A DNA stretch of 64,000 nucleotides from an uncultured bacterium (GCA_964624405.1 CAZUXA010000008.1:25078-89077); one strand, 5' to 3'; positions 1 to 64,000 are shown, counted from the stretch's first letter. Numbers and translations are program-made. The notes: generated by a model from the letters alone, not told the origin.

Positions 1-2724
1 CCACTTCTGTTCGGGGTATGGCTGCCCGGCCTCGGAGTCAGCCTCCGGCACTGTACCGCCCACCGGGAAAATCACCTTAACCACCGTTCCCCTGCCCGGT
101 GAGCTGTCAAACCTTATGCCTCCCCCGTGAGACCGGATAATGCCAAGCACCGCCACAAGGCCAAGGCCCCGGCCAGTGAACTTGGTGGAGAAGAAGGGTT
201 CGAACACCCGTGATCTGGACTCTTCATCCATGCCGCAGCCGTCGTCGGCCACTTCAAGAGTTACATACAGGCCCGGGGAAGCCGCTTCGATGAACTGGAA
301 ACCCTCGAAGGCGTCGGCCTCCACCCGCTCGGCGCCCACAGTGAGGGCAACGGTGCCGGGACGGTTTTCAAGGCTTTCCGAAGCGTTGATTATCAGGTTC
401 ATCACCACCTGCCGCAGTTGGGCGGGGTCACCGGTCACCAGCGGCAGAACCGGGCTGCTTTCCAGCTGAAATCGGGCTTTCTTGGAGATGGCGGTTTTCA
501 GAAGGTGAACCATTTCCCGAACAAGGCTGCCAAGGTCGACGCTCTCCCTGACGAAAGTGGCCCGGCCGGAGTATGAAAGCATCTGGCGGCAAAGCTCTGA
601 AGCCCTTTGAGCCGCCACCTCGATGTCCGCCAGGTTCTCACGAACCCGGGAACCCGAAGAAAGGGAGGATAAGGCCAGCTGGGCGTTCCCAAGGATCACC
701 ATCAGTATGTTGTTGAAGTCGTGGGCGATTCCTCCGGCCAGAACCCCCAGGCTCTCCAGCTTCTGGGTCTGATGAACCTGCCTCTCCAGCTTCCGTTTCT
801 CCCGCTCCGCGGCCTTGCGCTCCGATATGTCACGCACGGTGACAATGAAACGGGGCTTTCCTGCGATCTCGGCGAATCGGGCGTTCACTTCGACCCAGAA
901 GGTTTCTCCCGCCTTGTTTCTGGCTTGCCACTCGAACACCTGGGGGCCCTCCAGCCTTGCTTTTTCCAGGTGCTTCACCGCGTGTTCCATGTCGTATGGG
1001 GGTTCACAGGAACTCATGCCCGCAATGCGCCTCTGAACAACCTCTTCCCGGGTGTACCCGTACATCCGGGTTACAGTGTCGTTCAGGTCGATGATCTCCA
1101 TGGTATCCGCGTCGTCAACGAAAACCCCGTCGTTGATGGATTGGAACACCGCCTTCTGGTATTCCTCGCTCTCCCTCAGGGCTTCCGCCGCCCGCCTGGT
1201 TTCGGTTATGTCCAGCGCGGTGAATGTGAGATGCCCGGAAGGGTCATCGGGGTCCAGCGGGGTGGAGCTGAGAAGAACATCCATCACATCGCCGTTCCTC
1301 CTTGTGAACCGGGTTTCAGTGGTTTCCGCCCGGTTGAAGAGTTCTTCGGCGGAGTTCAGACACCGGGCGCTGTTTCCAACCAGTTCTTCCCGGGAGTAGC
1401 CGGTCATGTCGCACAGTTTGGGGTTCACATCCTGAAAAATGCCGTCCCTCACGATACCAATCCCGATGGGCGTCGAGAGAAAGATGCTTCTGAGGTGTTT
1501 TTCGCTTCTCTTCAGCTCCTCCTCCACCATCCTGCGGCGGGTGATGTCTATGTTGAATTCCGCCACCAGTGGTCTGCCCAGGGAATCCTTGATGGGAATG
1601 GTGTGAACCTCGACCTGGCGGTTGCCGTCCAGCAGAAGGGTATGCTCGGCGATCCGGGTTTCACCGGTTTGGAGAGCCTGGGGAATGGCGCAGCTCTCGC
1701 AGGGGGTGTCGCGATCCATGAAATAGCTGTAACACCGCCTTCCCTCAGGGTCGCCAAGAATACGCATCCAGCCCGGATCCACATGGACCAGGTTGAAGTC
1801 CCCGTCAATGATGTCCAACCGGGTGTTGGTTATCTCCATTACTGTCTGAAGACTTGCGTGGGCTTCCATCAGATCGGTGTGCGCCTTCCTCCTGTCGGTG
1901 ACATCCAGCAATGTCACCAGAACCATGCGCTCACCACTGATACCGAGTGGGGTGGTGGACAGCAGCAGCGTCAGTTCAGTTTCGGCGCCCTGATACCGGA
2001 AGGGCAGTTTTATCTCAACCTGCCGATGGGCTTTGCCGGTGGTCAGAGTGTCGAGCAGGGTACTGCTGACCGGACACTCCGGGCAGAAAGGCCCGTTGCC
2101 GCATCCCCGGGGATCGTCAGTGGATCTCAGGCACCCGATGGCTTCGCCCACGGGCAGACCGGTCATCTCCGACGCGGATCTTCCGGCGAAATCACAGGCA
2201 CACCCGTTGACCTGGAAAACAGATCCATTCCGGTCCACAATGAGCATCAGGGCAGGAGCGTTCTGAAATACGGCGGCCAGCAGGGTTTCCGTTTCCCGGT
2301 GTCTTTCACGGTTCCTGCATCTCTCCACCGCGAAGGCAAGATCGGAGGCGAGGCCTGCAATAACCTCACCCACACCGGGAGCCGCTTCGACGCACTTCAC
2401 GAAAAGCCCGCCCAGCACCACACCCCGGGCTTCCAGCCGGCAACCCATCCAACCCCCGCCGAAGACCACGCCCGGTTCTTCCAGTGCCCTGGCGGCATGG
2501 TCCGGGTAGTCACCCTTCTGAAGCTTTCTGAGAAGCCGCCGGTTCATGGGATGAACCGAAGCGATTCCGGATTCGCCGTTTTCGCCGATGAGAAACGAGA
2601 ATGCCGATTCAAACCCTCTGTTCCCAATCAGAGCGGCGCAGCATTCCTCAAGCATCCCAAGGGTATCGGCACTCCGCAGAAACGATTTCTCAGCCGCTAC
2701 CGCCGCCTCGAGAACCCGCTCCAT
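1..2724 (-). CDS. PAS/GAF-domain sensor (hybrid) histidine kinase, 3-prime-partial (runs off the window start); ATG at 2724
   Basis: Reverse-strand translation is open from 2724 to position 1. It gives an N-terminal GAF-like region, several PAS blocks, the HisKA H-box LAGGIAHDFNNIL (near 700-760) and the HATPase_c motifs (DDGCGM, GxGLGL). The 721..2886 + ORF is its antisense shadow. Confidence 0.8.
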   Translation of the reverse strand, partial: MERVLEAAVAAEKSFLRSADTLGMLEECCAALIGNRGFESAFSFLIGENGESGIASVHPMNRRLLRKLQKGDYPDHAARALEEPGVVFGGGWMGCRLEARGVVLGGLFVKCVEAAPGVGEVIAGLASDLAFAVERCRNRERHRETETLLAAVFQNAPALMLIVDRNGSVFQVNGCACDFAGRSASEMTGLPVGEAIGCLRSTDDPRGCGNGPFCPECPVSSTLLDTLTTGKAHRQVEIKLPFRYQGAETELTLLLSTTPLGISGERMVLVTLLDVTDRRKAHTDLMEAHASLQTVMEITNTRLDIIDGDFNLVHVDPGWMRILGDPEGRRCYSYFMDRDTPCESCAIPQALQTGETRIAEHTLLLDGNRQVEVHTIPIKDSLGRPLVAEFNIDITRRRMVEEELKRSEKHLRSIFLSTPIGIGIVRDGIFQDVNPKLCDMTGYSREELVGNSARCLNSAEELFNRAETTETRFTRRNGDVMDVLLSSTPLDPDDPSGHLTFTALDITETRRAAEALRESEEYQKAVFQSINDGVFVDDADTMEIIDLNDTVTRMYGYTREEVVQRRIAGMSSCEPPYDMEHAVKHLEKARLEGPQVFEWQARNKAGETFWVEVNARFAEIAGKPRFIVTVRDISERKAAEREKRKLERQVHQTQKLESLGVLAGGIAHDFNNILMVILGNAQLALSSLSSGSRVRENLADIEVAAQRASELCRQMLSYSGRATFVRESVDLGSLVREMVHLLKTAISKKARFQLESSPVLPLVTGDPAQLRQVVMNLIINASESLENRPGTVALTVGAERVEADAFEGFQFIEAASPGLYVTLEVADDGCGMDEESRSRVFEPFFSTKFTGRGLGLVAVLGIIRSHGGGIRFDSSPGRGTVVKVIFPVGGTVPEADSEAGQPYPEQKW

Positions 2725-2797
2725 GGCGCGACCTTTCCTAATGTAAAAGACGCAGGTACAAAGTTACAGCATTATATAGGAATGAAAGCCGGTGAAG

Positions 2798-5221
2798 TCA
2801 TCCCGGAGGCTGGTCTTCGCCGGCCGCCTCAACAGCAACCGACCACTGACCGGATTCACGCCAATGAATGCTTTCGGCCCGGGTGACCGCGATGAGGTCG
2901 GTCTCGAAGGGCTTCAGGGCCATGATGTCATCCGCCGGGGCGGACACCGTGACTGCGCCCAGGGGGCTGGCCATTGACAGGTTGTTCACGCTTTTGCTGC
3001 GGCGGGCTTCCTCGATGATCTTCAGGGCCATCTCACCGTACTTGAGGGCGTTTTGGTCCGGAGTTCCGGGCTCGGGCCAGGGGGCGACATGAATGCTGGG
3101 GTGCTTCTCCCGTTCCCGGAACACAAGGTTGTAAAGTTCTTCGGTAATGTGGACCATTACCGGGGCGAAAAGCCTCAGAACACCATACAACACCGTGTAC
3201 AGGGCATATCGGGCCGCTGCTCCCGCTTCGTTGTCGTCGCCGTAAAGCCTGGATTTGACTATTTCGAGGTAATTGTCGCACAGGGCTTTCCAGAAAAAGC
3301 TCTCGGCTTCGGAGGTGCAGACCGAGTATTCGAACTCCTCCATCCCGGAGGTTGCTTTTCTGGCGGTTTCGCTGAACCTCGCCAGAATCCAGCGGTCAAA
3401 GGGATGCAGGGCAGGCGGGGCTTCCGGCACGAAATTCTCGAGGTGCCCCGCGGCAAACCTGGCGGCGTTCCAAAGCTTTGTCACCAGGCGCCTCCCCTCG
3501 CCAAGTACGTCCTGGCTGAACACCACATCTGTACCCAGACGGCTGGAGCACGCCCAGTAGCGAAGCTCGTCGGCGCTGTACACCTCCAGGGCCGCCAGGG
3601 GGTCGCCGGCCACATTCCCCTTGCTCTTGGACATCTTCTCCCGGCTGGGGTTCAGGGCGTGCCCGGATATCATCACGGTGTTCCAGGGAATATCGTCATG
3701 ATGAAGGTGGGCCTTCACTATGGTGTAAAACGCCCAGGTGCGTATGATGTCGTGGGCCTGGGGTCTGAGGCTCATGGGAAGTGTTATGTCTCTCTGGTCT
3801 TCCTCGCCCCATTTCCGGTTGATCTGTGGGGTGAGGCTGCTGGTGGCCCAGGTGTCCATCACATCGGTTTCCGGCAGGAAGCTGGTGCAGCCGCACGCGG
3901 GGCAGGGCTCTTCCGGGGAATCCACCAGGGGGTCCACAGGAAGCTGACGCGGCGTGGCGAAAACCGGCGTCTCACACCCGGCGCAATACCATACCGGGAA
4001 AGGCACACCGTAATAGCGCTGCCGGGAGATGCACCAGTCCCACTTCAGATTCTCCACCCAGTGATCGTACCTTACCCGGAAGTGGGCGGGACGCCAGTTG
4101 ATGGAGGCGGCCCTGTCCAGAAGCTGTTCCTTGAGGTCGAGGATGCGGATGAACCACTGCATGTTCACCAGGTATTCCAGTGGGGTTCCGCAACGCTCGT
4201 GGACATTCACCGCGTGGGTTATCTCCCTGCCGCCCTTCTCGAAGCCCTGATCTCTGAGCCGTTCGACCAGAACCTTTCGCGCCTTCTTCCAGAACATGCC
4301 CTCGAGAAAGCCTGCGTTTTGGTTCATGTGGCCCTTTTTGTCCAGCACTATTCGAAGCTCGAGGTTGCAGTCCTGCCACCACTGAATGTCGGTGGTGTCG
4401 CCGAAGGTGCAGCACATGACGGCGCCGGAGCCCTTCTCCATGTTCACCCCGGTGTCGGTGCGGATTTCCACCAGATGATGGAACATGGGTACGATGGCCT
4501 TCTTTCCCGCCAGGTGACTCCATCGGCGGTCGTCGGGATGGACGAAGACCGCCACACAGGCCGGAAGCAGCTCGGGCCTGGTGGTGGCTATGGGAATGGT
4601 GCCTGACCCGTCCTCCAGAGGAAACTCAAGGTCGTGGAAAAAGCCGGGCAGCTCCCTGTCTTCCGTTTCCGCCTGGGCCACGGCGGTGGCGCACTCCGGG
4701 CACCACAGCGTGGGGGATTCTTTCCTGTACACCCTGTTCCTGCCTGCCAGGTCCAGAAACGAGCGCTGACTGAGCCTCTGAACCCAGGGGTCGATGGTTG
4801 TGTAAAGCAGGCTCCAGTCACAGGAGAAGCCGAAGCGGGTCCAGAGGTCGCGGAACTGCTTTTCGGCGTCGGCGGTAACCTCGAGACACAGGTTCACGAA
4901 CTCTCCCCGGGTCATCTCGGTGGCCTTGACCCCCTTGACCTGCTCGGTGAAACGCTCGCTGGGCAGGCCATTGTCGTCGAAGCAGAAAGGGTAGAAAACC
5001 GAGTCGCCCAACATTCTCCGATAGCGGGTCATCACCTCGGCCTGAACGTAGCTGAAAACATGGCCCATGTGAATCATGCCGCTCACCGTCGGGGGCGGTG
5101 TGTCCACGGAAAAAATTCTCCGGCCCCCGCCGGGGGTGTACCTGTATATGCCCGTGTCGGTCCAGTGTTTCTGAAGCCTGGGTTCGGCTTCCCGGGGGTC
5201 GTACCGCTTGGGTAGTGACAC
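2798..5221 (-). CDS. valS: valine--tRNA ligase (short ~807 aa form)
   Basis: Class I aaRS motifs are present: a HIGH-like PPPTVSGMIHMGH and KMSKS. The N-terminus LPKRYDPREAEPRLQKHW is ValRS-like. Confidence 0.75.
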   Translation of the reverse strand: MSLPKRYDPREAEPRLQKHWTDTGIYRYTPGGGRRIFSVDTPPPTVSGMIHMGHVFSYVQAEVMTRYRRMLGDSVFYPFCFDDNGLPSERFTEQVKGVKATEMTRGEFVNLCLEVTADAEKQFRDLWTRFGFSCDWSLLYTTIDPWVQRLSQRSFLDLAGRNRVYRKESPTLWCPECATAVAQAETEDRELPGFFHDLEFPLEDGSGTIPIATTRPELLPACVAVFVHPDDRRWSHLAGKKAIVPMFHHLVEIRTDTGVNMEKGSGAVMCCTFGDTTDIQWWQDCNLELRIVLDKKGHMNQNAGFLEGMFWKKARKVLVERLRDQGFEKGGREITHAVNVHERCGTPLEYLVNMQWFIRILDLKEQLLDRAASINWRPAHFRVRYDHWVENLKWDWCISRQRYYGVPFPVWYCAGCETPVFATPRQLPVDPLVDSPEEPCPACGCTSFLPETDVMDTWATSSLTPQINRKWGEEDQRDITLPMSLRPQAHDIIRTWAFYTIVKAHLHHDDIPWNTVMISGHALNPSREKMSKSKGNVAGDPLAALEVYSADELRYWACSSRLGTDVVFSQDVLGEGRRLVTKLWNAARFAAGHLENFVPEAPPALHPFDRWILARFSETARKATSGMEEFEYSVCTSEAESFFWKALCDNYLEIVKSRLYGDDNEAGAAARYALYTVLYGVLRLFAPVMVHITEELYNLVFREREKHPSIHVAPWPEPGTPDQNALKYGEMALKIIEEARRSKSVNNLSMASPLGAVTVSAPADDIMALKPFETDLIAVTRAESIHWRESGQWSVAVEAAGEDQPPG

Positions 5222-5234
5222 GGCGGGGTTCCTC

Positions 5235-6578
5235 CTATCCCTCGTAGCCCCTGCTCATGAGCCGGGTCATGACTTCCACCAAATTATCGATCTCCACCCT
5301 TATCTGGCCCAGGGAATCCCGGTCCCTGACGGTTACCTTTCCATCCTCAAGACTGTCGAAGTCAAAGGTGACGCAGAAGGGGGTTCCTATTTCGTCGTTT
5401 CTTCTGTAACGCTTGCCTATCGATCCGGTGACATCCAGCAGTACAGGCCAGTGGGGACGGAGCATCTCCTCCACCTTCACCGCCCCTTCAGTCAGCTTTC
5501 TGGACAGGGGAAGCACCGCCGCCTTTACCGGGGCAAGCTTCCTGTCAAGGGAGAGCACCACCCTTTCCCTGCCCTCCACCTCCTCGGTGCGGTACGCGTC
5601 AAGCAGAACCGCAAGGAAGGTTCTTCCCACACCGCCTGATGTCTCCACCACATGGGGAACGAATTTCTCGCCGCTTTGGGTGTCATGGAAGCGAAGATCC
5701 TTTCCGGACGCGGTCATGTGGGCTTTGAGGTCGAAATCCGCCCGGTTGGCGATTCCCTCAAGCTCGCCGAATCCGTCGCCCCCAGAGAAGGGGAACCTGT
5801 ACTCGATGTCGGTGCAGCCCGCGGCGTAGTGTGCCAGTTCACTTTTTTCGTGGGGTCTCAGCCTGAGGTTCCCGCTTCTTACGCCGAGCATGTCGGTGTA
5901 CCACTTCATCCGCTTTTCGATCCAGTATTCGTACCATTTCCCGGTTTCATCCGGGCGGCAGAAGAACTCCATCTCCATCTGCTCGAACTCGCGGCTGCGA
6001 AAGATGAAGTTCCGCACCGTTATCTCGTTCCTGAACGCCTTTCCTGTCTGGGCGACTCCGAAGGGCACGGTCTGCCTGGTGGAGGTGACGATGTTCTGGA
6101 AGTGGGTGAAGATGGACTGGCATGTCTCGGGACGCATGTAAACCACCGCAGTGTCATCTTCCAGAGGCCCCATGAAGGTTTTGAACATCAGGCCGAAATC
6201 CCTGGGCTCGGTAAGATCGCCGCCGCACTCGGGGCAGGACTCGCCCTGAATCTGGTCGGCCCGGAACCTTCCCCGGCACTTCCTGCAGTCCACCAGGGGA
6301 TCGTGGAAGTTCCTGAGATGTCCGGATGCCTCCCACACGCCGGGGTGGGTGATAATGGCGGAATCGAGCCCCACCACATCGTTTCTTGTGCGAACCATCT
6401 CGTTCCACCAAAGGTCTATGATGTTCCGCTTCAGCTCCACGCCCAGGGGACCGTAGTCCCACGCGGACTGCAGACCGCCGTAAATCTCCCCGGACTGGTA
6501 GACGAACCCAAGCCTCTTGCAGAGACTGATGATATCCCTCATGAAATCTCGGTTGGTTTCCGGCGTATCAGGTTGCAT
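5235..6578 (-). CDS. glyQS: glycine--tRNA ligase (alpha2 dimeric type)
   Basis: GLQSAWDYGPLGVELKRNI and the class II GlyRS core are present, and the length fits the GlyQS type. Confidence 0.85.
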   Translation of the reverse strand: MQPDTPETNRDFMRDIISLCKRLGFVYQSGEIYGGLQSAWDYGPLGVELKRNIIDLWWNEMVRTRNDVVGLDSAIITHPGVWEASGHLRNFHDPLVDCRKCRGRFRADQIQGESCPECGGDLTEPRDFGLMFKTFMGPLEDDTAVVYMRPETCQSIFTHFQNIVTSTRQTVPFGVAQTGKAFRNEITVRNFIFRSREFEQMEMEFFCRPDETGKWYEYWIEKRMKWYTDMLGVRSGNLRLRPHEKSELAHYAAGCTDIEYRFPFSGGDGFGELEGIANRADFDLKAHMTASGKDLRFHDTQSGEKFVPHVVETSGGVGRTFLAVLLDAYRTEEVEGRERVVLSLDRKLAPVKAAVLPLSRKLTEGAVKVEEMLRPHWPVLLDVTGSIGKRYRRNDEIGTPFCVTFDFDSLEDGKVTVRDRDSLGQIRVEIDNLVEVMTRLMSRGYEG

Positions 6579-7320
6579 CGAGCATGTCCTCCATGATTCG
6601 AAGGGCCTTCAGGGGAAGCCTCTTCTCAAGGTGTGTCTCTGTGTAATCCCTAAGAAGGTTCAGGCACTGCAGGTAGCCTCCGGGCCACAGCCTTACCTTC
6701 ACCAGTTTCTCCAGCGGCGTTCCGGCGGACCTGGCCAGAAAACCCATCAGCCCCGGCGCCACCGTTTCCTGACCGGGACCGCATTCAACGCATACCATAC
6801 CCCCGGCCCGGGGGTTCCACCTGGGATTGTCGGGCCGGGCCTTTCCGCACAGGGCGCAGACTTCCGCCTGCAAGCCGTGGCCGGAAAGGGCCAGAAGCCT
6901 CTGAATCCCCCCGCACAGTACAGGCATGGGGTAAGCCCCGGTTTCAAGCAGGCTGAACACCGTATCCAGCAGGTGATAAACCGGCTCGGAGGGCTCGTTC
7001 CCATGGCTGACCACCGACAGCAGCCACTCCGTGAACACCCCTGCGGCGGCAAAGGCCCTGGGGTTTTCCCGAAGCCCCTCCCTGTGCCTGAGCACCGTAA
7101 CATCCATGGCGGTGTCGATCTCGCGCCCCTCCCGGCGGGAGAGGGTAAATTCACCTTCCGAAAAGAGCTCGACCCGGCCCTGAAAACTTCCCCTGGGCCG
7201 GAGGGAGCCCTTTGCCATGACACTGGTTCGCCCAAGGTCGAGGGAGTAGAGGGTGATTATAAGCGATGATTCGCTCCAGCGTACCCTCCTGAGCACAAAC
7301 CCGGGGGTGGTGAGCCTCAA
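6568..7320 (-). CDS. recO: DNA repair protein RecO
   Basis: The N-terminal OB-fold region VLRRVRWSESSLIITLYS and a C4 zinc motif CALCG...CVEC are present, at about 250 aa. Confidence 0.8.
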   Translation of the reverse strand: MRLTTPGFVLRRVRWSESSLIITLYSLDLGRTSVMAKGSLRPRGSFQGRVELFSEGEFTLSRREGREIDTAMDVTVLRHREGLRENPRAFAAAGVFTEWLLSVVSHGNEPSEPVYHLLDTVFSLLETGAYPMPVLCGGIQRLLALSGHGLQAEVCALCGKARPDNPRWNPRAGGMVCVECGPGQETVAPGLMGFLARSAGTPLEKLVKVRLWPGGYLQCLNLLRDYTETHLEKRLPLKALRIMEDMLDAT

Positions 7321-8522
7321 TCGGCCCTTTCCAGGGGGGAGACCTTGATAAGAATAATCCGCTGTCCCCGCACCTTTTCCACGGTGAACAGATGGCCTTC
7401 CACTTCCACCGTCTCCCCCGGACGGGGAATGTGCCCGAGCCTCCGGTAGACCAGACCCGCAACGGTTTCGTAGTCGTCATCCTCTTCAAAGGATGTGTCG
7501 AGAAGATCGTTCAGATCGTCAACCGGAAGCCTTCCGTCCACCCGGAAAGCCCCCCGCCCCAGGGAAAAGGAGAGGGGGGACTCGGTATCGTACTCATCCC
7601 TTATCTCCCCGAACACCTCTTCCACAAGATCTTCAAGGGTGACGATTCCCGCGGTTCCCCCGTACTCGTCCACCACGATTGCCATGTGAATCCTGTGGGT
7701 TTGAAACTCACGGAACAGCTCATCTATCCGCTTGTACTCCGGTACGAAATAGGCTTCTCTAAGGATTTCTTTCATCTGGAAGGACTGCTTGTTCTCCGCC
7801 AGCACATCCAGCAGATCCTTTGTGTAAAGCAGGCCGGCGATGTCGTCAATCTTTTCGCGGTAGACCGGTATTCTGGAATGACCCGCCTTCCGGACCCTGG
7901 CCACCACATCCGCGAGATCGTCCGAAAGCGGTAGGCAGACCATGTCTATCCGGGGGACCATCACTTCCCTTACAATCCTGTCCGAAAAGTTCAGGACCGA
8001 GTCGACCATTTCCTGTTCCTTCTCGAGGTCGCCTGCGTCGCCTTTTTCCCGTCTCTGTTCCAGCCACATTATGTCCGGAGGAGTGAAGGCCCACTCTTCC
8101 GGCATGGCTTCCTCAGGTTTGATCCTTCCCAGAAACAGGCCGGCGGGAACCGTGAAAACAATTCTTGTGAGCAGCATGGGCAGTTTCAGCACCGGCGCCG
8201 CCGCGTCGGGATGATTATGGGCCAGCCAGGCCGGAAGAACCTCGCCGAGCAGGATGGACGCCGTCAGAAAGAGAACCCACTTAAGGGGAGAGAAGCCCTG
8301 GGAGCCGGCGCCGGCCAGCAGCGCGCACCCCGAACCCATGAGGGCATGCCCGACAACCCTGGCAAGCCAGAGCACCCTGAGCCTGGCCCCGGCCTCCCGG
8401 CGCCTTTGGGCCGGATCCCTGCCCTCTTGCTCAACGAGGGCCGGCAAAGCCGCCCGAGCCGCGGACGAAGTTGCGGTTACCAGAAAACCGGCAAGAAGAG
8501 CCCCCATCCCGAAAGGGTTCAC
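7317..8522 (-). CDS. CNNM/HlyC-CorC family transporter (DUF21-CBS pair-CorC_HlyC)
   Basis: An N-terminal membrane domain is followed by tandem CBS domains and a C-terminal CorC-like transporter-associated domain. It sits in the conserved phoH-ybeY-corC neighbourhood. Confidence 0.75.
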   Translation of the reverse strand: MNPFGMGALLAGFLVTATSSAARAALPALVEQEGRDPAQRRREAGARLRVLWLARVVGHALMGSGCALLAGAGSQGFSPLKWVLFLTASILLGEVLPAWLAHNHPDAAAPVLKLPMLLTRIVFTVPAGLFLGRIKPEEAMPEEWAFTPPDIMWLEQRREKGDAGDLEKEQEMVDSVLNFSDRIVREVMVPRIDMVCLPLSDDLADVVARVRKAGHSRIPVYREKIDDIAGLLYTKDLLDVLAENKQSFQMKEILREAYFVPEYKRIDELFREFQTHRIHMAIVVDEYGGTAGIVTLEDLVEEVFGEIRDEYDTESPLSFSLGRGAFRVDGRLPVDDLNDLLDTSFEEDDDYETVAGLVYRRLGHIPRPGETVEVEGHLFTVEKVRGQRIILIKVSPLERAD

Positions 8523-8941
8523 TTCATGACCCCGGCCAGGAACCCGGCGGTAAGGCCCTCCATCAGTTCAGCCTTCTTCGGTGTGTGGTGGCTGTAACCC
8601 CGGAGATGAAGCCAGCCGTGTATGATCCGTTCCACAAGGTTTTCAAGGGGGGGCGCCAGGCGGCCATCCACGAAGATGGTTCCCTCCGGGGGGGCACCGT
8701 GATCCGAAAGATCGAAAGTAAGAACATCGGTGGGCCTGTCCAGCATTCGGAACCGCAGGTTCAGCATTCGCATCATGCCCGGATCGCAGACCACCACCTC
8801 GATACGGCCCTCCCCCTCCAATAGCGGCGCAAGCCTTGAATGCAGCCCCTGAAGCACAGGGGACGGATTCTCGAGAATGGTTTCTATGATCAGGTTGGAG
8901 GACCGGTCAGGAACCAACGGGATAGTCCTTGACTCTTTCAT
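8519..8941 (-). CDS. ybeY: rRNA maturation endoribonuclease YbeY
   Basis: The H-x-x-x-H-x5-H zinc motif IIHGWLHLRGYSH is present, at about 140 aa. Confidence 0.85.
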   Translation of the reverse strand: MKESRTIPLVPDRSSNLIIETILENPSPVLQGLHSRLAPLLEGEGRIEVVVCDPGMMRMLNLRFRMLDRPTDVLTFDLSDHGAPPEGTIFVDGRLAPPLENLVERIIHGWLHLRGYSHHTPKKAELMEGLTAGFLAGVMK

Positions 8942-10937
8942 AGTCCGTCCTGTTCAGAATGTCCATGAAGACATGCCAGACATCCTCCTGTTTGGATCTG
9001 TTCAGGCCGCATTGGTCAAATTGACCTTCGGCGTCTTTTTCCTGAATCGTGCGCTTCACGGCCTGGGCTATCTCATCCTTGTCGTTCAGCATTCGGGCGG
9101 CGCTGGAAGCGGCGTCGGCGGTCATCACCAGGGCCGCCTCGATGGACCTGGGGGGCGGCCCGGGATACTCGAAGGCTCGTTCATCGACAACCTCACCCGG
9201 CCGGGCATTTTTGCGGGCCTTCACCAGAAAGCTCATGGCCCTTCCTGTTCCGTGGTGCTCACGGATGATGTCGCCGACTTCCTGGGGAAGGTGGTGTTTC
9301 CTGGCCAGTTTCAGACCGCTGGCCACATGGTCGATGATAACAGCGGCGCTTTCGTAGGGGTCCATGTGGTCATGGGGGTTGTAGAAGGCCTGGTCGGTCA
9401 TGTTTTCAATGAACATTCCGGGCTGTTTCAACTTGCCGATGTCGTGGTAGTAGCCCCCCATCCTGGCAAGGTCCTGGTCTGCGCCCAGCTGCCTCGCCGC
9501 GGCGGAGGCCAGTTCCGCCACCTGCATGGAGTGCTGGTAGGTTCCCATGGCCTCGCTTCTCATTCTTACCCGGAGAGGATGGCTGTCGCTGAGAAGCCCG
9601 GCATATGTGAGGGGGGTGGTGACCCTGAAGAGGAGTTCCACCGGATGGATCAGAACCCTGGCAATGGCAATGGAGATGAAGGGAACACCGGCGAGACGGG
9701 CCACGATCCCCAGGTTGAAGGCGTAGCCCGGCCCTATCCACATGGTGTGAAGCGCCCAGTAAACCAGCACGCTGAAAGCGATGGAACTCAGCAGTGCGAG
9801 GGAGATGCCCCGCTCTGAAACCTGGCGAAATACACCCGAAGTGGAAATCGCCGGCAGGGCCGATACGATGAACAGCGTAAAGGGGCTTTCGCTTCCCAGA
9901 GCGGCAAGGGCGCTGAAGAGCAGGGCGAGAAACCAGGAATGGTACACCCCGGAGGAATCGAAGAACACCGCGGTCATGCATGCTCCGAAAACGCTGAACG
10001 CGATCACCCTGGATCCGGGGTCAGCCTTCCAGAGCAGCCCGGTGCATACCAGGGCCAGCATCCATATGCTTCCGAGAAGAAGCACCCTGAACGGAGAAGT
10101 CAGAACCTTGCCCATGCACTTCGCTCCGTAGGCGATTCCCATTACAACGATGAATACCGGGGGGATCAGCCTTGCCGCGGCCCGGAGCGGCCCGGGGTAG
10201 GATGCGGCGCTGTTCATGGCGTTGAAAACCCGGAGGAACTCATGATCGGCGATACCCCCCATGCGCAGCAGCGTATCTCCCTGCAGGTATACCCTTTCCA
10301 CTCTGTCCACCCGGTTCGCCGCCTGATTCGCGGCGCTGTCCGTGGCGGATGGTACCGGAATAAGATCCGCCCTGAGGAAGTCCGCGAGGCTTTCCGCAAA
10401 CTCGGGGAAAGCGGGTTGAAGAACCCTGCGCAGCGAGGCTCGGGCTTCGCGGATATCGGTGTATGACTGCATGACAGCATGGGTTCTGGTGTTGTCGCCG
10501 TGGACAACCACCACTGAGTCGCTGCTGGTAAAGGCCCGCAGCGCTTCCATGTCTATGATGCCGTTTCCGTAATAATCGTTTCGTTCGATTCCCGCGGTGT
10601 AACTGGAATCAGCGCCGAGGTTTTCAAGGGCAACCCGGAGTTCCGCAAGTGAGCGCCGGCGCAAAGAGCTGTCAAGCTGTAGAACAACCGGAGCCGCGAC
10701 TCTGGCCAGGTTCCTGAGGGAATCCAGGGCTTCCCGGGAGTATTCCAGTTCAAACCTCACCGGAGTGATGATGTCGGTGGAGACCGGTTCGCCCAGGGTG
10801 GGATTCCAATCGGAAAAAACCGCCTTGCCCCCGAACAGCGCTACCCATATCGTGAGAATACCGCCGGCGACCACAACGGCCATGGTCTTCCTGCCCATGC
10901 TACTCCTCATGTTCGTCGGCGCTTCCAAAAGCTTCAA
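8907..10937 (-). CDS. 7TM receptor with intracellular HD hydrolase (HDIG domain; YqfF/PgpH family). The start is uncertain, with alternative in-frame Met codons at 10910 and 10883.
   Basis: A multi-pass membrane N-terminal half is followed by an HD domain containing HDIGK...HH. It overlaps the phoH stop, as is typical for the phoH-yqfF-ybeY cluster. Confidence 0.75.
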   Translation of the reverse strand: MKLLEAPTNMRSSMGRKTMAVVVAGGILTIWVALFGGKAVFSDWNPTLGEPVSTDIITPVRFELEYSREALDSLRNLARVAAPVVLQLDSSLRRRSLAELRVALENLGADSSYTAGIERNDYYGNGIIDMEALRAFTSSDSVVVVHGDNTRTHAVMQSYTDIREARASLRRVLQPAFPEFAESLADFLRADLIPVPSATDSAANQAANRVDRVERVYLQGDTLLRMGGIADHEFLRVFNAMNSAASYPGPLRAAARLIPPVFIVVMGIAYGAKCMGKVLTSPFRVLLLGSIWMLALVCTGLLWKADPGSRVIAFSVFGACMTAVFFDSSGVYHSWFLALLFSALAALGSESPFTLFIVSALPAISTSGVFRQVSERGISLALLSSIAFSVLVYWALHTMWIGPGYAFNLGIVARLAGVPFISIAIARVLIHPVELLFRVTTPLTYAGLLSDSHPLRVRMRSEAMGTYQHSMQVAELASAAARQLGADQDLARMGGYYHDIGKLKQPGMFIENMTDQAFYNPHDHMDPYESAAVIIDHVASGLKLARKHHLPQEVGDIIREHHGTGRAMSFLVKARKNARPGEVVDERAFEYPGPPPRSIEAALVMTADAASSAARMLNDKDEIAQAVKRTIQEKDAEGQFDQCGLNRSKQEDVWHVFMDILNRTDYERVKDYPVGS

Positions 10938-11844
10938 TGATTTTCTGAACCAGGGGGTGTCTCACCACATCTTCCTTTTCCAGGTAGACAAAAGCAACTT
11001 CATTCACTCCCCGGAGTATTTTCTGTATTCTGACAAGCCCGGAGCTTGACTGTGGTTTAATATCAATCTGCGTCACATCGCCTGTGACCACAAGCCGGGA
11101 TCCGTAACCCATTCGGGTGAGAAACATTTTGAGCTGGGTAAGGGTTGTGTTCTGGGCTTCATCGAGTATAACGAATGAATTGTTCAGGGTTCGGCCCCGC
11201 ATGTACGCCAGGGGCGCCACCTCTATGATTCCGGCTTCCATGTTCCTTGCCACTCCCGCCGGCGTCAGTGTGTCGTCGAGTGAATCGTAAATGGGCCTGA
11301 GATAAGGGTCGATCTTCTGTTGAAGATCGCCGGGAAGAAAACCCAGGTTTTCGCCGGCCTCCACCGCGGGCCGGGTTAGAATAATCCTCTCGACCCTTCC
11401 GTCCCGCAGGGCGCTCACCGCGGCGGCCACCGCCAGAAAGGTCTTGCCGGTTCCGGCGGGGCCTATGCTGAACACAAGCTCATGGTTGAGCATGGATTTC
11501 AGATAGTACTCCTGACCGGGTGTTCTGGGAACGATTCTGCCCGCCCGCCCCGGCACTTCGAGAACGATGCCGGAAGCCTTCATTTCCGGAAACTCAAGGG
11601 CTTTGACCAGCGCTCCGGCGCTTACCTTTCCGCAGGAACGATACTCGGCCAGCAGCCTTTCAACCGCTGCCTGGGCCCGATCCAGAGACCTCGGGGTGCC
11701 GGAAAAGATCAGTGTGGAATCACGGTAGACCGCAGACACCCCGAGAGCCCTGCATATCTCCCGAAGGTTGGCATCACCCGAACCGAGCAGATGCCTGGCG
11801 TCGTCGGGTGGAACCGGAATGCGTCTTCTTGAGGGCGCTTTCAT
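10900..11844 (-). CDS. phoH: PhoH-like ATPase
   Basis: The Walker A motif GPAGTGKT is present, and the sequence reads as PhoH family throughout. Confidence 0.9.
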   Translation of the reverse strand: MKAPSRRRIPVPPDDARHLLGSGDANLREICRALGVSAVYRDSTLIFSGTPRSLDRAQAAVERLLAEYRSCGKVSAGALVKALEFPEMKASGIVLEVPGRAGRIVPRTPGQEYYLKSMLNHELVFSIGPAGTGKTFLAVAAAVSALRDGRVERIILTRPAVEAGENLGFLPGDLQQKIDPYLRPIYDSLDDTLTPAGVARNMEAGIIEVAPLAYMRGRTLNNSFVILDEAQNTTLTQLKMFLTRMGYGSRLVVTGDVTQIDIKPQSSSGLVRIQKILRGVNEVAFVYLEKEDVVRHPLVQKIIEAFGSADEHEE

Positions 11845-11860
11845 TTTCAGCTGATGTGAA

Positions 11861-11893
11861 CAGGCTCCCCGTTCGATTGGAACGGGGAGCCTG
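11861..11893. terminator. perfect 14-bp stem-loop (caggctccccgttc/gaacggggagcctg) between the lysM-gene stop and the phoH start
   Basis: The inverted repeat is seen directly. The flanking U-tract is weak, so this could be a terminator or an RNA-processing hairpin. Confidence 0.5.
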
Positions 11894-11915
11894 AAACTTG
11901 GTCCACTATCCGTTG

Positions 11916-12581
11916 TTAGCGGGAAGTACCGCGGGTTGTGCCGCGGGGGATAGTGAGAACCTGCCCCGGGAAGATCAGGTTGGGGTTGCTGATCTTGTCA
12001 CGGTTGGCTTCGTAAAGCTGGGGCCACATTCCGCGATCGCCGTAGACGATGCCGTATCCGGCGATTTTGCCCAGGAAGTCACCCTCGATGACGGTGTAGC
12101 TGGTGGCGTAGGGAACCGGAACGATGATGGTGTCGCCGGCGTAGATCAGGTTGGGATTGCTGATCTTGTCGCGGTTGCGGTCGTAGATCTTGGGCCACTG
12201 GGTGCCATCGTTGAAGTAGTAATGGTAGCTGGCAATGCGCCAGAGGCTCTCGCCCTCGACGATGCGGTGGGGAACGCCGGAGCCCCGAAGGCGGGTGATT
12301 TCGCCGCGAAGCCAGGAAATGTCCTGGTTGAGCTGGTTGACGATGCCCTGAAGTTCGTCTCTCTGGGCGCGGAGAGGAAGCACTCTGGCCTCCCACTCGG
12401 CAACCAGGGCGTCGGCCTCGGCCTTGCGCCACTCCCAGTAGGCAATCTGCTTGGCGATGTTCTTGTTGCCCCAGGACTCGACTTCAGTCTGGGTGAGCTG
12501 AGACAGTTCCTCTGCGGACCAGGTGCGGGCGAAGCCCACGGCCGCGACGAGGATCAGAGCCAACACGAATAAGTTACGCAT
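11916..12581 (-). CDS. secreted LysM-domain protein with N-terminal coiled coil (two LysM repeats)
   Basis: A signal peptide is followed by two repeats of the NRDKISNPNLI motif. Each repeat is followed by a LysM-like core (YTVIEGDFLGKIA and PGQVLTIP). Confidence 0.7.
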   Translation of the reverse strand: MRNLFVLALILVAAVGFARTWSAEELSQLTQTEVESWGNKNIAKQIAYWEWRKAEADALVAEWEARVLPLRAQRDELQGIVNQLNQDISWLRGEITRLRGSGVPHRIVEGESLWRIASYHYYFNDGTQWPKIYDRNRDKISNPNLIYAGDTIIVPVPYATSYTVIEGDFLGKIAGYGIVYGDRGMWPQLYEANRDKISNPNLIFPGQVLTIPRGTTRGTSR

Positions 12582-12595
12582 TTCTCTCGTCCTTT

Positions 12596-12862
12596 CTAGC
12601 GGCCGGTCCCGCCGAGACCTTCGTACTCGGCCTGGAGTTCTGCCTTTTCCTGCTGGAGCTGCGGAATCTGCTGCTCGAGCTGAGGAATCTGCTGGTTCAG
12701 CTGCTCGTACTCGTTCTGCAGGCTAACCACCCTGGCTTCAGCGGCAAGAGCCGCGGAACGGGCGTTATCCCGAGCGCGAATCTGCTCTTGGCTTGGGCCG
12801 CAGGCAGTGAGCAGCAGGGATACGGCAAGGATTACAAGACAGATGCTCTTTGTCCTGTGCAT
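12596..12862 (-). CDS. small coiled-coil lipoprotein (start at internal ATG 12862 with GGAGG RBS; the longer 158-aa ORF is rejected)
   Basis: A lipobox LLLTAC|G and a Q/L/E-rich heptad region QQIPQLEQQIPQLQQ are present. GGAGG lies 7 nt upstream of ATG 12862. Confidence 0.65.
   Translation of the reverse strand: MHRTKSICLVILAVSLLLTACGPSQEQIRARDNARSAALAAEARVVSLQNEYEQLNQQIPQLEQQIPQLQQEKAELQAEYEGLGGTGR
12651..12692. repeat. in-CDS 21-nt tandem repeat (2 copies, 18/21 identical) encoding QQIPQLE repeats
   Basis: The copies are gctggagctgcggaatctgct and gctcgagctgaggaatctgct. Confidence 0.6.
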
Positions 12863-12989
12863 CCCCATACCTCCTTCCAATTGCTTCTGTTGGTGTGCAC
12901 TTCTTCCCCACGAATCCCTGGATGGGTTTACCCCTTTATCAAGGAACACGAAAACCCCGCTTGGGAACTGTACCCTAAGGCAGACAGGG

Positions 12990-13385
12990 TCAACTGTCAA
13001 GCGGTGGGCAAGTTGTTCCCCCATGATTTTTCCGTTTCCCTCCATGCAAAGATAAATAACGCAGAACCGCAAGGGAGGTCAACAGCCCTGCGATATCGGC
13101 GAGAACATCCGCAAGGTCGCACTGTCTTCCGGGTACGAAATGCTGGTGAACCTCGTCCAGGACCGCCCAGACGCCACCGGAAACCGCGTTGTACAGGAAG
13201 GCCCGCCGGGGCCACATGTCACGATTCACATGCAGTGCCAGGCCCAGCCCGGCGAACTGCAGAAAGTGAAAAGCCTTGTCCTGATGGGGAAACAGCTCGA
13301 AGGGCGGCTTCAGGGACGGCTGATGACTCAGCCAGGCGATCAGCAGCGCCACCGCCACCAGGAAAAACCTCCGGGGAATCAGCAC
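12990..13385 (-). CDS. VanZ-like family membrane protein
   Basis: It is a small polytopic membrane protein with the VanZ-like pattern (FLYNAVSGGVWAVLDE...DVLADIAG). Confidence 0.55.
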   Translation of the reverse strand: MLIPRRFFLVAVALLIAWLSHQPSLKPPFELFPHQDKAFHFLQFAGLGLALHVNRDMWPRRAFLYNAVSGGVWAVLDEVHQHFVPGRQCDLADVLADIAGLLTSLAVLRYLSLHGGKRKNHGGTTCPPLDS

Positions 13386-15325
13386 GGCGTCTTCCCGAAC
13401 TGGTCCACCGAAAGCACCAGGGGGGCCGCGCCCTTGCTGTGGGCCTTCTTCAGGGCTTCTTCAGCGTAGGCGGACAACCTGAGAACCATGCGGTCCACCC
13501 TGGAGGCGGCCCCGCCGGCTGCAACAGCAACCGGTACATCTCTTCCGTCCAACTCGAAGGGCCTGATGCTGAAAGCTTCCATTATCTTCACCGCGTAGGC
13601 CTGTGCCGCGGCCCGGTCCGCCCCGGGAATGGATACCAGAAATCTGCCGGGAGAACAGCGGGTCATCATGAAGGGCTGGCCAAGGGCGGCGGCTATTCTT
13701 TCCGAAGCCCCGGCCAGTATCGCGTCGCAGGTACGGATACCGTACTCGCGGTTCAAAGCCCGGAATCCCACTATGTCCACCGCCAGCACCGCAACGGACA
13801 TTCCCTTTCTCACTTCGGTCACCAGGCCGTGAAGGTCGTCCTGAAAGTCTGCGTAGAGGGGAAGACCGGTAATGCTGTCCTGCCTGGAGAGGGCCTGAAG
13901 CCTCTGGATGGCCACCATTCGGGCGGAAAACAGCCCGAAAACAGAGCTCAGCGCTTCGAACTGCCTTGCGTGTTCCGGAGTGATTCCGCTTTCGCGGGGG
14001 CTTTCCACTACCAGAACGCCAAACACCGACCTCTCGGAATAGAGGGGGACCGCACAGCACGAACCCACCTGCCGGTCGGGGTCTTCGTCGGGGGTGAAGG
14101 GCCTGATGCTCATGTCACCCCTGGCCATGCTTTTTCTATGGGCAACCTTGCGGTTGGAAACCGCCCAGCCCGCCATTCCCCGATCCGCCGGGAAAAGCCT
14201 GCCCCTCCTTCGGGAACCGTGGTAGCCCAGGGTTTCGTAGACCTGCAGATTCCTCGCGTCGGGAGTGAGGACCGCCACCGTCACCGTGACCCCGGGCAGA
14301 TGCCTCGACAGGCCCACCACCATAGCGTGGACCGCGGCCTTCAAATCCCTCACGGAGCCGAGTTCAAGACATGTCTCGGCCAGCATGCCGGGGGTCGGCC
14401 CGGTATTCACCTCCCACGCGGAGCCCAGAGCGCCCGCGGCGTCCAGAAGGATGTCCCCCGCCTCGACCGGGGCGGGACTGCTGAAAAAATCGCAGATGAC
14501 GAAACCCCCGGGAACCCCTCCCCTGGTCAGGGAGGTCATAACCACGCTGGCGGTGCCGGGGTCACTGATGTACCACGGCAGCCGCCGCTTTGATGTTATG
14601 TCGAGGGTAACGATGCCTTCGGCGCCCAGGGCGGAGGTGAGGAACGGGTCGGAGGAGTCCGGCATGAAGTGAGAGGCAACGGTTCCCGCGGAAACCAGGT
14701 AATCCGACAGCCGGTAACATTCTCCGTCCCTGACCACAAGAAAAACGCCGTTGGCGCCGGTTGCCCGTTGAAGAAGGGGAAGCAGGCTTCTGGCCACATC
14801 TTCGGGAAACGCCGGGCTCTCCCCACCGGGAGGAAGCCTTTCGGGCTTCTCCGGCGCAGGAAAACCCCGGGACTCCAGAAGCAGGTCCGCGCCGAGCATG
14901 CTCAGGAAGGGGGCCGCAAAGGCGGCCAAAGCCCCGGGCAGCAGGTTGAGCACCGCCACGGAACTGCCCCATCCCGGGGCGAGGTGGCCAAGCAGTTCGG
15001 AGATGGAGACAATGATACCGGTGTAATAAAGGGGGCCCGAGATGGAAGGCATTTTCATCCAGGCGAACAGCAGGGGGTAAACCACCACAGCGGGTGAAAA
15101 GGAGCCTCCCAGAAGCCTTATGGACACCGCCGCCAAAGCCGCGGTGAAAATCGTGACTCCTGAGGCCGGCGTGCTGTCTCTCAGAAGAAGATGCGCGGCG
15201 AAAAGCACCGTTACCGCCAGAAGCGCCAGACCTGCCACGGAAATCTCCAGTGTGCCCGGGTGTGGAAATCCCAGGGCGAGAGCGGCGAAGAGGACATGGG
15301 AAATGATTTTCAGCAGGGCTTTCAT
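13379..15325 (-). CDS. membrane-anchored GAF sensor protein with a degenerate GGDEF domain (SPGRF in place of GG[DE]EF)
   Basis: An N-terminal multi-TM region, GAF-like segments and a C-terminal GGDEF-fold are present. In the GGDEF-fold the signature reads RCSPGRF. Confidence 0.6.
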   Translation of the reverse strand: MKALLKIISHVLFAALALGFPHPGTLEISVAGLALLAVTVLFAAHLLLRDSTPASGVTIFTAALAAVSIRLLGGSFSPAVVVYPLLFAWMKMPSISGPLYYTGIIVSISELLGHLAPGWGSSVAVLNLLPGALAAFAAPFLSMLGADLLLESRGFPAPEKPERLPPGGESPAFPEDVARSLLPLLQRATGANGVFLVVRDGECYRLSDYLVSAGTVASHFMPDSSDPFLTSALGAEGIVTLDITSKRRLPWYISDPGTASVVMTSLTRGGVPGGFVICDFFSSPAPVEAGDILLDAAGALGSAWEVNTGPTPGMLAETCLELGSVRDLKAAVHAMVVGLSRHLPGVTVTVAVLTPDARNLQVYETLGYHGSRRRGRLFPADRGMAGWAVSNRKVAHRKSMARGDMSIRPFTPDEDPDRQVGSCCAVPLYSERSVFGVLVVESPRESGITPEHARQFEALSSVFGLFSARMVAIQRLQALSRQDSITGLPLYADFQDDLHGLVTEVRKGMSVAVLAVDIVGFRALNREYGIRTCDAILAGASERIAAALGQPFMMTRCSPGRFLVSIPGADRAAAQAYAVKIMEAFSIRPFELDGRDVPVAVAAGGAASRVDRMVLRLSAYAEEALKKAHSKGAAPLVLSVDQFGKTPC

Positions 15326-15664
15326 AGCCTGGAATGTAACGAAATCCGAAGTGGGGTGTGGAGGGGTTGACGCCGGATCAAAATGGCTAGATTATTCCAT
15401 TGTCATTTTGTCGCAGGCAATTTCATAAGAATACACATTCTCCTCGAGGCAAAAAGCCAAAGTCATAAACCTGTGCTCCGCTATCATTGCGGTAGAATCT
15501 CAACACAATTGTACAGAAGTAACAGACCAAAAAGAAAAGACCCCAAAGATTCAACCGACCCCAGAGACTCCCGGGAATACCGGGATCAGGAAAGGTATTC
15601 GCGGCCCAGGGGCAACTATCCGGCGTTTACCGGCCCCACTTCCAGCGACCTGGAAAACAAAACC
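15326..15664 (+). promoter_or_regulatory. AT-rich promoter plus long rho leader with a C/A-rich, G-poor rut-like tract (about 15515-15585)
   Basis: Local GC drops to about 40%. A tract acagaccaaaaagaaaagaccccaaagattcaaccgaccccagagactccc lies immediately upstream of rho. Confidence 0.45.
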
Positions 15665-16888
15665 ATGGCCGAGCTTCAGGTTCTTGCCAAGGAAAGCGGC
15701 ATAAAGCGGGTATCCGGTGTTCGAAAAGGCGAACTGATTCAGAGCCTGCTCGAGGCATCAGCGGAAAAGAACGGGTTCGATTACGCCCGGGGAGTGCTTG
15801 AGGTACTGGGTGAGGGCTACGGGTTTCTTCGCTCGCCTGAATGCAATTACCTCCCGGGTGTCGAGGATGTTTACGTATCGCCTTCACAGATCAAGAAGTT
15901 CTCGCTTCTCACCGGCGACACCATCACGGGCCAGGCCCGGAAACCCAGAGACGGCGAGAAGTATTTCGCCCTGGTCAGGGTGGAGAACATCAACGGGATC
16001 AATCCTGAGGCCGCGAGAACCCGAAGAAGATTCGATGACCTGACCCCGTTCTACCCCGAAGAGAAATTCTCCCTGGAAACCTCTCCAGATGAGTACTGCG
16101 GGCGAATCATGGACCTTCTGTCCCCGATAGGAAAAGGACAGAGAGCCCTGATAGTGTCGCCTCCCAGGGCGGGAAAAACGATTCTCCTTCAACACATCGC
16201 CAATTCCATCACGGCCAACAGCCCGGAAACCCATCTGATCATCCTGCTCATCGACGAAAGGCCGGAGGAAGTCACGGACATGAAACGGAATGTGAAGGGG
16301 GAGGTTATCAGTTCAACCTTCGACGAGGCGCCCAAGCGCCATGTTCACATCGCCGACCTTGTTCTGGAAAAGGCCAAACGGATGGTGGAGTGCGGCAGGG
16401 ATGTGGTCATTCTTCTGGACAGCATCACCAGGCTGGCCCGGGCCAACAACCAGGTGGTTCCCCACTCAGGCAAAATCCTTTCCGGCGGTGTGGATTCAAA
16501 CGCGCTTCAAAGGCCCAAAAGGTTCTTCGGCGCCGCGCGGAACATAGTTGAAGGCGGCAGCCTCACAATCGTGGGTACCGCCCTGGTTGATACCGGCAGC
16601 CGGATGGACGAGGTCATCTTCGAAGAATTCAAAGGCACCGGAAACTGCGAAATCGTCCTGGACAGGCGGCTGGCGGATCGCAGGATATTCCCCGCCATAG
16701 ATATCACCCGTTCCGGTACACGCAGGGAAGACCTTCTGTTCTCGGAAGACGACCTCAGCCGGGTATGGGTCATCAGAAGAATACTTGTGGAAATGAACCC
16801 GGTGGAAGCCATGGAAACCCTTAAGAAGCAGCTTTCCAAACAAAACTCCAACAAGCGCTTCCTTGACAACCTGGTGGCCACGGAATAG
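15665..16888 (+). CDS. rho: transcription termination factor Rho (start called at ATG 15665). The in-frame TTG 15509 would add a 52-aa R/K/D-rich extension, and the ORF-track ATG 15383 is rejected.
   Basis: An N-terminal helix bundle plus cold-shock domain ([15 protein letters not shown]) is present. The RecA-like core contains Walker A PPRAGKT and the Q and R loops, and the length is about 408 aa. Confidence 0.85.
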
Positions 16889-16921
16889 ATTCGTTGCGTC
16901 TTTTCCCATGGAGGATATAAC

Positions 16922-17140
16922 GTGAAAAAGGGAATTCATCCCAAATACAAAGACGCCGTGTTTTCCTGCGCCTGCGGCAACACGGTGAAAACCCGCTCAA
17001 CGGTGGGTGATGTGAAGTACGATATCTGTTCGGCCTGCCACCCCTTTTACACGGGCAAACAGAAGCTGATCGACTCCGCCGGCCGAGTTGACAAGTACCT
17101 TCGCAAGTACGGTATGAACAGGGAAGCCGGCGAAAAGTAA
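16922..17140 (+). CDS. rpmE: 50S ribosomal protein L31 (GTG start, GGAGGA RBS)
   Basis: The translation MKKGIHPKY...CxxC...[12 protein letters not shown] includes the zinc ribbon, at 72 aa. Confidence 0.9.
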
Positions 17141-17158
17141 CCCTGCACTGAAGAACTG

Positions 17159-17187
17159 AAGCGGGGGGCGTGCGCGCCCCCCGCTTG
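17159..17187 (+). terminator. GC-rich hairpin after rpmE (gcggggggcgtgcgcgccccccgc)
   Basis: It is a 10-bp stem but the downstream U-tract is weak, so it may act as an attenuator. Confidence 0.45.
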
Positions 17188-17209
17188 GTCTCATGGACGG
17201 GAGGCCCGT

Positions 17210-18139
17210 TTGCCAGGCTCAAGCTTCCTGGGCGGCCAGGCTCTGGTGGAGGGGGTTTTCATGCGCTCCCCCTCGGGTTCCGCGGCGGCGGTACGAATGC
17301 CCGACGGAACCATTCTGGCCCGACGATTCACCATTCCTCTCCTGGCTTCCAGTGGCAGCGTATGGAAAAAGCCCATCTTCAGAGGAGCCGCCTCGATCAT
17401 CGATTCGATGAGGCTGGGCTTCACCGCGCTGAACTGGTCCGCGGAAGCTCTGGACGGAAAGCAGTCATCAAAGGCAAGCGGCTGGCTTACCATGGCCCTG
17501 GCCATGGTTCTGGCGGTGGCGCTGTTCTCATGGCTTCCCCTGAGGCTTTCCCAGTGGGTTTTCCCCGGCGCGGGATCAACGGGGCAGTTCATCGTTCATC
17601 TGGCCGCGGGGCTGCTGAGAATGGTTTTCTTTCTTCTGTACATCTTCGGCATTTCCCTGATGCCGGATGTGAAGCGCCTCTTCGCCTACCACGGCGCTGA
17701 GCACCAGGTTATCCACGCCTGGGAGGACGGCGAGGCCGATCTGAAGTCGGGAGGCGACGGGAAGAACCCCGTTCATGCCAGGTGCGGCACAAGCTTTCTT
17801 CTTTACGCCATGATCATCACGATTCTGTTCTACACCGTGGTTGACTCTGCGGTGGTGGCTTTTCTCGGAATATCTCCCGGCCCCCTGGTCAGGGTGCTTT
17901 ACCACCTTCCGCTCATACCTCTGGTGATGGGGTTCTCCTATGAAGTGCTTAAGGTCGCGGACCGCCATCTGGAAACCTCCCGGCTGGCCAGGGCGTTTTC
18001 CGCCCCGGGGCTTCTGCTTCAGAAGCTCACCACCAGAAAGGCGGACTCATCAATGCTGGAAGTGGCGGCGGTGGCCGCCGGGCTGGCTCTGGGAAGGGAT
18101 CCCGGCGATAACCCGGGATTCGAGATGGCCGAATCGTGA
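17210..18139 (+). CDS. DUF1385 family protein (YqhQ-like), TTG start
   Basis: The N-terminal [12 protein letters not shown] motif is typical of DUF1385, followed by a membrane-embedded C-terminal half. It sits in the conserved position upstream of prfA. Confidence 0.65.
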
Positions 18140-19209
18140 AGAATGACGAAGCCATCCGAATCAGAGACAGGATCAGTGAGATAGACCAGGCGCTGTGCGA
18201 GTCGGAAACCCTCAGAAGCCCGCGGCTTCTAAGGGAACTCAGCACAGAGCGCACGGGGCTGGCGAAGATTCTGGCCACACTGGTTTCCATCGACGAGGCG
18301 GAAAACCTGCTGTCCGAACTGAGGGAAGCCCAGGCCGGCGAGGACGATGAACTCAGGGAGATGGCCCGGGAGGAAACCCCGGAGGTCGAAGCCCGTCTGG
18401 CACGGCTCGAGGCGAATCTCAGAGTTCTGCTCATTCCGCCGGACCCCAACGATTCCCGTAATGTGCTGATGGAAATCCGGGCCGGAACCGGCGGCGAGGA
18501 GGCAGCGCTGTTCGCAGGCAGCGTATATGGAATGTACTCGGCGTACGCCCAGGCCAGGGGCTGGAAACTGGAACCGGTCAGCTCCAGGGAGAGTGAAAAG
18601 GGTGGTTTCAGGGAGATTGTTTTCGCCCTCTCCGGCGACTCGGTATACAGCCGCATGAAGTACGAGGCCGGTGTACACAGGGTTCAAAGGGTGCCGGAAA
18701 CCGAAAGCTCCGGACGCATCCACACTTCCGCGTGCACCGTGGCGGTGCTTCCCGAGGCTGAGGATGTGGAGGTCGAAATCGACCCCGACGACCTGAGAAT
18801 AGATGTGTTCCGTTCCTCCGGCCCCGGAGGTCAGAGCGTGAACACCACTGACAGCGCTGTTCGAATCACCCACATTCCCACCGGCATCGTGGTGAGCTGC
18901 CAGGACGAAAAAAGCCAGCACAAGAACCGGGCCCAGGCCATGAAGGTGCTTCGCGCGCGGCTCCTGGCCGCCCGTCAGGAGGAGGAGCAGGCAAAAAGGT
19001 CCGAGGCCCGGAAAACCATGGTGGGCACCGGCGACCGAAGCGCCAAGATCAGAACCTACAACTTTCCCCAGGGCAGGGTGACGGACCACAGGATTCATCT
19101 CACGCTGCACAATCTTCAGGGTGTGCTTCAGGGGGAACTCGACACCCTTATCGATGCCCTCGCCGGCGCCGACCAGGAAAAAATGCTTTCGGAACGCTCG
19201 GCGAAATGA
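18136..19209 (+). CDS. prfA: peptide chain release factor 1 (GTG start overlapping the upstream stop)
   Basis: The GGQ motif ([23 protein letters not shown]) and an RF1-type P-x-T motif (PET) are present. Confidence 0.9.
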
Positions 19210-20030
19210 AACTTCAAAGGCTTGTCGCGGAGCTGTCGAAAGCAGTTGCCCAGGTGGAGGAGCCCATGACGGAAGCACGGCTGTTGGCCGCGGGTCTCTT
19301 CGGGGGGGACATGGCGAAGTTGTACCGGCAGTACCCCGCGGAGGTCTCCCCGGAGGATGAAAGCCGGCTGAGGCTTGCCGCTGGAAGAAGAGCGGGGGGA
19401 GAACCCCTTCAGCACATTCTGGGAGAGGCCTGGTTCTTCGGCAGAAGGTTTCTCTGCGACCACCGGGCCCTGGTTCCAAGGCCGGAAACCGAAACCCTGA
19501 TCAGCGCATTTCTTTCCGAAGCCCTCCCGAAAAACCCCCGTATCCTTGATGTTGGAACAGGCAGCGGAGTGATCGGAATAACACTCGCCCTGGAAATCGC
19601 CGGCAGCGCCGTTACCGGAACGGAAAACTACCCTCCCGCCGCCTCTCTTGCCCGGGAGAACGCCGCCCTGCACCAGGCCCTGAACTTCACCATTGCAGAG
19701 ACCGACATGGTAAGCGGGCTCTTCGGTACTTTTCACGGAGTGGCGGCGAACCTCCCCTACATTCCAACCAAAGACATCCCCGGCCTTGCCCGGGAAGTGT
19801 CATTCGACCCTGTTTCCGCCCTGGACGGAGGCCCAACCGGGCTTGAATGCGTGGAAAGACTGCTGAGGTGTGTCGGCCCGGTCACGGCACCGGGCGGGTT
19901 GCTTGTGCTGGAAACAGGCTTTGACCAGACGGACCGGGTCTGCTTCCTTCTATCCGGCTGGCGGGATGTTCGGGTTGTTCCCGACCTTGCGGGAAGGCCC
20001 CGGGTGGTCACCGCAAGAAGGGCGGCCTGA
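19206..20030 (+). CDS. prmC: release factor glutamine N5-methyltransferase PrmC/HemK
   Basis: An SAM-binding motif DVGTGSG and a catalytic N-x-P-Y-like motif NLPYIP are present. It is translationally coupled to prfA by an ATGA overlap. Confidence 0.8.
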
Positions 20031-20043
20031 CTTGTCCAGCGCC

Positions 20044-21105
20044 ATGCAGGTCAACGCGGGGGGGCTTCTGATCGGAGGCGGCGCCCCGGTTTCCGTTCAA
20101 TCCATGACCAACACCCGTACATCGGATGTTCCGGCAACCCTGGCTCAGATCAGGGAACTGGCCAGGGCGGGAGCGGCACTGGTCAGGGTCGCGGTGCCGG
20201 ATCGGGAAGCGGCTTTAGCGCTTCCCGCCATCATTGAAGCTTCTCCGGTCCCCCTGGCGGCGGACATTCATTTCCATGCCGAGCTTGCCATGAAAGCCCT
20301 GGAAGCCGGAATCCACAAACTCAGGCTCAACCCCGGAAACATCCGGCGGAAAAGGGATGTTCTCCGCATCGCGGAACTTGCCGGCAAACTTGCTGTTCCG
20401 ATTCGAATCGGGGTCAACTCCGGCAGCATACCCGGTGACCTGAGGGCCCGGTTCGGCATGGGCGCCGACGCCATGTGGGCAGCGGCGGAAAGACATCTCG
20501 AGCTTCTTCGCGAAGCGGATTTCTCCGCGGTGGTGCTGTCACTGAAGGCATCGGACCCCATGCTTGCCGTGAAGGCAAACCGGAAGGCCGGGGCACTGTG
20601 CGACCACCCGATTCACCTCGGAGTCACCGAAGCCGGCCCGCCCTCCACCGCCGGGATAAGAAGCGCTGTGGCCATGGCGCTGCTTCTCTCCCAGGGCATC
20701 GGAGACACTCTGAGAGTTTCAATATCGGGCTCGCCGGTGCTGGAACCCGCGGCGGGGCTTGAAATCCTGTCTTCCCTTGGTATGTTGCGCAGGGCAAGAG
20801 TGGTGAGCTGCCCCACCTGCGCCAGGTCACGCCTGGATGTAGCGGCCCTGGCCGGGGAGGTCGGCGCCGCTCTTGCCGGGTGCGAGACACCGATCACGGT
20901 GGCTGTCATGGGTTGCGAGGTCAATGGCCCGGGCGAGGCCCGGGAGGCGGATATCGCTTTGATAGGAACTCCGGGGGGCATTTCTCTCTGGCGCAGCGGC
21001 GCGGTTGTTCAAGAGGTGGCCCCGGGGGAAGCACTTGAAACCCTGTTGAGGGAAATCGCGCGGTTCTCCGCGCAGGGAGGGTGTTGTGAACGAGAACGCA
21101 ATTGA
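20044..21105 (+). CDS. ispG: 4-hydroxy-3-methylbut-2-enyl diphosphate synthase IspG (start at internal ATG 20044)
   Basis: The N-terminus ...VSVQSMTNT and a C-terminal CPxCxR Fe-S motif (CPTCARS) are present, at about 353 aa. Confidence 0.85.
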   Translation: MQVNAGGLLIGGGAPVSVQSMTNTRTSDVPATLAQIRELARAGAALVRVAVPDREAALALPAIIEASPVPLAADIHFHAELAMKALEAGIHKLRLNPGNIRRKRDVLRIAELAGKLAVPIRIGVNSGSIPGDLRARFGMGADAMWAAAERHLELLREADFSAVVLSLKASDPMLAVKANRKAGALCDHPIHLGVTEAGPPSTAGIRSAVAMALLLSQGIGDTLRVSISGSPVLEPAAGLEILSSLGMLRRARVVSCPTCARSRLDVAALAGEVGAALAGCETPITVAVMGCEVNGPGEAREADIALIGTPGGISLWRSGAVVQEVAPGEALETLLREIARFSAQGGCCERERN

Positions 21106-22510
21106 AGCCGTTAGAAAAAAGCTTGTGGAACGGAATATCGAGGAAATCGACATTCGCTTCTGCGATCTTCTGGGTTTCTGGAGGCATGTCACCCTTCCGG
21201 TTTCCCTGGGCGACCAGGAGCTCTTCAAGCGGGGCGTTGGCTTCGACGGTTCAACCCTTGACGGCATGACCGCCACGGAAGCCGGGGATTTGAGCCTGGT
21301 TCCCGACCCCCGCAGGGTGTTCTTCGACCCGTTCATGAAAAAGCCCACCGCCGCCTTCATCGGCGACATTATCCACCCGGACACAGGCAGACCCTTCTCC
21401 CGGGATCCAAGAGGGGTGGCCCGGAAGGCGACGGAACTGGCCAGATTCGAAGGGGCCGCCACGGAAACCTTCTGGGCTCCTGAATTCGAGTTCTATCTGT
21501 TCGACAAGGCTTCGTTCTGGTTCCGCCCCGGCTCATCGGGATACTCCTTCGAGCATATAGAAATGCCGTTCTCCGCCGAAGAACCCCAGAACATGGGGCT
21601 GGTCCACGCCACCCATTCCGCCTACCACATGATGCCTCCGGTGGACAGCATGCACGACATCCGGGCGGAGATGACGGCGCACATGATGACCGCGGGAATC
21701 CCGGTGAAGTACCATCACCACGAGGTGGGAAGATTCGGGCAGTGCGAGATAGAAACCCGCTTCATGAACCTGCTCACCGCCGCGGACGCAATCATGATCA
21801 CGAAGCACATCGTCCGGAATGTGGCCATGCGGGCGAACATGGCGTCCACTTTCATGGCGAAGCCCCTTCCGGGGCAGCCGGGCAGCGGCATGCACTTCCA
21901 CATGTACTTCGAGAAGAACGGGGAGCGCACCTTCTACGACCGTGAGGGTTACTGCTGTCTGAGTTCAACGGCCAGAAACGCCATCGCCGGCATCCTTCAT
22001 CACGCCCCGGCAATCAGCGCCTTCGCAAACCCCAGCGTGAACAGCTACCATCGTCTTGTGCCGGCCCAGGAAGCACCGGTCTACCGCTTCTTCAGCGGAG
22101 CCAACCGCAGCAGCGCCATAAGGGTTCCCGCCTACGCACGCACCCCCCAGAAAATGCGTTTCGAGTACCGGGTGCCGGACGGCACCGCGAATCCCTACCT
22201 CTGCACCGCCGCTATTCTCATGGCGGCCCTGGACGGGATCCGCAACAACATGGAACCGGAGAAGATGGGCTTCGGCCCCATCGATGACAATGTGTTCGCC
22301 CCGGGCTACGACACATCGAACCTGGCCAGGCTGCCGGAAAACCTGTCCCAGGCCCTGGACGCCCTTGGGCGGGACCGCCAGTTCCTTGAGGAGAACGGGG
22401 TTTTCGAGACGGACCTTATAGATGAATACATCAGGGTGAAGCGGGCTGAGCTGCTGGGTTTCGTGGGGAACCCCCATCCCATGGAGCACATGCTTTATTT
22501 CTCCCTTTAA
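21086..22510 (+). CDS. glnA: glutamine synthetase (GSI-like), GTG start
   Basis: The length is about 474 aa. The GS beta-grasp N-terminus and a catalytic domain with conserved blocks (FDGSS-like GFDGST, MHFHMYFEK, NPYL) are present. Confidence 0.75.
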   Translation: MNENAIEAVRKKLVERNIEEIDIRFCDLLGFWRHVTLPVSLGDQELFKRGVGFDGSTLDGMTATEAGDLSLVPDPRRVFFDPFMKKPTAAFIGDIIHPDTGRPFSRDPRGVARKATELARFEGAATETFWAPEFEFYLFDKASFWFRPGSSGYSFEHIEMPFSAEEPQNMGLVHATHSAYHMMPPVDSMHDIRAEMTAHMMTAGIPVKYHHHEVGRFGQCEIETRFMNLLTAADAIMITKHIVRNVAMRANMASTFMAKPLPGQPGSGMHFHMYFEKNGERTFYDREGYCCLSSTARNAIAGILHHAPAISAFANPSVNSYHRLVPAQEAPVYRFFSGANRSSAIRVPAYARTPQKMRFEYRVPDGTANPYLCTAAILMAALDGIRNNMEPEKMGFGPIDDNVFAPGYDTSNLARLPENLSQALDALGRDRQFLEENGVFETDLIDEYIRVKRAELLGFVGNPHPMEHMLYFSL

Positions 22511-22527
22511 CTGAGAAGAGGCTTGCG

Positions 22528-23655
22528 GTGAAAAAACTTTATGCTTTGTTTGTGGTAGCGCTTCTCGCACTGGCCTGCGGCCGTGAAGACGGCCCCGTGC
22601 AGGCGGGAGAGGCCGGCTCACGGGTGCCCCTGCCGGATGTGGATGTATGGCTCTCCATAACCGATTCCATCGGGATAGAGATGGGCGACAGCACCCTGAT
22701 GCTGGGAATGCCCGCGGCGGCTTTCTGGATGCCGGAGAACCGGGTGGTTGTGCTGGACATGCAAAAGTTCCGGGCTTCCATCTTCACGCCGGAGGGGGAG
22801 TTCATTGCCTCTCTGGGCCGGCAGGGAAGCGGCCCCGGAGAGTTTCTGCTGCCGTCGTATCTTTCCGTGACCCCTTCGGGGGGTATAGCGGTCTGCGACG
22901 CCATGGCGGGCCATCTGAGCTTCTTCAGCCCCGACCTGGAGTACACCGGCAGTGTCTCAGGGTTTTTCCCGTCACCGCCGGTTATGACGGTGTTCATCGC
23001 CGACTCGGTGTTCATTGGAATGAAACCCGAGTTCGAACAGAACGAAAACGGCTTGTTCATGGGCTACACCGTCGCCAGATGGAACATCTCGTCCCCGGAA
23101 CCCGAGCAGGTCTTCTACAGCAAGTTGAACCCCTTTGACATATCCGACTTGTCCAACATCAACTTCACCGAGGGCATGGTGCTGTTCGCCGCCACTTCCG
23201 AAGGGGTGGTCTACACCACCGTTCTCTCCACCGAGGCCTACGAGTTCAATGCCATGAACCCGGACGGTTCGGAGCTGTTCTCGGTAACAGAACCCTTCAC
23301 AAGGGTCCGGAAAACCCAGGAGGACATCGACTCGGAAAGGGAGTTCGTCCGGAACCGGATGCGTCAGGGGGGCGCCCCGGAGTTCATGGTGAACTCCTAC
23401 CAGCCTGACCCCTTCCTGTTCGCGATAGGTTCAATGGGTATCGCTCCCGACGGAAACCTCTGGGTAGCCCAGGGAGTCTACGGCTCCCCGGTGTTCAGGG
23501 TGTACAACCCCGCCACGGGAGAATTCCTGTTCACCGCGGCGCTGGAGGTCGGGGATGAAGAGAGGGACATCACCGTCATGATGAACCGGTGGGGATTCAC
23601 CGGCATCGACCAGATGTCCGGAGACTGGCCCAGGGTCTATATCATCGATCGCTGA
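22528..23655 (+). CDS. NHL-repeat / 6-bladed beta-propeller lipoprotein (paralog of 46274..47380)
   Basis: A lipobox LALAC|G and an NHL-like GSGPGEF...GIAVCD repeat are present. It shares clear N-terminal similarity with the second copy (SITDSIGIEMGDS... vs SIIDSVGVELGDS...). Confidence 0.6.
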   Translation: MKKLYALFVVALLALACGREDGPVQAGEAGSRVPLPDVDVWLSITDSIGIEMGDSTLMLGMPAAAFWMPENRVVVLDMQKFRASIFTPEGEFIASLGRQGSGPGEFLLPSYLSVTPSGGIAVCDAMAGHLSFFSPDLEYTGSVSGFFPSPPVMTVFIADSVFIGMKPEFEQNENGLFMGYTVARWNISSPEPEQVFYSKLNPFDISDLSNINFTEGMVLFAATSEGVVYTTVLSTEAYEFNAMNPDGSELFSVTEPFTRVRKTQEDIDSEREFVRNRMRQGGAPEFMVNSYQPDPFLFAIGSMGIAPDGNLWVAQGVYGSPVFRVYNPATGEFLFTAALEVGDEERDITVMMNRWGFTGIDQMSGDWPRVYIIDR

Positions 23656-24184
23656 GGAGTACGGCCCTGACCGGCGAGCCGTCGCCGCCCACGATTCGCA
23701 GCGGCAGGCAGACCAGGGTGTAACGCCCGGGTTCCACTCCGTCCAGCATCAGGTTTTCCACCACCGGAATTCCAGCCCCCAGCAGAATCAGATGGGCGGT
23801 GTCGGCATCGCCGTGGTCTATGGACATGCGGGAGGTGCCCACCAGCTCGGCGCCGCCTTTCACAAGCTCCAGTGCTTCTTCTCCGCTGACGCTTCGGCCC
23901 AGCAGCACCGCCCGGCCCTGAAAGTCTTCGGGAACACCCATACAGACCTTGGCCGGAAGCACCGCCTTGTGCAGGGGAATCATGTCGATGGGCATTCCGC
24001 CGGGAATCCGGTGAAGCGGGGCGTCCATGTGGGTGCCGGAGTGGGCGCTCATTCGCAGCCGGGAAAAGGTCCATTCACCCTGGGTGGCCTCGGTTCTCTT
24101 GAACGGAATGTCACCGGGCCAGGGCTCGGTATCCGGAGAGAGGGGGCGGGTGATGTCAATCATTCCGCGGGGTTGGCTCAGCAT
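23642..24184 (-). CDS. cyclase family protein (kynurenine formamidase-like fold)
   Basis: The HxGTHxDAPxH signature (SAHSGTHMDAPLH) is present. Confidence 0.7.
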   Translation of the reverse strand: MLSQPRGMIDITRPLSPDTEPWPGDIPFKRTEATQGEWTFSRLRMSAHSGTHMDAPLHRIPGGMPIDMIPLHKAVLPAKVCMGVPEDFQGRAVLLGRSVSGEEALELVKGGAELVGTSRMSIDHGDADTAHLILLGAGIPVVENLMLDGVEPGRYTLVCLPLRIVGGDGSPVRAVLLSDR

Positions 24185-24800
24185 GGGCGCAAACTCCCTT
24201 CAGGGGGCAGGACGGGCAGCGGGGCCTCACGGGAAGGCAAACCCGTTGACCGAACCTTACAAAAACATGGTTCAGCCCGGTCCATTCGTCCCGGGGAAAC
24301 AGCTTCATCAAAGAGGCCTCCGTGGTTTCGGGGGAGCGGGTCTTCACGATTCCAATCCGGTTTGACACCCGGTGCACATGGACATCCACGCAGACCGCGG
24401 GAATGCCGAATGCCATTCCCATCACGAAGGCCGCGGTTTTCCCCCCTACTCCCGGAAGGCCTGTCAGGGCTTCTCTGCTTCGGGGTACCCGACCCTGATG
24501 GCTTTCGAGGATGATTCTGGCGGTCTCCAGCAGTTGGCGGGCCTTTACCCTGTAGAACCCCGCGGGGCGAAGAAGGGTTTCCAGTTCCTCCCGGGAGAGG
24601 GCGAGGAGCTCCCCCGGAGTCGCCGCCCGGCTGAGGACATTCCGGGTTACCTCCCGGGTGACCGCGTCCCGGGTTCTGAGGCTCACCACCGTGCCCACGA
24701 GAATGGAGAAAGGGCTCTCCCCCGCGACAAGCGGCGCGGGGACTCCCGTGTCACCCAGATGAACCCGCATCTCGAGCAGGATGTCCGAAGGATTTTTCAA
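24156..24800 (-). CDS. nth: endonuclease III (HhH-GPD glycosylase with 4Fe-4S cluster)
   Basis: HhH-GPD and the C-x6-C-x2-C-x5-C motif (CLPVRPRCPSCPLKGVC) are present. Confidence 0.85.
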   Translation of the reverse strand: MKNPSDILLEMRVHLGDTGVPAPLVAGESPFSILVGTVVSLRTRDAVTREVTRNVLSRAATPGELLALSREELETLLRPAGFYRVKARQLLETARIILESHQGRVPRSREALTGLPGVGGKTAAFVMGMAFGIPAVCVDVHVHRVSNRIGIVKTRSPETTEASLMKLFPRDEWTGLNHVFVRFGQRVCLPVRPRCPSCPLKGVCAHAEPTPRND

Positions 24801-26020
24801 CGAAGCCGAACCAGCCGGATACCCCTGCTTTTACTGAGCACAAGCCCGAGCCTGCCGTTGAACAGGTCCACCAGTTCCTCTCCAAGGGCATCCTTGCGCC
24901 AGGCGGGAATGCCGGGCCGGGCCTGCAGGTCTTCTATGGATTCCGGGGGGTTGTCCAGCAGAACATCGAAGGTGTCTCCCGGGAGGAGAACCGTGGGGGA
25001 AATCTTGAGCTCCGCGGATTTCTTCTTGAGAAAGATGCGGAGGATGTCCTTCCTGGCGGAACGGCCCCAGTCCTGACTGGGGGGCTTGACCGTCGGTGTG
25101 TTGGGGTCGGGAGACTTTCTGTCCTCGAGGCTTACCAGCACCAGGTCGGAACCGTACTTTTCCATGAACCCCCCGGGAAGGCCGCGAAGCACAGCCAGGT
25201 CGTCCACACTGGAGGGAGAAAGAATGGCTATTCTGCAGAGCAGTGAATCCGATGCGATGAACTGCCTTGGCCTGTTCATGGAACGGGCAAGGTTTTCCCT
25301 CCAGTTCACCAGCCGGAACAGCAGGGAATGGTGCTGGGGTTTGACCTTGTCCGCGGAGCGGGTTTTTCGGAACAGGTTCTCCATGGAAACCCCGTAGGCT
25401 TCAGGGTCGGAGAGGGAATGCGACTCATCCAGGAACCACTGCATTCTTCCCCTGCGCTCAAGCTGCGCCCTGAGCTTCCCGTACATGTCCGGCAGATACC
25501 TCACATCATCCAGGGCATAAAGAACCTGATCCGGTGAGAGGGGCCGGGCGGACCAGTCGCTCATGGAGTACTGCTTCGGCGGTTTGGCTTTGCATACGGA
25601 TTTCACAAGGTTTGCCAGGCTCATCTGTTCTCCGTAGCCGAGAAAAGCCGCGGCAATCTGGGTGTCGAAAACATTGCGTATGGAAACGCCGGGGATGTGG
25701 TGGAGAATCACCCCGATGTCATTCCTGGCGGAATGGATGATCTTGACCACATCAGGGGATTCGAGAAGCGGAGCCAGGGGGGAGAGATCAGGCACGGCCA
25801 GGGGGTCTACAGCCACGGGGCTGACACCCGCCGCGGAAATCTGAATAAGATACAGGTCAGGCCAGTAGCGTTTCTCTCCGTGAAACTCGGTGTCGAGGGC
25901 CACCGCCTCCTGGTCGAGGCAGCGCTTCACCAGAAGGTTCAGGTCTTTGGCGTTGTCGATCAGGGGAGGTTGCTCCGGCGTCACGGGTTCACCGGCGTGG
26001 ACTGGTTGTGGTGGTTGCAT
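24797..26020 (-). CDS. rnd: ribonuclease D (DEDDy 3-prime-5-prime exonuclease + HRDC)
   Basis: The ALDTEF... exonuclease motif I and a C-terminal HRDC-like region are present. Confidence 0.75.
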   Translation of the reverse strand: MQPPQPVHAGEPVTPEQPPLIDNAKDLNLLVKRCLDQEAVALDTEFHGEKRYWPDLYLIQISAAGVSPVAVDPLAVPDLSPLAPLLESPDVVKIIHSARNDIGVILHHIPGVSIRNVFDTQIAAAFLGYGEQMSLANLVKSVCKAKPPKQYSMSDWSARPLSPDQVLYALDDVRYLPDMYGKLRAQLERRGRMQWFLDESHSLSDPEAYGVSMENLFRKTRSADKVKPQHHSLLFRLVNWRENLARSMNRPRQFIASDSLLCRIAILSPSSVDDLAVLRGLPGGFMEKYGSDLVLVSLEDRKSPDPNTPTVKPPSQDWGRSARKDILRIFLKKKSAELKISPTVLLPGDTFDVLLDNPPESIEDLQARPGIPAWRKDALGEELVDLFNGRLGLVLSKSRGIRLVRLR

Positions 26021-26706
26021 ACGACGCTGTCATTTCTGAGAGCATAGTAGGAGTAGGCGTTGTCCGGGCATCGCCAGCCCCCCCTTTGGCCGAGTTCGCC
26101 GCCGGAAAGGCGGTAGACGCTCTCAAGGTCATGGGGCATGATATCCACCCGGCTCAGATAGGCCCTTACAACCCCGGCGACCTCTTCAAGCCTGGCGCGG
26201 CAGGTGTGGGGAGAGAGGCTGATTCCGGCACCCAGGTGACCCGCGGGGCATTTCACCGAATCACTGCTCAGAATGTATTCACCGGCTGAAACCGGGCAGA
26301 TTCGGGAGCCGGACATGGCCGCGGCCCGGCAGAGTAGAACCGCCTCACCCAGCAGCCCGTCCAGTGAGGCGTCACCCCTTACCCGGTACTCTCCGTTCTT
26401 CTCTTCAAACCACACCATTCTCGTGGACTCGCCGGAAATGCCTGCCATTCTGATTCCCCGGTGATCGTAACCGTCAAGGAATACCCGTTCCGGTCCGGGC
26501 CGCCCTCCGAGCCTGCCCAGAAACTCAGGGGAAACCAGCCGTGACAGGCTGTCCGACAGGCATGACCAGGCGTTCTCGGCGTTACCCCGGGAAAGCTCCC
26601 CGAGATAGTTCCGCGTGGCGTTTTCCAGGGCGACTCCCGGGCTGCGGAAACGGGCCAGAACCGCTGCGAGCACCAGAATCAGAAGAGCCGGCAGTACTTT
26701 CTTCAT
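25981..26706 (-). CDS. hypothetical secreted cysteine-containing protein (start at ATG 26706, MKKVLPALLIL...)
   Basis: A signal peptide is present and no recognisable domain is seen. The N-terminal extension of the longer ORF is rejected. Confidence 0.45.
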   Translation of the reverse strand: MKKVLPALLILVLAAVLARFRSPGVALENATRNYLGELSRGNAENAWSCLSDSLSRLVSPEFLGRLGGRPGPERVFLDGYDHRGIRMAGISGESTRMVWFEEKNGEYRVRGDASLDGLLGEAVLLCRAAAMSGSRICPVSAGEYILSSDSVKCPAGHLGAGISLSPHTCRARLEEVAGVVRAYLSRVDIMPHDLESVYRLSGGELGQRGGWRCPDNAYSYYALRNDSVVCNHHNQSTPVNP

Positions 26707-27653
26707 TCCCTGCCCCTGCCCCCCTCCGAGGTTCTGCCGCCGGTTCCAACGCTGAAAATGTCTCCCAGCCCGATTCCGATTCCGCTGAAGATGACTCCCC
26801 ACTCCTTGTCCACATTCTCCCCGCCCAGCCGGATGTACACATCCGCGGTCAACTTGAGCTGCGGATTACTCAGAACGAATCCTCCCCGAAGGTCGAAGTA
26901 GCTTCGGTCGCTTCCCCGAACCCTGACGGTGGTTCCTTCCTCGGTTTCGTAGCTGGTTCTGCCCCTGGTTGCGAACTCCCCTCCGATTCTCACCGAGAGT
27001 TCCGGGTTAAGGGGTGTAACCAGAAAACCCACGCCTCTCAGTTCGGCTCCCGGTGAGGTTTCCGCGCTGTCCCGTCTGGTGCCGGGTATCCTGTCCCACG
27101 CTTTGAAGTAGTACCGCAGGCCTCCGGTGAAGTCGAACCGCGATCCGCTTCCGGGACCCATGGGCATCTCGAAGCTGGCCGCAAGCTCTCCCGCCATGTG
27201 GGGATCGCTTCGGGGAACATCGGCGCTTTCCAGATAGCCCTTGAATGCCGGACGGAAAGCGCCCCGTATCAGATAGTGGGGGGAGCGGCTCATCCAGCCG
27301 TCAAGGCTGATCCAGGGGTCGGTGATTCCCAGGCCGGGGTTTTCCGACCCGGAGACCTGAAGATACATGGGTATGATGAGGCTGATGGTGTGGCTGGATG
27401 TGATGCCGTATCTGCCTGTCCAGGCGGCGTTGATGAATCCCTGGGTGTCGCGGTGGGAATAGAGGCTGTCGAACCCCAGGGTATCCGTCTCCCAGAAGGA
27501 GCCGGCGGAGAAGTAGCCGATGGCGAAGTCACCGCTGGATTCGGTGGTTCGTAGCACCCTGGTGAGGCCGTTGTAGTAAAGCGGATCCCAGCCGAGGGCG
27601 ATTCCCGCCGCGAGAAGCGCCGTCAGGGGAACAAGTATGCTGCGTCTGATCAT
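26703..27653 (-). CDS. hypothetical outer-membrane beta-barrel-like protein
   Basis: A signal peptide, alternating amphipathic strands and a G/Y/F/R-rich composition are present. Confidence 0.45.
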   Translation of the reverse strand: MIRRSILVPLTALLAAGIALGWDPLYYNGLTRVLRTTESSGDFAIGYFSAGSFWETDTLGFDSLYSHRDTQGFINAAWTGRYGITSSHTISLIIPMYLQVSGSENPGLGITDPWISLDGWMSRSPHYLIRGAFRPAFKGYLESADVPRSDPHMAGELAASFEMPMGPGSGSRFDFTGGLRYYFKAWDRIPGTRRDSAETSPGAELRGVGFLVTPLNPELSVRIGGEFATRGRTSYETEEGTTVRVRGSDRSYFDLRGGFVLSNPQLKLTADVYIRLGGENVDKEWGVIFSGIGIGLGDIFSVGTGGRTSEGGRGRE

Positions 27654-27810
27654 GATTCCTCCGGTGGGAAGGCACCCATCATAAAGAGAGCCGGCAAGCC
27701 AGTTCTATAAAACACGCTTCAAGCAGGGGTCAAGGTTGTTGACTGCCCGGCGGCTGTACAGCATGTTTCATCAACAATAACCTGATCACCGGTCCGAAAG
27801 GAGACCTGTT

Positions 27811-29799
27811 TTGAAAAAATTTCTTTTCTTAGCTTTATTCCCGGCCCTTGTCTTCGGAGTTCCCGGTTCGTGGGGAGTTCGTGGAATCAACCGGGTCAAC
27901 AGCGCCATTCCCATGGGCATGAACGAGATATCTTTCAACTTCATGACAAGCTACCAGACCGCAGACAACGACTTCGTGAACTTCCTGTACCGCTACCACG
28001 AAACCGGCGAAGAACGCCTGTTCCCGGAACTCACCGACACCGAACACCTTTTCCGGGGTTTGTTCGCGCTGGGGTACGGCGCCTGGGACTACATCGATGT
28101 GGGCTTCCGCCTCACCTACTACTCCAACCTTTACCAGAGGGGCCTCTACGAAGAACGGTCCACGGGACAATGGGAGGAGTTGAACGCCCTGGGAAACTAC
28201 GGCCTCATGGTCAAGGGCGGCTACAACCCCCTTCCCGATGAACTCTCCGAAGTGCTGTGGGCAGGTGGCGCAATGTGGCTTGAGATTTCGCCCTCCGACA
28301 GCAGTTTCGCAAAATGCACCGATGACCAGGACGGAAGATGGTTCCCCGGCCAGGCCATGAACCAGCTCCGGTTCCCCTATGTCACCAACGAAGGGGCGTT
28401 CGGTTTCGACCTGATCGCCTCCGGAGACTTTGGCTACTGGGTTCCCATGGTGCCCATCCGGGCCCATCTCAATATCGGTTACGCCAGCTACAACCAGAAG
28501 TTCGATTTCTGGGACTTCAGGGCGGTTCCAATCGAGGATGGCGGGTGGTCTTTCCAGGATTCCACCAGGGTGAACCTCACAGTAAAGGACAATGTGCTCT
28601 CCTACGGCTTCGGGCTTGAAGTCCCCACTCCGTCCGCCGATGTTTTCCTCGAATACACAGGTTACTCATTCCTTGACAGAACCGGCGAGTCCCTCTCCTA
28701 CCTTTCACCGGGTATCCGGTTCAAAACGCCCTCCGGCATGTTTCTCGACATCTCCTACGACATGATCGGCGGCAGCTTCGATCCCCTCTATCATGATCTG
28801 GGCCACGACCTCTACCAGAATTCCGAGTCCATCGTCACCCAGGAGGAACGCTCCGCCCGGGCGCCCCTTCCCATCCCCGGCGCCTATGACTGGGGCATCA
28901 ACATTGGGCTGGGATTCTCCGGTGATCTGGTTCAGACAGCTGATCACGGCCCCAGGCTTGGCACCCTCAACGGAACCGTTACCGACTCTCTCACCGGGCT
29001 TCCGGTTTTCGCCACGATAACCTTCCCGGGTGTTCCGGTATCCAATGTGACCAGCGACGACCAGACCGGCTTCTTCGCGGTTCATGTTCCCGCGGGAGAC
29101 CTTCCGATAACGGTGGTTGCCCCGGGCTACCGCCACGCGTCCGCAAGGATTTCGATGCAGCGCGGCGCCACACAGAGCATAGACTTCAGGCTCTCACCGA
29201 ACCTCGGAACGGTGTCCGGCGCGGTCCGCGACGGCCAGGGAAGGGCGATCAACGGGGCCTCGGTCACCATCGGCAGCACCAGCCCCGTCACAGTGACCAC
29301 CAACGCAGCCGGGGTGTACAGCGCCAATGTCGAGGCGGGCACATGGCCCGTCACCGCCCAGGCCAACGGCTTTCTCAGCGACAACCAGAATGTCACCATC
29401 ACCCCGAACACCACAACCACTGTGAACTTCAACCTGAGGGACGCCCTTCAGGAGGGCCAGACCATGAGCTTCGACAACATCTACTTCGATTCTGGAAGCG
29501 CCAACATCAAACCCGAGAGCTTTCCCATACTGGACAGCGTGGCAATCCTCCTGCGGGACAATCCTTCAGCAAGAGTTCAGATCGCGGGCCACACCGACAG
29601 CGACGGCAGCGCCGCATCCAACCAGACCCTCAGTGAAAGACGGGCCCAGTCGGTGCACCAGTACCTGGTAAGCAAGGGAATCGCCGCCAACCGTCTGACC
29701 ACCATCGGATACGGCGAAGACCGCCCTGTGGTGCCCAACACCTCCGCGGCCAACAAGGCCCGGAACCGTCGAATCGAGTTCACAGTTCTAAGCATATAG
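27811..29799 (+). CDS. OmpA-family protein with carboxypeptidase-regulatory-like (Ig-like) domains
   Basis: A signal peptide and CarbopepD_reg-like repeats (GTLNGTVTDSLTG, GTVSGAVRDGQG) are present. The C-terminal OmpA_C domain carries the conserved segment RVQIAGHTDSDGSAASNQTLSERRAQSV. Confidence 0.8.
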   Translation: MKKFLFLALFPALVFGVPGSWGVRGINRVNSAIPMGMNEISFNFMTSYQTADNDFVNFLYRYHETGEERLFPELTDTEHLFRGLFALGYGAWDYIDVGFRLTYYSNLYQRGLYEERSTGQWEELNALGNYGLMVKGGYNPLPDELSEVLWAGGAMWLEISPSDSSFAKCTDDQDGRWFPGQAMNQLRFPYVTNEGAFGFDLIASGDFGYWVPMVPIRAHLNIGYASYNQKFDFWDFRAVPIEDGGWSFQDSTRVNLTVKDNVLSYGFGLEVPTPSADVFLEYTGYSFLDRTGESLSYLSPGIRFKTPSGMFLDISYDMIGGSFDPLYHDLGHDLYQNSESIVTQEERSARAPLPIPGAYDWGINIGLGFSGDLVQTADHGPRLGTLNGTVTDSLTGLPVFATITFPGVPVSNVTSDDQTGFFAVHVPAGDLPITVVAPGYRHASARISMQRGATQSIDFRLSPNLGTVSGAVRDGQGRAINGASVTIGSTSPVTVTTNAAGVYSANVEAGTWPVTAQANGFLSDNQNVTITPNTTTTVNFNLRDALQEGQTMSFDNIYFDSGSANIKPESFPILDSVAILLRDNPSARVQIAGHTDSDGSAASNQTLSERRAQSVHQYLVSKGIAANRLTTIGYGEDRPVVPNTSAANKARNRRIEFTVLSI

Positions 29800-29803
29800 A
29801 CGC

Positions 29804-29840
29804 AAAAAAGGGGCCGGCGTTCATCGCCGGCCCCTTTTTA
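29804..29840. terminator. bidirectional rho-independent terminator (A6-ggggccggcg ttcat cgccggcccc-T5)
   Basis: A perfect 10-bp GC stem is flanked by A and T runs between the convergent genes. Confidence 0.85.
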
Positions 29841-29856
29841 CATGAACCAACCCGGG

Positions 29857-30303
29857 CTATTCTCCCAGGGCTTTCAGCACCTGCAGAAAATCTTCGGGTG
29901 TTCCGGTTACCCCCACCACCCGGTCAAGCTCGTTGCCAAGAGCGTCGGTGAGCACCAGGGTCGGAATGCTGCTTACGCCGTATCTCTGGGCGAAATCCTG
30001 CTGGTTGTCCACATTGACCTTGAGCGGAACCACTCCCGAGAGAAACTCCTGATAGTCCGCCCTGGGAAAGTACTCGTCGGAAAGGGTCCGGCAGGGGGGA
30101 CACCAGTCCGCGTAGAAATCTATGAAAACGCTTTTCCCCTCCCGGGCCGCCAGGGCAAAGGCGGCTTCGAAATCATCCTGAATCCACTGGACTTCCCCGA
30201 CAACAACGGTTTCCGCATCCTCTGAAACTGCCTGCTGTCCGGGCTGTTCGCCGCAGGCGGAAAAAGCCGCGGCGAGACAGATGAGCAGAACGGGGTTTCT
30301 CAC
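29857..30303 (-). CDS. thioredoxin-fold lipoprotein (thiol:disulfide oxidoreductase)
   Basis: A lipobox FSAC|G and a WCPPC active site are present. Confidence 0.8.
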   Translation of the reverse strand: MRNPVLLICLAAAFSACGEQPGQQAVSEDAETVVVGEVQWIQDDFEAAFALAAREGKSVFIDFYADWCPPCRTLSDEYFPRADYQEFLSGVVPLKVNVDNQQDFAQRYGVSSIPTLVLTDALGNELDRVVGVTGTPEDFLQVLKALGE

Positions 30304-30374
30304 AAGGCCCTCCTTTGATTAGGTTATCTCAAACATACTCCCCCTCGAACCGAAAGTGCCATGCAAGGAGGGAC

Positions 30375-30800
30375 ATGCGGCCCAAAACCCCGGAAGTCAC
30401 CGTTGACGCCATCATAGAGTTTGAAAACCGCCGGATTGTACTGGTTGAAAGGAAGTTTCCGCCGAAGGGCTGGGCTCTGCCAGGGGGATTCGTAGACCCC
30501 GGGGAAAGCCTGTTCCAGGCGGTGAAACGGGAAGCACTTGAGGAAACCGGCCTTTCCATCGAAGTAATGTCGCTTTTCCATGTTTACTCCAGGCCCTGGA
30601 GAGACCCGAGGGGAGACACCATAAGCGCCGTATACCACTGCAGGGCCCGGGGAAAACCCGTGGCCGGAGACGACGCCTCAATCGCCAGGGCGTTCCCCTT
30701 CGACGGTCTGCCCGGGAACATGGCTTTCGACCACCGGGAGATAATCGAAGACTTCCTGCGGTGGAAGAACACCGGAATCAGGCCATCCCTGGAAGCCTAG
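30375..30800 (+). CDS. NUDIX hydrolase (start at ATG 30375 with AGGAGGG RBS)
   Basis: The Nudix box GGFVDPGESLFQAVKREALEETG is present. Confidence 0.85.
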   Translation: MRPKTPEVTVDAIIEFENRRIVLVERKFPPKGWALPGGFVDPGESLFQAVKREALEETGLSIEVMSLFHVYSRPWRDPRGDTISAVYHCRARGKPVAGDDASIARAFPFDGLPGNMAFDHREIIEDFLRWKNTGIRPSLEA

Positions 30801-33016
30801 CGGAGTACCGTGGTTTTTCTCAGGTCGCAACCCCCGGAGCCGGATACCCGCTGAATGTAAACCCCGCAAGGCAGGTCATTGGTGTTCCAACTCGCGGTGT
30901 GCCCGCCGGCGGAGAGTTCTCCACGGTGAAGGACATCAACAATCCTTCCCGCCAGATCAAACACCATCAACTCCACATGGCCCGGCGAGGGAACCGAGAA
31001 CTCAACCTCAACCATTCCTGACACCGGATTGGACAAACCCGGAAGAAAAACGGGAGTACCGTGGACAGCCTCCCCCTCAATCCCGGTGGTGGTCCAGACT
31101 ATCTGGGTTACCGCCGGCTCTGAATAGCCGAACTCATTGCTGTTGGCAACCACCAGCACCGTTGTGACATCCTCCCCCTCCGGCCTGGTCACCAACGGCA
31201 CGAAGCAGGCGTTGCCGGGGGTTGCCCACAAGAATGTGCGGCTTTCATCCGAGTTGAGTGAATACACCATGTAATTGTCGCCGTCCGAGGGATCCCACCT
31301 CAGCCTGAGTGTTCCGTTGAAGTCGTCCACCTGGTTGAACTGCTCTACCACAAGACCGGTGGGAGGCGCTGGAACAACGGGTTCGCCCCGGATCACTCCA
31401 AGCCTTCCGATTCTAATCTGATAGTCTTCGATGACGGTCGGGCTCTGAAAGCGCAGGGCGATTATGGAGAGGGTGTGACCCGCCAGAGCCGAGAGGGGAA
31501 ACTGCCACGTGTTCCATCCCTCCGACACACCGTCGGGTACCTGGAAGAAGAAAAAATCCATGGGATCAGACGTTGTGGAAAGGGCCACTTCCATTCCCGA
31601 TGGCGCTGCGGCCTCTCCGCGGTTCCAGACGATTACGAAACTGTCATCCCCCTGCACTGGAGCGTCGGTCTTGTACAGATAGAGCATTGTGGTGTTTGCC
31701 GGGGACAGCTCACCGCCGACCTTCAGGCAGCTTCCGCCGTGGTAGGGGATTTCCCAGTCCAGTTCCGGATACAGCGGAGTTCCGCCGCTGTTCGAGATGT
31801 ACCTCCAGGTTGGAAGCACATCCATCTGGCTTCGGTTGTGCCAGGGGTTCTGGGAAAGAACCTCACCCTCCACCGCGGTGCGGTAGCCCTGTCCGGTGTT
31901 GAAGCTGGTCACGAAGGGAAACGATGTTACGGGAGTTTTGGCCGGAATGTAGTGGGCAATCCCCTTCCAGGGGTATGTTGTCCCGGTGTTCCCCGGATCC
32001 CGGTTCGGCCCCACCCAGAAGTAACTCTCCCGGGAGTAGAAGGCGGCGTGACTCGAAGCGTTGGAGTAAGTCCAGTTCGGACAGTAGAAGCCAAGGCTTG
32101 CCCTGTGGTCCTGTCCCTCCGGGAAAAGCCCTTCCCAGTTGACTCCGGTGTTGTATCCGTTGGACTGGACGTCAACTCCGGCGTAGAGGTCGTAGGGGCT
32201 CCGCCCCAGAGCAATGGCATGGTTCCCGGAACTGGTGAGCCCCGCTGAACTCCACCAGAAGTTCAGGAACATCTCGTCGCTGACGGTCTGGTCTTCATAC
32301 TGAAAGAACCAGTCATTATTGGCGTTCAGGGCATTCTGCCAGGAGATTGCGCCTGTTTTGGTCATGGCGTCGTACCATTGAATCCGCAGATCCGAGTTCA
32401 GCTGAATGTAGATCATCATGTCCCGCATGTCTTCCGCAAGCTGGGTGTTGCCCCCCGCGGTCTCCTGGTTGATGAACCAGCCGTCGAAGCCATAGTACTC
32501 CGCCACCTCGATGAGCTTGTCCGCCACAGGGAATGTGTCTCCCTCCTTCTGAACGAAATCCCATACCCACTGAATCTGGCCGCCGTACTGAACCGGCGGA
32601 AAGAAAACGGTGCCGTAAACAGGCACGCCGTTCCTGTGAGCGGCATCTGTCACTCCGGGGTTCGGCGCCAGTATCAGCCCCTCCCCGGCGCTTCCCCCCC
32701 AGAAAGTCAGGTGTTCGATGTACTGCCAGTATCCGAAGGCGTAAGTGTCGATTCCAGGGCCGCCCTGGGACGGGTTGAAACTGGTGGACGGGTACATGAT
32801 GCTGATTGATGTCACTCCCGCCTGGCCGGGTATTGCGTGGGCGTTGCACTGGGTGTCACCCAGGCTTCTGGTGGCAAGTGGAATCGCGCTTCGATTGTAG
32901 GGGGCGTCCGGGTCGGTGTTCGGGCTCCAGCTGAGAAGATCGGCGGGGTGCCAGTACGAGGCGTAGGGCTGGCCAGGCAGGAATTGCGCCATCAGAACCG
33001 CGGCAAGAATGATCAT
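30797..33016 (-). CDS. GH85 endo-beta-N-acetylglucosaminidase with a T9SS C-terminal sorting domain
   Basis: The GH85 signatures AAHRNGV and FDGWFINQET (catalytic N/E) are present. A C-terminal Por_Secre_tail-like segment reads NPVSGMVEVEF...VFDLAGRIV...CGVYIQRV. Confidence 0.7.
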   Translation of the reverse strand: MIILAAVLMAQFLPGQPYASYWHPADLLSWSPNTDPDAPYNRSAIPLATRSLGDTQCNAHAIPGQAGVTSISIMYPSTSFNPSQGGPGIDTYAFGYWQYIEHLTFWGGSAGEGLILAPNPGVTDAAHRNGVPVYGTVFFPPVQYGGQIQWVWDFVQKEGDTFPVADKLIEVAEYYGFDGWFINQETAGGNTQLAEDMRDMMIYIQLNSDLRIQWYDAMTKTGAISWQNALNANNDWFFQYEDQTVSDEMFLNFWWSSAGLTSSGNHAIALGRSPYDLYAGVDVQSNGYNTGVNWEGLFPEGQDHRASLGFYCPNWTYSNASSHAAFYSRESYFWVGPNRDPGNTGTTYPWKGIAHYIPAKTPVTSFPFVTSFNTGQGYRTAVEGEVLSQNPWHNRSQMDVLPTWRYISNSGGTPLYPELDWEIPYHGGSCLKVGGELSPANTTMLYLYKTDAPVQGDDSFVIVWNRGEAAAPSGMEVALSTTSDPMDFFFFQVPDGVSEGWNTWQFPLSALAGHTLSIIALRFQSPTVIEDYQIRIGRLGVIRGEPVVPAPPTGLVVEQFNQVDDFNGTLRLRWDPSDGDNYMVYSLNSDESRTFLWATPGNACFVPLVTRPEGEDVTTVLVVANSNEFGYSEPAVTQIVWTTTGIEGEAVHGTPVFLPGLSNPVSGMVEVEFSVPSPGHVELMVFDLAGRIVDVLHRGELSAGGHTASWNTNDLPCGVYIQRVSGSGGCDLRKTTVLR

Positions 33017-33035
33017 GTCTACTTCCTTATCGGCA

Positions 33036-33491
33036 TCACCTGTGTTTCCGGAAAAACTCCTTCAGCAGCTTTGAGGCTTCCTCAGCCAGCACTCCCCCCA
33101 CAACCTCCGGGTAGTGGTTCAGATTGGGCATTCCCCGAAGGTCCGCCACGGAGCCGAACGCGCCGAAACGCTTGTCCCAGGCGCCGTAGACCACCAGGGA
33201 TATCCGGGAGAGAAGAACAAGCCCTGCGCACATGACACAGGGTTCGAGGGTGGTGTAAAGCGAGGCGCCGGAGAGCCTCCAGTCACCTGTGGCACGGCAT
33301 GCGTCATCAACGGCCAGTTGCTCGGCGTGGGCCCATGGCCTGCCGGTTTCCCGGGTTCGATTGGACTGTCTATAGACCCCGCCATCGCCGGTGACAAGAA
33401 CCGCGCCCACCGGCACCTCTCCCCTGTCGAAAGCCTTTACCGCCTCTTCCATGGCCATGCCCATGAAATCCAGATGAATCGGGTTCGTCAT
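33036..33491 (-). CDS. tadA: tRNA-specific adenosine deaminase
   Basis: The HAE and PCVMC zinc-binding motifs are present, at 151 aa. Confidence 0.9.
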   Translation of the reverse strand: MTNPIHLDFMGMAMEEAVKAFDRGEVPVGAVLVTGDGGVYRQSNRTRETGRPWAHAEQLAVDDACRATGDWRLSGASLYTTLEPCVMCAGLVLLSRISLVVYGAWDKRFGAFGSVADLRGMPNLNHYPEVVGGVLAEEASKLLKEFFRKHR

Positions 33492-34738
33492 TTCGCCATC
33501 AGGGCTTCAATCTCATCCGGTGTTCTTGGGAAATCCGCGGAGAGAACGGTGTTGCCCGCCTCACCCACCAGGACATCGTCTTCTATTCTTATCCCGATCC
33601 CTTCCTCGGCGGAGTAGAAACCCGGTTCAACCGTGAACACCATGCCCGGGGCGATGGGAAGCTGCGGGATGTGCTCGTCGTGGGTGTCCAGCCCCAGGTG
33701 GTGTCCCACCCCGTGATAGTAGAACTTCTCGAAGTCTCCGGGACTGGCTATCACTCCCCGGGAGAGCATCAGTTCCCTGTAGAACTGATTCACTTCCTCG
33801 TTCCACACCCGGTGAAGCTTTCCGGGACGGAGAAGCTCTATGGCTTTCTCCTGGACCAGGAGCACCATCTCCACCAGTTCCCTCTGTCTCGGGCTGTACT
33901 TTCCGTTCACCGGAACTGTCCGGGTTATGTCGGCGCAGTAGAGGTTCTTCATGGCGCCGTGGTCCACAAGAAGAAGTTCGCCATCCCGAAGTTCCGCGCT
34001 GTTTTCAACATAGTGGAGACAGGTGGCCCGGGAACCGCCGGCGCAGATGGCGGGAAAGGCAGGTGTCTTCTCGCCCTCCAGAGCCCAGCGGTAGAGAAGC
34101 TCGGCTTCAAAGGCGAATTCCTTCATTCCGGGCCGCAGGCGGCTGAGCGCCTGCTCGAATCCCTTCCGGGTGAGTTCGGTGGCGGCCCGGATCAGACGAA
34201 CTTCCTCTTCGTCCTTGATCATGCGAAGCCGGAAAATCAGGTCCGCCCCGCTTCGCACCGTCACCTCCGGGAAGGAGTGCCTCACCGAATTGGCGAAGGC
34301 AAGCCCCCTTCCGGTGAACTCGCCCATTGGCGTTCTGTGCCAGTCCATGAAGAGTTCCCTCACCCCCTCCCTGCAGATCAGCCTGGAGAGGAACTTTTCA
34401 TGCCCTCCGGTGAACCTGACATCGGAAATTCCGCTGGTTTCCCCGGCCTGCTCTCTGGTGAGGACGGTACCGTACCATTTCGCGTACTCCTCGTCGTAGG
34501 GGGTTATGTACAGGCACTCCTTCACCTCGTCCTGCCCCGCCAGGCGCCACATGAACAGCCAGGATCCCTCCTGGGTGACCCCGGTGAGGTAGTAGAGGTT
34601 CCGGGAAGGCACATAGGCATGGGCGCCGTCGGCGCTGGAGGGAAGGCAGGGAGCCGCGGGAACCACCAGGCAGAACTCCCGGGGAAGGGCTTTGACAAGT
34701 TCAGCCCGTCTTCCTGTGAAAGTATGGGATTTGAACAC
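33488..34738 (-). CDS. pepP: Xaa-Pro aminopeptidase (M24B)
   Basis: A creatinase-like N-terminal domain and M24 metal ligands (HGVGHHLGLDTHD, E-E pair) are present. Confidence 0.8.
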   Translation of the reverse strand: MFKSHTFTGRRAELVKALPREFCLVVPAAPCLPSSADGAHAYVPSRNLYYLTGVTQEGSWLFMWRLAGQDEVKECLYITPYDEEYAKWYGTVLTREQAGETSGISDVRFTGGHEKFLSRLICREGVRELFMDWHRTPMGEFTGRGLAFANSVRHSFPEVTVRSGADLIFRLRMIKDEEEVRLIRAATELTRKGFEQALSRLRPGMKEFAFEAELLYRWALEGEKTPAFPAICAGGSRATCLHYVENSAELRDGELLLVDHGAMKNLYCADITRTVPVNGKYSPRQRELVEMVLLVQEKAIELLRPGKLHRVWNEEVNQFYRELMLSRGVIASPGDFEKFYYHGVGHHLGLDTHDEHIPQLPIAPGMVFTVEPGFYSAEEGIGIRIEDDVLVGEAGNTVLSADFPRTPDEIEALMAK

Positions 34739-35310
34739 TATATCTCCTTAGCTGTGAGTTCCGTCGGGGTCATCTTGGGAACATGATGCCTTCCCAGCGA
34801 GTCGCGGTAGTATCGAATGGAACCTGCGTATTCATCAAGAACAACGGTTTCCGCCGGAACACCCAGGGCCAGTACCAGTTCCGGAAGCAGGCCCGGTGTG
34901 CACGCGATTTCGGTTACATCATCCCTGGAGAAGGAGAGCATCATGCAGCACCCGTAGCCCATATCCCTGGCTGCCAGGGCGATGTAGGCGGCGGCGATCC
35001 CCGCGTCTGTTTTCGTAAAGGGCTTTTCATCCCCGGCGGGGGAGGATATGATGATGTACGCCGAGGGGCGCCGTCCCTTCTCCGGCCCGTGCCAGTCCTC
35101 GAGATAGCCGGCCCAGCCAAGGCCCCGGAAAAGCCTCTCCCGCTCCCGCTCACCGGTTACTATGGAGAACCGCAGCCTTTGAAGGTTCGCCGCGCAGGGC
35201 GCCAGAGACGCGGCCCTGATCATTTCACGCAGATCCTCACGGCCCGGGGGAACGCTTTCATCGAATCGTCGAACCGTCCTCGCGGCTTCGGCCAGTTCCA
35301 GAAACGCCAT
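34738..35310 (-). CDS. nitroreductase family protein (start at ATG 35310 with GGAGGTG RBS)
   Basis: An N-terminal RTVRRF motif and the nitroreductase fold are present. Confidence 0.7.
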   Translation of the reverse strand: MAFLELAEAARTVRRFDESVPPGREDLREMIRAASLAPCAANLQRLRFSIVTGERERERLFRGLGWAGYLEDWHGPEKGRRPSAYIIISSPAGDEKPFTKTDAGIAAAYIALAARDMGYGCCMMLSFSRDDVTEIACTPGLLPELVLALGVPAETVVLDEYAGSIRYYRDSLGRHHVPKMTPTELTAKEI

Positions 35311-35412
35311 GGTAGCACCTCCCTGAATACCCCGGTCAAGTATAACAATGATGAAAAGCAAGAGGGGTGCGGCCCGATGACCGCACCCCAGAGGGTTCAG
35401 GCGGGAAGCGTG

Positions 35413-35853
35413 TCAGCCCTTGATGGCGATTTTGCGGTGAAGAGCCTTCTCCTCCTTTGGGATGGTGATGGTGAGAACCCCGTCGCAGAAGTTGGCTTCC
35501 GCCTTGTCGTGCTTTACATCAAGAGGAAGGCTGAAGCTTCGGGTGAAGGAGCCGTACCGCATTTCCCGGCGGTGCCAGGTGTCGCCGGAGTTCTCCTCTT
35601 CGGTCTTCTTCTCGCCCCGAATGGTGAGAACGCCGTTGGCCACTTCGATCTCGATGCTGTCCTTGGGAATGCCGGGGAGTTCGGCCTTGAACACAATGGA
35701 GTCGCCCTTCTCACATATATCCACCGGGGGCGCCCACTGGAACTCCTGCGTTCCGTCCAGTTCAGGCCAGAGCCCTTCAAAAACCCTGCTCATGTTTCTC
35801 ACCATGTCGTAGGGGGTGAGACCCGTCTCACGGTTCTGCCTTACCAGTCTCAT
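35413..35853 (-). CDS. Hsp20/alpha-crystallin small heat-shock protein
   Basis: The alpha-crystallin domain contains AELPGIPKDSIEIEV...LTIRGEK...DGVLTITIPK. Confidence 0.9.
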   Translation of the reverse strand: MRLVRQNRETGLTPYDMVRNMSRVFEGLWPELDGTQEFQWAPPVDICEKGDSIVFKAELPGIPKDSIEIEVANGVLTIRGEKKTEEENSGDTWHRREMRYGSFTRSFSLPLDVKHDKAEANFCDGVLTITIPKEEKALHRKIAIKG

Positions 35854-36007
35854 GATTCTTTCTCCTTTCCGCTTCTATCCCTTTTCAGGGTTTGCCGCAG
35901 CAAATGTAAATGCAAAACCCTTGCCAATGAACTGCGGAAGGAGGCTATATGCAACAGGAACAATATGATATGACGCCAGACGCAAGGGTTGCCGGCGGCG
36001 GATGAAT

Positions 36008-36036
36008 GCCCGGTGCGTCATTTCGACACACCGGGC
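36008..36036. terminator. hairpin (gcccggtg ... caccgggc) downstream of the pmbA stop
   Basis: It is an 8-bp GC stem with a 13-nt loop and no clear U-tract. Confidence 0.35.
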
Positions 36037-36043
36037 ACGGAGA

Positions 36044-37354
36044 TTACTTTCCGGAGACGCTCACGCCATCGAGAAGCACCGCGGGATCACGCCGCGAAGA
36101 GCCGGGGTTGAAGGGGCGGTCCTGGACCGCCACAACCCTCTTGAGAACATCGTAGACATTCCCGGCCATCATGCCGTCTTTTACCCTGCCCACAATCCTT
36201 CCCTTTTCCACCAGAAGCCCGGGGTTGAACCCGACAGAGAAATCCCCGTTGATGATGTTTCCCGAATGGGCTCCCAGCAGACCGAAGGCAATGATTCCCC
36301 TGTCCATCATCCCCAGCATCTCCTCGAAGGTTGCTTCTCCGGTCTGAAAGGTGCCGTTTCGGAAGCTTGGTTCCGGCGCCAGGGATACCGTGTCTCCGCC
36401 CCACATTCCGGAACGGAATCCGGTGCCGGTGGGTTCAATTCCCAGCTTCGCGGCATAGAAGAGGTTCGTGTAGGAGCCGGTGAACACGCCCCGGTCGAAG
36501 ATGGCCAGACGCCGGGTTGGCACTCCCTCGTCGTCGAACGCCCTTCTGGCCACCGGGGGGTCGAGGGAGGGATCGCTGACCAGAGTGAGTTTCCCGGATA
36601 GAACCGATTCCCCTTTCCTGTCCTTCAGGGGTGTGGCGCCGGAATGGAAGGCCCTGGCCCCCGCCGCGGCGGTCAGGCGCCATATAATTCCGTAAAGGCT
36701 TCCCGGCAGAAACATGACCTGCATTCTGCCGTCGCCGGCCCGAACCTCGGGAAGGGAACTCGTGTACATTTCGCAGAGATTGCGCACAACCTCCGGGTTG
36801 ACAGGAATTCCGGACTCTCCGGCAAAACCGGCGTTAAGCCCGGTTTCCGTGCCGGGATACCTGGCGGATATCCAACCCGTCATCCCCGTGCTTCGGTGAA
36901 GGATGTCGGTGCCGGATGTATTCATGATCCTCACGGTTTCAGCGGCGCTGCCGGCGCTGGTGTCCAGGCAGTCCCTCCCGAGGGAGCCCGCCAGATCCTC
37001 CAACTCGACACACGCTTCCTGTGCTTCGGGAAAACCGGAATGTTCAACCTTATCGTGCCACGCTCCGGTGTCGGGCTCGATTACTGTCCGGGGAAATTCG
37101 AACTCCACTTCCGGGCCGTTCTCGAGAGACAGAAGGGCGCGATCCAGAAGAGCCTGCCTGTCCAGAAGGTTCTTCGTGTATGCGGTGCCCATTCTGCCGT
37201 TTCTGATAATTCTTATGGCGCAGCCTGACTGGATGGAGGCGGAGGTGTCGACCACCCTTCCCTCCCTGCGGGTGAGTTCAACGCTTCGAGTGCGCTGCTG
37301 ATAGATCTCGGCGCTGCAACCGGACTTCGAGGCAAGTTCAAGAAGCTTTTCCAT
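36044..37354 (-). CDS. pmbA: PmbA/TldE family protein (start at ATG 37354; the Arg-rich N-terminal extension of the 526-aa ORF is rejected)
   Basis: It is the TldD/PmbA fold without the HExxxH motif. It is paired with the upstream tldD by a stop/start overlap. Confidence 0.8.
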   Translation of the reverse strand: MEKLLELASKSGCSAEIYQQRTRSVELTRREGRVVDTSASIQSGCAIRIIRNGRMGTAYTKNLLDRQALLDRALLSLENGPEVEFEFPRTVIEPDTGAWHDKVEHSGFPEAQEACVELEDLAGSLGRDCLDTSAGSAAETVRIMNTSGTDILHRSTGMTGWISARYPGTETGLNAGFAGESGIPVNPEVVRNLCEMYTSSLPEVRAGDGRMQVMFLPGSLYGIIWRLTAAAGARAFHSGATPLKDRKGESVLSGKLTLVSDPSLDPPVARRAFDDEGVPTRRLAIFDRGVFTGSYTNLFYAAKLGIEPTGTGFRSGMWGGDTVSLAPEPSFRNGTFQTGEATFEEMLGMMDRGIIAFGLLGAHSGNIINGDFSVGFNPGLLVEKGRIVGRVKDGMMAGNVYDVLKRVVAVQDRPFNPGSSRRDPAVLLDGVSVSGK

Positions 37355-38715
37355 CACACACCCCCTACAACCATGCCGCGGATAAGAATCGAGGGGCCTC
37401 CGTGGCCGCTTTTGATATTGAGCTGGCCTTTGCCGCACCCTCCCCTCTCGTTGAGATGGAAATCCCCGGCGGCGGCTTCTATGTTTTTCAAAGTAGTGAA
37501 AAGATTGCCCATTATGTTGATGTCTCGAACCATGGGGCCTATCCTGCCGTCTTTCACCGCATAACCGTACTGGGCGCCGAAGGTGAAGTTCTCTCCGGCG
37601 GTCTGGCCGCCCTTTGCGTCGCACAGGTACAAGCCGTCTCCAAGGCGGTCGACGAGTTCCTGAAAACCCGGCTCCCCCGGTTCGAAAAAGATCGTGCCCA
37701 TTCTCACTATGGGTTCGTACCGGTAATCCTCGGCGACGGCGTGGCCCGTGGGAGACTCACGGAACTCTCCGGCGGTTCGGAGGGAATGAAGCCTTCCGGT
37801 GAGAACCCCCTTCTTCATCAGCTGGACCCTTCTTACAGGAACTCCCTCATCGTCGTAACGGTAGTAGCCCACCTGCCCGGGCATGGTGGAATCCGCCACT
37901 ATGTTCACGGCTTCACTGCCAAGCTCGGCGCCCAGCGCCATCTTTGCCCGGAGTGAGGAGTTGTCCTCGATAATGTCCGCCTCGCTGAAGTGTCCGAAGG
38001 CTTCATGGGCGAACACACCGGTCATGGATGGATTCAGAACCACATCGAAGGTGCCGGCCTTCACCGGTTCGGCATCAAGCAGCTTCGCCGCCAGTTCACC
38101 CCGCTTGACAAACTCGTCATCCCGGTTCAAGAGCCTGTGATAACCGTCGGCGCCCCCAACGGATACGCGAATGTTCTGAAGAAGGTCTCCCCTTTTCGCA
38201 ACCGCTTCTCCGCCGATGGCCAGGGTGACAATTCTTTCCCTGATTCCAGCGCCCCTGGTGCTGACAAAGAACTTTTCCCGGTCCACCTCGGAGTAGCCCA
38301 CATTGGTGGTGGCAATCCCGGGCATGTCCATCATTATGCGGCTGTACTTCCGGACAAGGTCAACCTTGTCCTGCAGGGGGATGTGCGAGGGGTCGCCGTT
38401 GAGATCAGGCTCCACATCATCACTGACCGCCGGCGCGTCAGCCAGCACAACGGTCTTCCCGCTGCGGCCCATCACCGTGGCTCCCTCCGAAGCCAGTTTG
38501 AGGGCCTCGGGAACATCCTCTTTCCTGGTTACCGTGGCGGAAGCGAAGCCATGATCACGAAAGACCCGCACAACGAATCCGTCTGTGGAAACCGAGTCCA
38601 CCCCCTTCAACTGGTCCCTTATGAAGTCCGCGCTGGAGGTCAGCATCCGTTCGTAGCGGATGTCGGCGTAGTCCGCCTCCACCTTTTTCAACATTCTGTC
38701 AAGTGTATCGAGCAT
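37354..38715 (-). CDS. tldD: metalloprotease TldD (start at ATG 38715 with GGAGG RBS)
   Basis: It is TldD/PmbA family with the HEAFGH (HExxxH) motif. Confidence 0.85.
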   Translation of the reverse strand: MLDTLDRMLKKVEADYADIRYERMLTSSADFIRDQLKGVDSVSTDGFVVRVFRDHGFASATVTRKEDVPEALKLASEGATVMGRSGKTVVLADAPAVSDDVEPDLNGDPSHIPLQDKVDLVRKYSRIMMDMPGIATTNVGYSEVDREKFFVSTRGAGIRERIVTLAIGGEAVAKRGDLLQNIRVSVGGADGYHRLLNRDDEFVKRGELAAKLLDAEPVKAGTFDVVLNPSMTGVFAHEAFGHFSEADIIEDNSSLRAKMALGAELGSEAVNIVADSTMPGQVGYYRYDDEGVPVRRVQLMKKGVLTGRLHSLRTAGEFRESPTGHAVAEDYRYEPIVRMGTIFFEPGEPGFQELVDRLGDGLYLCDAKGGQTAGENFTFGAQYGYAVKDGRIGPMVRDINIMGNLFTTLKNIEAAAGDFHLNERGGCGKGQLNIKSGHGGPSILIRGMVVGGV

Positions 38716-38820
38716 TAAAATACCTCCAGCCTCTCTTTCCGGAATCTGCGTGACGGGGGTAACATTGCGGAAGATGGGGGCTTCCATCAAGGAAGAGGGA
38801 AGCGGGCGCCGGAAAGGGGG

Positions 38821-38840
38821 GTGAAACCGGCGCCCGCCGG
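38821..38840. terminator. hairpin ccggcg-cc-cgccgg followed, on the minus strand, by TTTCACC; candidate htrA terminator
   Basis: The inverted repeat lies about 20 nt downstream of the htrA stop. Confidence 0.45.
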
Positions 38841-38858
38841 GGTGGGGGGGGAAGATGT

Positions 38859-40277
38859 CTACAGGCGCATCACGATGAAGGATGTTCTGCCGTCGCGCCA
38901 GACAAGAAGCAAAGCGTTTCCAATCGAGTTTTCCAGTGCGCTTTCCACATCGGCGGGTGTTCTCACTCTTCTGCGGTTCACTTCCAGAATCACATCTCCC
39001 GCTTGAAGTCCCGCTCTCATCGCGTTGCCGTCCGGGGAAACATCCACGATAAGCACCGCTTCAGTATTATGTATTCCAAGACGCTCCGCCCGGTTCCCGT
39101 CCAGCTCCTGAAGCCGCCAGCCACGTTCGGATTCCTGAACCCGCGGAGTTTGGCCGGCGGCGGCGGGGGCGTCGGTTTGCGAGCCGAGACGCACCCTTAC
39201 AGTGCGCTCCCTGCCATTGCGTAGAACCGAGAAAGACACCCTGGTTCCGGGTTCTGTGGCGGCTATCCTGTTTCGGAATGAGGGGACGGAGGAAACCGGC
39301 TCACTCTCCACGGCGATGATGATGTCGCCCCTTTCAAGACCGGAACCCGATGCGGGGGTATCAGGAAGAATGTCCGCCAGCAGAACACCGGCAATCCCGT
39401 CCTGAACCCCGAACTGGCTTCGCAGTTCCTCGGTAAGCTCCTGTATCACCACACCGAGCCATCCCCTGCGGACCTCGCCGTAGAGAATCAGGTCGCTCAT
39501 AACATCCTGCACCATTTCAACCGGTATGGCGAAACCGATTCCCTGGTTTCCGCCGGTGCGGCTGGCGATGGCGGTGTTGATTCCGATAAGCTGGCCCCGA
39601 AGGTTCACCAGGGCGCCGCCGCTGTTGCCGGGATTGATTGCGGCATCGGTCTGGATGTAGGATTCGTAGTCCGCGAGGCCCACCCCTTCCCGTCCCAGAA
39701 AGCTGATGATTCCCTGGGTAACGGTCTGGCTCAGGGCGAAGGGGGAGCCTATGGCCAGCACCCATTCCCCCACCCTGGCTCCCCGGCTCTGGCCCATGGC
39801 AACCGCCGGAAGTCCCTCGGCTTCGATGCGAATCACAGCCAGGTCGGTTCTGCTGTCGGACGCCACCAGTTTCCCGGGATACACCTCACCGTTGGAAAGA
39901 ACAACTTCCAGCTCATGGGCCTCTCCGGCTACATGATGGTTCGTGACTATGAAACCGTCTTCCGTGACGATGACGCCACTGCCCAGACCCCTGCGGGTGA
40001 ACTCCCTCTCCCGGGGGGGGCCGAATCCGTAGAAACCCCAGGGAGTCATCCCGAAACCCGGGGATGTGGTGGTGACGGTGGTGCGGGAATTGATGGTGAC
40101 CACACTGGGCCCCACCATCTCCGCGATATCCGCGAAAAGCTCACTGATGGCCATCGGATCGCTGACATACACAGTGACCGTGTCGGGCTTCGCCTCAAAA
40201 CCTGCAACGGGAAACTCAGGAAGGGATTGCAGGAAAAACAGAGATACTGCGGCGAAGCTCAATAGTACCGTTGTCAA
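38859..40277 (-). CDS. htrA: periplasmic serine endoprotease DegP/HtrA (trypsin-like domain + 2 PDZ)
   Basis: The catalytic triad context (TNHHV, DLAVI, GNSGGAL) and two PDZ-like segments are present. Confidence 0.9.
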   Translation of the reverse strand: MTTVLLSFAAVSLFFLQSLPEFPVAGFEAKPDTVTVYVSDPMAISELFADIAEMVGPSVVTINSRTTVTTTSPGFGMTPWGFYGFGPPREREFTRRGLGSGVIVTEDGFIVTNHHVAGEAHELEVVLSNGEVYPGKLVASDSRTDLAVIRIEAEGLPAVAMGQSRGARVGEWVLAIGSPFALSQTVTQGIISFLGREGVGLADYESYIQTDAAINPGNSGGALVNLRGQLIGINTAIASRTGGNQGIGFAIPVEMVQDVMSDLILYGEVRRGWLGVVIQELTEELRSQFGVQDGIAGVLLADILPDTPASGSGLERGDIIIAVESEPVSSVPSFRNRIAATEPGTRVSFSVLRNGRERTVRVRLGSQTDAPAAAGQTPRVQESERGWRLQELDGNRAERLGIHNTEAVLIVDVSPDGNAMRAGLQAGDVILEVNRRRVRTPADVESALENSIGNALLLVWRDGRTSFIVMRL

Positions 40278-40405
40278 TTTCTCTCCTTTCCTGTCAGGGT
40301 TGCCCCTTTTCTACCCGGCAAAAACTGACTTGTTCCATCGGATTCCCCGCGGATTGACGAATGGAAAGCGGTGGCTTATGTGAATGGAAAATGAAAGGGG
40401 ATAGT

Positions 40406-41050
40406 ATGTTCCTGTATGTTTTCCTCGTCGCCGTAATGTTCAGGCTGCCCTCTCCGGTTCCCCTGCCACCGCCGGATACCACCGGGGGGATGAGCCTCTC
40501 CCAGGCCCTCGATGAAAGGAGATCTGTCCGTTCCTTCAGCGAAACCGACAGCCTGACCCTGCAGCAGCTTGCACAACTGCTGTGGGCGGCCCAGGGCAAA
40601 ACCGGCGCCAGGGGAGGGCGAACTGCTCCCTCCGCCGGGGCGACATACCCTCTGGAAGCGCTCTGCGTGGTGGACAGGGTTTCCGGGCTCGAGCCGGGGC
40701 TGTACCGGTACTCTCCGGTGGAGCACCACCTTGTTCCCCTGTTCCACAGTGAGGGCCTTGCCCGGGAACTGGCGGCGGCTTGCCTGGGCCAGTCCTGGAT
40801 GGCCCGGGCCTCGGCGACCCTGATTCTATCCGCGATTTACTCCAGAACCACGGATCACTACGGTATCCGGGGAACCCGCTATGTGGACATGGAAGCCGGT
40901 CACGCCGGACAGAACATCTACCTGCAGGCTGTGGCGCTGGGTCTGGGAACATGCGCCGTGGGGGCATTCAGAGAGGCGGATGTGGCCCGGCTGCTGAGGC
41001 TGGACGGTGTTGAACCCCTGTACATCTTTCCGGTGGGGGTCAGAGAGTAG
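40406..41050 (+). CDS. SagB/ThcOx-type (nitroreductase-fold) dehydrogenase. The start is ambiguous: ATG 40406 has an AAGGGG RBS and adds a hydrophobic Pro-rich leader, while the canonical domain begins at MSLSQALDERRSVRSF (ATG 40490).
   Basis: The domain matches the SagB-type dehydrogenase pattern (RRSVRSF...LWAAQG...PSAGATYPLE...GHAGQNIYLQA). Confidence 0.65.
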   Translation: MFLYVFLVAVMFRLPSPVPLPPPDTTGGMSLSQALDERRSVRSFSETDSLTLQQLAQLLWAAQGKTGARGGRTAPSAGATYPLEALCVVDRVSGLEPGLYRYSPVEHHLVPLFHSEGLARELAAACLGQSWMARASATLILSAIYSRTTDHYGIRGTRYVDMEAGHAGQNIYLQAVALGLGTCAVGAFREADVARLLRLDGVEPLYIFPVGVRE

Positions 41051-41055
41051 GCGCC

Positions 41056-41784
41056 TCAGAACCTTGCTTCCAGGCCGAGAACCGCGTAGTTCAACCAGGC
41101 GAAACTGTACACCGACTCAACATCGGCGCCGCCCTCGATGGTTCTGTAACCCCCGAGAAGGCTCACCCTGTCGCTGATTTCACGGCTCAGTTTCAGCGAC
41201 ACATCGAAAGCCCGGCCGGGACCGCCGGCAAGACCGTTGAAATCAAGCACGAAGCTGGTGCCGGGGCAGAACATGTACTCCCCCCGAAGGTAGAGCAGGG
41301 GCACGAAACCCAGGTCGGTCTTTTCCGTGTAGAGGTTTTCCTGTTCCAGGCTTATCTTCGCGTCACGGATCTTGGCGGTAAACCCGAAACGCCACCGCCA
41401 TGATTCACCTTCATGAAAAAGGTAACCGTAGCCAACCCGCCACGAGTTGAACTTGAAAACGACATCGGTTGCCCCCGGGGGAAACACCGTACCCTCGAAA
41501 ACCGCCTCTTCGGAAAGCTCCACGCTTTCAGCAATCTGCAGCGGGGCAAGGGTGATCTGCAGCCGGTGCCTGTAGCCCGGATCCCAGTTGATGAACACTC
41601 TTCCCGCTCCCACCGGACCGGCGCCCGCAAGGTCGACAAGGTCGATCTCAGTGGCTTCGGGGTTGTTTGGAATTCGAAAGTCGTTCCGGGCCTGCCACAC
41701 CAGCCCACCCTCAAACTCCGCGGAAAAGCCAGCGGCACAAACCCCGGCGGCAATCAGGACCAATACGGGCAGAAGATTTTTCAT
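41056..41784 (-). CDS. hypothetical outer-membrane beta-barrel protein (start ATG 41784, GGAGG RBS)
   Basis: A signal peptide (MKNLLPVLVLIAAGVCAAGFSA), beta-strand periodicity and a C-terminal aromatic (..LEARF) are present. Confidence 0.5.
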   Translation of the reverse strand: MKNLLPVLVLIAAGVCAAGFSAEFEGGLVWQARNDFRIPNNPEATEIDLVDLAGAGPVGAGRVFINWDPGYRHRLQITLAPLQIAESVELSEEAVFEGTVFPPGATDVVFKFNSWRVGYGYLFHEGESWRWRFGFTAKIRDAKISLEQENLYTEKTDLGFVPLLYLRGEYMFCPGTSFVLDFNGLAGGPGRAFDVSLKLSREISDRVSLLGGYRTIEGGADVESVYSFAWLNYAVLGLEARF

Positions 41785-41859
41785 GGCTGACAATCCTCCG
41801 ATTTGAAGAAGGGGGGAGGCTTTCGCCTCCCCCCGGTGGGTCAATTCGATTCGGCCGGC

Positions 41860-42531
41860 TTAGAAGAGGGACTTGATGGCTCCCCAGGAGTCACGGGTGA
41901 GGGAGGTTTCCGCGCCGCTGAGAATCATGAACTGCTCGTAGGCTTCGCCCCAGGCAGCCTGGCTGGTGATCCAGCTGCCGCCGTTGTCCTGGCTGAAGTA
42001 GGTCTGGTCGGCCCAGGTCTGGCTGGTGCAAAGCCAGTAGTGAGCGCCGGCGCCGCCGGTGGTCTGCATGGCGAACCAGTACTTGGTTCCACCGGTGAAG
42101 GTGATGTTGTCGGTAGGCGCGACCTCGGTGTACCAGATGGCGTATCCCCACTGGGAGAGACCGGTGTTCTCGTGGTAGGGGGTGCCGGAGGTGGTGCTCT
42201 GAACGATGGCTCCGGGGCCGGAACCGCTGTCGGAGCGGAGCTGAATGTTGAATCCGGTGCAGCTGGCGGAAGCGTAGATGGCCCAGATTTCGATGTTGTC
42301 GATGTAGCCATCAACTGCGTAGGTGAAGTCGTCGGCGATCATCCAGCTGTTGGGCTGGGAGAAGCCAACGCCGTTCACGAGGTTCGCGAAGACGAAGGGC
42401 TGGGAGCAGATGACATCTTCAAGGCTTACGCCTACGGGAATCAGCTCCTGGTTCAGGTGGCCGAGCTGGCTGGGGGGGGCCGCAAGGGCGAGCCCTGCGA
42501 GCAGTACCACGATAAGAGCGGTAATCTTCAT
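41860..42531 (-). CDS. small secreted protein with C-terminal SWGAIKSLF tail (start ATG 42531, AAGGAG RBS)
   Basis: A signal peptide and a G/S/T/W/Y-rich beta-sandwich-like body are present. The tail ...SLTRDSWGAIKSLF is shared with 47408..48007. Confidence 0.55.
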   Translation of the reverse strand: MKITALIVVLLAGLALAAPPSQLGHLNQELIPVGVSLEDVICSQPFVFANLVNGVGFSQPNSWMIADDFTYAVDGYIDNIEIWAIYASASCTGFNIQLRSDSGSGPGAIVQSTTSGTPYHENTGLSQWGYAIWYTEVAPTDNITFTGGTKYWFAMQTTGGAGAHYWLCTSQTWADQTYFSQDNGGSWITSQAAWGEAYEQFMILSGAETSLTRDSWGAIKSLF

Positions 42532-42623
42532 TAAGATACTCCTTCTATGTTGGGGTTGCACTCAAGGAACAATGGGTTTCATAACGCCGGTCACAGGGCG
42601 TGTCAAGCCTTTGGAGCAGGGGG

Positions 42624-44147
42624 CTAAATCTCCTTCCAGAGCTCCGGAGACGCCGGAAGCCCGCGAAGAGCCTGCTCGTTTACCTTCACACCGAACCTGT
42701 TTCTCTGTTCAAGAAGAAACCCGTCAGTGTACTCGGCCTCGAGACGGTTCTGCGCCGCGTCACGAAGCCTGTCTTCCAGCTCATCAATTGTGGCCGGCCT
42801 CGGGGGAATCACCTCCAGAAGCCTGAACGCCCCGAAGAAGCCGGGCTCTATCTCGAAGGGACCCATCCAGGTGGTGGTGTCGTCGGCATCAATGTCGAAC
42901 AGCGCCGATGAGATGTTTCCGGGAAGACCGACCCTCATCAGCGGCACTGTCACACCCGGGCTGTCCTGGGAGGCGGAAAGCCCCGGAACAGGTGGAAATG
43001 ATTCCGGACCCCCGGGCTCGAGAAGAGAGTTCCGGAACCGGTCAAGGTCTTCGATTCCCGAAGACGCCGTTGCGAAAACCCGCCGCTCGGCGGTGAGTAC
43101 CGGCTCGGAAAGCAGTGAGTACTCCCGCTCAAGGTCTTCCCTGGTAACCTCGACATGACGAAGAACATGCTCCCTCATCAGCAGTTCCGCTCCGCGGCGC
43201 CTGCTGAATGCCAGCGAGGCCTGAACAACGGAGTCGGCTGCGGCGGGGTACCGGGCCTGGAGAAGGTTTTTGAAGTGGCTCTGCATGAACAGGTTCTCAG
43301 TTATCATGTCTATCCATTCAGGGCCTGAACTCAGGTAGGGAACCCTTGTCTGGAAGAAGCGGAGTTCCTGCTCCAGCTGCCCCCTGGTCCATTCTCCGAG
43401 CGGGGATGAAACAACGACCGAGTCCTCCGGGATGGATGAGATATCCCCCAAACCCTGGCTGACCAGTGTTCCCGGATCACTTCGCAGGACATAATAGGTT
43501 TTCAGGTAATGAAACCTTTCCCTGCCGTAGCCGATGATCTGGATGAGGGTGCTGTCCGGTTCCGACGAAGGCCGGGAATGGGGCATGTTGTCGAAAAGGG
43601 AGTCGAGAACCACGCTTCCATACTCCTCCAGAACAACGCTCTGCCCGGGGCTGAGCCCGTTCAGCGCTGAAGCCAGCTCGCGGGGAAGCTCGGTTAGAGG
43701 CAGGGGGCCAATTGGTCCAGTATCCTCAAGGGTGAACCATGCCATCACGCCCTCCCGTGCCCTGAAGAAATCCAGGTCGGAATCGTTGACAGAAGCCATC
43801 TCTTCATGAGCGAGCAGAGACCTGGCCCGGATGGCGGATTCCACCCTGAGCCATGACGACGTAAAGGCTGTCAGATCGGGATCGTCAAGAATGCCTGAAG
43901 AATCAAGAAGGACCTCCAGCGCCGCCTTTCCCGCCAGCGCTTCCACAAACTCCCGGGATGGATTATCCGACCGTGCGAAGAAGGCTCTGTCCGATTCTTC
44001 GAGGCCTTCCCACAATACTCCGGCCTCGCGGACAGTTACGGTGTCGTTTTCCGTGGCCACAAGCCAGGTATCGCCGTCCACCGCCGGTGATCCGCATCCC
44101 GATGCAATCATGAACAAAGTAAAACCATAAACAGCAGCGCGTTTCAT
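42624..44147 (-). CDS. hypothetical lipoprotein (start ATG 44147), possibly chaperone/SurA-like
   Basis: A lipobox MIASGC|G is present, with no firm domain call. Confidence 0.4.
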   Translation of the reverse strand: MKRAAVYGFTLFMIASGCGSPAVDGDTWLVATENDTVTVREAGVLWEGLEESDRAFFARSDNPSREFVEALAGKAALEVLLDSSGILDDPDLTAFTSSWLRVESAIRARSLLAHEEMASVNDSDLDFFRAREGVMAWFTLEDTGPIGPLPLTELPRELASALNGLSPGQSVVLEEYGSVVLDSLFDNMPHSRPSSEPDSTLIQIIGYGRERFHYLKTYYVLRSDPGTLVSQGLGDISSIPEDSVVVSSPLGEWTRGQLEQELRFFQTRVPYLSSGPEWIDMITENLFMQSHFKNLLQARYPAAADSVVQASLAFSRRRGAELLMREHVLRHVEVTREDLEREYSLLSEPVLTAERRVFATASSGIEDLDRFRNSLLEPGGPESFPPVPGLSASQDSPGVTVPLMRVGLPGNISSALFDIDADDTTTWMGPFEIEPGFFGAFRLLEVIPPRPATIDELEDRLRDAAQNRLEAEYTDGFLLEQRNRFGVKVNEQALRGLPASPELWKEI

Positions 44148-44232
44148 AGAAGTACCCCCGACTGAGTCATTGGAAAACACCCGAAGCGGTACAAAGGCAA
44201 ACCTCATGCATTATAGCGAGGCTTGCCCGTGT

Positions 44233-44269
44233 GGAACAAACGGAAGGGGCAACCCGCCGGGGCTGCCCC
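44233..44269 (-). terminator. rho-independent terminator of the subtilase gene (GGGGCAGCCCCGGCGGGTTGCCCC + TTCCGTTTGTT on minus strand)
   Basis: The GC hairpin and T-rich tail lie 25 nt after the stop. Confidence 0.6.
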
Positions 44270-44294
44270 TGCTATCGACAGGCTTGCGGAGCTT

Positions 44295-46019
44295 CTAGCG
44301 AACCACGGTCATACGGCTTGCCGCGGTGCCGGCCGGGGTCGCGGCCCGCACGAAGTAAATGCCGCTGCCCAGGTTCTCGGGAAGGCTCCAGATGTAGCTG
44401 TGGGTACCCGATGCGAGGTTGCCGGAGTGAACCTGCGCCACGGCTCTGCCCGCCACATCGAATACCTGGATGGACACCGCCCCCTCAAAGGGCATGTGGA
44501 GGGAAAAGGCCGCCGCGTTCGAAACGGGGTTGGGAGAAACGCCGGAAAGAAGCTGCGCGGAAGGCGGGACATCAAAATGGGTTTCGCCCTCGGTACCCAC
44601 CATCTGAAGCGCTGCCAGCGCAGCCTGGTAGGCATCCACCCTGCCGGCTCCGTAGGTGTTGTCCTTGCCCGCCGAGCCCAGGTCGAGGGAAGTCATCTCG
44701 ATGAGGGAATCAAGCTGTGCGACGGTGAGCTCAGGGTTGATGCTGAGAAGCAGCGCCGCGACTCCCGCCAGGTGAGGCGTGGCCATGGAGGTGCCGCTCA
44801 TGGTGGTGTATCCGCTGTAAAGGGCGGTGCTGAGAACATCAACACCCGGGCCGCTGATGTCGGGCTTGATCAGGGGCTGTGAATCACTGTAATCGAACCA
44901 GGGGGACACGCCTCCCCACCAGGTCACCGGACCCCGGCTGGACCAGCTGGCGATCTGGTCGCTGGTATTGGTTGCTCCTACTGTGACCACCGCGGTCTGG
45001 CCGCCCTCAAAAATCTGATCGGGATGGAACCAGGGGGGAGGGCAGTCACCGCTGGCCCTGATGGTTCCCGCTCCGGACCCGCTGTTGCCCGCGGCGACAC
45101 TGTGGTACACACCCGCGAGCAGAAGGTTCTCCTCAGCTGTTCTGAGGGTGGCATTGCCCACCGGGGTTGTTCCCAGTGACATGGTGAGCACCGAAGCGCC
45201 GTTCTCGGTGGCGAACTCCATGGCCTGTATCCAGGTGGGAAAACCGCCGGTGTAGTAGTGGATCCTCAAAGCCATGATGGTGGCCGAGGGCGCCACGCCG
45301 GTCTGGGTTCCCGCGGTGCCGTCGCCGGCCACTGTGCCGGCGCAATGGGTTCCGTGACCGTCATCGTCCATGGGATCCAGAGGGTTGCCGCTTCCGTAGA
45401 AGTTGTAACCGTAATGGTAGCCGGCATCGGTGTCGTGCCACATGTTGTTCCCGAGATCGGAATGGTTGTAGTTCACACCGGTGTCGATGACGCCAACGAT
45501 CACCCCCTGCCCCTCGTAGCCCAGGGCCCACACATCAGGGGCGTTGATCTTGTCCACACCCCAGGCGTTCGCCATGAGCAGTTCTTCCCTGGTTGCCTCC
45601 CGGCGCTCCACAGGCTCGATTAGAGCGCCTTCCGGGGCGCCGTGGTCAATGAAGCGGACATCGGGCCTGGCGGCGAGAAGCCTCACGACTTCAGGCGCGG
45701 CTTCACAGTAGAAACCGTTCAGCAGCCAGAAGGGAACCAGCCTTTCAACCCGGTGGTCTTCCAGAAATGCCAGAACACTCTGCTGTGAAAGCGCAGCGTT
45801 GGACTTGAGAGCCTCCACCACGAACTGCTGCCTGTCCCCCCGGGTCATTCCCGCGGTGGCGGCCTGAATCCAGTCAATGTCCGGAGCGGCGCTCATGTGT
45901 ACCACAATGGGAACCAGCTCTCCGGGGACAGCCCCGGCCATGTTCTGGAGAACATCGGGGTGAATGTATCCGGAGTTGGCAACTCCGGCCATAACCATGA
46001 GAAGCAGAATCTTCATCAC
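44295..46019 (-). CDS. S8 subtilisin-like serine protease with T9SS C-terminal sorting domain
   Basis: The catalytic D (VIDTGV), H (HGTHCAGT) and S (GTSMATPHLAG) are present. The C-terminal Por_Secre_tail reads PNPVSN...IQVFDVAGRAV...GIYFVRAA. Confidence 0.85.
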   Translation of the reverse strand: MMKILLLMVMAGVANSGYIHPDVLQNMAGAVPGELVPIVVHMSAAPDIDWIQAATAGMTRGDRQQFVVEALKSNAALSQQSVLAFLEDHRVERLVPFWLLNGFYCEAAPEVVRLLAARPDVRFIDHGAPEGALIEPVERREATREELLMANAWGVDKINAPDVWALGYEGQGVIVGVIDTGVNYNHSDLGNNMWHDTDAGYHYGYNFYGSGNPLDPMDDDGHGTHCAGTVAGDGTAGTQTGVAPSATIMALRIHYYTGGFPTWIQAMEFATENGASVLTMSLGTTPVGNATLRTAEENLLLAGVYHSVAAGNSGSGAGTIRASGDCPPPWFHPDQIFEGGQTAVVTVGATNTSDQIASWSSRGPVTWWGGVSPWFDYSDSQPLIKPDISGPGVDVLSTALYSGYTTMSGTSMATPHLAGVAALLLSINPELTVAQLDSLIEMTSLDLGSAGKDNTYGAGRVDAYQAALAALQMVGTEGETHFDVPPSAQLLSGVSPNPVSNAAAFSLHMPFEGAVSIQVFDVAGRAVAQVHSGNLASGTHSYIWSLPENLGSGIYFVRAATPAGTAASRMTVVR

Positions 46020-46101
46020 TGTTTCGTCCTTTCCATAACGGGTTCCATATCAGCGCAATACTTGGGACAGAACTCAGGCTCCGTGCTTCATTTCATCCAT
46101 A

Positions 46102-46118
46102 CCTATCAATGTGATAGG
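46102..46118. promoter_or_regulatory. perfect palindrome CCTATCA-atg-TGATAGG in the divergent intergenic region (candidate operator)
   Basis: The 7-bp inverted repeat with 3-nt spacer lies between the S8 protease start and the propeller-lipoprotein start. Confidence 0.4.
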
Positions 46119-46273
46119 ATAACAGAACGGGCCCGCAAAAACCATGCGTTCAGAACAGCCCGATTACTGCTACCCGCTTCCCCGGCCCCGGGTTCCGGAG
46201 CAAGGCCCCCGCCGGCAGTTGACAGGGCGTGTTTTGAATATATTCTTGCGGAACACAACTGGAGGAATCATCT

Positions 46274-47380
46274 ATGAACAGGTTGATATTCGTGATAAGC
46301 GGCGTATTACTCATTTCAGGATGCGAAAACGCAGCCATCCCCGCCGAGTCCGGGGTATCTTTATGCACCCTTTCGATTATTGACTCGGTAGGCGTGGAAC
46401 TTGGAGATTCGGCGTACATCTTCGGGGCCATACTGGGTGCGGAGTTCATGCCCTTCGGGGGATTCGCGGTTCTGGACAGGGCGGCGGGCAACATCAGGCT
46501 CTACTCTGACACCGGTTCCCATCAGAGAACAATCAGCCGCGGGGGAAGCGGCCCGGGTGAGATTGTGCAGGCCTACGGCCTTATTGTGTGGCCCAACGGA
46601 GACATGGGCGTCTTCGACCCCTACCAGGGCGGTCTGATGCGGTTCAACCCCGGGGGAGAATACCTGGGGCTTCAGTTTGAAGCGGTCCAGAACATTCCTC
46701 TCGATCCTGTAATGGTGGGAGACTCATCCTATGTAGCGATGAGATCCGCCATCCACCATGAGAACGATCAGGTTTTTGTGGAAAGCTTTCTGGGCAGTTT
46801 TCCAATGACCTGGGAGCCTTCCGTCAAGTACATCTCGGATCTGACCCTGTTTGATCCGAGCGGACTGGGCGACTTTCTGATAAGCACCTTTTTCTATCGG
46901 CCATGGACGGTGGACCGCAGAAGGGGAACGGTGTATGTGGCCCCATACGACCAAGGCAGATACAGCATCATGGTGTTCAACCCTGATGGTAGCTCCGGGG
47001 GTGTTCTCACCCTGCCCACGGTTCCGGTGGAGAAAACCCCGGACGAAATCGCCGGGGAAAGGGAATACATCGCCGCCTTCCTCACCGCCGCCGAGGGAGG
47101 AGACCCGATGTACAATGTATGGTGCGATCCTCTCCCCTTCAAACACCCGGTGGGCTCCATGACCGTGGACGACGCTGGAAACCTCTGGGTGCTCCGGGGT
47201 GATCGGGACGATGTGTTCTTCAATGTCTGGAACGCCTCGGGAGAACATGCCTTCGACTGTGTTCTGCCAGGGGTTCCCGGTGGGGACATTCGATTCAGAG
47301 TGTCTGGTAACCGTATGCTTCTCTACCGGGAAAACCCCCTGGATTATCAGAAGATATACATCATCGCCGTTCCATGGTAG
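46274..47380 (+). CDS. NHL-repeat / 6-bladed beta-propeller lipoprotein (paralog of 22528..23655)
   Basis: A lipobox LLISGC|E and GSGPGEI...GDMGVFD are present. The N-terminal block is conserved with the first copy, and both end in ..YIID/..YIIAVPW. Confidence 0.6.
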   Translation: MNRLIFVISGVLLISGCENAAIPAESGVSLCTLSIIDSVGVELGDSAYIFGAILGAEFMPFGGFAVLDRAAGNIRLYSDTGSHQRTISRGGSGPGEIVQAYGLIVWPNGDMGVFDPYQGGLMRFNPGGEYLGLQFEAVQNIPLDPVMVGDSSYVAMRSAIHHENDQVFVESFLGSFPMTWEPSVKYISDLTLFDPSGLGDFLISTFFYRPWTVDRRRGTVYVAPYDQGRYSIMVFNPDGSSGGVLTLPTVPVEKTPDEIAGEREYIAAFLTAAEGGDPMYNVWCDPLPFKHPVGSMTVDDAGNLWVLRGDRDDVFFNVWNASGEHAFDCVLPGVPGGDIRFRVSGNRMLLYRENPLDYQKIYIIAVPW

Positions 47381-47407
47381 CGCTCGAATGTTCACGAAGG
47401 GGGGATC

Positions 47408-48007
47408 ATGAAGGCTTCTGTTCTGCTGGCGGCTGCGGCGGTGGCCAATGCCGCGACGGTAACCTTCGAATGGGAATGCTCCGCCACGGTTCTGGGTCTC
47501 ACCGGAACCGGAGACCCGCCCATCATCGCGGGCCTGGTTTCGGACCCTGTCCACGGCGGCGCCCAGGCTCTCAGGCTTGAGGACAACTCCCCCACAGGGA
47601 CGCCCCAGGCCTTCGTAGCGTGGATTGTTGGCCTTTCAGACGGGGATGAGGTGACAGCAGGCGTGTGGCGCTACGACACCACACCGGGAACTCAACCCCC
47701 GTCCTGCCGAATCTGGGCCCACTGGAACGACAGTCCCGACAACATCTACGGCTACAACGGCAGCGCCGGAGGGAACAGCAGCTACGGCCCGGGAACCGGT
47801 TGGGACATGGTCGAGCACTCCTGGACCGTTACCGACGGTCATACCGGTCTGATCGTGGTTGTCCGCACCTACTCCGAGCCCGGCGATACGGTTTACATCG
47901 ACGATCTTGCGGTTACCGCGCCGGCCGGGGCCACGGTATGGACGCCCGGGAACTACCTTTCCCTGCAGGCAAACACCTGGGGCGCAATAAAAGGCTACAC
48001 CTGGTAG
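47408..48007 (+). CDS. small secreted protein with C-terminal TWGAIKGYTW tail
   Basis: A signal peptide and a lectin/CBM-like body (DTVYIDDLAV) are present. The tail SLQANTWGAIKGYTW matches that of 41860..42531. Confidence 0.55.
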   Translation: MKASVLLAAAAVANAATVTFEWECSATVLGLTGTGDPPIIAGLVSDPVHGGAQALRLEDNSPTGTPQAFVAWIVGLSDGDEVTAGVWRYDTTPGTQPPSCRIWAHWNDSPDNIYGYNGSAGGNSSYGPGTGWDMVEHSWTVTDGHTGLIVVVRTYSEPGDTVYIDDLAVTAPAGATVWTPGNYLSLQANTWGAIKGYTW

Positions 48008-48019
48008 AAACTTGCGCCA

Positions 48020-51000
48020 TCACGGTTCATCAAGGATTTTCCTGACCCTTGCAAGCAGAACTCCGAGAGAGAAGGGTTTCTGAAGAAAGTTCAGCCCTTC
48101 GTCGAGAACACCGTGAGCGGCAATGACATCGTCTGTGTATCCGCTCATGTAAAGGGTTTTTACCCCGGGCTTGAGCCGGGACACGCCTTCGCTGAGAACC
48201 CTTCCATTCATGCCCGGCATCACCATGTCGGTTATCAGCAGGTGAATCCGAGAGCCGAACCCGGCGGCAAGCTCAAGCGCATCCCCCGGCCGAGATGCCG
48301 CAAGAACCCTGTACCCCTTCTCCATCAGGGCTTCGGAAGCCATGCCAAGAATCATCCGTTCATCCTCAACGATGAGGATCGTTTCCGAACCCCCGGCGTT
48401 GGTCGCGGTTTCATCGGAATGGCTCGGGGAAAGAGGCTGTTCGACTCTGGGCAGGTAAACTCTGAAGGCTGCGCCCTGTCCGGGTTCACTTAAAACTTTT
48501 ATGGCGCCCCGGTTCTGGCTCACGATGCCGAACACGGTGGCGAGGCCGAGGCCGGTGCCCTTTCCCACCTCCTTGGTGGTGAAGAAAGGCTCGAAGAGAT
48601 AATCCATGTGGTTTTCACTGATACCGCACCCCGTGTCGCTCACCTCCATCATAACGTAATCCCCCGGGACAGCCTCCCCGTCGGCATCATCAGGGTGTCT
48701 TCCCAGAACGGCTCTGGTGGTTCTGATCTGGAGGGTTCCCTCTCCCTCGATGGCATCCCGGGCGTTCACCACCAGGTTGGCAAGCACCTGGTTCAACTGG
48801 TCGGGGTCGATCTTCACCTTCCACAAATCCCGGCCGGGGAGCCAGCGGAGCTGAATGTTCTCGCCGATAAGGCGCCGGAGCATGCTCAGCATTCGGGCCA
48901 GGGTTGAATTGAGGTCAATGACCCTGGGCTGGGCGGCCTGCTTTCTTGCAAACCCCAGAAGCTGCCGTGTAAGCCTCGCGGAGCGGTCCGCCGCGGCCCT
49001 GATCTCAGTCAGGCTGTTCATCAGCGGCGATTCAGGACTGAGCTGCTGGGCCATCATGTCGGCATGGCCCAGAATCACTCCGAGCATGTTGTTGAAGTCG
49101 TGGGCCACACCGCCGGCGAGTCTTCCTATCGACTCAAGCTTCTGGGCATGCAGGAACTGGGCCCGGAGCCTCTCCTTCTCTTCCTCCTCCCGCACCCTGT
49201 CGGTGATGTCGGTGGAGATGCCGCAGAGCCCGAGCGGGGTTCCATCCTCCCCCCGGACAATCTGGGTTCGGCAGTCAAGAATGATCTCTTCCCCGCTTCG
49301 GGTTCTGTTTACCACGGTGCCGCGCCAGTGTCCGTTCTTCAGGGTGTTCTTCAGAATCTCCGCCTGGGTGGCTCCCCGGGCGCGGTCATCCCCGTAGTCA
49401 CTCACATTCATTGCCATGAACTCTTCAACGGAGTAACCCAGTGATTCCACTTCCGCTGTGTTCACATAAGTGATGTTTCCTGAAAGGTCGGTAACCGTTA
49501 CCCTGTCGCTGATCTGGTCCAGCACCGCGGCCTGAAGCCGAAGCAGCTCTTCGGACTGTTTGCGCCGGGTTATGTCTACCGCTGCGAACACCTCTCCCTG
49601 AGAGGGGTCGGAGTCGTCAAGAAGGGTGACTCCTATGAGTACGCTGAGAAGCTCGCCGTCACCCCTTCTCATGGTGACCTCGGTGTTGCATACGCCCTTC
49701 TCCGCCAACTGGCTCTGTTTCTCCGCGCCAACGAATTCATACTCCTCATCCGATGGATAAAGATCCCTTGCGGACTTGCCCGCCATCTCTTCAGGCGGAA
49801 TCAGGAACATGTCGCAGAATGCCTGGTTTGCCTCGACAATGACCCTGTCTTTGACTATGCCAAGCCCGATCGGCGCCGCGGAGAAAAGAGCCTTAAGCTT
49901 TGCCTCGCTGTCCCGAAGGGCCTGGTCCGCTCTCTTGCTTCCGGTGATCTCCTCGTAGGTGCCCAGTATCCCCGTCACAGAACCGTCCGGAGCCCTGATG
50001 GGAATCTTGCTGGTTCGAAGCCAGATGATCTTTCCCTCAGGGGTTGTCTGGGGCTCTTCGTAACCGATTTTCGGCACGCCGGAGCGCATCACCTGCAAGT
50101 CGTCACTTCGGTACAGCTCGGCCTGATCCCTCCACCCCATCTGAAAATCGTTCTTCCCGATCAGTTCTTCCGGAGCGGTGAGCCCCGCATCCCTGGCGAA
50201 CGGCATGTTGCAGCCCAGGAAAGTGGACTGCAGATCCTTCCAGAATACCCTGACGGGAATCGTGTCGAGAACGCTCTGCAGAAGCTGACGGGCGTTCTGA
50301 AGCTGGGATTGGGCACGGTTCCGCTCCACGATTTCGCCGATAAGCCTGGCGGATGCCATCAACCTGCGCCTGGCGGTTTCCACTATGTAGGGAGGCCGTG
50401 ATTCGTATTCAGCGGCCCTTTCAGCCAGTTCCTCCGGCTCCACACCGTACTTCGCCGCCAGAGCGTCAAGCGTTTCGGAGTCTGTGGGAGGGTCGCCGAA
50501 AGCGGCGTTTATGGCTCCGACAACCTCTTCACCGGCAACGATTGGAACACCGTAAAGGGTAAGCCCCCCATTGCAGGAAATCTCCACCGGTTCGCCGGTT
50601 TCGATGGCTGCTTTCGCGCAATGGGTCCAGCATGATTCATGGCACAGCCACCTGCCGGAAGCCAGAGCCCGGGAATCATCAAGGGTTTCGCAAAGCCTGC
50701 GGGAGGAGTTGTCCAGAAAGCTGCACCAGCCGGAGGTGAATACTCCCATCGCGTAGTCTCCGTTGACCTCGTAAACAGCCGTCGAAGTGCCAAGCAGGTC
50801 CATGTAATCAGAAGCAATGCTTTCCAGGTTTTCCCTGCCCACGGAATCAAGAATCGTCCGGTTTGTGTTAAGCGCTGTAAGATCACCGTACCGGGGGGGG
50901 ATGGAAACATGTTTCTTCGGTGCGGCGGAAAGCATCCATTCCAGTCGTTTCAGCTTCTCCACAGCCATTTTTCGGGGCGTAATGTCTACGATGAAGCCCT

Positions 51001-51370
51001 CGAGAATCCCAGGCGACGCCTCCCGGCCCTGCTCCCAGACATGGCGTTCCTCCCCTTGTCTGGTGATGATTCTGTACTCCACCCGAAAAAGGCTTTCCCC
51101 CTCTATTCCCAGATCCATCGATTCCTGAACTGCCCGGCGATCTTCCGGGTGTATCAGTTCGCGGTAGTTCGGAGAACCGGAAACAAGCTCATCGGGGGTA
51201 AAGCCGGTCAGTTCAGTGCTGCCCTCGCTGACGAAGAGCATGGGCCATTCCGGGAGGTATTCGCATCGATACGCCATGCCCGGCAGGCTGGCCAGGAATT
51301 CACGAAGCCTTTCTTCACCGGCCAGGAGATCCGTTCCGGCGGCTTTCCTGCCGGCCCTGTCAGGAAACAT
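48020..51370 (-). CDS. multi-PAS hybrid sensor histidine kinase / response regulator
   Basis: Several PAS/PAC blocks, a HisKA domain (GGVAHDFNNML), HATPase_c and a C-terminal REC domain (ILIVEDE...LITDMVMPGMNG...KPF) are present. It is a paralog of the kinase at 1..2724. Confidence 0.85.
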   Translation of the reverse strand: MFPDRAGRKAAGTDLLAGEERLREFLASLPGMAYRCEYLPEWPMLFVSEGSTELTGFTPDELVSGSPNYRELIHPEDRRAVQESMDLGIEGESLFRVEYRIITRQGEERHVWEQGREASPGILEGFIVDITPRKMAVEKLKRLEWMLSAAPKKHVSIPPRYGDLTALNTNRTILDSVGRENLESIASDYMDLLGTSTAVYEVNGDYAMGVFTSGWCSFLDNSSRRLCETLDDSRALASGRWLCHESCWTHCAKAAIETGEPVEISCNGGLTLYGVPIVAGEEVVGAINAAFGDPPTDSETLDALAAKYGVEPEELAERAAEYESRPPYIVETARRRLMASARLIGEIVERNRAQSQLQNARQLLQSVLDTIPVRVFWKDLQSTFLGCNMPFARDAGLTAPEELIGKNDFQMGWRDQAELYRSDDLQVMRSGVPKIGYEEPQTTPEGKIIWLRTSKIPIRAPDGSVTGILGTYEEITGSKRADQALRDSEAKLKALFSAAPIGLGIVKDRVIVEANQAFCDMFLIPPEEMAGKSARDLYPSDEEYEFVGAEKQSQLAEKGVCNTEVTMRRGDGELLSVLIGVTLLDDSDPSQGEVFAAVDITRRKQSEELLRLQAAVLDQISDRVTVTDLSGNITYVNTAEVESLGYSVEEFMAMNVSDYGDDRARGATQAEILKNTLKNGHWRGTVVNRTRSGEEIILDCRTQIVRGEDGTPLGLCGISTDITDRVREEEEKERLRAQFLHAQKLESIGRLAGGVAHDFNNMLGVILGHADMMAQQLSPESPLMNSLTEIRAAADRSARLTRQLLGFARKQAAQPRVIDLNSTLARMLSMLRRLIGENIQLRWLPGRDLWKVKIDPDQLNQVLANLVVNARDAIEGEGTLQIRTTRAVLGRHPDDADGEAVPGDYVMMEVSDTGCGISENHMDYLFEPFFTTKEVGKGTGLGLATVFGIVSQNRGAIKVLSEPGQGAAFRVYLPRVEQPLSPSHSDETATNAGGSETILIVEDERMILGMASEALMEKGYRVLAASRPGDALELAAGFGSRIHLLITDMVMPGMNGRVLSEGVSRLKPGVKTLYMSGYTDDVIAAHGVLDEGLNFLQKPFSLGVLLARVRKILDEP

Positions 51371-51454
51371 CCAGGCAACCCCCCTCAGACAGCGGGAATC
51401 CGACTATGCGAAGATATATCCCCAACCGACCCGGCCGTCACGGGGTTTGGATGG

Positions 51455-53716
51455 TCAGAATTCGTATTCCAAACCCACAACCGGCATCAGCCCCCACTGA
51501 AGCATCGTGTCCGGGTTTCCGGTGATGCTGTTCCAGTAGACCGCGGCAACATTGCGCCGGTTGTAGACATTCCAGACAGAGGCGTAGGTGGTAAGATTCG
51601 TTCCGGAAAAGTGAAACCTCCGGTCCACCCTGAGGTTCAGGCTGTGACTGGCGGGCAGCCTGGCATCGTTGATTCTTTCCGTATCAAGAATCGTCCGGTT
51701 GTACTCCATGCTTGCCGCCATGTCGAGGGGGGTATGGGGCCGCCCGCCGGCGTAGTCCCACCTGGCTGAAACCTCCCACCTTTCGTCAAGCTTGTACCCC
51801 CCTTCAACCCCAAGCACAAACCGGTTGTCGAAGATTCTGTTTCTCCACTCCTCACCCGGGCTTCTGTATGACGAGAATGACCAAGCGCCGGATACCAGCC
51901 CGTAAAGCCCCCTCGCAAGCCTTTTCTGAAGGGATGCCTCGATTCCCGCCGACCGGGCCCGGGCGCCGCTTTCCAGGGTGCCGAAGCCGTAGAGGTCCTG
52001 CTCGCTGCTGAGGCCGTCCAGTGCAAAGAAGCCCGGCTGATCCGGATCGTACGGGAACCGCCGGTACTCCTTCCGATAGGCCTCGACCAGCAGTCTGGTG
52101 CTCTCACCGAGAAGCTGTCTCCATCCCAGCACCATATGCACAGCCATGGGGTCATCAAGAGACTCGAAGGCCGGGTCACGGGCCAGAATCACCCCGGGAA
52201 GCCTCTGGCGGTAAATCCCCGCAGATGCGCTTATCGTGGTGTTCTCCCCGGGGCGGAAATGCACTGCTCCCCGGGGGGAGAGGTAGGTCCGCCTTCCAAA
52301 ATCAGCCCTGATCCCGATCTCCGTCGTCAGCCGGGGCAGCACCTTCATGGCGACTGTACCGAACAGGCCGCCACTGAACTCATCACGGTTTTCCTGAATG
52401 TACAGGGGCGGCAGGGGTTCTCCGCTCCAGTTCGTGTCAGCCCAGTAGTGGTTCTGAAAACTGTCGAACCGCTGAGAAAGGTCGGCGCCGAACACGAGTT
52501 CCATACCCCCGGTTGCCAGCCATGTGTTTACATTCCGCAGTCGAACCGCGCGTTCACGGGAATCCTGAAGGGCTTCCGGTTCTCCGCTCCGGGTCTTCCG
52601 GTAGTCGCCGCCGTAGTGTATGCGCTGGTAGGAGAGAGAGGTTCGGGAGTATCCGTTTCCGGGCCAGAGCCACCGCCAGTCCACCCCTGCGAGCATGCTC
52701 TCGGATTCGGTAACTCCGTAGTTGGGATTTCCGTCTTCCCAGGCACTCTCCAATGGATAGTCCACATGATCCAGCGCGCCCATGCCAAGGAAGCACAGCC
52801 GGTGGGACGCGGAAGGGTCCAGTTCCACTTTTACCAGGTAGTCTGAATAGGTGGGCACGGCGTCAATATCCGCGATTTCCGCCAGAAGACCCACCCAGGA
52901 ATGACGGGCGGAAGCCAGCCATGAACCGGTCCCCTGAGACAGGGGGCCTTCCAGTACCGCGCCCGCGCCCGCCATTCCGAAGTCAAGCTGGCCGTCGAAC
53001 TCCTCCCTGTTGCCGGATCTCAGCTTCAGTTCCATGATTGAAGACAGCCGGTCACCGTACACCGGGGAAAACCCTCCGGCGGAAAAGGTCACGTCGGACA
53101 GCAGGTCAACATTCACCACGGACAGCCCGCCGCCGCTGGTTCCCTGCCGGGGGAAGTGGTTGATGTTGGCGATTTCCATGTTGTCGATGTAGAAGCCGGT
53201 TTCGAAGGGGTTGCCCCCCCTGACCGCCAGGCCGTTGTACTGCTGGTCCACCCTGGAAACCGAGGGCAGACCGGCGATAACCCTCACCACATCCCCGGCG
53301 GACCCCGGGGATCTTCGCACCTCTTCTCCGGACAGGGAGAAACCGCTTCCGGCTCCCTGCTCATCTCCCGGGAAGTACGATGGTCTTACGGTTATGGTTC
53401 CCCCGGCGATCGGCGCCGAAGCCAGGACGAAATCAACCGTGGTCAACCGCCCGGGACGAACGATTACATCAGCCTTCACCTGGGGCTCATGCCCCACCGG
53501 GGAAACCCTCAGGCTGTAGCTTCCCACCGGCACATTCTCGATGCGGTATGCTCCCTGTCCATCGGAGATGCCTCCGAGAAGAGTTCCCTCGAGAACAACG
53601 AATGCTCCCACAACCGGTTCCATCGTTCCCGATGACGCCAGTGTTCCGGCGATTCTCCCGGTAGGCTCGCTTCCAACGCATATTCCCGCAAGAATCGCAA
53701 TCGCGGCAATTTTCAT
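51455..53716 (-). CDS. TonB-dependent receptor with N-terminal carboxypeptidase-regulatory-like domain
   Basis: A signal peptide, CarbopepD_reg (GTLASSGTMEPVVGAFVVLEG), plug region and a long beta-barrel ending in an aromatic residue (..LEYEF) are present. Confidence 0.75.
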   Translation of the reverse strand: MKIAAIAILAGICVGSEPTGRIAGTLASSGTMEPVVGAFVVLEGTLLGGISDGQGAYRIENVPVGSYSLRVSPVGHEPQVKADVIVRPGRLTTVDFVLASAPIAGGTITVRPSYFPGDEQGAGSGFSLSGEEVRRSPGSAGDVVRVIAGLPSVSRVDQQYNGLAVRGGNPFETGFYIDNMEIANINHFPRQGTSGGGLSVVNVDLLSDVTFSAGGFSPVYGDRLSSIMELKLRSGNREEFDGQLDFGMAGAGAVLEGPLSQGTGSWLASARHSWVGLLAEIADIDAVPTYSDYLVKVELDPSASHRLCFLGMGALDHVDYPLESAWEDGNPNYGVTESESMLAGVDWRWLWPGNGYSRTSLSYQRIHYGGDYRKTRSGEPEALQDSRERAVRLRNVNTWLATGGMELVFGADLSQRFDSFQNHYWADTNWSGEPLPPLYIQENRDEFSGGLFGTVAMKVLPRLTTEIGIRADFGRRTYLSPRGAVHFRPGENTTISASAGIYRQRLPGVILARDPAFESLDDPMAVHMVLGWRQLLGESTRLLVEAYRKEYRRFPYDPDQPGFFALDGLSSEQDLYGFGTLESGARARSAGIEASLQKRLARGLYGLVSGAWSFSSYRSPGEEWRNRIFDNRFVLGVEGGYKLDERWEVSARWDYAGGRPHTPLDMAASMEYNRTILDTERINDARLPASHSLNLRVDRRFHFSGTNLTTYASVWNVYNRRNVAAVYWNSITGNPDTMLQWGLMPVVGLEYEF

Positions 53717-53741
53717 TGATTACTCCCCTGGCTTTTCGGGT

Positions 53742-53774
53742 TTTCAAACAATTGTTTCAATCATATGTTTGAAA
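53742..53774. promoter_or_regulatory. candidate TetR operator: inverted repeat TTTCAAACA...TGTTTGAAA with internal 12-bp palindrome AAACAATTGTTT
   Basis: It lies in the 138-nt divergent region between the TonB-dependent receptor and the tetR-family gene. Confidence 0.5.
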
Positions 53775-53854
53775 TGAAGTTTCGGCAAGCATGAGAAGCG
53801 ACTTGCGGAAAAGCCCGGGAATGAATACGCTATGCTGGTACATCTGGAGGGTGA

Positions 53855-54517
53855 ATGGGAAACACAGCGGACACAAGACAACGAATAGTCCTTGCCGCCA
53901 TTGCGATTCTGGAGCATGACGGCACCGCCGGGCTGACCATGCGCCGAATCGCCCGGGAAGCCGGGGTAAACCCCGCGGCGGTGAACTACCACTTCGGGTC
54001 CAAGGCCAACCTGCTTGAGCATGTGCTGTCTGTGACCAGAAGCCACATCTTCGAAGACTGGGCCACGGTGTTGAACACAGCCGAACTCAGCCAGGCCGCA
54101 AGGCTCTACTGCATGCTGGACATCCTGATGGAGGGAATCTCCCGGTATCCGGGAATGGTGCACACCCAGCTTTTCGAGGCCGGGGCGCGGGAACAGGGGC
54201 GAAAGGGTTTCGCCGGAGAACTCGGCGGATTCCTCGATTTCATGCAGAGCAGGCTTCAGGGCCTTGTTCCGAACGAATCCATCAACCTCCGGTTATCCCT
54301 GGCGCAGATGATCCTTTCAAGCCTGGCCGCGGCTCTGGTGCCGGAACTGCTGGATGCGGCGGTTGGTTCAATCCCCGAACCGGACCGCCGGGCCGCTTTC
54401 CTCAGAAACCTGATCAGGGGATTCGCGGGAACAGAGGTCAACATCTCCAAGGAAGAACTGGGAATCATGAGGGAGCTGCGCTCGATGGCTTTTTCCGAAA
54501 CCGTCGACAGGGACTGA
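53855..54517 (+). CDS. TetR/AcrR family transcriptional regulator
   Basis: An N-terminal HTH (LTMRRIAREAGVNPAAVNYHFGSK) is present. Confidence 0.9.
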   Translation: MGNTADTRQRIVLAAIAILEHDGTAGLTMRRIAREAGVNPAAVNYHFGSKANLLEHVLSVTRSHIFEDWATVLNTAELSQAARLYCMLDILMEGISRYPGMVHTQLFEAGAREQGRKGFAGELGGFLDFMQSRLQGLVPNESINLRLSLAQMILSSLAAALVPELLDAAVGSIPEPDRRAAFLRNLIRGFAGTEVNISKEELGIMRELRSMAFSETVDRD

Positions 54518-54518
54518 T

Positions 54519-56327
54519 ATGAACCTGGAACTGGTTGGAACTTTCGCCGTCCTTGGCATTGCGGTACTGCTCTTTCTCACCGAGCGCCTCCGTCCCGATG
54601 TGGTCTCCCTGTCCACCGTGGCGGCGCTGGCGGCGCTCGGGGTTCTCACCGCCGAGGAGTCCTTCTCGGGGTTCAGCAGCCAGGCCGTTATCACGCTGAT
54701 CTCCGTGTTCATTCTGGCGGAAGGCCTTACGCGAACCGGTGTCTCGGAACAGGTGGCGAAACTGTTGTTGAGATGGGGGGGCAAACGAGAGGGAAGGCTT
54801 GTTGGCCTGGTGATGGCTACGGGATCCGGGCTTTCCCTGTTTCTCAACAACATTGCCGCGGCGGCGGTTCTTCTTCCGGCGGTGGGGGGAGCGGCGAAAA
54901 AGGCGGGCATCTCTCCTTCCAGGGTTCTTATGCCCCTGGCCTTCGCCACCATTCTCGGAGGAATGGCAACCCTTCTCACCACGATGAACATCGTTGTCAG
55001 CAGTGTTCTTGAAGACAGCGGACTTCCGGGGTACGGCCTGCTCGACTTTCTTCCCGTGGGACTGCCAATGCTTCTCGCCGGCATTCTTTACATGATGATA
55101 TGGGGAAGGCGCCGCCTGCCCGCCGATGCCGGTCGGGAGAGTCTTCTCCGGGAAGCACGGGGAGAGGCTGACCTGCTGGACATCTACCGTATGGGAGACT
55201 TTTTCTTCAGGGCCAGAATTCCCGAAGGCTCTTTCCTTATCGGAAACACCCTCGCGCGAAGCACATTCAGGGAGGCTTTCGGGCTCAATGTGGTCGCCAT
55301 CGAGAAGGCCAACGGCCCTGTCGTGGCGCTGCAGCCTGAAACCGTATTCCAGAAGGGGGACATACTGATACTCGAGGGAAGCCAGGACGAGTTCCGCAGA
55401 AGGGACAGGGAGCCCTATCTTGAGATACTGCCCTGCCGCGCCCTGGAAGAAAACAGCATCCTCAATCTTTACGCGGTGTTCGCCGAGGCCATGCTCTCCC
55501 CCCGGTCGAGCCTGATCGGCCGCACCTTGAAAGAGGTTCTGTTCCGGCAGAAGTTCGGCATGTCGGTGCTGGCTATCTGGCGGGAGGGAACCCCGATAAA
55601 AACCGACATCGGAGATGTGAAGCTGGCATTCGGCGATGCCTTGCTGCTCCAGGGCCCCCGGGACAGGCTGAGGATTGTTGATCTTGACCCTGACCTGATA
55701 CTGCTTTCCATGGAGAAGGAGCCGCCGCCGGTGAAGCGGATGGGTCGGGTGGCAATGGTGATTCTTGTGGCCACCCTGGCCGCTGTGATTTTCACCCCGG
55801 TTCCCATGGCGCAACTTCTTCTCAGCGGCGCGGTTCTGATGCTTCTTTCGAAGGCGCTCACCATGGAGCAGGCCTACCGGGCGATTGACTGGAGGGGAAT
55901 CTTTCTGGTGGCGGGAATGCTTCCCCTGGCGCTGGCCATGATCAAGTCCGGCGCCGCTGACATCGTATCCGCTCTCCTGGTCTCAGCCTTCGGCGGGTTC
56001 AGCCCGCTGGTGATGGTTTCGGCACTCTTCATGGCATCGGCGCTGCTGACCCAGGCAGTGAACGGAGCGGCGGTGGCTGCAATGATGGCGCCCATCGCCA
56101 TCTCAGCCGCATCGGGATCAGGAGCGCCGGCGCACGCGCTGGGAATGGCGGTGGCTCTGGGCTCATCCATGGCGTTCCTCACACCCCTTGGCCACCCGGT
56201 CAACACTCTGGTAATGGGTGCCGGCGGCTATCGCTTCCGCGACTATCGCCGGGTGGGATGGCCGCTTTTCATGATTCTCACATTAGTGGCCATCGCGGGT
56301 ATGGCGGTTCGCTGGAAACTTGTCTAA
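54519..56327 (+). CDS. SLC13/DASS-family permease with two central TrkA-C domains
   Basis: Two transporter halves flank the tandem TrkA_C-like cytoplasmic domains, at about 602 aa. Confidence 0.7.
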   Translation: MNLELVGTFAVLGIAVLLFLTERLRPDVVSLSTVAALAALGVLTAEESFSGFSSQAVITLISVFILAEGLTRTGVSEQVAKLLLRWGGKREGRLVGLVMATGSGLSLFLNNIAAAAVLLPAVGGAAKKAGISPSRVLMPLAFATILGGMATLLTTMNIVVSSVLEDSGLPGYGLLDFLPVGLPMLLAGILYMMIWGRRRLPADAGRESLLREARGEADLLDIYRMGDFFFRARIPEGSFLIGNTLARSTFREAFGLNVVAIEKANGPVVALQPETVFQKGDILILEGSQDEFRRRDREPYLEILPCRALEENSILNLYAVFAEAMLSPRSSLIGRTLKEVLFRQKFGMSVLAIWREGTPIKTDIGDVKLAFGDALLLQGPRDRLRIVDLDPDLILLSMEKEPPPVKRMGRVAMVILVATLAAVIFTPVPMAQLLLSGAVLMLLSKALTMEQAYRAIDWRGIFLVAGMLPLALAMIKSGAADIVSALLVSAFGGFSPLVMVSALFMASALLTQAVNGAAVAAMMAPIAISAASGSGAPAHALGMAVALGSSMAFLTPLGHPVNTLVMGAGGYRFRDYRRVGWPLFMILTLVAIAGMAVRWKLV

Positions 56328-56602
56328 CCGTAGTAGCAGATGTAGGACGAAACCTCCAGAGCCCTGGCGGTAAAGGCTGTGTTTTCCGGAACGCTGAAGC
56401 TCTCACCCTTGCAGTAGGTTGTAATGTCATGTCCGGCATACTCCACCTCAATGGCGCCGTGGGTGACTTCCATCAGTTCCTTCAACCCCGTGGAGAACTC
56501 GTAGAATCCGGGCAGGATAACGCCGACGGTGAACCGCTGGCCAAGGGTTTCCGGCCCCAGGCTCTTCACATTGCCGTGGAAATACTCGTTGACCTCAATC
56601 AT
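56324..56602 (-). CDS. ppnP: pyrimidine/purine nucleoside phosphorylase PpnP (DUF1255 cupin), start at MIEVNEYF
   Basis: The N-terminus VNEYFHGNVKS is characteristic, at about 92 aa. Confidence 0.8.
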   Translation of the reverse strand: MIEVNEYFHGNVKSLGPETLGQRFTVGVILPGFYEFSTGLKELMEVTHGAIEVEYAGHDITTYCKGESFSVPENTAFTARALEVSSYICYYG

Positions 56603-56667
56603 CTCGTCTCCTTTCGTTTGAGACTGTATCATATCCCCGCACCTCCACCCGATGCAAAGGAGAAGGT

Positions 56668-57363
56668 ATGGTGGTCAGACAGTTTCGCTACGGAAACGAC
56701 AATCTGGGCTACGTGGTTCACGGGAAGACCGAGGCTCTCGCGATTGACGGCGGCGCCATCGGCCCGGTCACAAGGTATCTGGAAGAGAACGGTCTTGCGC
56801 TGACCATGATCACCAACACCCACTCCCACAGCGACCACACCGTCGGCAACGATGCCCTGATGACCCGGGACACCCGGCTCATCACCCCGGAAGAGGCCGC
56901 CGGCGCCGGTGAAATCATTGTGGAAGGCCACAGCATCCGGGTGATTCCCACACCAGGCCACACCCTGGACAGCGTTTGCTTCCACACTCCGGGATTCCTC
57001 ATGGCGGGGGACACCCTGTTCATTGGCAAGGTGGGCCGCTGCTTCTCCGGCAGAACAGACCTTCTGCTTCGCTCGATCCGAACACTGATGACCCTTCCCG
57101 GAGACACGGTTCTCTACCCGGGCCACGACTATGTGGAGGAGTACCTCGGCTGGTGCAGAACCCTGGAACCCAAGAACCGCCATCTGGACCAGGCCATGCG
57201 CCTTTATGACCGTAGTGATGTGCGCTCCACGCTGGGCAGGGAGAAACTGGTAAACCCCTTCCTGCACATGGACAACGACGATGTGGAGGAAGCCCTGAAA
57301 CGGAGAGGGTTGCCCCGGGAAAGCATCGGGGAGCGATGGAACTCGCTGCTTGGTCTTATGTGA
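56668..57363 (+). CDS. MBL-fold metallo-hydrolase (glyoxalase II-like)
   Basis: The THSHSDH motif and downstream His/Asp ligands are present. Confidence 0.85.
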   Translation: MVVRQFRYGNDNLGYVVHGKTEALAIDGGAIGPVTRYLEENGLALTMITNTHSHSDHTVGNDALMTRDTRLITPEEAAGAGEIIVEGHSIRVIPTPGHTLDSVCFHTPGFLMAGDTLFIGKVGRCFSGRTDLLLRSIRTLMTLPGDTVLYPGHDYVEEYLGWCRTLEPKNRHLDQAMRLYDRSDVRSTLGREKLVNPFLHMDNDDVEEALKRRGLPRESIGERWNSLLGLM

Positions 57364-57774
57364 AAGCTCCTTGGAACATCCGGTTGATGGAGCCTGGTAC
57401 GCCCGTCTTCCGTTCAGTCGAACCTTTTCCGGTGAAACATACGCTCTGATTCTTCCCCGACCCGATGTGATGGTGAAGCCGAAATCACCTCGGGGGCCGT
57501 TGCGTAACCCGCTCATCTTCGCCCGGGAACTCCATGAGGAAATGCTCCGGCATAACCTCAAGAGGGTGCAGATTGGGCAAAGACATGGCGTACCTCGGGC
57601 AGGATCACCCAGTGGCTCTGCCTGCTGAAGCTGCCGGATGAAAAGCAGAGGGAGGTTTAAACCCTGGAGGACCACTGGGACCGAAGGGTGGTGACGGAGC
57701 GGGGGTTGAGGAAGTAGGCCATAAATGCGGAATGATTTGAATAAGGAGAGAGATGTGAGCCATGATGACAGGTA

Positions 57775-57812
57775 TTGACACTCCCCCCCCCCCCCTATTT
57801 ATTCTATTGACC
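57775..57812 (+). promoter_or_regulatory. putative promoter: perfect -35 TTGACA followed by a spacer that is mostly a C13 homopolymer (57783-57795), then an AT-rich -10-like TATTTATTCTA
   Basis: The hexamer and homopolymer are seen directly. They lie about 100 nt upstream of the island operon ATG 57897. Confidence 0.4.
57783..57795. repeat. poly(C)13 homopolymeric tract (candidate slipped-strand phase-variation site)
   Basis: Thirteen consecutive C residues are counted in the sequence. Confidence 0.9.
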
Positions 57813-57896
57813 AGGCATAACAAAAGTGTCTTTTGATAAGGAATCCTATTACATGTTCTCAGTCTCGTGACAGGGCTGTTGAACGCAGGAGGGAAA

Positions 57897-59069
57897 ATGG
57901 TTTTCGTGATCCTTGCTCTGACGGTGCTGATGGTTTCTACTCCATCACCCAGAGAACTATCGGAAAGAACTGAACCCTGGGTACGGGAAGATGTCACAAT
58001 CACCTCGGTATCCGAGTTCCACACCTCCGACTTCCTCCGTGAGGGGGAAAGGGTTCACCTCCTTCACCACGCCTTCCTCGATGACGAGAACGAAACACTC
58101 CGCACCGTTGTCTGCACTGACACGCGGGTGATCGTGCTGGAAGAGGGTTTGGTGCAGAGAGAGATAGTTCTGGAGCACACGATCAATCATGCCAATATAT
58201 CCCCAATGGGAATGTTTCTGGTTTCCCATCGAGACATGGATGCTCCTTCAAGTGCTCGATCCCTTAGGGTTGATACCGAGACGGGGGAACAGATCCATTT
58301 CACCACTCACCCCGGGCGGGAAATGCAGGTCAATGAACCATGGACATGGCCACAGGATGACGGTTCGCTGGTAACTAGACTGGGAAGCTACCTATGGTTT
58401 TTTGATACTGATCTAAACCCTGCGCAAGAACTCCGTGTCTCACCTTGGGGTTCCGATGTATGGGCTGCAAGAAACACAGACATTGTTTTTGTTTCCGGCA
58501 CAACACTGTCGGCTTACAACCGTCGTGGCGAACTTCTATGGACCATCTCCGATGAGTACAATCGGGCCAGGGTCAACAGTGCAGCGATTTCTGATGACGG
58601 CAGCCTCGTGGGGCTAGCATCGCGTGATGGGGCATTCCTTTTTGACGGAACTACAGGAACCGTCGTCGCGGAGTACTTCACAACCGGGAATACTGGCTTT
58701 GGTGTTGGTCAGATCATCTTAAGCCCTTTGGGAAAAAGATTTCTTGTTATACGGTTAGACGATCGAGTTATCGTATCATCGGGTTGTCTGGAAACAGGAG
58801 AGCAATACTCCTTTGCTTTGGGTGCCCGTGTTCGAGCCATACTGGATTGCGGGATCGCGCTTCTGGATTCCATGGTATTGGATTCACACCTCAATCCGTA
58901 CTACGTTCCGGGCAGGCATATCTACGCGATCTCCTCTTCAGGGAGAAGACTTGTCCAGGCTTCCGAGTGGTTCCCGACGCACCCTAACTCTGCCTTCGCT
59001 GCTACTGGTATACAGAGCGTTCTGCCTGCTGGATTCCAGGTTATGGAGCTTCAGGCAGGAGGCAACTGA
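57897..59069 (+). CDS. secreted PQQ/WD-like beta-propeller protein (start ATG 57897, AGGAGGG RBS)
   Basis: A signal peptide is present, with repeated ...GELLWT.../...DGSLVG...DG... blade-like motifs. It is translationally coupled to the next gene by an ATGA-type overlap. Confidence 0.55.
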   Translation: MVFVILALTVLMVSTPSPRELSERTEPWVREDVTITSVSEFHTSDFLREGERVHLLHHAFLDDENETLRTVVCTDTRVIVLEEGLVQREIVLEHTINHANISPMGMFLVSHRDMDAPSSARSLRVDTETGEQIHFTTHPGREMQVNEPWTWPQDDGSLVTRLGSYLWFFDTDLNPAQELRVSPWGSDVWAARNTDIVFVSGTTLSAYNRRGELLWTISDEYNRARVNSAAISDDGSLVGLASRDGAFLFDGTTGTVVAEYFTTGNTGFGVGQIILSPLGKRFLVIRLDDRVIVSSGCLETGEQYSFALGARVRAILDCGIALLDSMVLDSHLNPYYVPGRHIYAISSSGRRLVQASEWFPTHPNSAFAATGIQSVLPAGFQVMELQAGGN

Positions 59070-59071
59070 TC

Positions 59072-61813
59072 ATGAAGAAGACTGCCTTCACTTTCTACTG
59101 CTGCCTGATCGGGATGCTTGGCTCCGGTGCTGCAACAAGTGATCCATTCGACTACAACCCTGGCTTCATCCGATTCCCTTTTGCTCGAAGTGGTTCTGAC
59201 TTCACTAACACCTGCAAGGGATATGGCGACAACAATATGGGTTTTGGTCTGAAGCTCTTCCACGCTGGCGTGGACTTCCAGGCAGAAGACACAACGGAGT
59301 ATGTCAGAACACCTTTCGACCCCGCTTATGTCATTCGTGCAGATTCAGATAGTCTTCAGCTTGACTGGCGTGTTATCTTCGGTCTTTCCGCCAACGCAGA
59401 AACGGGATGGGGATATCACCACCTTTATCGTCCCCAAGGATTTGCTGTAACCGACTCATTTACAGGCCTTGTTTCACCCGTAGTCGTAACGCCGGATCTT
59501 GGTCCTCATGTGCACATTGACTGGTGCATTAACTTGAATAGTATCTATGTGGAGGGTAATCTTATCGTATACGACAGCTACATCAATCCCCTTGACTACT
59601 TTCTGAACAAGCCTTCGAACTATGACCATCCTGAGCTTGGAGAGGTTTCAGGCTCTTCGACCGGGCTACGAATACAGAATACACAGGGCTTTTTGCCGGA
59701 CACAGCTGTTTTCGGCCAGGTTCATTTTGTGGCTCGTCCGGTTTCTGCTCCGGACTATGGTTCAACATCAGATTCCGTCGGAGTCAGATACCTTCGGCAC
59801 AGGGTGCTCAGGCAGGATCCTTACACCGGCGAGTATGCTCCTCTTCCATGGTACGACTGGCGAACACTGTTCAGTATGAACGGGTTCATCCCTTTTCAGG
59901 GTGATGAGTTCTTTGATTTCGTATACGCCACAACTTCAGGCCACTATCACAGCGAATACCTCCTTAACAACTGCGGCACCACCCCAGTTGGTCTGAACGC
60001 TGATTCTGCCTTCAACAATGTCTGGACTGCCGGGTACGATCGCGCGCAGGACTGGGCTGATGGTGTGTTCTGCCGGGGAGCCTTCGATACGAGGCTGGGA
60101 ACTAGTACTTACAACCAGCAGAGCTGCGACAACAGCAACGCCTTGATCCCCGACGGCCGCTACTGCGTTGAGATGGAGGCGTACTCACATGGAAACTCGC
60201 AAGCGCAGACATGGAGGCTCCCTGTGCTTGATGTGGCAGCCGAGAACCTGTCGCCTGGCGACTCGTCAAATGTACGAGGGTTCATCGTGGACAACTTTGC
60301 TCCCCATGTTGCCTCTCTTCTCGTTTACTTGCCTGTGGAACCCGGTTCTCCCGACACTATCTACAACGCTGAGTGGATTCTGTCCCCATCCATGGACCAA
60401 CGACACCTCGCTGGAGGAGATCTTGCGATGTACCTCAGTGAATCCCAAGAGCAATGGGTTGGTGTTGCTGTGCTCTTCTCGGAAACGATGGCTTCTTTGC
60501 CTGACATTTGGATAAGCGGAGAATGGGGAGGTCAGATACGATGGACTTCAGCTAACCTCACCGCGACAGAGTGGGACTATGACAACTTGGGAGAACCTCC
60601 TTCTGCGCCTCCTGGCCATTCCTGGCAGTCTTACAGGACAGATTCCGGAATTACGACCTACCATGGAGCCCTAAGACTGAACATTCAAGGGGGAGCAGAC
60701 CTCTCAGGAAACAGCATTGACGCCAACCCGGCAACAATTGCGGTCCGTGATGCTAACGGCAACTTCTCCGGTTATGAACAAGGCACTGATAACGGATACA
60801 TCTGGGGCACAACCATCCCGATTTGGTCTAAAAATAGCTCAGATCTAACAAAAGTGGAAAGCTACAATACTCGATACGGGTTTCTTGAGGCTACGATCAG
60901 CTATTTCTTCGGTCAGTACAAAATACTCGCTGGGGCTATACCTATCACTCAATACAGCAGTTGCCCCTACTGGCATGGCTTCTGGATGATGAGGAATCAA
61001 AGTTCACAGCCCCCCTCCATGACTTCACCGCGAGTGTGTATAATCGATTTTAATGGAACAGTTGTTCGAACTTTTCTTTTGGGTAATGCGCACACGCTCT
61101 ATCCAGTAAGTATCGATTCTGAGAACTCCTCCCATATTGATGTGCATCTACAGACAGGCAGTGTTGAAGATGGAACTTTCGGCGACTACCTCTGGGTTTC
61201 AATAACAAATTACGAACCAAGTATGGTGTTCTGGGGAGCGTACTATGTAACTTTTCTAAAATGCTTCACCGCACAGGGGTTGACCAGTCATCACCACATA
61301 TCGAAGGGGTTTGCTTACTTTCGTGATTCAAATGAGATCGTGTTCTACGACTCATTACGGTCAGTTTCTACCAATGGAAGCTCTTGTATTTATGACTGGA
61401 TTGAGCAAAACCCCAACGAACCTTACAACATCCATGGAAGCTACAATGGTAGTTACTTCAATTTCAGCCCCCCCGGAATTGGCACCGGAGATACCGATCC
61501 GGTCAGATCAAGCCGTCAAGACTCTGGTATTGCTGATGCTTCGGAAGTTCCTTCTGTTGCCTTCGGTCTTTCGATCAATCGGAATCCAGTCTCTTCGGAG
61601 TTGATGCTCCGGATCAGTCTGGAGCGTTCTGGTCCTGTTGAAGTGTTCATCTATGACATTGCAGGCAGAACAGTGCTGAAGGCTCTCGAGGAGGACTTGT
61701 CCGCAGGAGTACACAGCCTGACTGTGCCGGTTCATCTTCCCGGCGGCATCTACTTCTGCAGGCTCCGTTCCGGGTCCGACATCGCCTCGGAGAAACTGGT
61801 GATCCTTCGATAG
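59072..61813 (+). CDS. large secreted protein with an N-terminal M23 (lysostaphin/LytM-like) peptidase domain, central W/Y/G/N-rich region, and a T9SS C-terminal sorting domain
   Basis: The M23 motifs HAGVDF (H-x-x-x-D, aa about 64) and HVH (aa about 146) are present. Their spacing is lysostaphin-like (..GVDF..TEYVRTPFDPAYVI..GWGYHHLY..GPHVHIDW). The C-terminal segment is NPVSSELMLRISL...VFIYDIAGRTV...GIYFCRL. Confidence 0.6.
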   Translation: MKKTAFTFYCCLIGMLGSGAATSDPFDYNPGFIRFPFARSGSDFTNTCKGYGDNNMGFGLKLFHAGVDFQAEDTTEYVRTPFDPAYVIRADSDSLQLDWRVIFGLSANAETGWGYHHLYRPQGFAVTDSFTGLVSPVVVTPDLGPHVHIDWCINLNSIYVEGNLIVYDSYINPLDYFLNKPSNYDHPELGEVSGSSTGLRIQNTQGFLPDTAVFGQVHFVARPVSAPDYGSTSDSVGVRYLRHRVLRQDPYTGEYAPLPWYDWRTLFSMNGFIPFQGDEFFDFVYATTSGHYHSEYLLNNCGTTPVGLNADSAFNNVWTAGYDRAQDWADGVFCRGAFDTRLGTSTYNQQSCDNSNALIPDGRYCVEMEAYSHGNSQAQTWRLPVLDVAAENLSPGDSSNVRGFIVDNFAPHVASLLVYLPVEPGSPDTIYNAEWILSPSMDQRHLAGGDLAMYLSESQEQWVGVAVLFSETMASLPDIWISGEWGGQIRWTSANLTATEWDYDNLGEPPSAPPGHSWQSYRTDSGITTYHGALRLNIQGGADLSGNSIDANPATIAVRDANGNFSGYEQGTDNGYIWGTTIPIWSKNSSDLTKVESYNTRYGFLEATISYFFGQYKILAGAIPITQYSSCPYWHGFWMMRNQSSQPPSMTSPRVCIIDFNGTVVRTFLLGNAHTLYPVSIDSENSSHIDVHLQTGSVEDGTFGDYLWVSITNYEPSMVFWGAYYVTFLKCFTAQGLTSHHHISKGFAYFRDSNEIVFYDSLRSVSTNGSSCIYDWIEQNPNEPYNIHGSYNGSYFNFSPPGIGTGDTDPVRSSRQDSGIADASEVPSVAFGLSINRNPVSSELMLRISLERSGPVEVFIYDIAGRTVLKALEEDLSAGVHSLTVPVHLPGGIYFCRLRSGSDIASEKLVILR

Positions 61814-61980
61814 GTACTGAAACCCTCCGGCTCCACACCCGAGCGATCGGAGGACATCCGATGACGAATATGTTCTCTGTCAGCCACCGAGATCCCGATG
61901 CGCAGAGTGCAGTCCGTACGAGTGTTGTTGGAACGATGGTGAAGTCGATTCATGGTATGACAGGTGGCTCTTCATCATAT

Positions 61981-61994
61981 GGGGGGTGCCCCCC
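61981..61994. terminator. GGGGGG-tg-CCCCCC hairpin between the island operon end and tRNA-Glu
   Basis: An inverted G6/C6 repeat is present. The loop is short, so function is uncertain. Confidence 0.3.
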
Positions 61995-62016
61995 TTAATG
62001 GTGTTGAGCGTGAAAG

Positions 62017-62092
62017 TGGCGCTCCCAAGGGGACTCGAACCCCTGTTTCCGGCGTGAGAGGCCAGCGTCCTAGGCCACTAGACGATGGGAGC
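62017..62092 (-). tRNA. tRNA-Glu (anticodon CUC), CCA encoded
   Basis: The reverse complement folds as a canonical cloverleaf. The 7-bp acceptor is GCTCCCA/TGGGAGC, the anticodon stem-loop is CUGGC-CUCUCAC-GCCGG, and the T-arm is AGGGG-TTCGAGT-CCCCT. The overall sequence is close to bacterial tRNA-Glu. Confidence 0.85.
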
Positions 62093-62127
62093 GCGGAGCG
62101 GCAATATCGGTTTGGAGCCCTGGTTCG

Positions 62128-63582
62128 TCAACCCCGGCCGTGCTTCTTCTCCAATGCCTTCAGCTTCTTGCCGGACATTCCCCCCAGTGCTTCAATGGCG
62201 GCCATGATTCGCCTTCTCGCGAGGTCGGAACCCAGCAGTTCCATCCCCGCGTAAAGGGGCGGCCCCACCCTGGCACCGGTCATTGCGGTGTAGAACGGGG
62301 CTGTGAAGTCTTTGGTTTTAACGCCGAACTCCCGGGAAAGCTCATCGAAAACGGCTCTTACCGCTTCTTCGGTCCACTCCTTCAACTCCTCCAACCGCCA
62401 GAGGGACACCTGAAGCACTTCCTTCACGCCGTCGTCGTCCATGCCCTTCAGTGTCAGCAATTCCGCAGACGGACCCACGGAATCCGAGAAGAACATGGAG
62501 GACATCCGGCCCCAGTCACCCAGGGTTTCCATCCTGCTTCCCACCACGGCCAGCACTCTTTTCAGATGGCTCCCGTTAAGTTTCCAATCCTCGAGAACAG
62601 GAAGAAGGGTATCCGGCGTGTAGTTTTCCCTTAGGTACCTGGCGTTGAGCCAGCGCAGCTTGTCAAGGTCGAAAACCGGCCCGCCCAGCCTGATGTCCGA
62701 GAGCTGAAAGTGGTGGAGCATCTCCTGGAAGGTGAACTTCTCCGAACCGTCGGGCATGCTCCAGCCCATCATCCCCAGATAATTGACCAGCGCTTCCGGC
62801 AGAAAACCCGCCTGCCGGTAATACTGGATGGAAGTCGGGTTTCTCCTCTTGCTCAGTTTGCTCTTGTCCGGGTTTCTGAGCAGGGGCAGGTGGCAGAACA
62901 CCGGTGGTTCCCACCCGAACATCTCATACAGCAGAACATGCTTCGGCACGGAGTTGATCCACTCCTCCCCCCGGATGATGTGGGTTATCTCCATAAGGTG
63001 GTCGTCCACCACCACCGCCAGGTGGTATGTGGGATAGCCGTCGCTTTTCATTATGACCTGGTCGTCCACGGAGGCCCAGTCTTTTCTTATCTCGCCCCGG
63101 AGCAGATCCTTAAACACGCATTCCCCCTCCAGGGGAGCCTTCATTCTCACCACGAAGGGTTCGCGCCTCATGGTCCGGTCCGCGGCTTCATCGGCGGAAA
63201 GCTGACGGCACAGCCTGTCGTATCCCCGGTTGGAATCACCGCTGGCGGCCTGATCCATCCTCACCGCTTCCAGCCTCTCCCGGGTGCAGAAGCAGGGGTA
63301 GGCGTGGCCTTTTTCGATCAGCTGTTCAACATGCTTCCGGTAGATGTCAAGCCGTTCACTCTGCCTGAACGGACCCTTGTCCCATGTGAGGCCCAGCCAC
63401 TGAAGGCATTCCAGTATGGCTCTTTCATGCACGGGGTCGGATCGCTCCCTGTCGGTATCCTCGATCCGAAGAATGAACTCTCCGCCGTTCTTAACAGCCC
63501 ACAGCTTTCCAAACAGAGCCTGGTAGGCCGTTCCCACATGGGGGTCGCCGGTGGGTGATGGAGCAAGCCTTGTTCTGACCAT
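62128..63582 (-). CDS. gltX: glutamate--tRNA ligase (start at MVRTRLAPSPTG)
   Basis: HIGH (PHVGT) and KMSKS-like (KLSKR) motifs and the GluRS catalytic core are present. Confidence 0.9.
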   Translation of the reverse strand: MVRTRLAPSPTGDPHVGTAYQALFGKLWAVKNGGEFILRIEDTDRERSDPVHERAILECLQWLGLTWDKGPFRQSERLDIYRKHVEQLIEKGHAYPCFCTRERLEAVRMDQAASGDSNRGYDRLCRQLSADEAADRTMRREPFVVRMKAPLEGECVFKDLLRGEIRKDWASVDDQVIMKSDGYPTYHLAVVVDDHLMEITHIIRGEEWINSVPKHVLLYEMFGWEPPVFCHLPLLRNPDKSKLSKRRNPTSIQYYRQAGFLPEALVNYLGMMGWSMPDGSEKFTFQEMLHHFQLSDIRLGGPVFDLDKLRWLNARYLRENYTPDTLLPVLEDWKLNGSHLKRVLAVVGSRMETLGDWGRMSSMFFSDSVGPSAELLTLKGMDDDGVKEVLQVSLWRLEELKEWTEEAVRAVFDELSREFGVKTKDFTAPFYTAMTGARVGPPLYAGMELLGSDLARRRIMAAIEALGGMSGKKLKALEKKHGRG

Positions 63583-63655
63583 GATAAAGTCTCCGCCTTT
63601 CCATGCGAAGAAATATAGCCTTTTCACCCCCGGGTCGGAGCGTGATATTCAGTGG

Positions 63656-63949
63656 ATGCGGCTCAAGGAAGGAGACGGCGTGAAAATCAGGGTCAGAAAA
63701 CCAACACAAGCCGAGCTGGATTCCATGGGAGTCCTGTCATGGCCGATCTGGGAGAAGGAAGTGTCAACCTTCCCCTGGGTTTACGACATGAGCGAAACCT
63801 GCTTCCTTCTCGAGGGAAGGGTTACGGTCACCACCGATGACGGCTTGTCCGTGGCCTTTGGAGAGGGTGACCTGGTTACCTTCCCCGAAGGTTTGAGCTG
63901 CACCTGGAACATTCATTCGCCGGTGCGGAAGCACTACTCGTTCGGCTGA
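63656..63949 (+). CDS. DUF861/cupin_3 family small cupin protein
   Basis: The pattern ...ETCFLLEGRVTVTTDDG...FPEGLSCTWNIHSPVRKHY is cupin_3-like. Confidence 0.65.
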   Translation: MRLKEGDGVKIRVRKPTQAELDSMGVLSWPIWEKEVSTFPWVYDMSETCFLLEGRVTVTTDDGLSVAFGEGDLVTFPEGLSCTWNIHSPVRKHYSFG

Positions 63950-64000
63950 GGGGAGGTTGCGTGGAGGACTTTCCGGCGGCTCCGTATGACACAACCAGCA

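Follow-up and report, generated by a model that had tools for sequence, protein, structure and literature searches.

The window analysed here, a 64,000-nt stretch of DNA from an uncultured bacterium, carries a 913-aa ORF at positions 59072–61813 (plus strand) whose product is, by its C-terminal domain, a predicted type A cargo of the T9SS and whose N-terminus, judged from sequence and structural model, is a very divergent M23/LytM-type metallopeptidase with its active-site residues intact. In all loci examined this peptidase and the product of the gene directly upstream form an obligate pair. We propose that the pair consists of a secreted M23 cell-wall endopeptidase and a co-translated partner that would neutralise the enzyme in the periplasm of the producer, a reading that we judge about evenly balanced between right and wrong.

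Both ends of the ORF look like export signals. The putative signal peptide, MKKTAFTFYCCLIGMLGSGAATS (59072–59137, +), has by inspection a canonical n-, h- and c-region: KK forms the n-region, the core is hydrophobic, and the residues ahead of D24 are small. At the other end, the T9SS type A C-terminal sorting domain (residues 838–911; 61583–61804, +) exceeded both curated cut-offs, scoring 28.4 bits with PF18962 Por_Secre_tail (cut-off 27) and 34.8 bits with TIGR04183 (cut-off 23). The Por/T9SS-type domain reported in the initial annotation is thereby upheld, also by the TIGR04183 comparison that it had suggested, and can be specified as type A. The sorting-domain profile matches the solved C-terminal domains of PorU and the gingipains in the PDB as well, and a Pfam scan found the domain in 11 of 20 relatives of the peptidase. 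The host genome is Fermentibacteria-like (Hyd24-12/Fermentibacteria lineage). Two hydrolases of native GC elsewhere in the window, a GH85 and an S8 enzyme, bear a C-terminal domain of the same kind (E=1.8e-13 and 1.4e-11), so the host evidently uses T9SS-type export; sorting domains also occur on several neighbours in related loci. No T9SS machinery genes (SprA, PorV, PorU, GldKLMN) were recognised among the window ORFs scanned.

The M23-like domain (residues 24–200; 59141–59671, +) begins directly behind the signal peptide, with no N-terminal pro-domain. Both zinc-ligand motifs named in the initial annotation, HAGVD (H64, D68) and HVH (H146, H148), are present, together with a third, YHHL (H117). 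The putative zinc ligands are H64, D68 and H148 and the putative catalytic histidines H117 and H146; the histidine spacing is 53/29 residues, compared with 50/31 in lysostaphin (H32, H82, H113). Using hhalign, residues H64, D68, H117, H146 and H148 paired one-to-one with lysostaphin H32, D36, H82, H113 and H115. A deeper family alignment was obtained by an exhaustive representative search; a word-indexed search with an extended alignment had given 5 proteins. In the resulting 21-sequence N-terminal alignment (A6), G112, H117, H146 and H148 are invariant, conservation reaches 90% or more at H64, D68, P36, G50, Y51, G52, D53 and W113, and the picture of conservation is the same in a 20-sequence full-length alignment. 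On proper alignment, both with lysostaphin and across these 20–21 relatives, the zinc ligands are therefore retained.

Curated models did not recognise the domain. Neither PF01551 nor the NCBIfam M23 models matched the peptidase at E<=1, PF01551 matched none of the 20 relatives at E<=0.1, and single-sequence and shallow-profile searches of PDB sequences returned no M23 match. Formally, this outcome goes against the initial annotation, which had staked its M23 claim on such a hit. We uphold the assignment despite it because of a family-profile match to LECT2, the predicted fold and the residue-level alignment with lysostaphin. Compared with the PDB, the A6 profile matched LECT2, a protein of M23 fold (5B0H, 9NON), at E=3.5e-5 and 26.5 bits, over a span that includes both motifs. 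LytU scored only E=0.53. Structure prediction, which had also been suggested, yielded an M23 beta-sheet fold for the N-terminal domain with a core pLDDT of 80–88, in a model of medium quality overall (mean pLDDT 67). One part of the earlier description does not stand. "Lysostaphin-like" is too specific for a domain that is 12–26% identical to solved M23 structures, equally far from all of them, and whose sole significant sequence link is LECT2; there is no indication of Gly-Gly specificity.

The remainder of the peptidase falls into three parts ahead of the sorting domain. A second small beta-rich domain (residues 201–300; 59672–59971, +) always accompanies the M23 domain in the family: matches to the profile run to positions about 270–285, the alignment is conserved over residues 201–300, and the model places beta strands there at pLDDT 50–80. 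It is followed by a strongly conserved, beta-rich central region (residues 301–585; 59972–60826, +), which had no PDB sequence match and gave a weak FlgD_ig-like Pfam match at residues 343–372; many of the columns that are invariant in all 10 homologues fall within residues 360–583. The third part is a hypervariable, recombining segment (residues 586–820; 60827–61531, +) that is 17–35% identical between types and 82–95% within types, with flanking segments at 54–96%. We regard it as a candidate target-recognition module.

The upstream gene (57897–59069, +) encodes a partner of 390 aa in which a WD40/PQQ propeller is weakly indicated. The translationally coupled gene described in the initial annotation is real: a GGAGG Shine-Dalgarno sequence precedes it, and 2 nt separate its TGA stop from the peptidase ATG. 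An alternative GTG start at 57867 was rejected: the GTG is not conserved in locus L011, and the ATG at 57897, with GGAGGG just ahead of it, is kept in all loci. Residues 1–14 form a short hydrophobic N-terminus that, on inspection, has neither a basic n-region nor a lipobox. Next come some 80 aa that are ultra-conserved (residues 15–95; 57939–58181), and the rest (residues 96–390) is a variable, WD40/PQQ-like propeller-type region. Most positions up to about residue 95 are either invariant or conserved at 90% or more in the 13-member family. Non-synonymous differences are fewer than synonymous ones in this N-terminal segment, so constraint acts on the protein; with synonymous differences abundant, recent gene conversion was rejected as the cause of the near-identity. 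The partner family profile matched propellers of RACK1, PkwA and EMC1 in the PDB (E=1e-4 to 5e-4), propeller proteins making up most of the 24 listed matches, and Pfam gave weak, sub-threshold PQQ_2, WD40 and NHL signals as well as a weak bPH_3. The earlier reading of a signal-peptide beta-propeller is thus weakly supported: the propeller has a weakly positive profile match (E about 1e-4) with Pfam below threshold, and the hydrophobic N-terminus was seen by inspection. A Pfam/NCBIfam scan found no T9SS C-terminal domain in the partner, and its sequence would suit a location in the periplasm or an anchored protein.

Pairing of the two genes was strict. Every locus examined has a partner homologue directly upstream of its M23-like gene, also where identity is as low as about 25–30%. 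This holds for the window, L002, L004, L010, L011, L012 (two pairs, the second divergent), L013, L014, L015 and L016/17, typically with a gap of 2 nt. The arrangement persists at protein identities of about 25–40% and in differing neighbourhoods. Only 15 partner homologues were found among 5.8 billion proteins, compared with about 9 close homologues of the peptidase, and no orphan, unpaired or arrayed partner gene was seen among them. In five complete pairs, divergence of the C-terminal part of the partner tracks that of the M23 domain and not the hypervariable segment. A matched-specificity pair, in which the partner propeller would co-vary with that segment, was rejected: L002 and L004 share a segment type and differ in partner type.

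The locus looks like a two-gene mobile cassette, ancestrally three-gene. Its foreign composition, as claimed in the initial annotation for an acquired islet, is confirmed by a GC content of 0.51 against 0.60 in the rest of the window, and its GC3 is 0.53 compared with 0.71–0.76 in neighbouring genes. Cassette GC lies below that of the flanks in 8 of 8 loci, with different neighbours in each, and transposases are found nearby in L012, L014 and L016; the cassette looks foreign and mobile in character. At its left edge is a decayed small ParB-HTH-like gene (57350–57716, +), frameshifted and interrupted by stops, the homologous reading being split across frames. In L002, L011 and L012 the partner gene is closely preceded by an intact version of 121–128 aa, and the L011 copy gave a sub-threshold match to PF17762 HTH_ParB (E=0.002). 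The right boundary of the low-GC cassette is a tRNA-Glu(CTC) gene (62017–62092, −; ARAGORN, Rfam tRNA 60 bits). No att-like direct repeat of the tRNA-Glu end was found flanking the islet, and no integrase was found at the islet. In an empty-site comparison, the flanking MBL-fold gene shared no more than 53% identity, and no synteny, with its homologues in metagenomes. Searches of PHROGs and PADLOC returned no match for the peptidase, the partner or the HTH protein; the cassette thus fits no known phage family or defence system of those libraries.

DNA alignment of the loci delimited a conserved upstream region of about 170 nt (57717–57896, +), in which TTGACA (57775–57780) is followed by CT, a 13-C tract (57783–57795) and TATTTA (57796–57801). 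As read from the alignment, this DNA is close to 90% or more identical in the window, L002, L012, L011 and L004, which exceeds the identity of the coding DNA. The length or purity of the poly-C tract varies among loci and also among assemblies of one strain: it is C13 in the window and L006–8 and C12 in L009, and L012 is unlike L013. The tract is possibly a contingency tract, and the module possibly phase-variable. No structured RNA was detected in the region, by Rfam match or by covariation, and a promoter and terminator scan gave counts at or below shuffled expectation.

According to our proposal, the 913-aa peptidase would be exported by Sec and fold in the periplasm, where the T9SS would recognise its type A C-terminal domain and then release it or attach it to the cell surface. 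Its N-terminal M23 zinc endopeptidase would, by family precedent, cut cell-wall peptide cross-links or stems, and its positioning or targeting would fall to the conserved middle region and the swappable hypervariable segment. The partner, an exported propeller-type protein, would stay in the periplasm because it has no sorting domain. As an inhibitor or immunity protein it would bind the peptidase in transit there and neutralise it, sparing the sacculus of the producer. Other secreted Gram-negative M23 enzymes are kept latent by an N-terminal pro-domain; because the peptidase has none, we propose the partner as a latency factor acting in trans. We infer enzymatic activity and a cell-wall substrate for the peptidase, and localisation, binding and inhibition for the partner. 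The pair might be used to lyse competitors or prey, or to digest cell-wall debris, and a toxin/immunity role is plausible. Several observations count against the proposal. Orphan or arrayed partner genes often accompany immunity genes, and none were seen here; the variable part of the partner does not co-vary with the hypervariable segment in the five complete pairs; and a cross-bridge type absent from the producer, if it were the sole target, would make immunity needless. The lack of a curated M23 HMM match and the mean pLDDT of 67 weigh on the enzyme side, as do the missing basic n-region of the partner signal peptide and a propeller assignment at E about 1e-4 on the partner side.

The strict one-to-one pairing would suit a dedicated chaperone as well as an immunity protein, and on several points a chaperone or scavenging account does no worse than toxin/immunity. 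It is possible, though we lean against it, that the peptidase is a nutrient-scavenging T9SS exoenzyme, acting on cell-wall debris or proteins in anaerobic-digester sludge, and that it needs the partner as a periplasmic chaperone or holdase, either to fold or to be passed on to the T9SS. For relatives in the host lineage, several amino-acid pathways were inferred to be missing and extracellular proteases to be relied upon (PMC5030696), further hydrolases of the window have the same kind of sorting domain, and the absence of orphan partner genes fits this account as well. However, those native GH85 and S8 cargo proteins have no partner gene of this kind, and two reviews of the T9SS (PMC10202324, PMC11205867) mention no dedicated chaperone for a T9SS cargo. 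A mobile, low-GC locus with a hypervariable module and what may be a contingency tract looks, moreover, less like housekeeping nutrition than like conflict or surface variation. The obligate pairing and the translational coupling could also mark the partner as a working subunit, either a cofactor that activates the enzyme or targets it to its substrate, or a receptor, at the surface or in the periplasm, on which the peptidase docks. In favour of such a role, propellers often serve as scaffolds that bind proteins or glycans, and there are M23 systems that act as heteromers or through protein activators. It is nevertheless unlikely: with no T9SS C-terminal domain the partner would be expected to stay behind in the periplasm when the enzyme leaves, and its variable part is indifferent to the putative targeting segment in the five complete pairs.

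Two further readings concern the M23-like domain itself. LECT2, EnvC, NlpD and SpoIIQ have degenerate M23 domains in which part of the catalytic set is lost, and by analogy the domain here could be a non-catalytic binding module of a surface adhesin or regulator. We consider this very improbable, as all five active-site residues are invariant or nearly so in a family otherwise diverged to about 20–38% identity. That the motifs are chance matches, and the N-terminus no M23 domain at all, would agree with the failure of Pfam and NCBIfam M23 models on the peptidase and of the Pfam model on its 20 relatives. It would also agree with an AlphaFold model from a 5-sequence alignment that reached only pLDDT 30, and with hhalign against a two-sequence lysostaphin/LytM profile, which paired the residues correctly, yet at a probability of 8.5% (P=0.004). 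Conservation of the five positions, each invariant or at least 90% conserved across 21 sequences, makes coincidence the least credible of explanations, and we give it hardly any weight.

The T9SS is known to export digestive enzymes, adhesins and virulence proteases. If the proposed combination of a T9SS cell-wall peptidase and a periplasmic neutraliser is true, it makes the hypothesis of bacterial killing by the T9SS directly testable and shows how two-step secretion handles cargo that is dangerous in transit. In its boldest form, which we offer tentatively and would sooner expect to fail than to hold, the locus would be the first case of T9SS-dependent interbacterial antagonism by a peptidoglycan hydrolase: a mobile, possibly phase-variable M23 lysin with a swappable target segment and a periplasmic propeller as pro-domain in trans or immunity factor. 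In that case it would define a new effector-immunity class in uncultured FCB-group phyla. Were the partner only a chaperone, a dedicated helper for a single T9SS cargo would still be unusual. The family extends recognised M23 sequence space, and it escapes the curated Pfam and NCBIfam models, so such proteins go without M23 annotation; the few source names that we met for family members read "hypothetical protein". M23 enzymes are of practical interest as lysins, and the swapping of a 235-aa segment in nature hints at a retargeting module already built into the protein.

Among known M23 enzymes, lysostaphin and LytM (staphylococcal M23B glycyl-glycine endopeptidases; 4LXC, 2B0P) are 13–19% identical to the peptidase, whose domain is missed by Pfam M23. 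In contrast to them, the peptidase has an N-terminal catalytic domain, behind which come some 630 aa of unrelated, beta-rich sequence and the T9SS sorting domain. Immunity to lysostaphin is by cell-wall modification (Lif/Epr), not by a binding protein. LasA/staphylolysin, Lysobacter beta-lytic protease and pseudoalterin (M23A; 6IK4) use other export routes and have a long N-terminal pro-peptide that serves as chaperone and inhibitor, whereas the peptidase has no pro-peptide, has a separate upstream gene instead and is predicted to be routed to the T9SS by its sorting domain. LECT2 (vertebrate leukocyte cell-derived chemotaxin 2; 5B0H) is a non-enzymatic signalling protein that has lost part of the catalytic set; the peptidase keeps all five residues. 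In T6SS peptidoglycan-hydrolase effector/immunity pairs such as Tse1-Tsi1, a hydrolase gene lies beside that of a small exported neutraliser. Here too the gene of a cell-wall hydrolase adjoins that of an exported putative neutraliser, in an obligate pair inherited as a mobile unit. Unlike the T6SS pairs, the catalytic family is another one, the partner lies upstream and not downstream, its immunity function is putative, and two-step export by Sec and the T9SS would expose the producer periplasm by design.

Classical T9SS cargo (the gingipains; in the window, S8 and GH85) resembles the peptidase in its type A sorting domain, its hydrolase domain and its beta-sandwich modules, and the putative signal peptide of the peptidase would be a further parallel. 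The gingipain prodomain is inhibitory. It is N-terminal and part of the same chain (PMC10202324); a dedicated partner gene for classical cargo is not described in the T9SS reviews PMC10202324 and PMC11205867, which also do not mention any M23, peptidoglycan-hydrolase or immunity-paired cargo. The only proposal that we found joining T9SS substrates to interbacterial toxins with adjacent immunity genes concerns the TANFOR polymorphic toxins of Bacteroidetes, for which T9SS dependence and a role in interbacterial antagonism are hypothesised only (PMC7073777). The statement in the initial annotation that this is not a described system is accordingly reasonable for the literature searched, in which antagonism is at the stage of hypothesis (PMC7073777), and it depends on a function that is itself inferred. 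Like TANFOR proteins, the peptidase has a T9SS link, an adjacent candidate immunity gene and a modular build with swappable parts (PMC7073777). TANFOR proteins have C-terminal nuclease or other toxin domains and no classical C-terminal sorting domain (PMC7073777), whereas the peptidase combines a bona fide type A sorting domain with an N-terminal peptidase and a variable segment outside the catalytic part.

The peptidase gene, a 913-aa ORF at 59072–61813 on the forward strand, follows the partner gene (57897–59069, +), an ORF whose last base is 59069. The TGA stop of the partner lies 2 nt before the ATG of the peptidase, and with a GGAGG sequence within the 3′ end of the partner gene this spacing indicates that the two are almost certainly co-translated. 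Both genes thus exist as the initial annotation described them, and the foreign composition that it took to mark an acquired islet is borne out: GC content falls from ~0.60 to 0.51 over 57.4–62.0 kb of the window, and GC3 is 0.53 in the two genes vs 0.71–0.76 in their neighbours. The partner most plausibly starts at ATG 57897, which has GGAGGG 5 nt upstream, both being kept in all related loci; a GTG at 57867 was rejected as the start, having no conservation in these loci. A tRNA-Glu(CTC) gene (62017–62092, −) lies directly past the peptidase gene.

M23 models of Pfam and NCBIfam gave no match to the peptidase at E≤1, so that the Pfam search proposed as a check came back negative, and PDB sequence searches, whether with the protein alone or with a profile of five sequences, gave no match. 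AlphaFold on the 5-sequence alignment reached a pLDDT of 30. Close homologues numbered nine among 5.8 billion clustered proteins, and an exhaustive HMMER search with an N-terminal profile against 1.84 billion representatives yielded an extended family of 25 proteins, many of them 830–1020 aa long and 20–38% identical. None of the 20 scanned members (the window protein and 19 relatives) matched Pfam M23, and Por_Secre_tail was present in 11 of them.

In a 21-sequence N-terminal alignment, residues G112, H117, H146 and H148 are invariant, and conservation is 90% or higher at H64, D68, P36, G50, Y51, G52, D53 and W113, a pattern that reads as the M23 constellation of HxxxD, middle catalytic His and HxH. 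Searched against the PDB, the profile of this alignment matched LECT2, whose fold is of the M23 type, with E=3.5e-5 and both motifs covered; this vertebrate protein, and no bacterial M23 enzyme, was its sole significant sequence link to solved structures. AlphaFold on the 21 sequences gave a core pLDDT of 80–88 (residues 64–153) and an M23 fold, for which Foldseek returned 39 consecutive M23 matches, led by lysostaphin, LytM, Csd3, DipM and EnpA; named matches in a viral-library fold search were mostly phage M23 lysins. Using a lysostaphin sequence verified as 100% identical to PDB entry 4LXC, hhalign paired H64, D68, H117, H146 and H148 with lysostaphin H32, D36, H82, H113 and H115, a pairing that includes the putative zinc ligands (H64, D68 and H148 on H32, D36 and H115). 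By profile, predicted fold and residue alignment, the N-terminus is a genuine M23 domain that has diverged strongly but keeps the full catalytic set of five aligned residues. The M23 part of the original designation holds and the "lysostaphin-like" part does not: solved M23 structures are all just 12–26% identical to it and nothing points to a bond specificity, so the domain is not specifically lysostaphin-like. It starts directly after the signal peptide, Sec-type by inspection, and the peptidase accordingly has no pro-domain.

Beyond the M23 domain, residues 201–300 make up a second beta-rich domain, found with the first throughout the family, and residues 301–585 are strongly conserved, with many columns at 360–583 invariant in all 10 close homologues. 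The latter region gave only a weak FlgD_ig-like match and, in a PDB sequence search, none. Residues 586–820 (60827–61531, +) form a hypervariable mosaic segment of three types, with identities of 17–35% between types and 82–95% within a type, and 54–96% in the flanks. This pattern suggests a module swapped by recombination and, by analogy with bacteriocin-type lysins, a candidate target-recognition part. The predicted Por/T9SS-type C-terminus was upheld: residues 838–911 score 34.8 bits with TIGR04183 (cut-off 23) and 28.4 with Pfam Por_Secre_tail (cut-off 27), and the full-length family profile also matches structures of C-terminal domains from T9SS cargo, PorU and gingipains among them. On these matches the T9SS type A sorting domain is real. 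Scanning other window proteins with an HMM built from the family's sorting domain identified a GH85 endo-beta-N-acetylhexosaminidase (30797–33016, −; E=1.8e-13) and an S8 subtilase (44295–46019, −; E=1.4e-11), both of native GC and both predicted to be further T9SS cargo. Since these native hydrolases carry the same kind of C-terminal domain, the host evidently uses such an export signal routinely; a scan of window ORFs recognised no gene for the secretion machinery.

The partner belongs to a family for which homologue searches found only 15 members. Its N-terminus is short and hydrophobic and lacks a lipobox, and no T9SS sorting domain was found in the protein. Across a 13-member family, most of residues 15–95 (57939–58181, +), ~80 aa, are invariant or show conservation of 90% and above. 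Recent recombination as the source of this conservation was ruled out by synonymous differences at 12–29 of 77 codons vs 4–13 non-synonymous ones, an excess that argues for constraint on the protein. The segment gave sub-threshold bPH_3 matches only, and it is joined to a fast-diverging, putative propeller region. In this variable part (~300 aa), profiles matched the WD40/PQQ propellers RACK1, PkwA and EMC1 at E~1e-4, and Pfam matches to PQQ_2, WD40 and NHL were all sub-threshold. The signal-peptide beta-propeller originally proposed is thus a plausible, if weakly supported, prediction.

In all readable loci, across which the pair is obligate, the M23-like gene directly follows a partner homologue. 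Close pairs occur in the window and many metagenomic copies and in the related loci L001/L002/L003/L005, L004, L010, L011, L012 and L013; in the more distant L014, L015 and L016/L017, partners score E=1e-19, 3e-17 and 9e-68. L012 carries two pairs back to back (3009–6817, −, and 7474–11917, +) adjoining an IS21 transposase. One of them, oriented opposite to the other, is very divergent (family HMMs: 438-aa partner, E=5e-9; 830-aa peptidase, E=1e-49), and no sorting domain was detectable in its peptidase. In L016 (7204–9911) and L017 (2914–5621) the M23-like gene is split into ORFs of 292 and 636 aa overlapping by 82 nt; as it recurs in two separate assemblies, the split may reflect a true frameshift, in a pseudogene or through recoding, and not a fault of assembly.

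No two loci share their surroundings, where IS21, IS91/ISL3 and IS200-type transposases occur; in each of the 8 loci compared, the GC content of the pair module is below that of the flanking DNA, and the closest genome-assigned locus, L002, belongs to a MAG of candidate division Hyd24-12 (Fermentibacteria). The cassette is foreign, mobile and mosaic. Near the contig end of L002, a PhdYeFM antitoxin/PIN toxin pair together with an additional sigma-70 gene (2628–3319) closely precedes the cassette array, a setting consistent with variable or mobile DNA.

Upstream of the partner, the window retains a frameshifted remnant (57350–57716, +) of a small ParB-HTH-like gene that is intact (121–128 aa) in L002, L011 and L012. 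L002 has a second copy, which lies ahead of a different T9SS cargo gene, for an 814-aa protein with a Rax2/DUF5122 propeller and a sorting domain, as if the HTH gene marked cargo cassettes. Between remnant and partner lies a region of ~170 nt (57717–57896, +), more conserved in DNA than the coding sequence; in an alignment of five loci judged by eye, identity is near or above 90%. It contains, in order, TTGACA, CT followed by C13 (poly-C, 57783–57795) and TATTTA, and the C tract differs, by length or by purity, from locus to locus and between same-strain assemblies (C13 vs C12). The poly-C region could be a phase-variable promoter spacer or, according to RNAalifold, an anti-Shine-Dalgarno element; searches for an Rfam family and for covariation in the conserved region found neither.

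The anatomy of the locus is solid and unusual, and it is probable that the large gene encodes an active, T9SS-exported M23 peptidase. Released or surface-attached, the enzyme would cut peptidoglycan peptides outside the cell, with the hypervariable segment setting its target range. Lacking a pro-domain, it would have to fold in the periplasm of the producer, and we therefore propose that the partner would bind and silence it there. The chance that the partner serves as inhibitor or immunity factor, and not as chaperone or cofactor, is about even at best. In five complete pairs, divergence of the partner C-terminus tracks the adjacent M23 domain and not the hypervariable segment, which could be explained by physical linkage as well as by interaction. 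Overall, what the initial annotation described holds and has been added to, and its interpretation is supported in part; a T9SS-delivered lysin with immunity, close to the toxin/immunity pair first suggested, is inferred, and the pay-off would be competitor killing or feeding on cell-wall material, between which sequence cannot decide.

Lysostaphin, LytM, LasA and beta-lytic protease are familiar examples of M23 lysins. Those that Gram-negative bacteria secrete carry an in-chain pro-peptide, whereas the window peptidase has no pro-domain. Immunity to lysostaphin consists of cell-wall modification, and T6SS cell-wall effectors are countered by periplasmic immunity proteins. No account of an M23 enzyme or other peptidoglycan hydrolase that is T9SS cargo and has its own partner turned up in the searchable literature. 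A role for the T9SS in interbacterial competition has only been hypothesised, for TANFOR toxins (PMC7073777); reviews of T9SS effectors (PMC10202324) and T9SS ecology (PMC11205867) mention no M23, immunity or cargo chaperone, and the sole T9SS substrate given in a predation review is the Aureispira grappling hook (PMC12428579). Annotated genomes may well hold undiscussed, Pfam-detectable M23 domains with sorting domains. What is new here is an M23 subfamily that escapes Pfam, bears a fused T9SS sorting domain and is tied to a partner gene, the pair being carried on a mobile cassette in which one segment is swappable.
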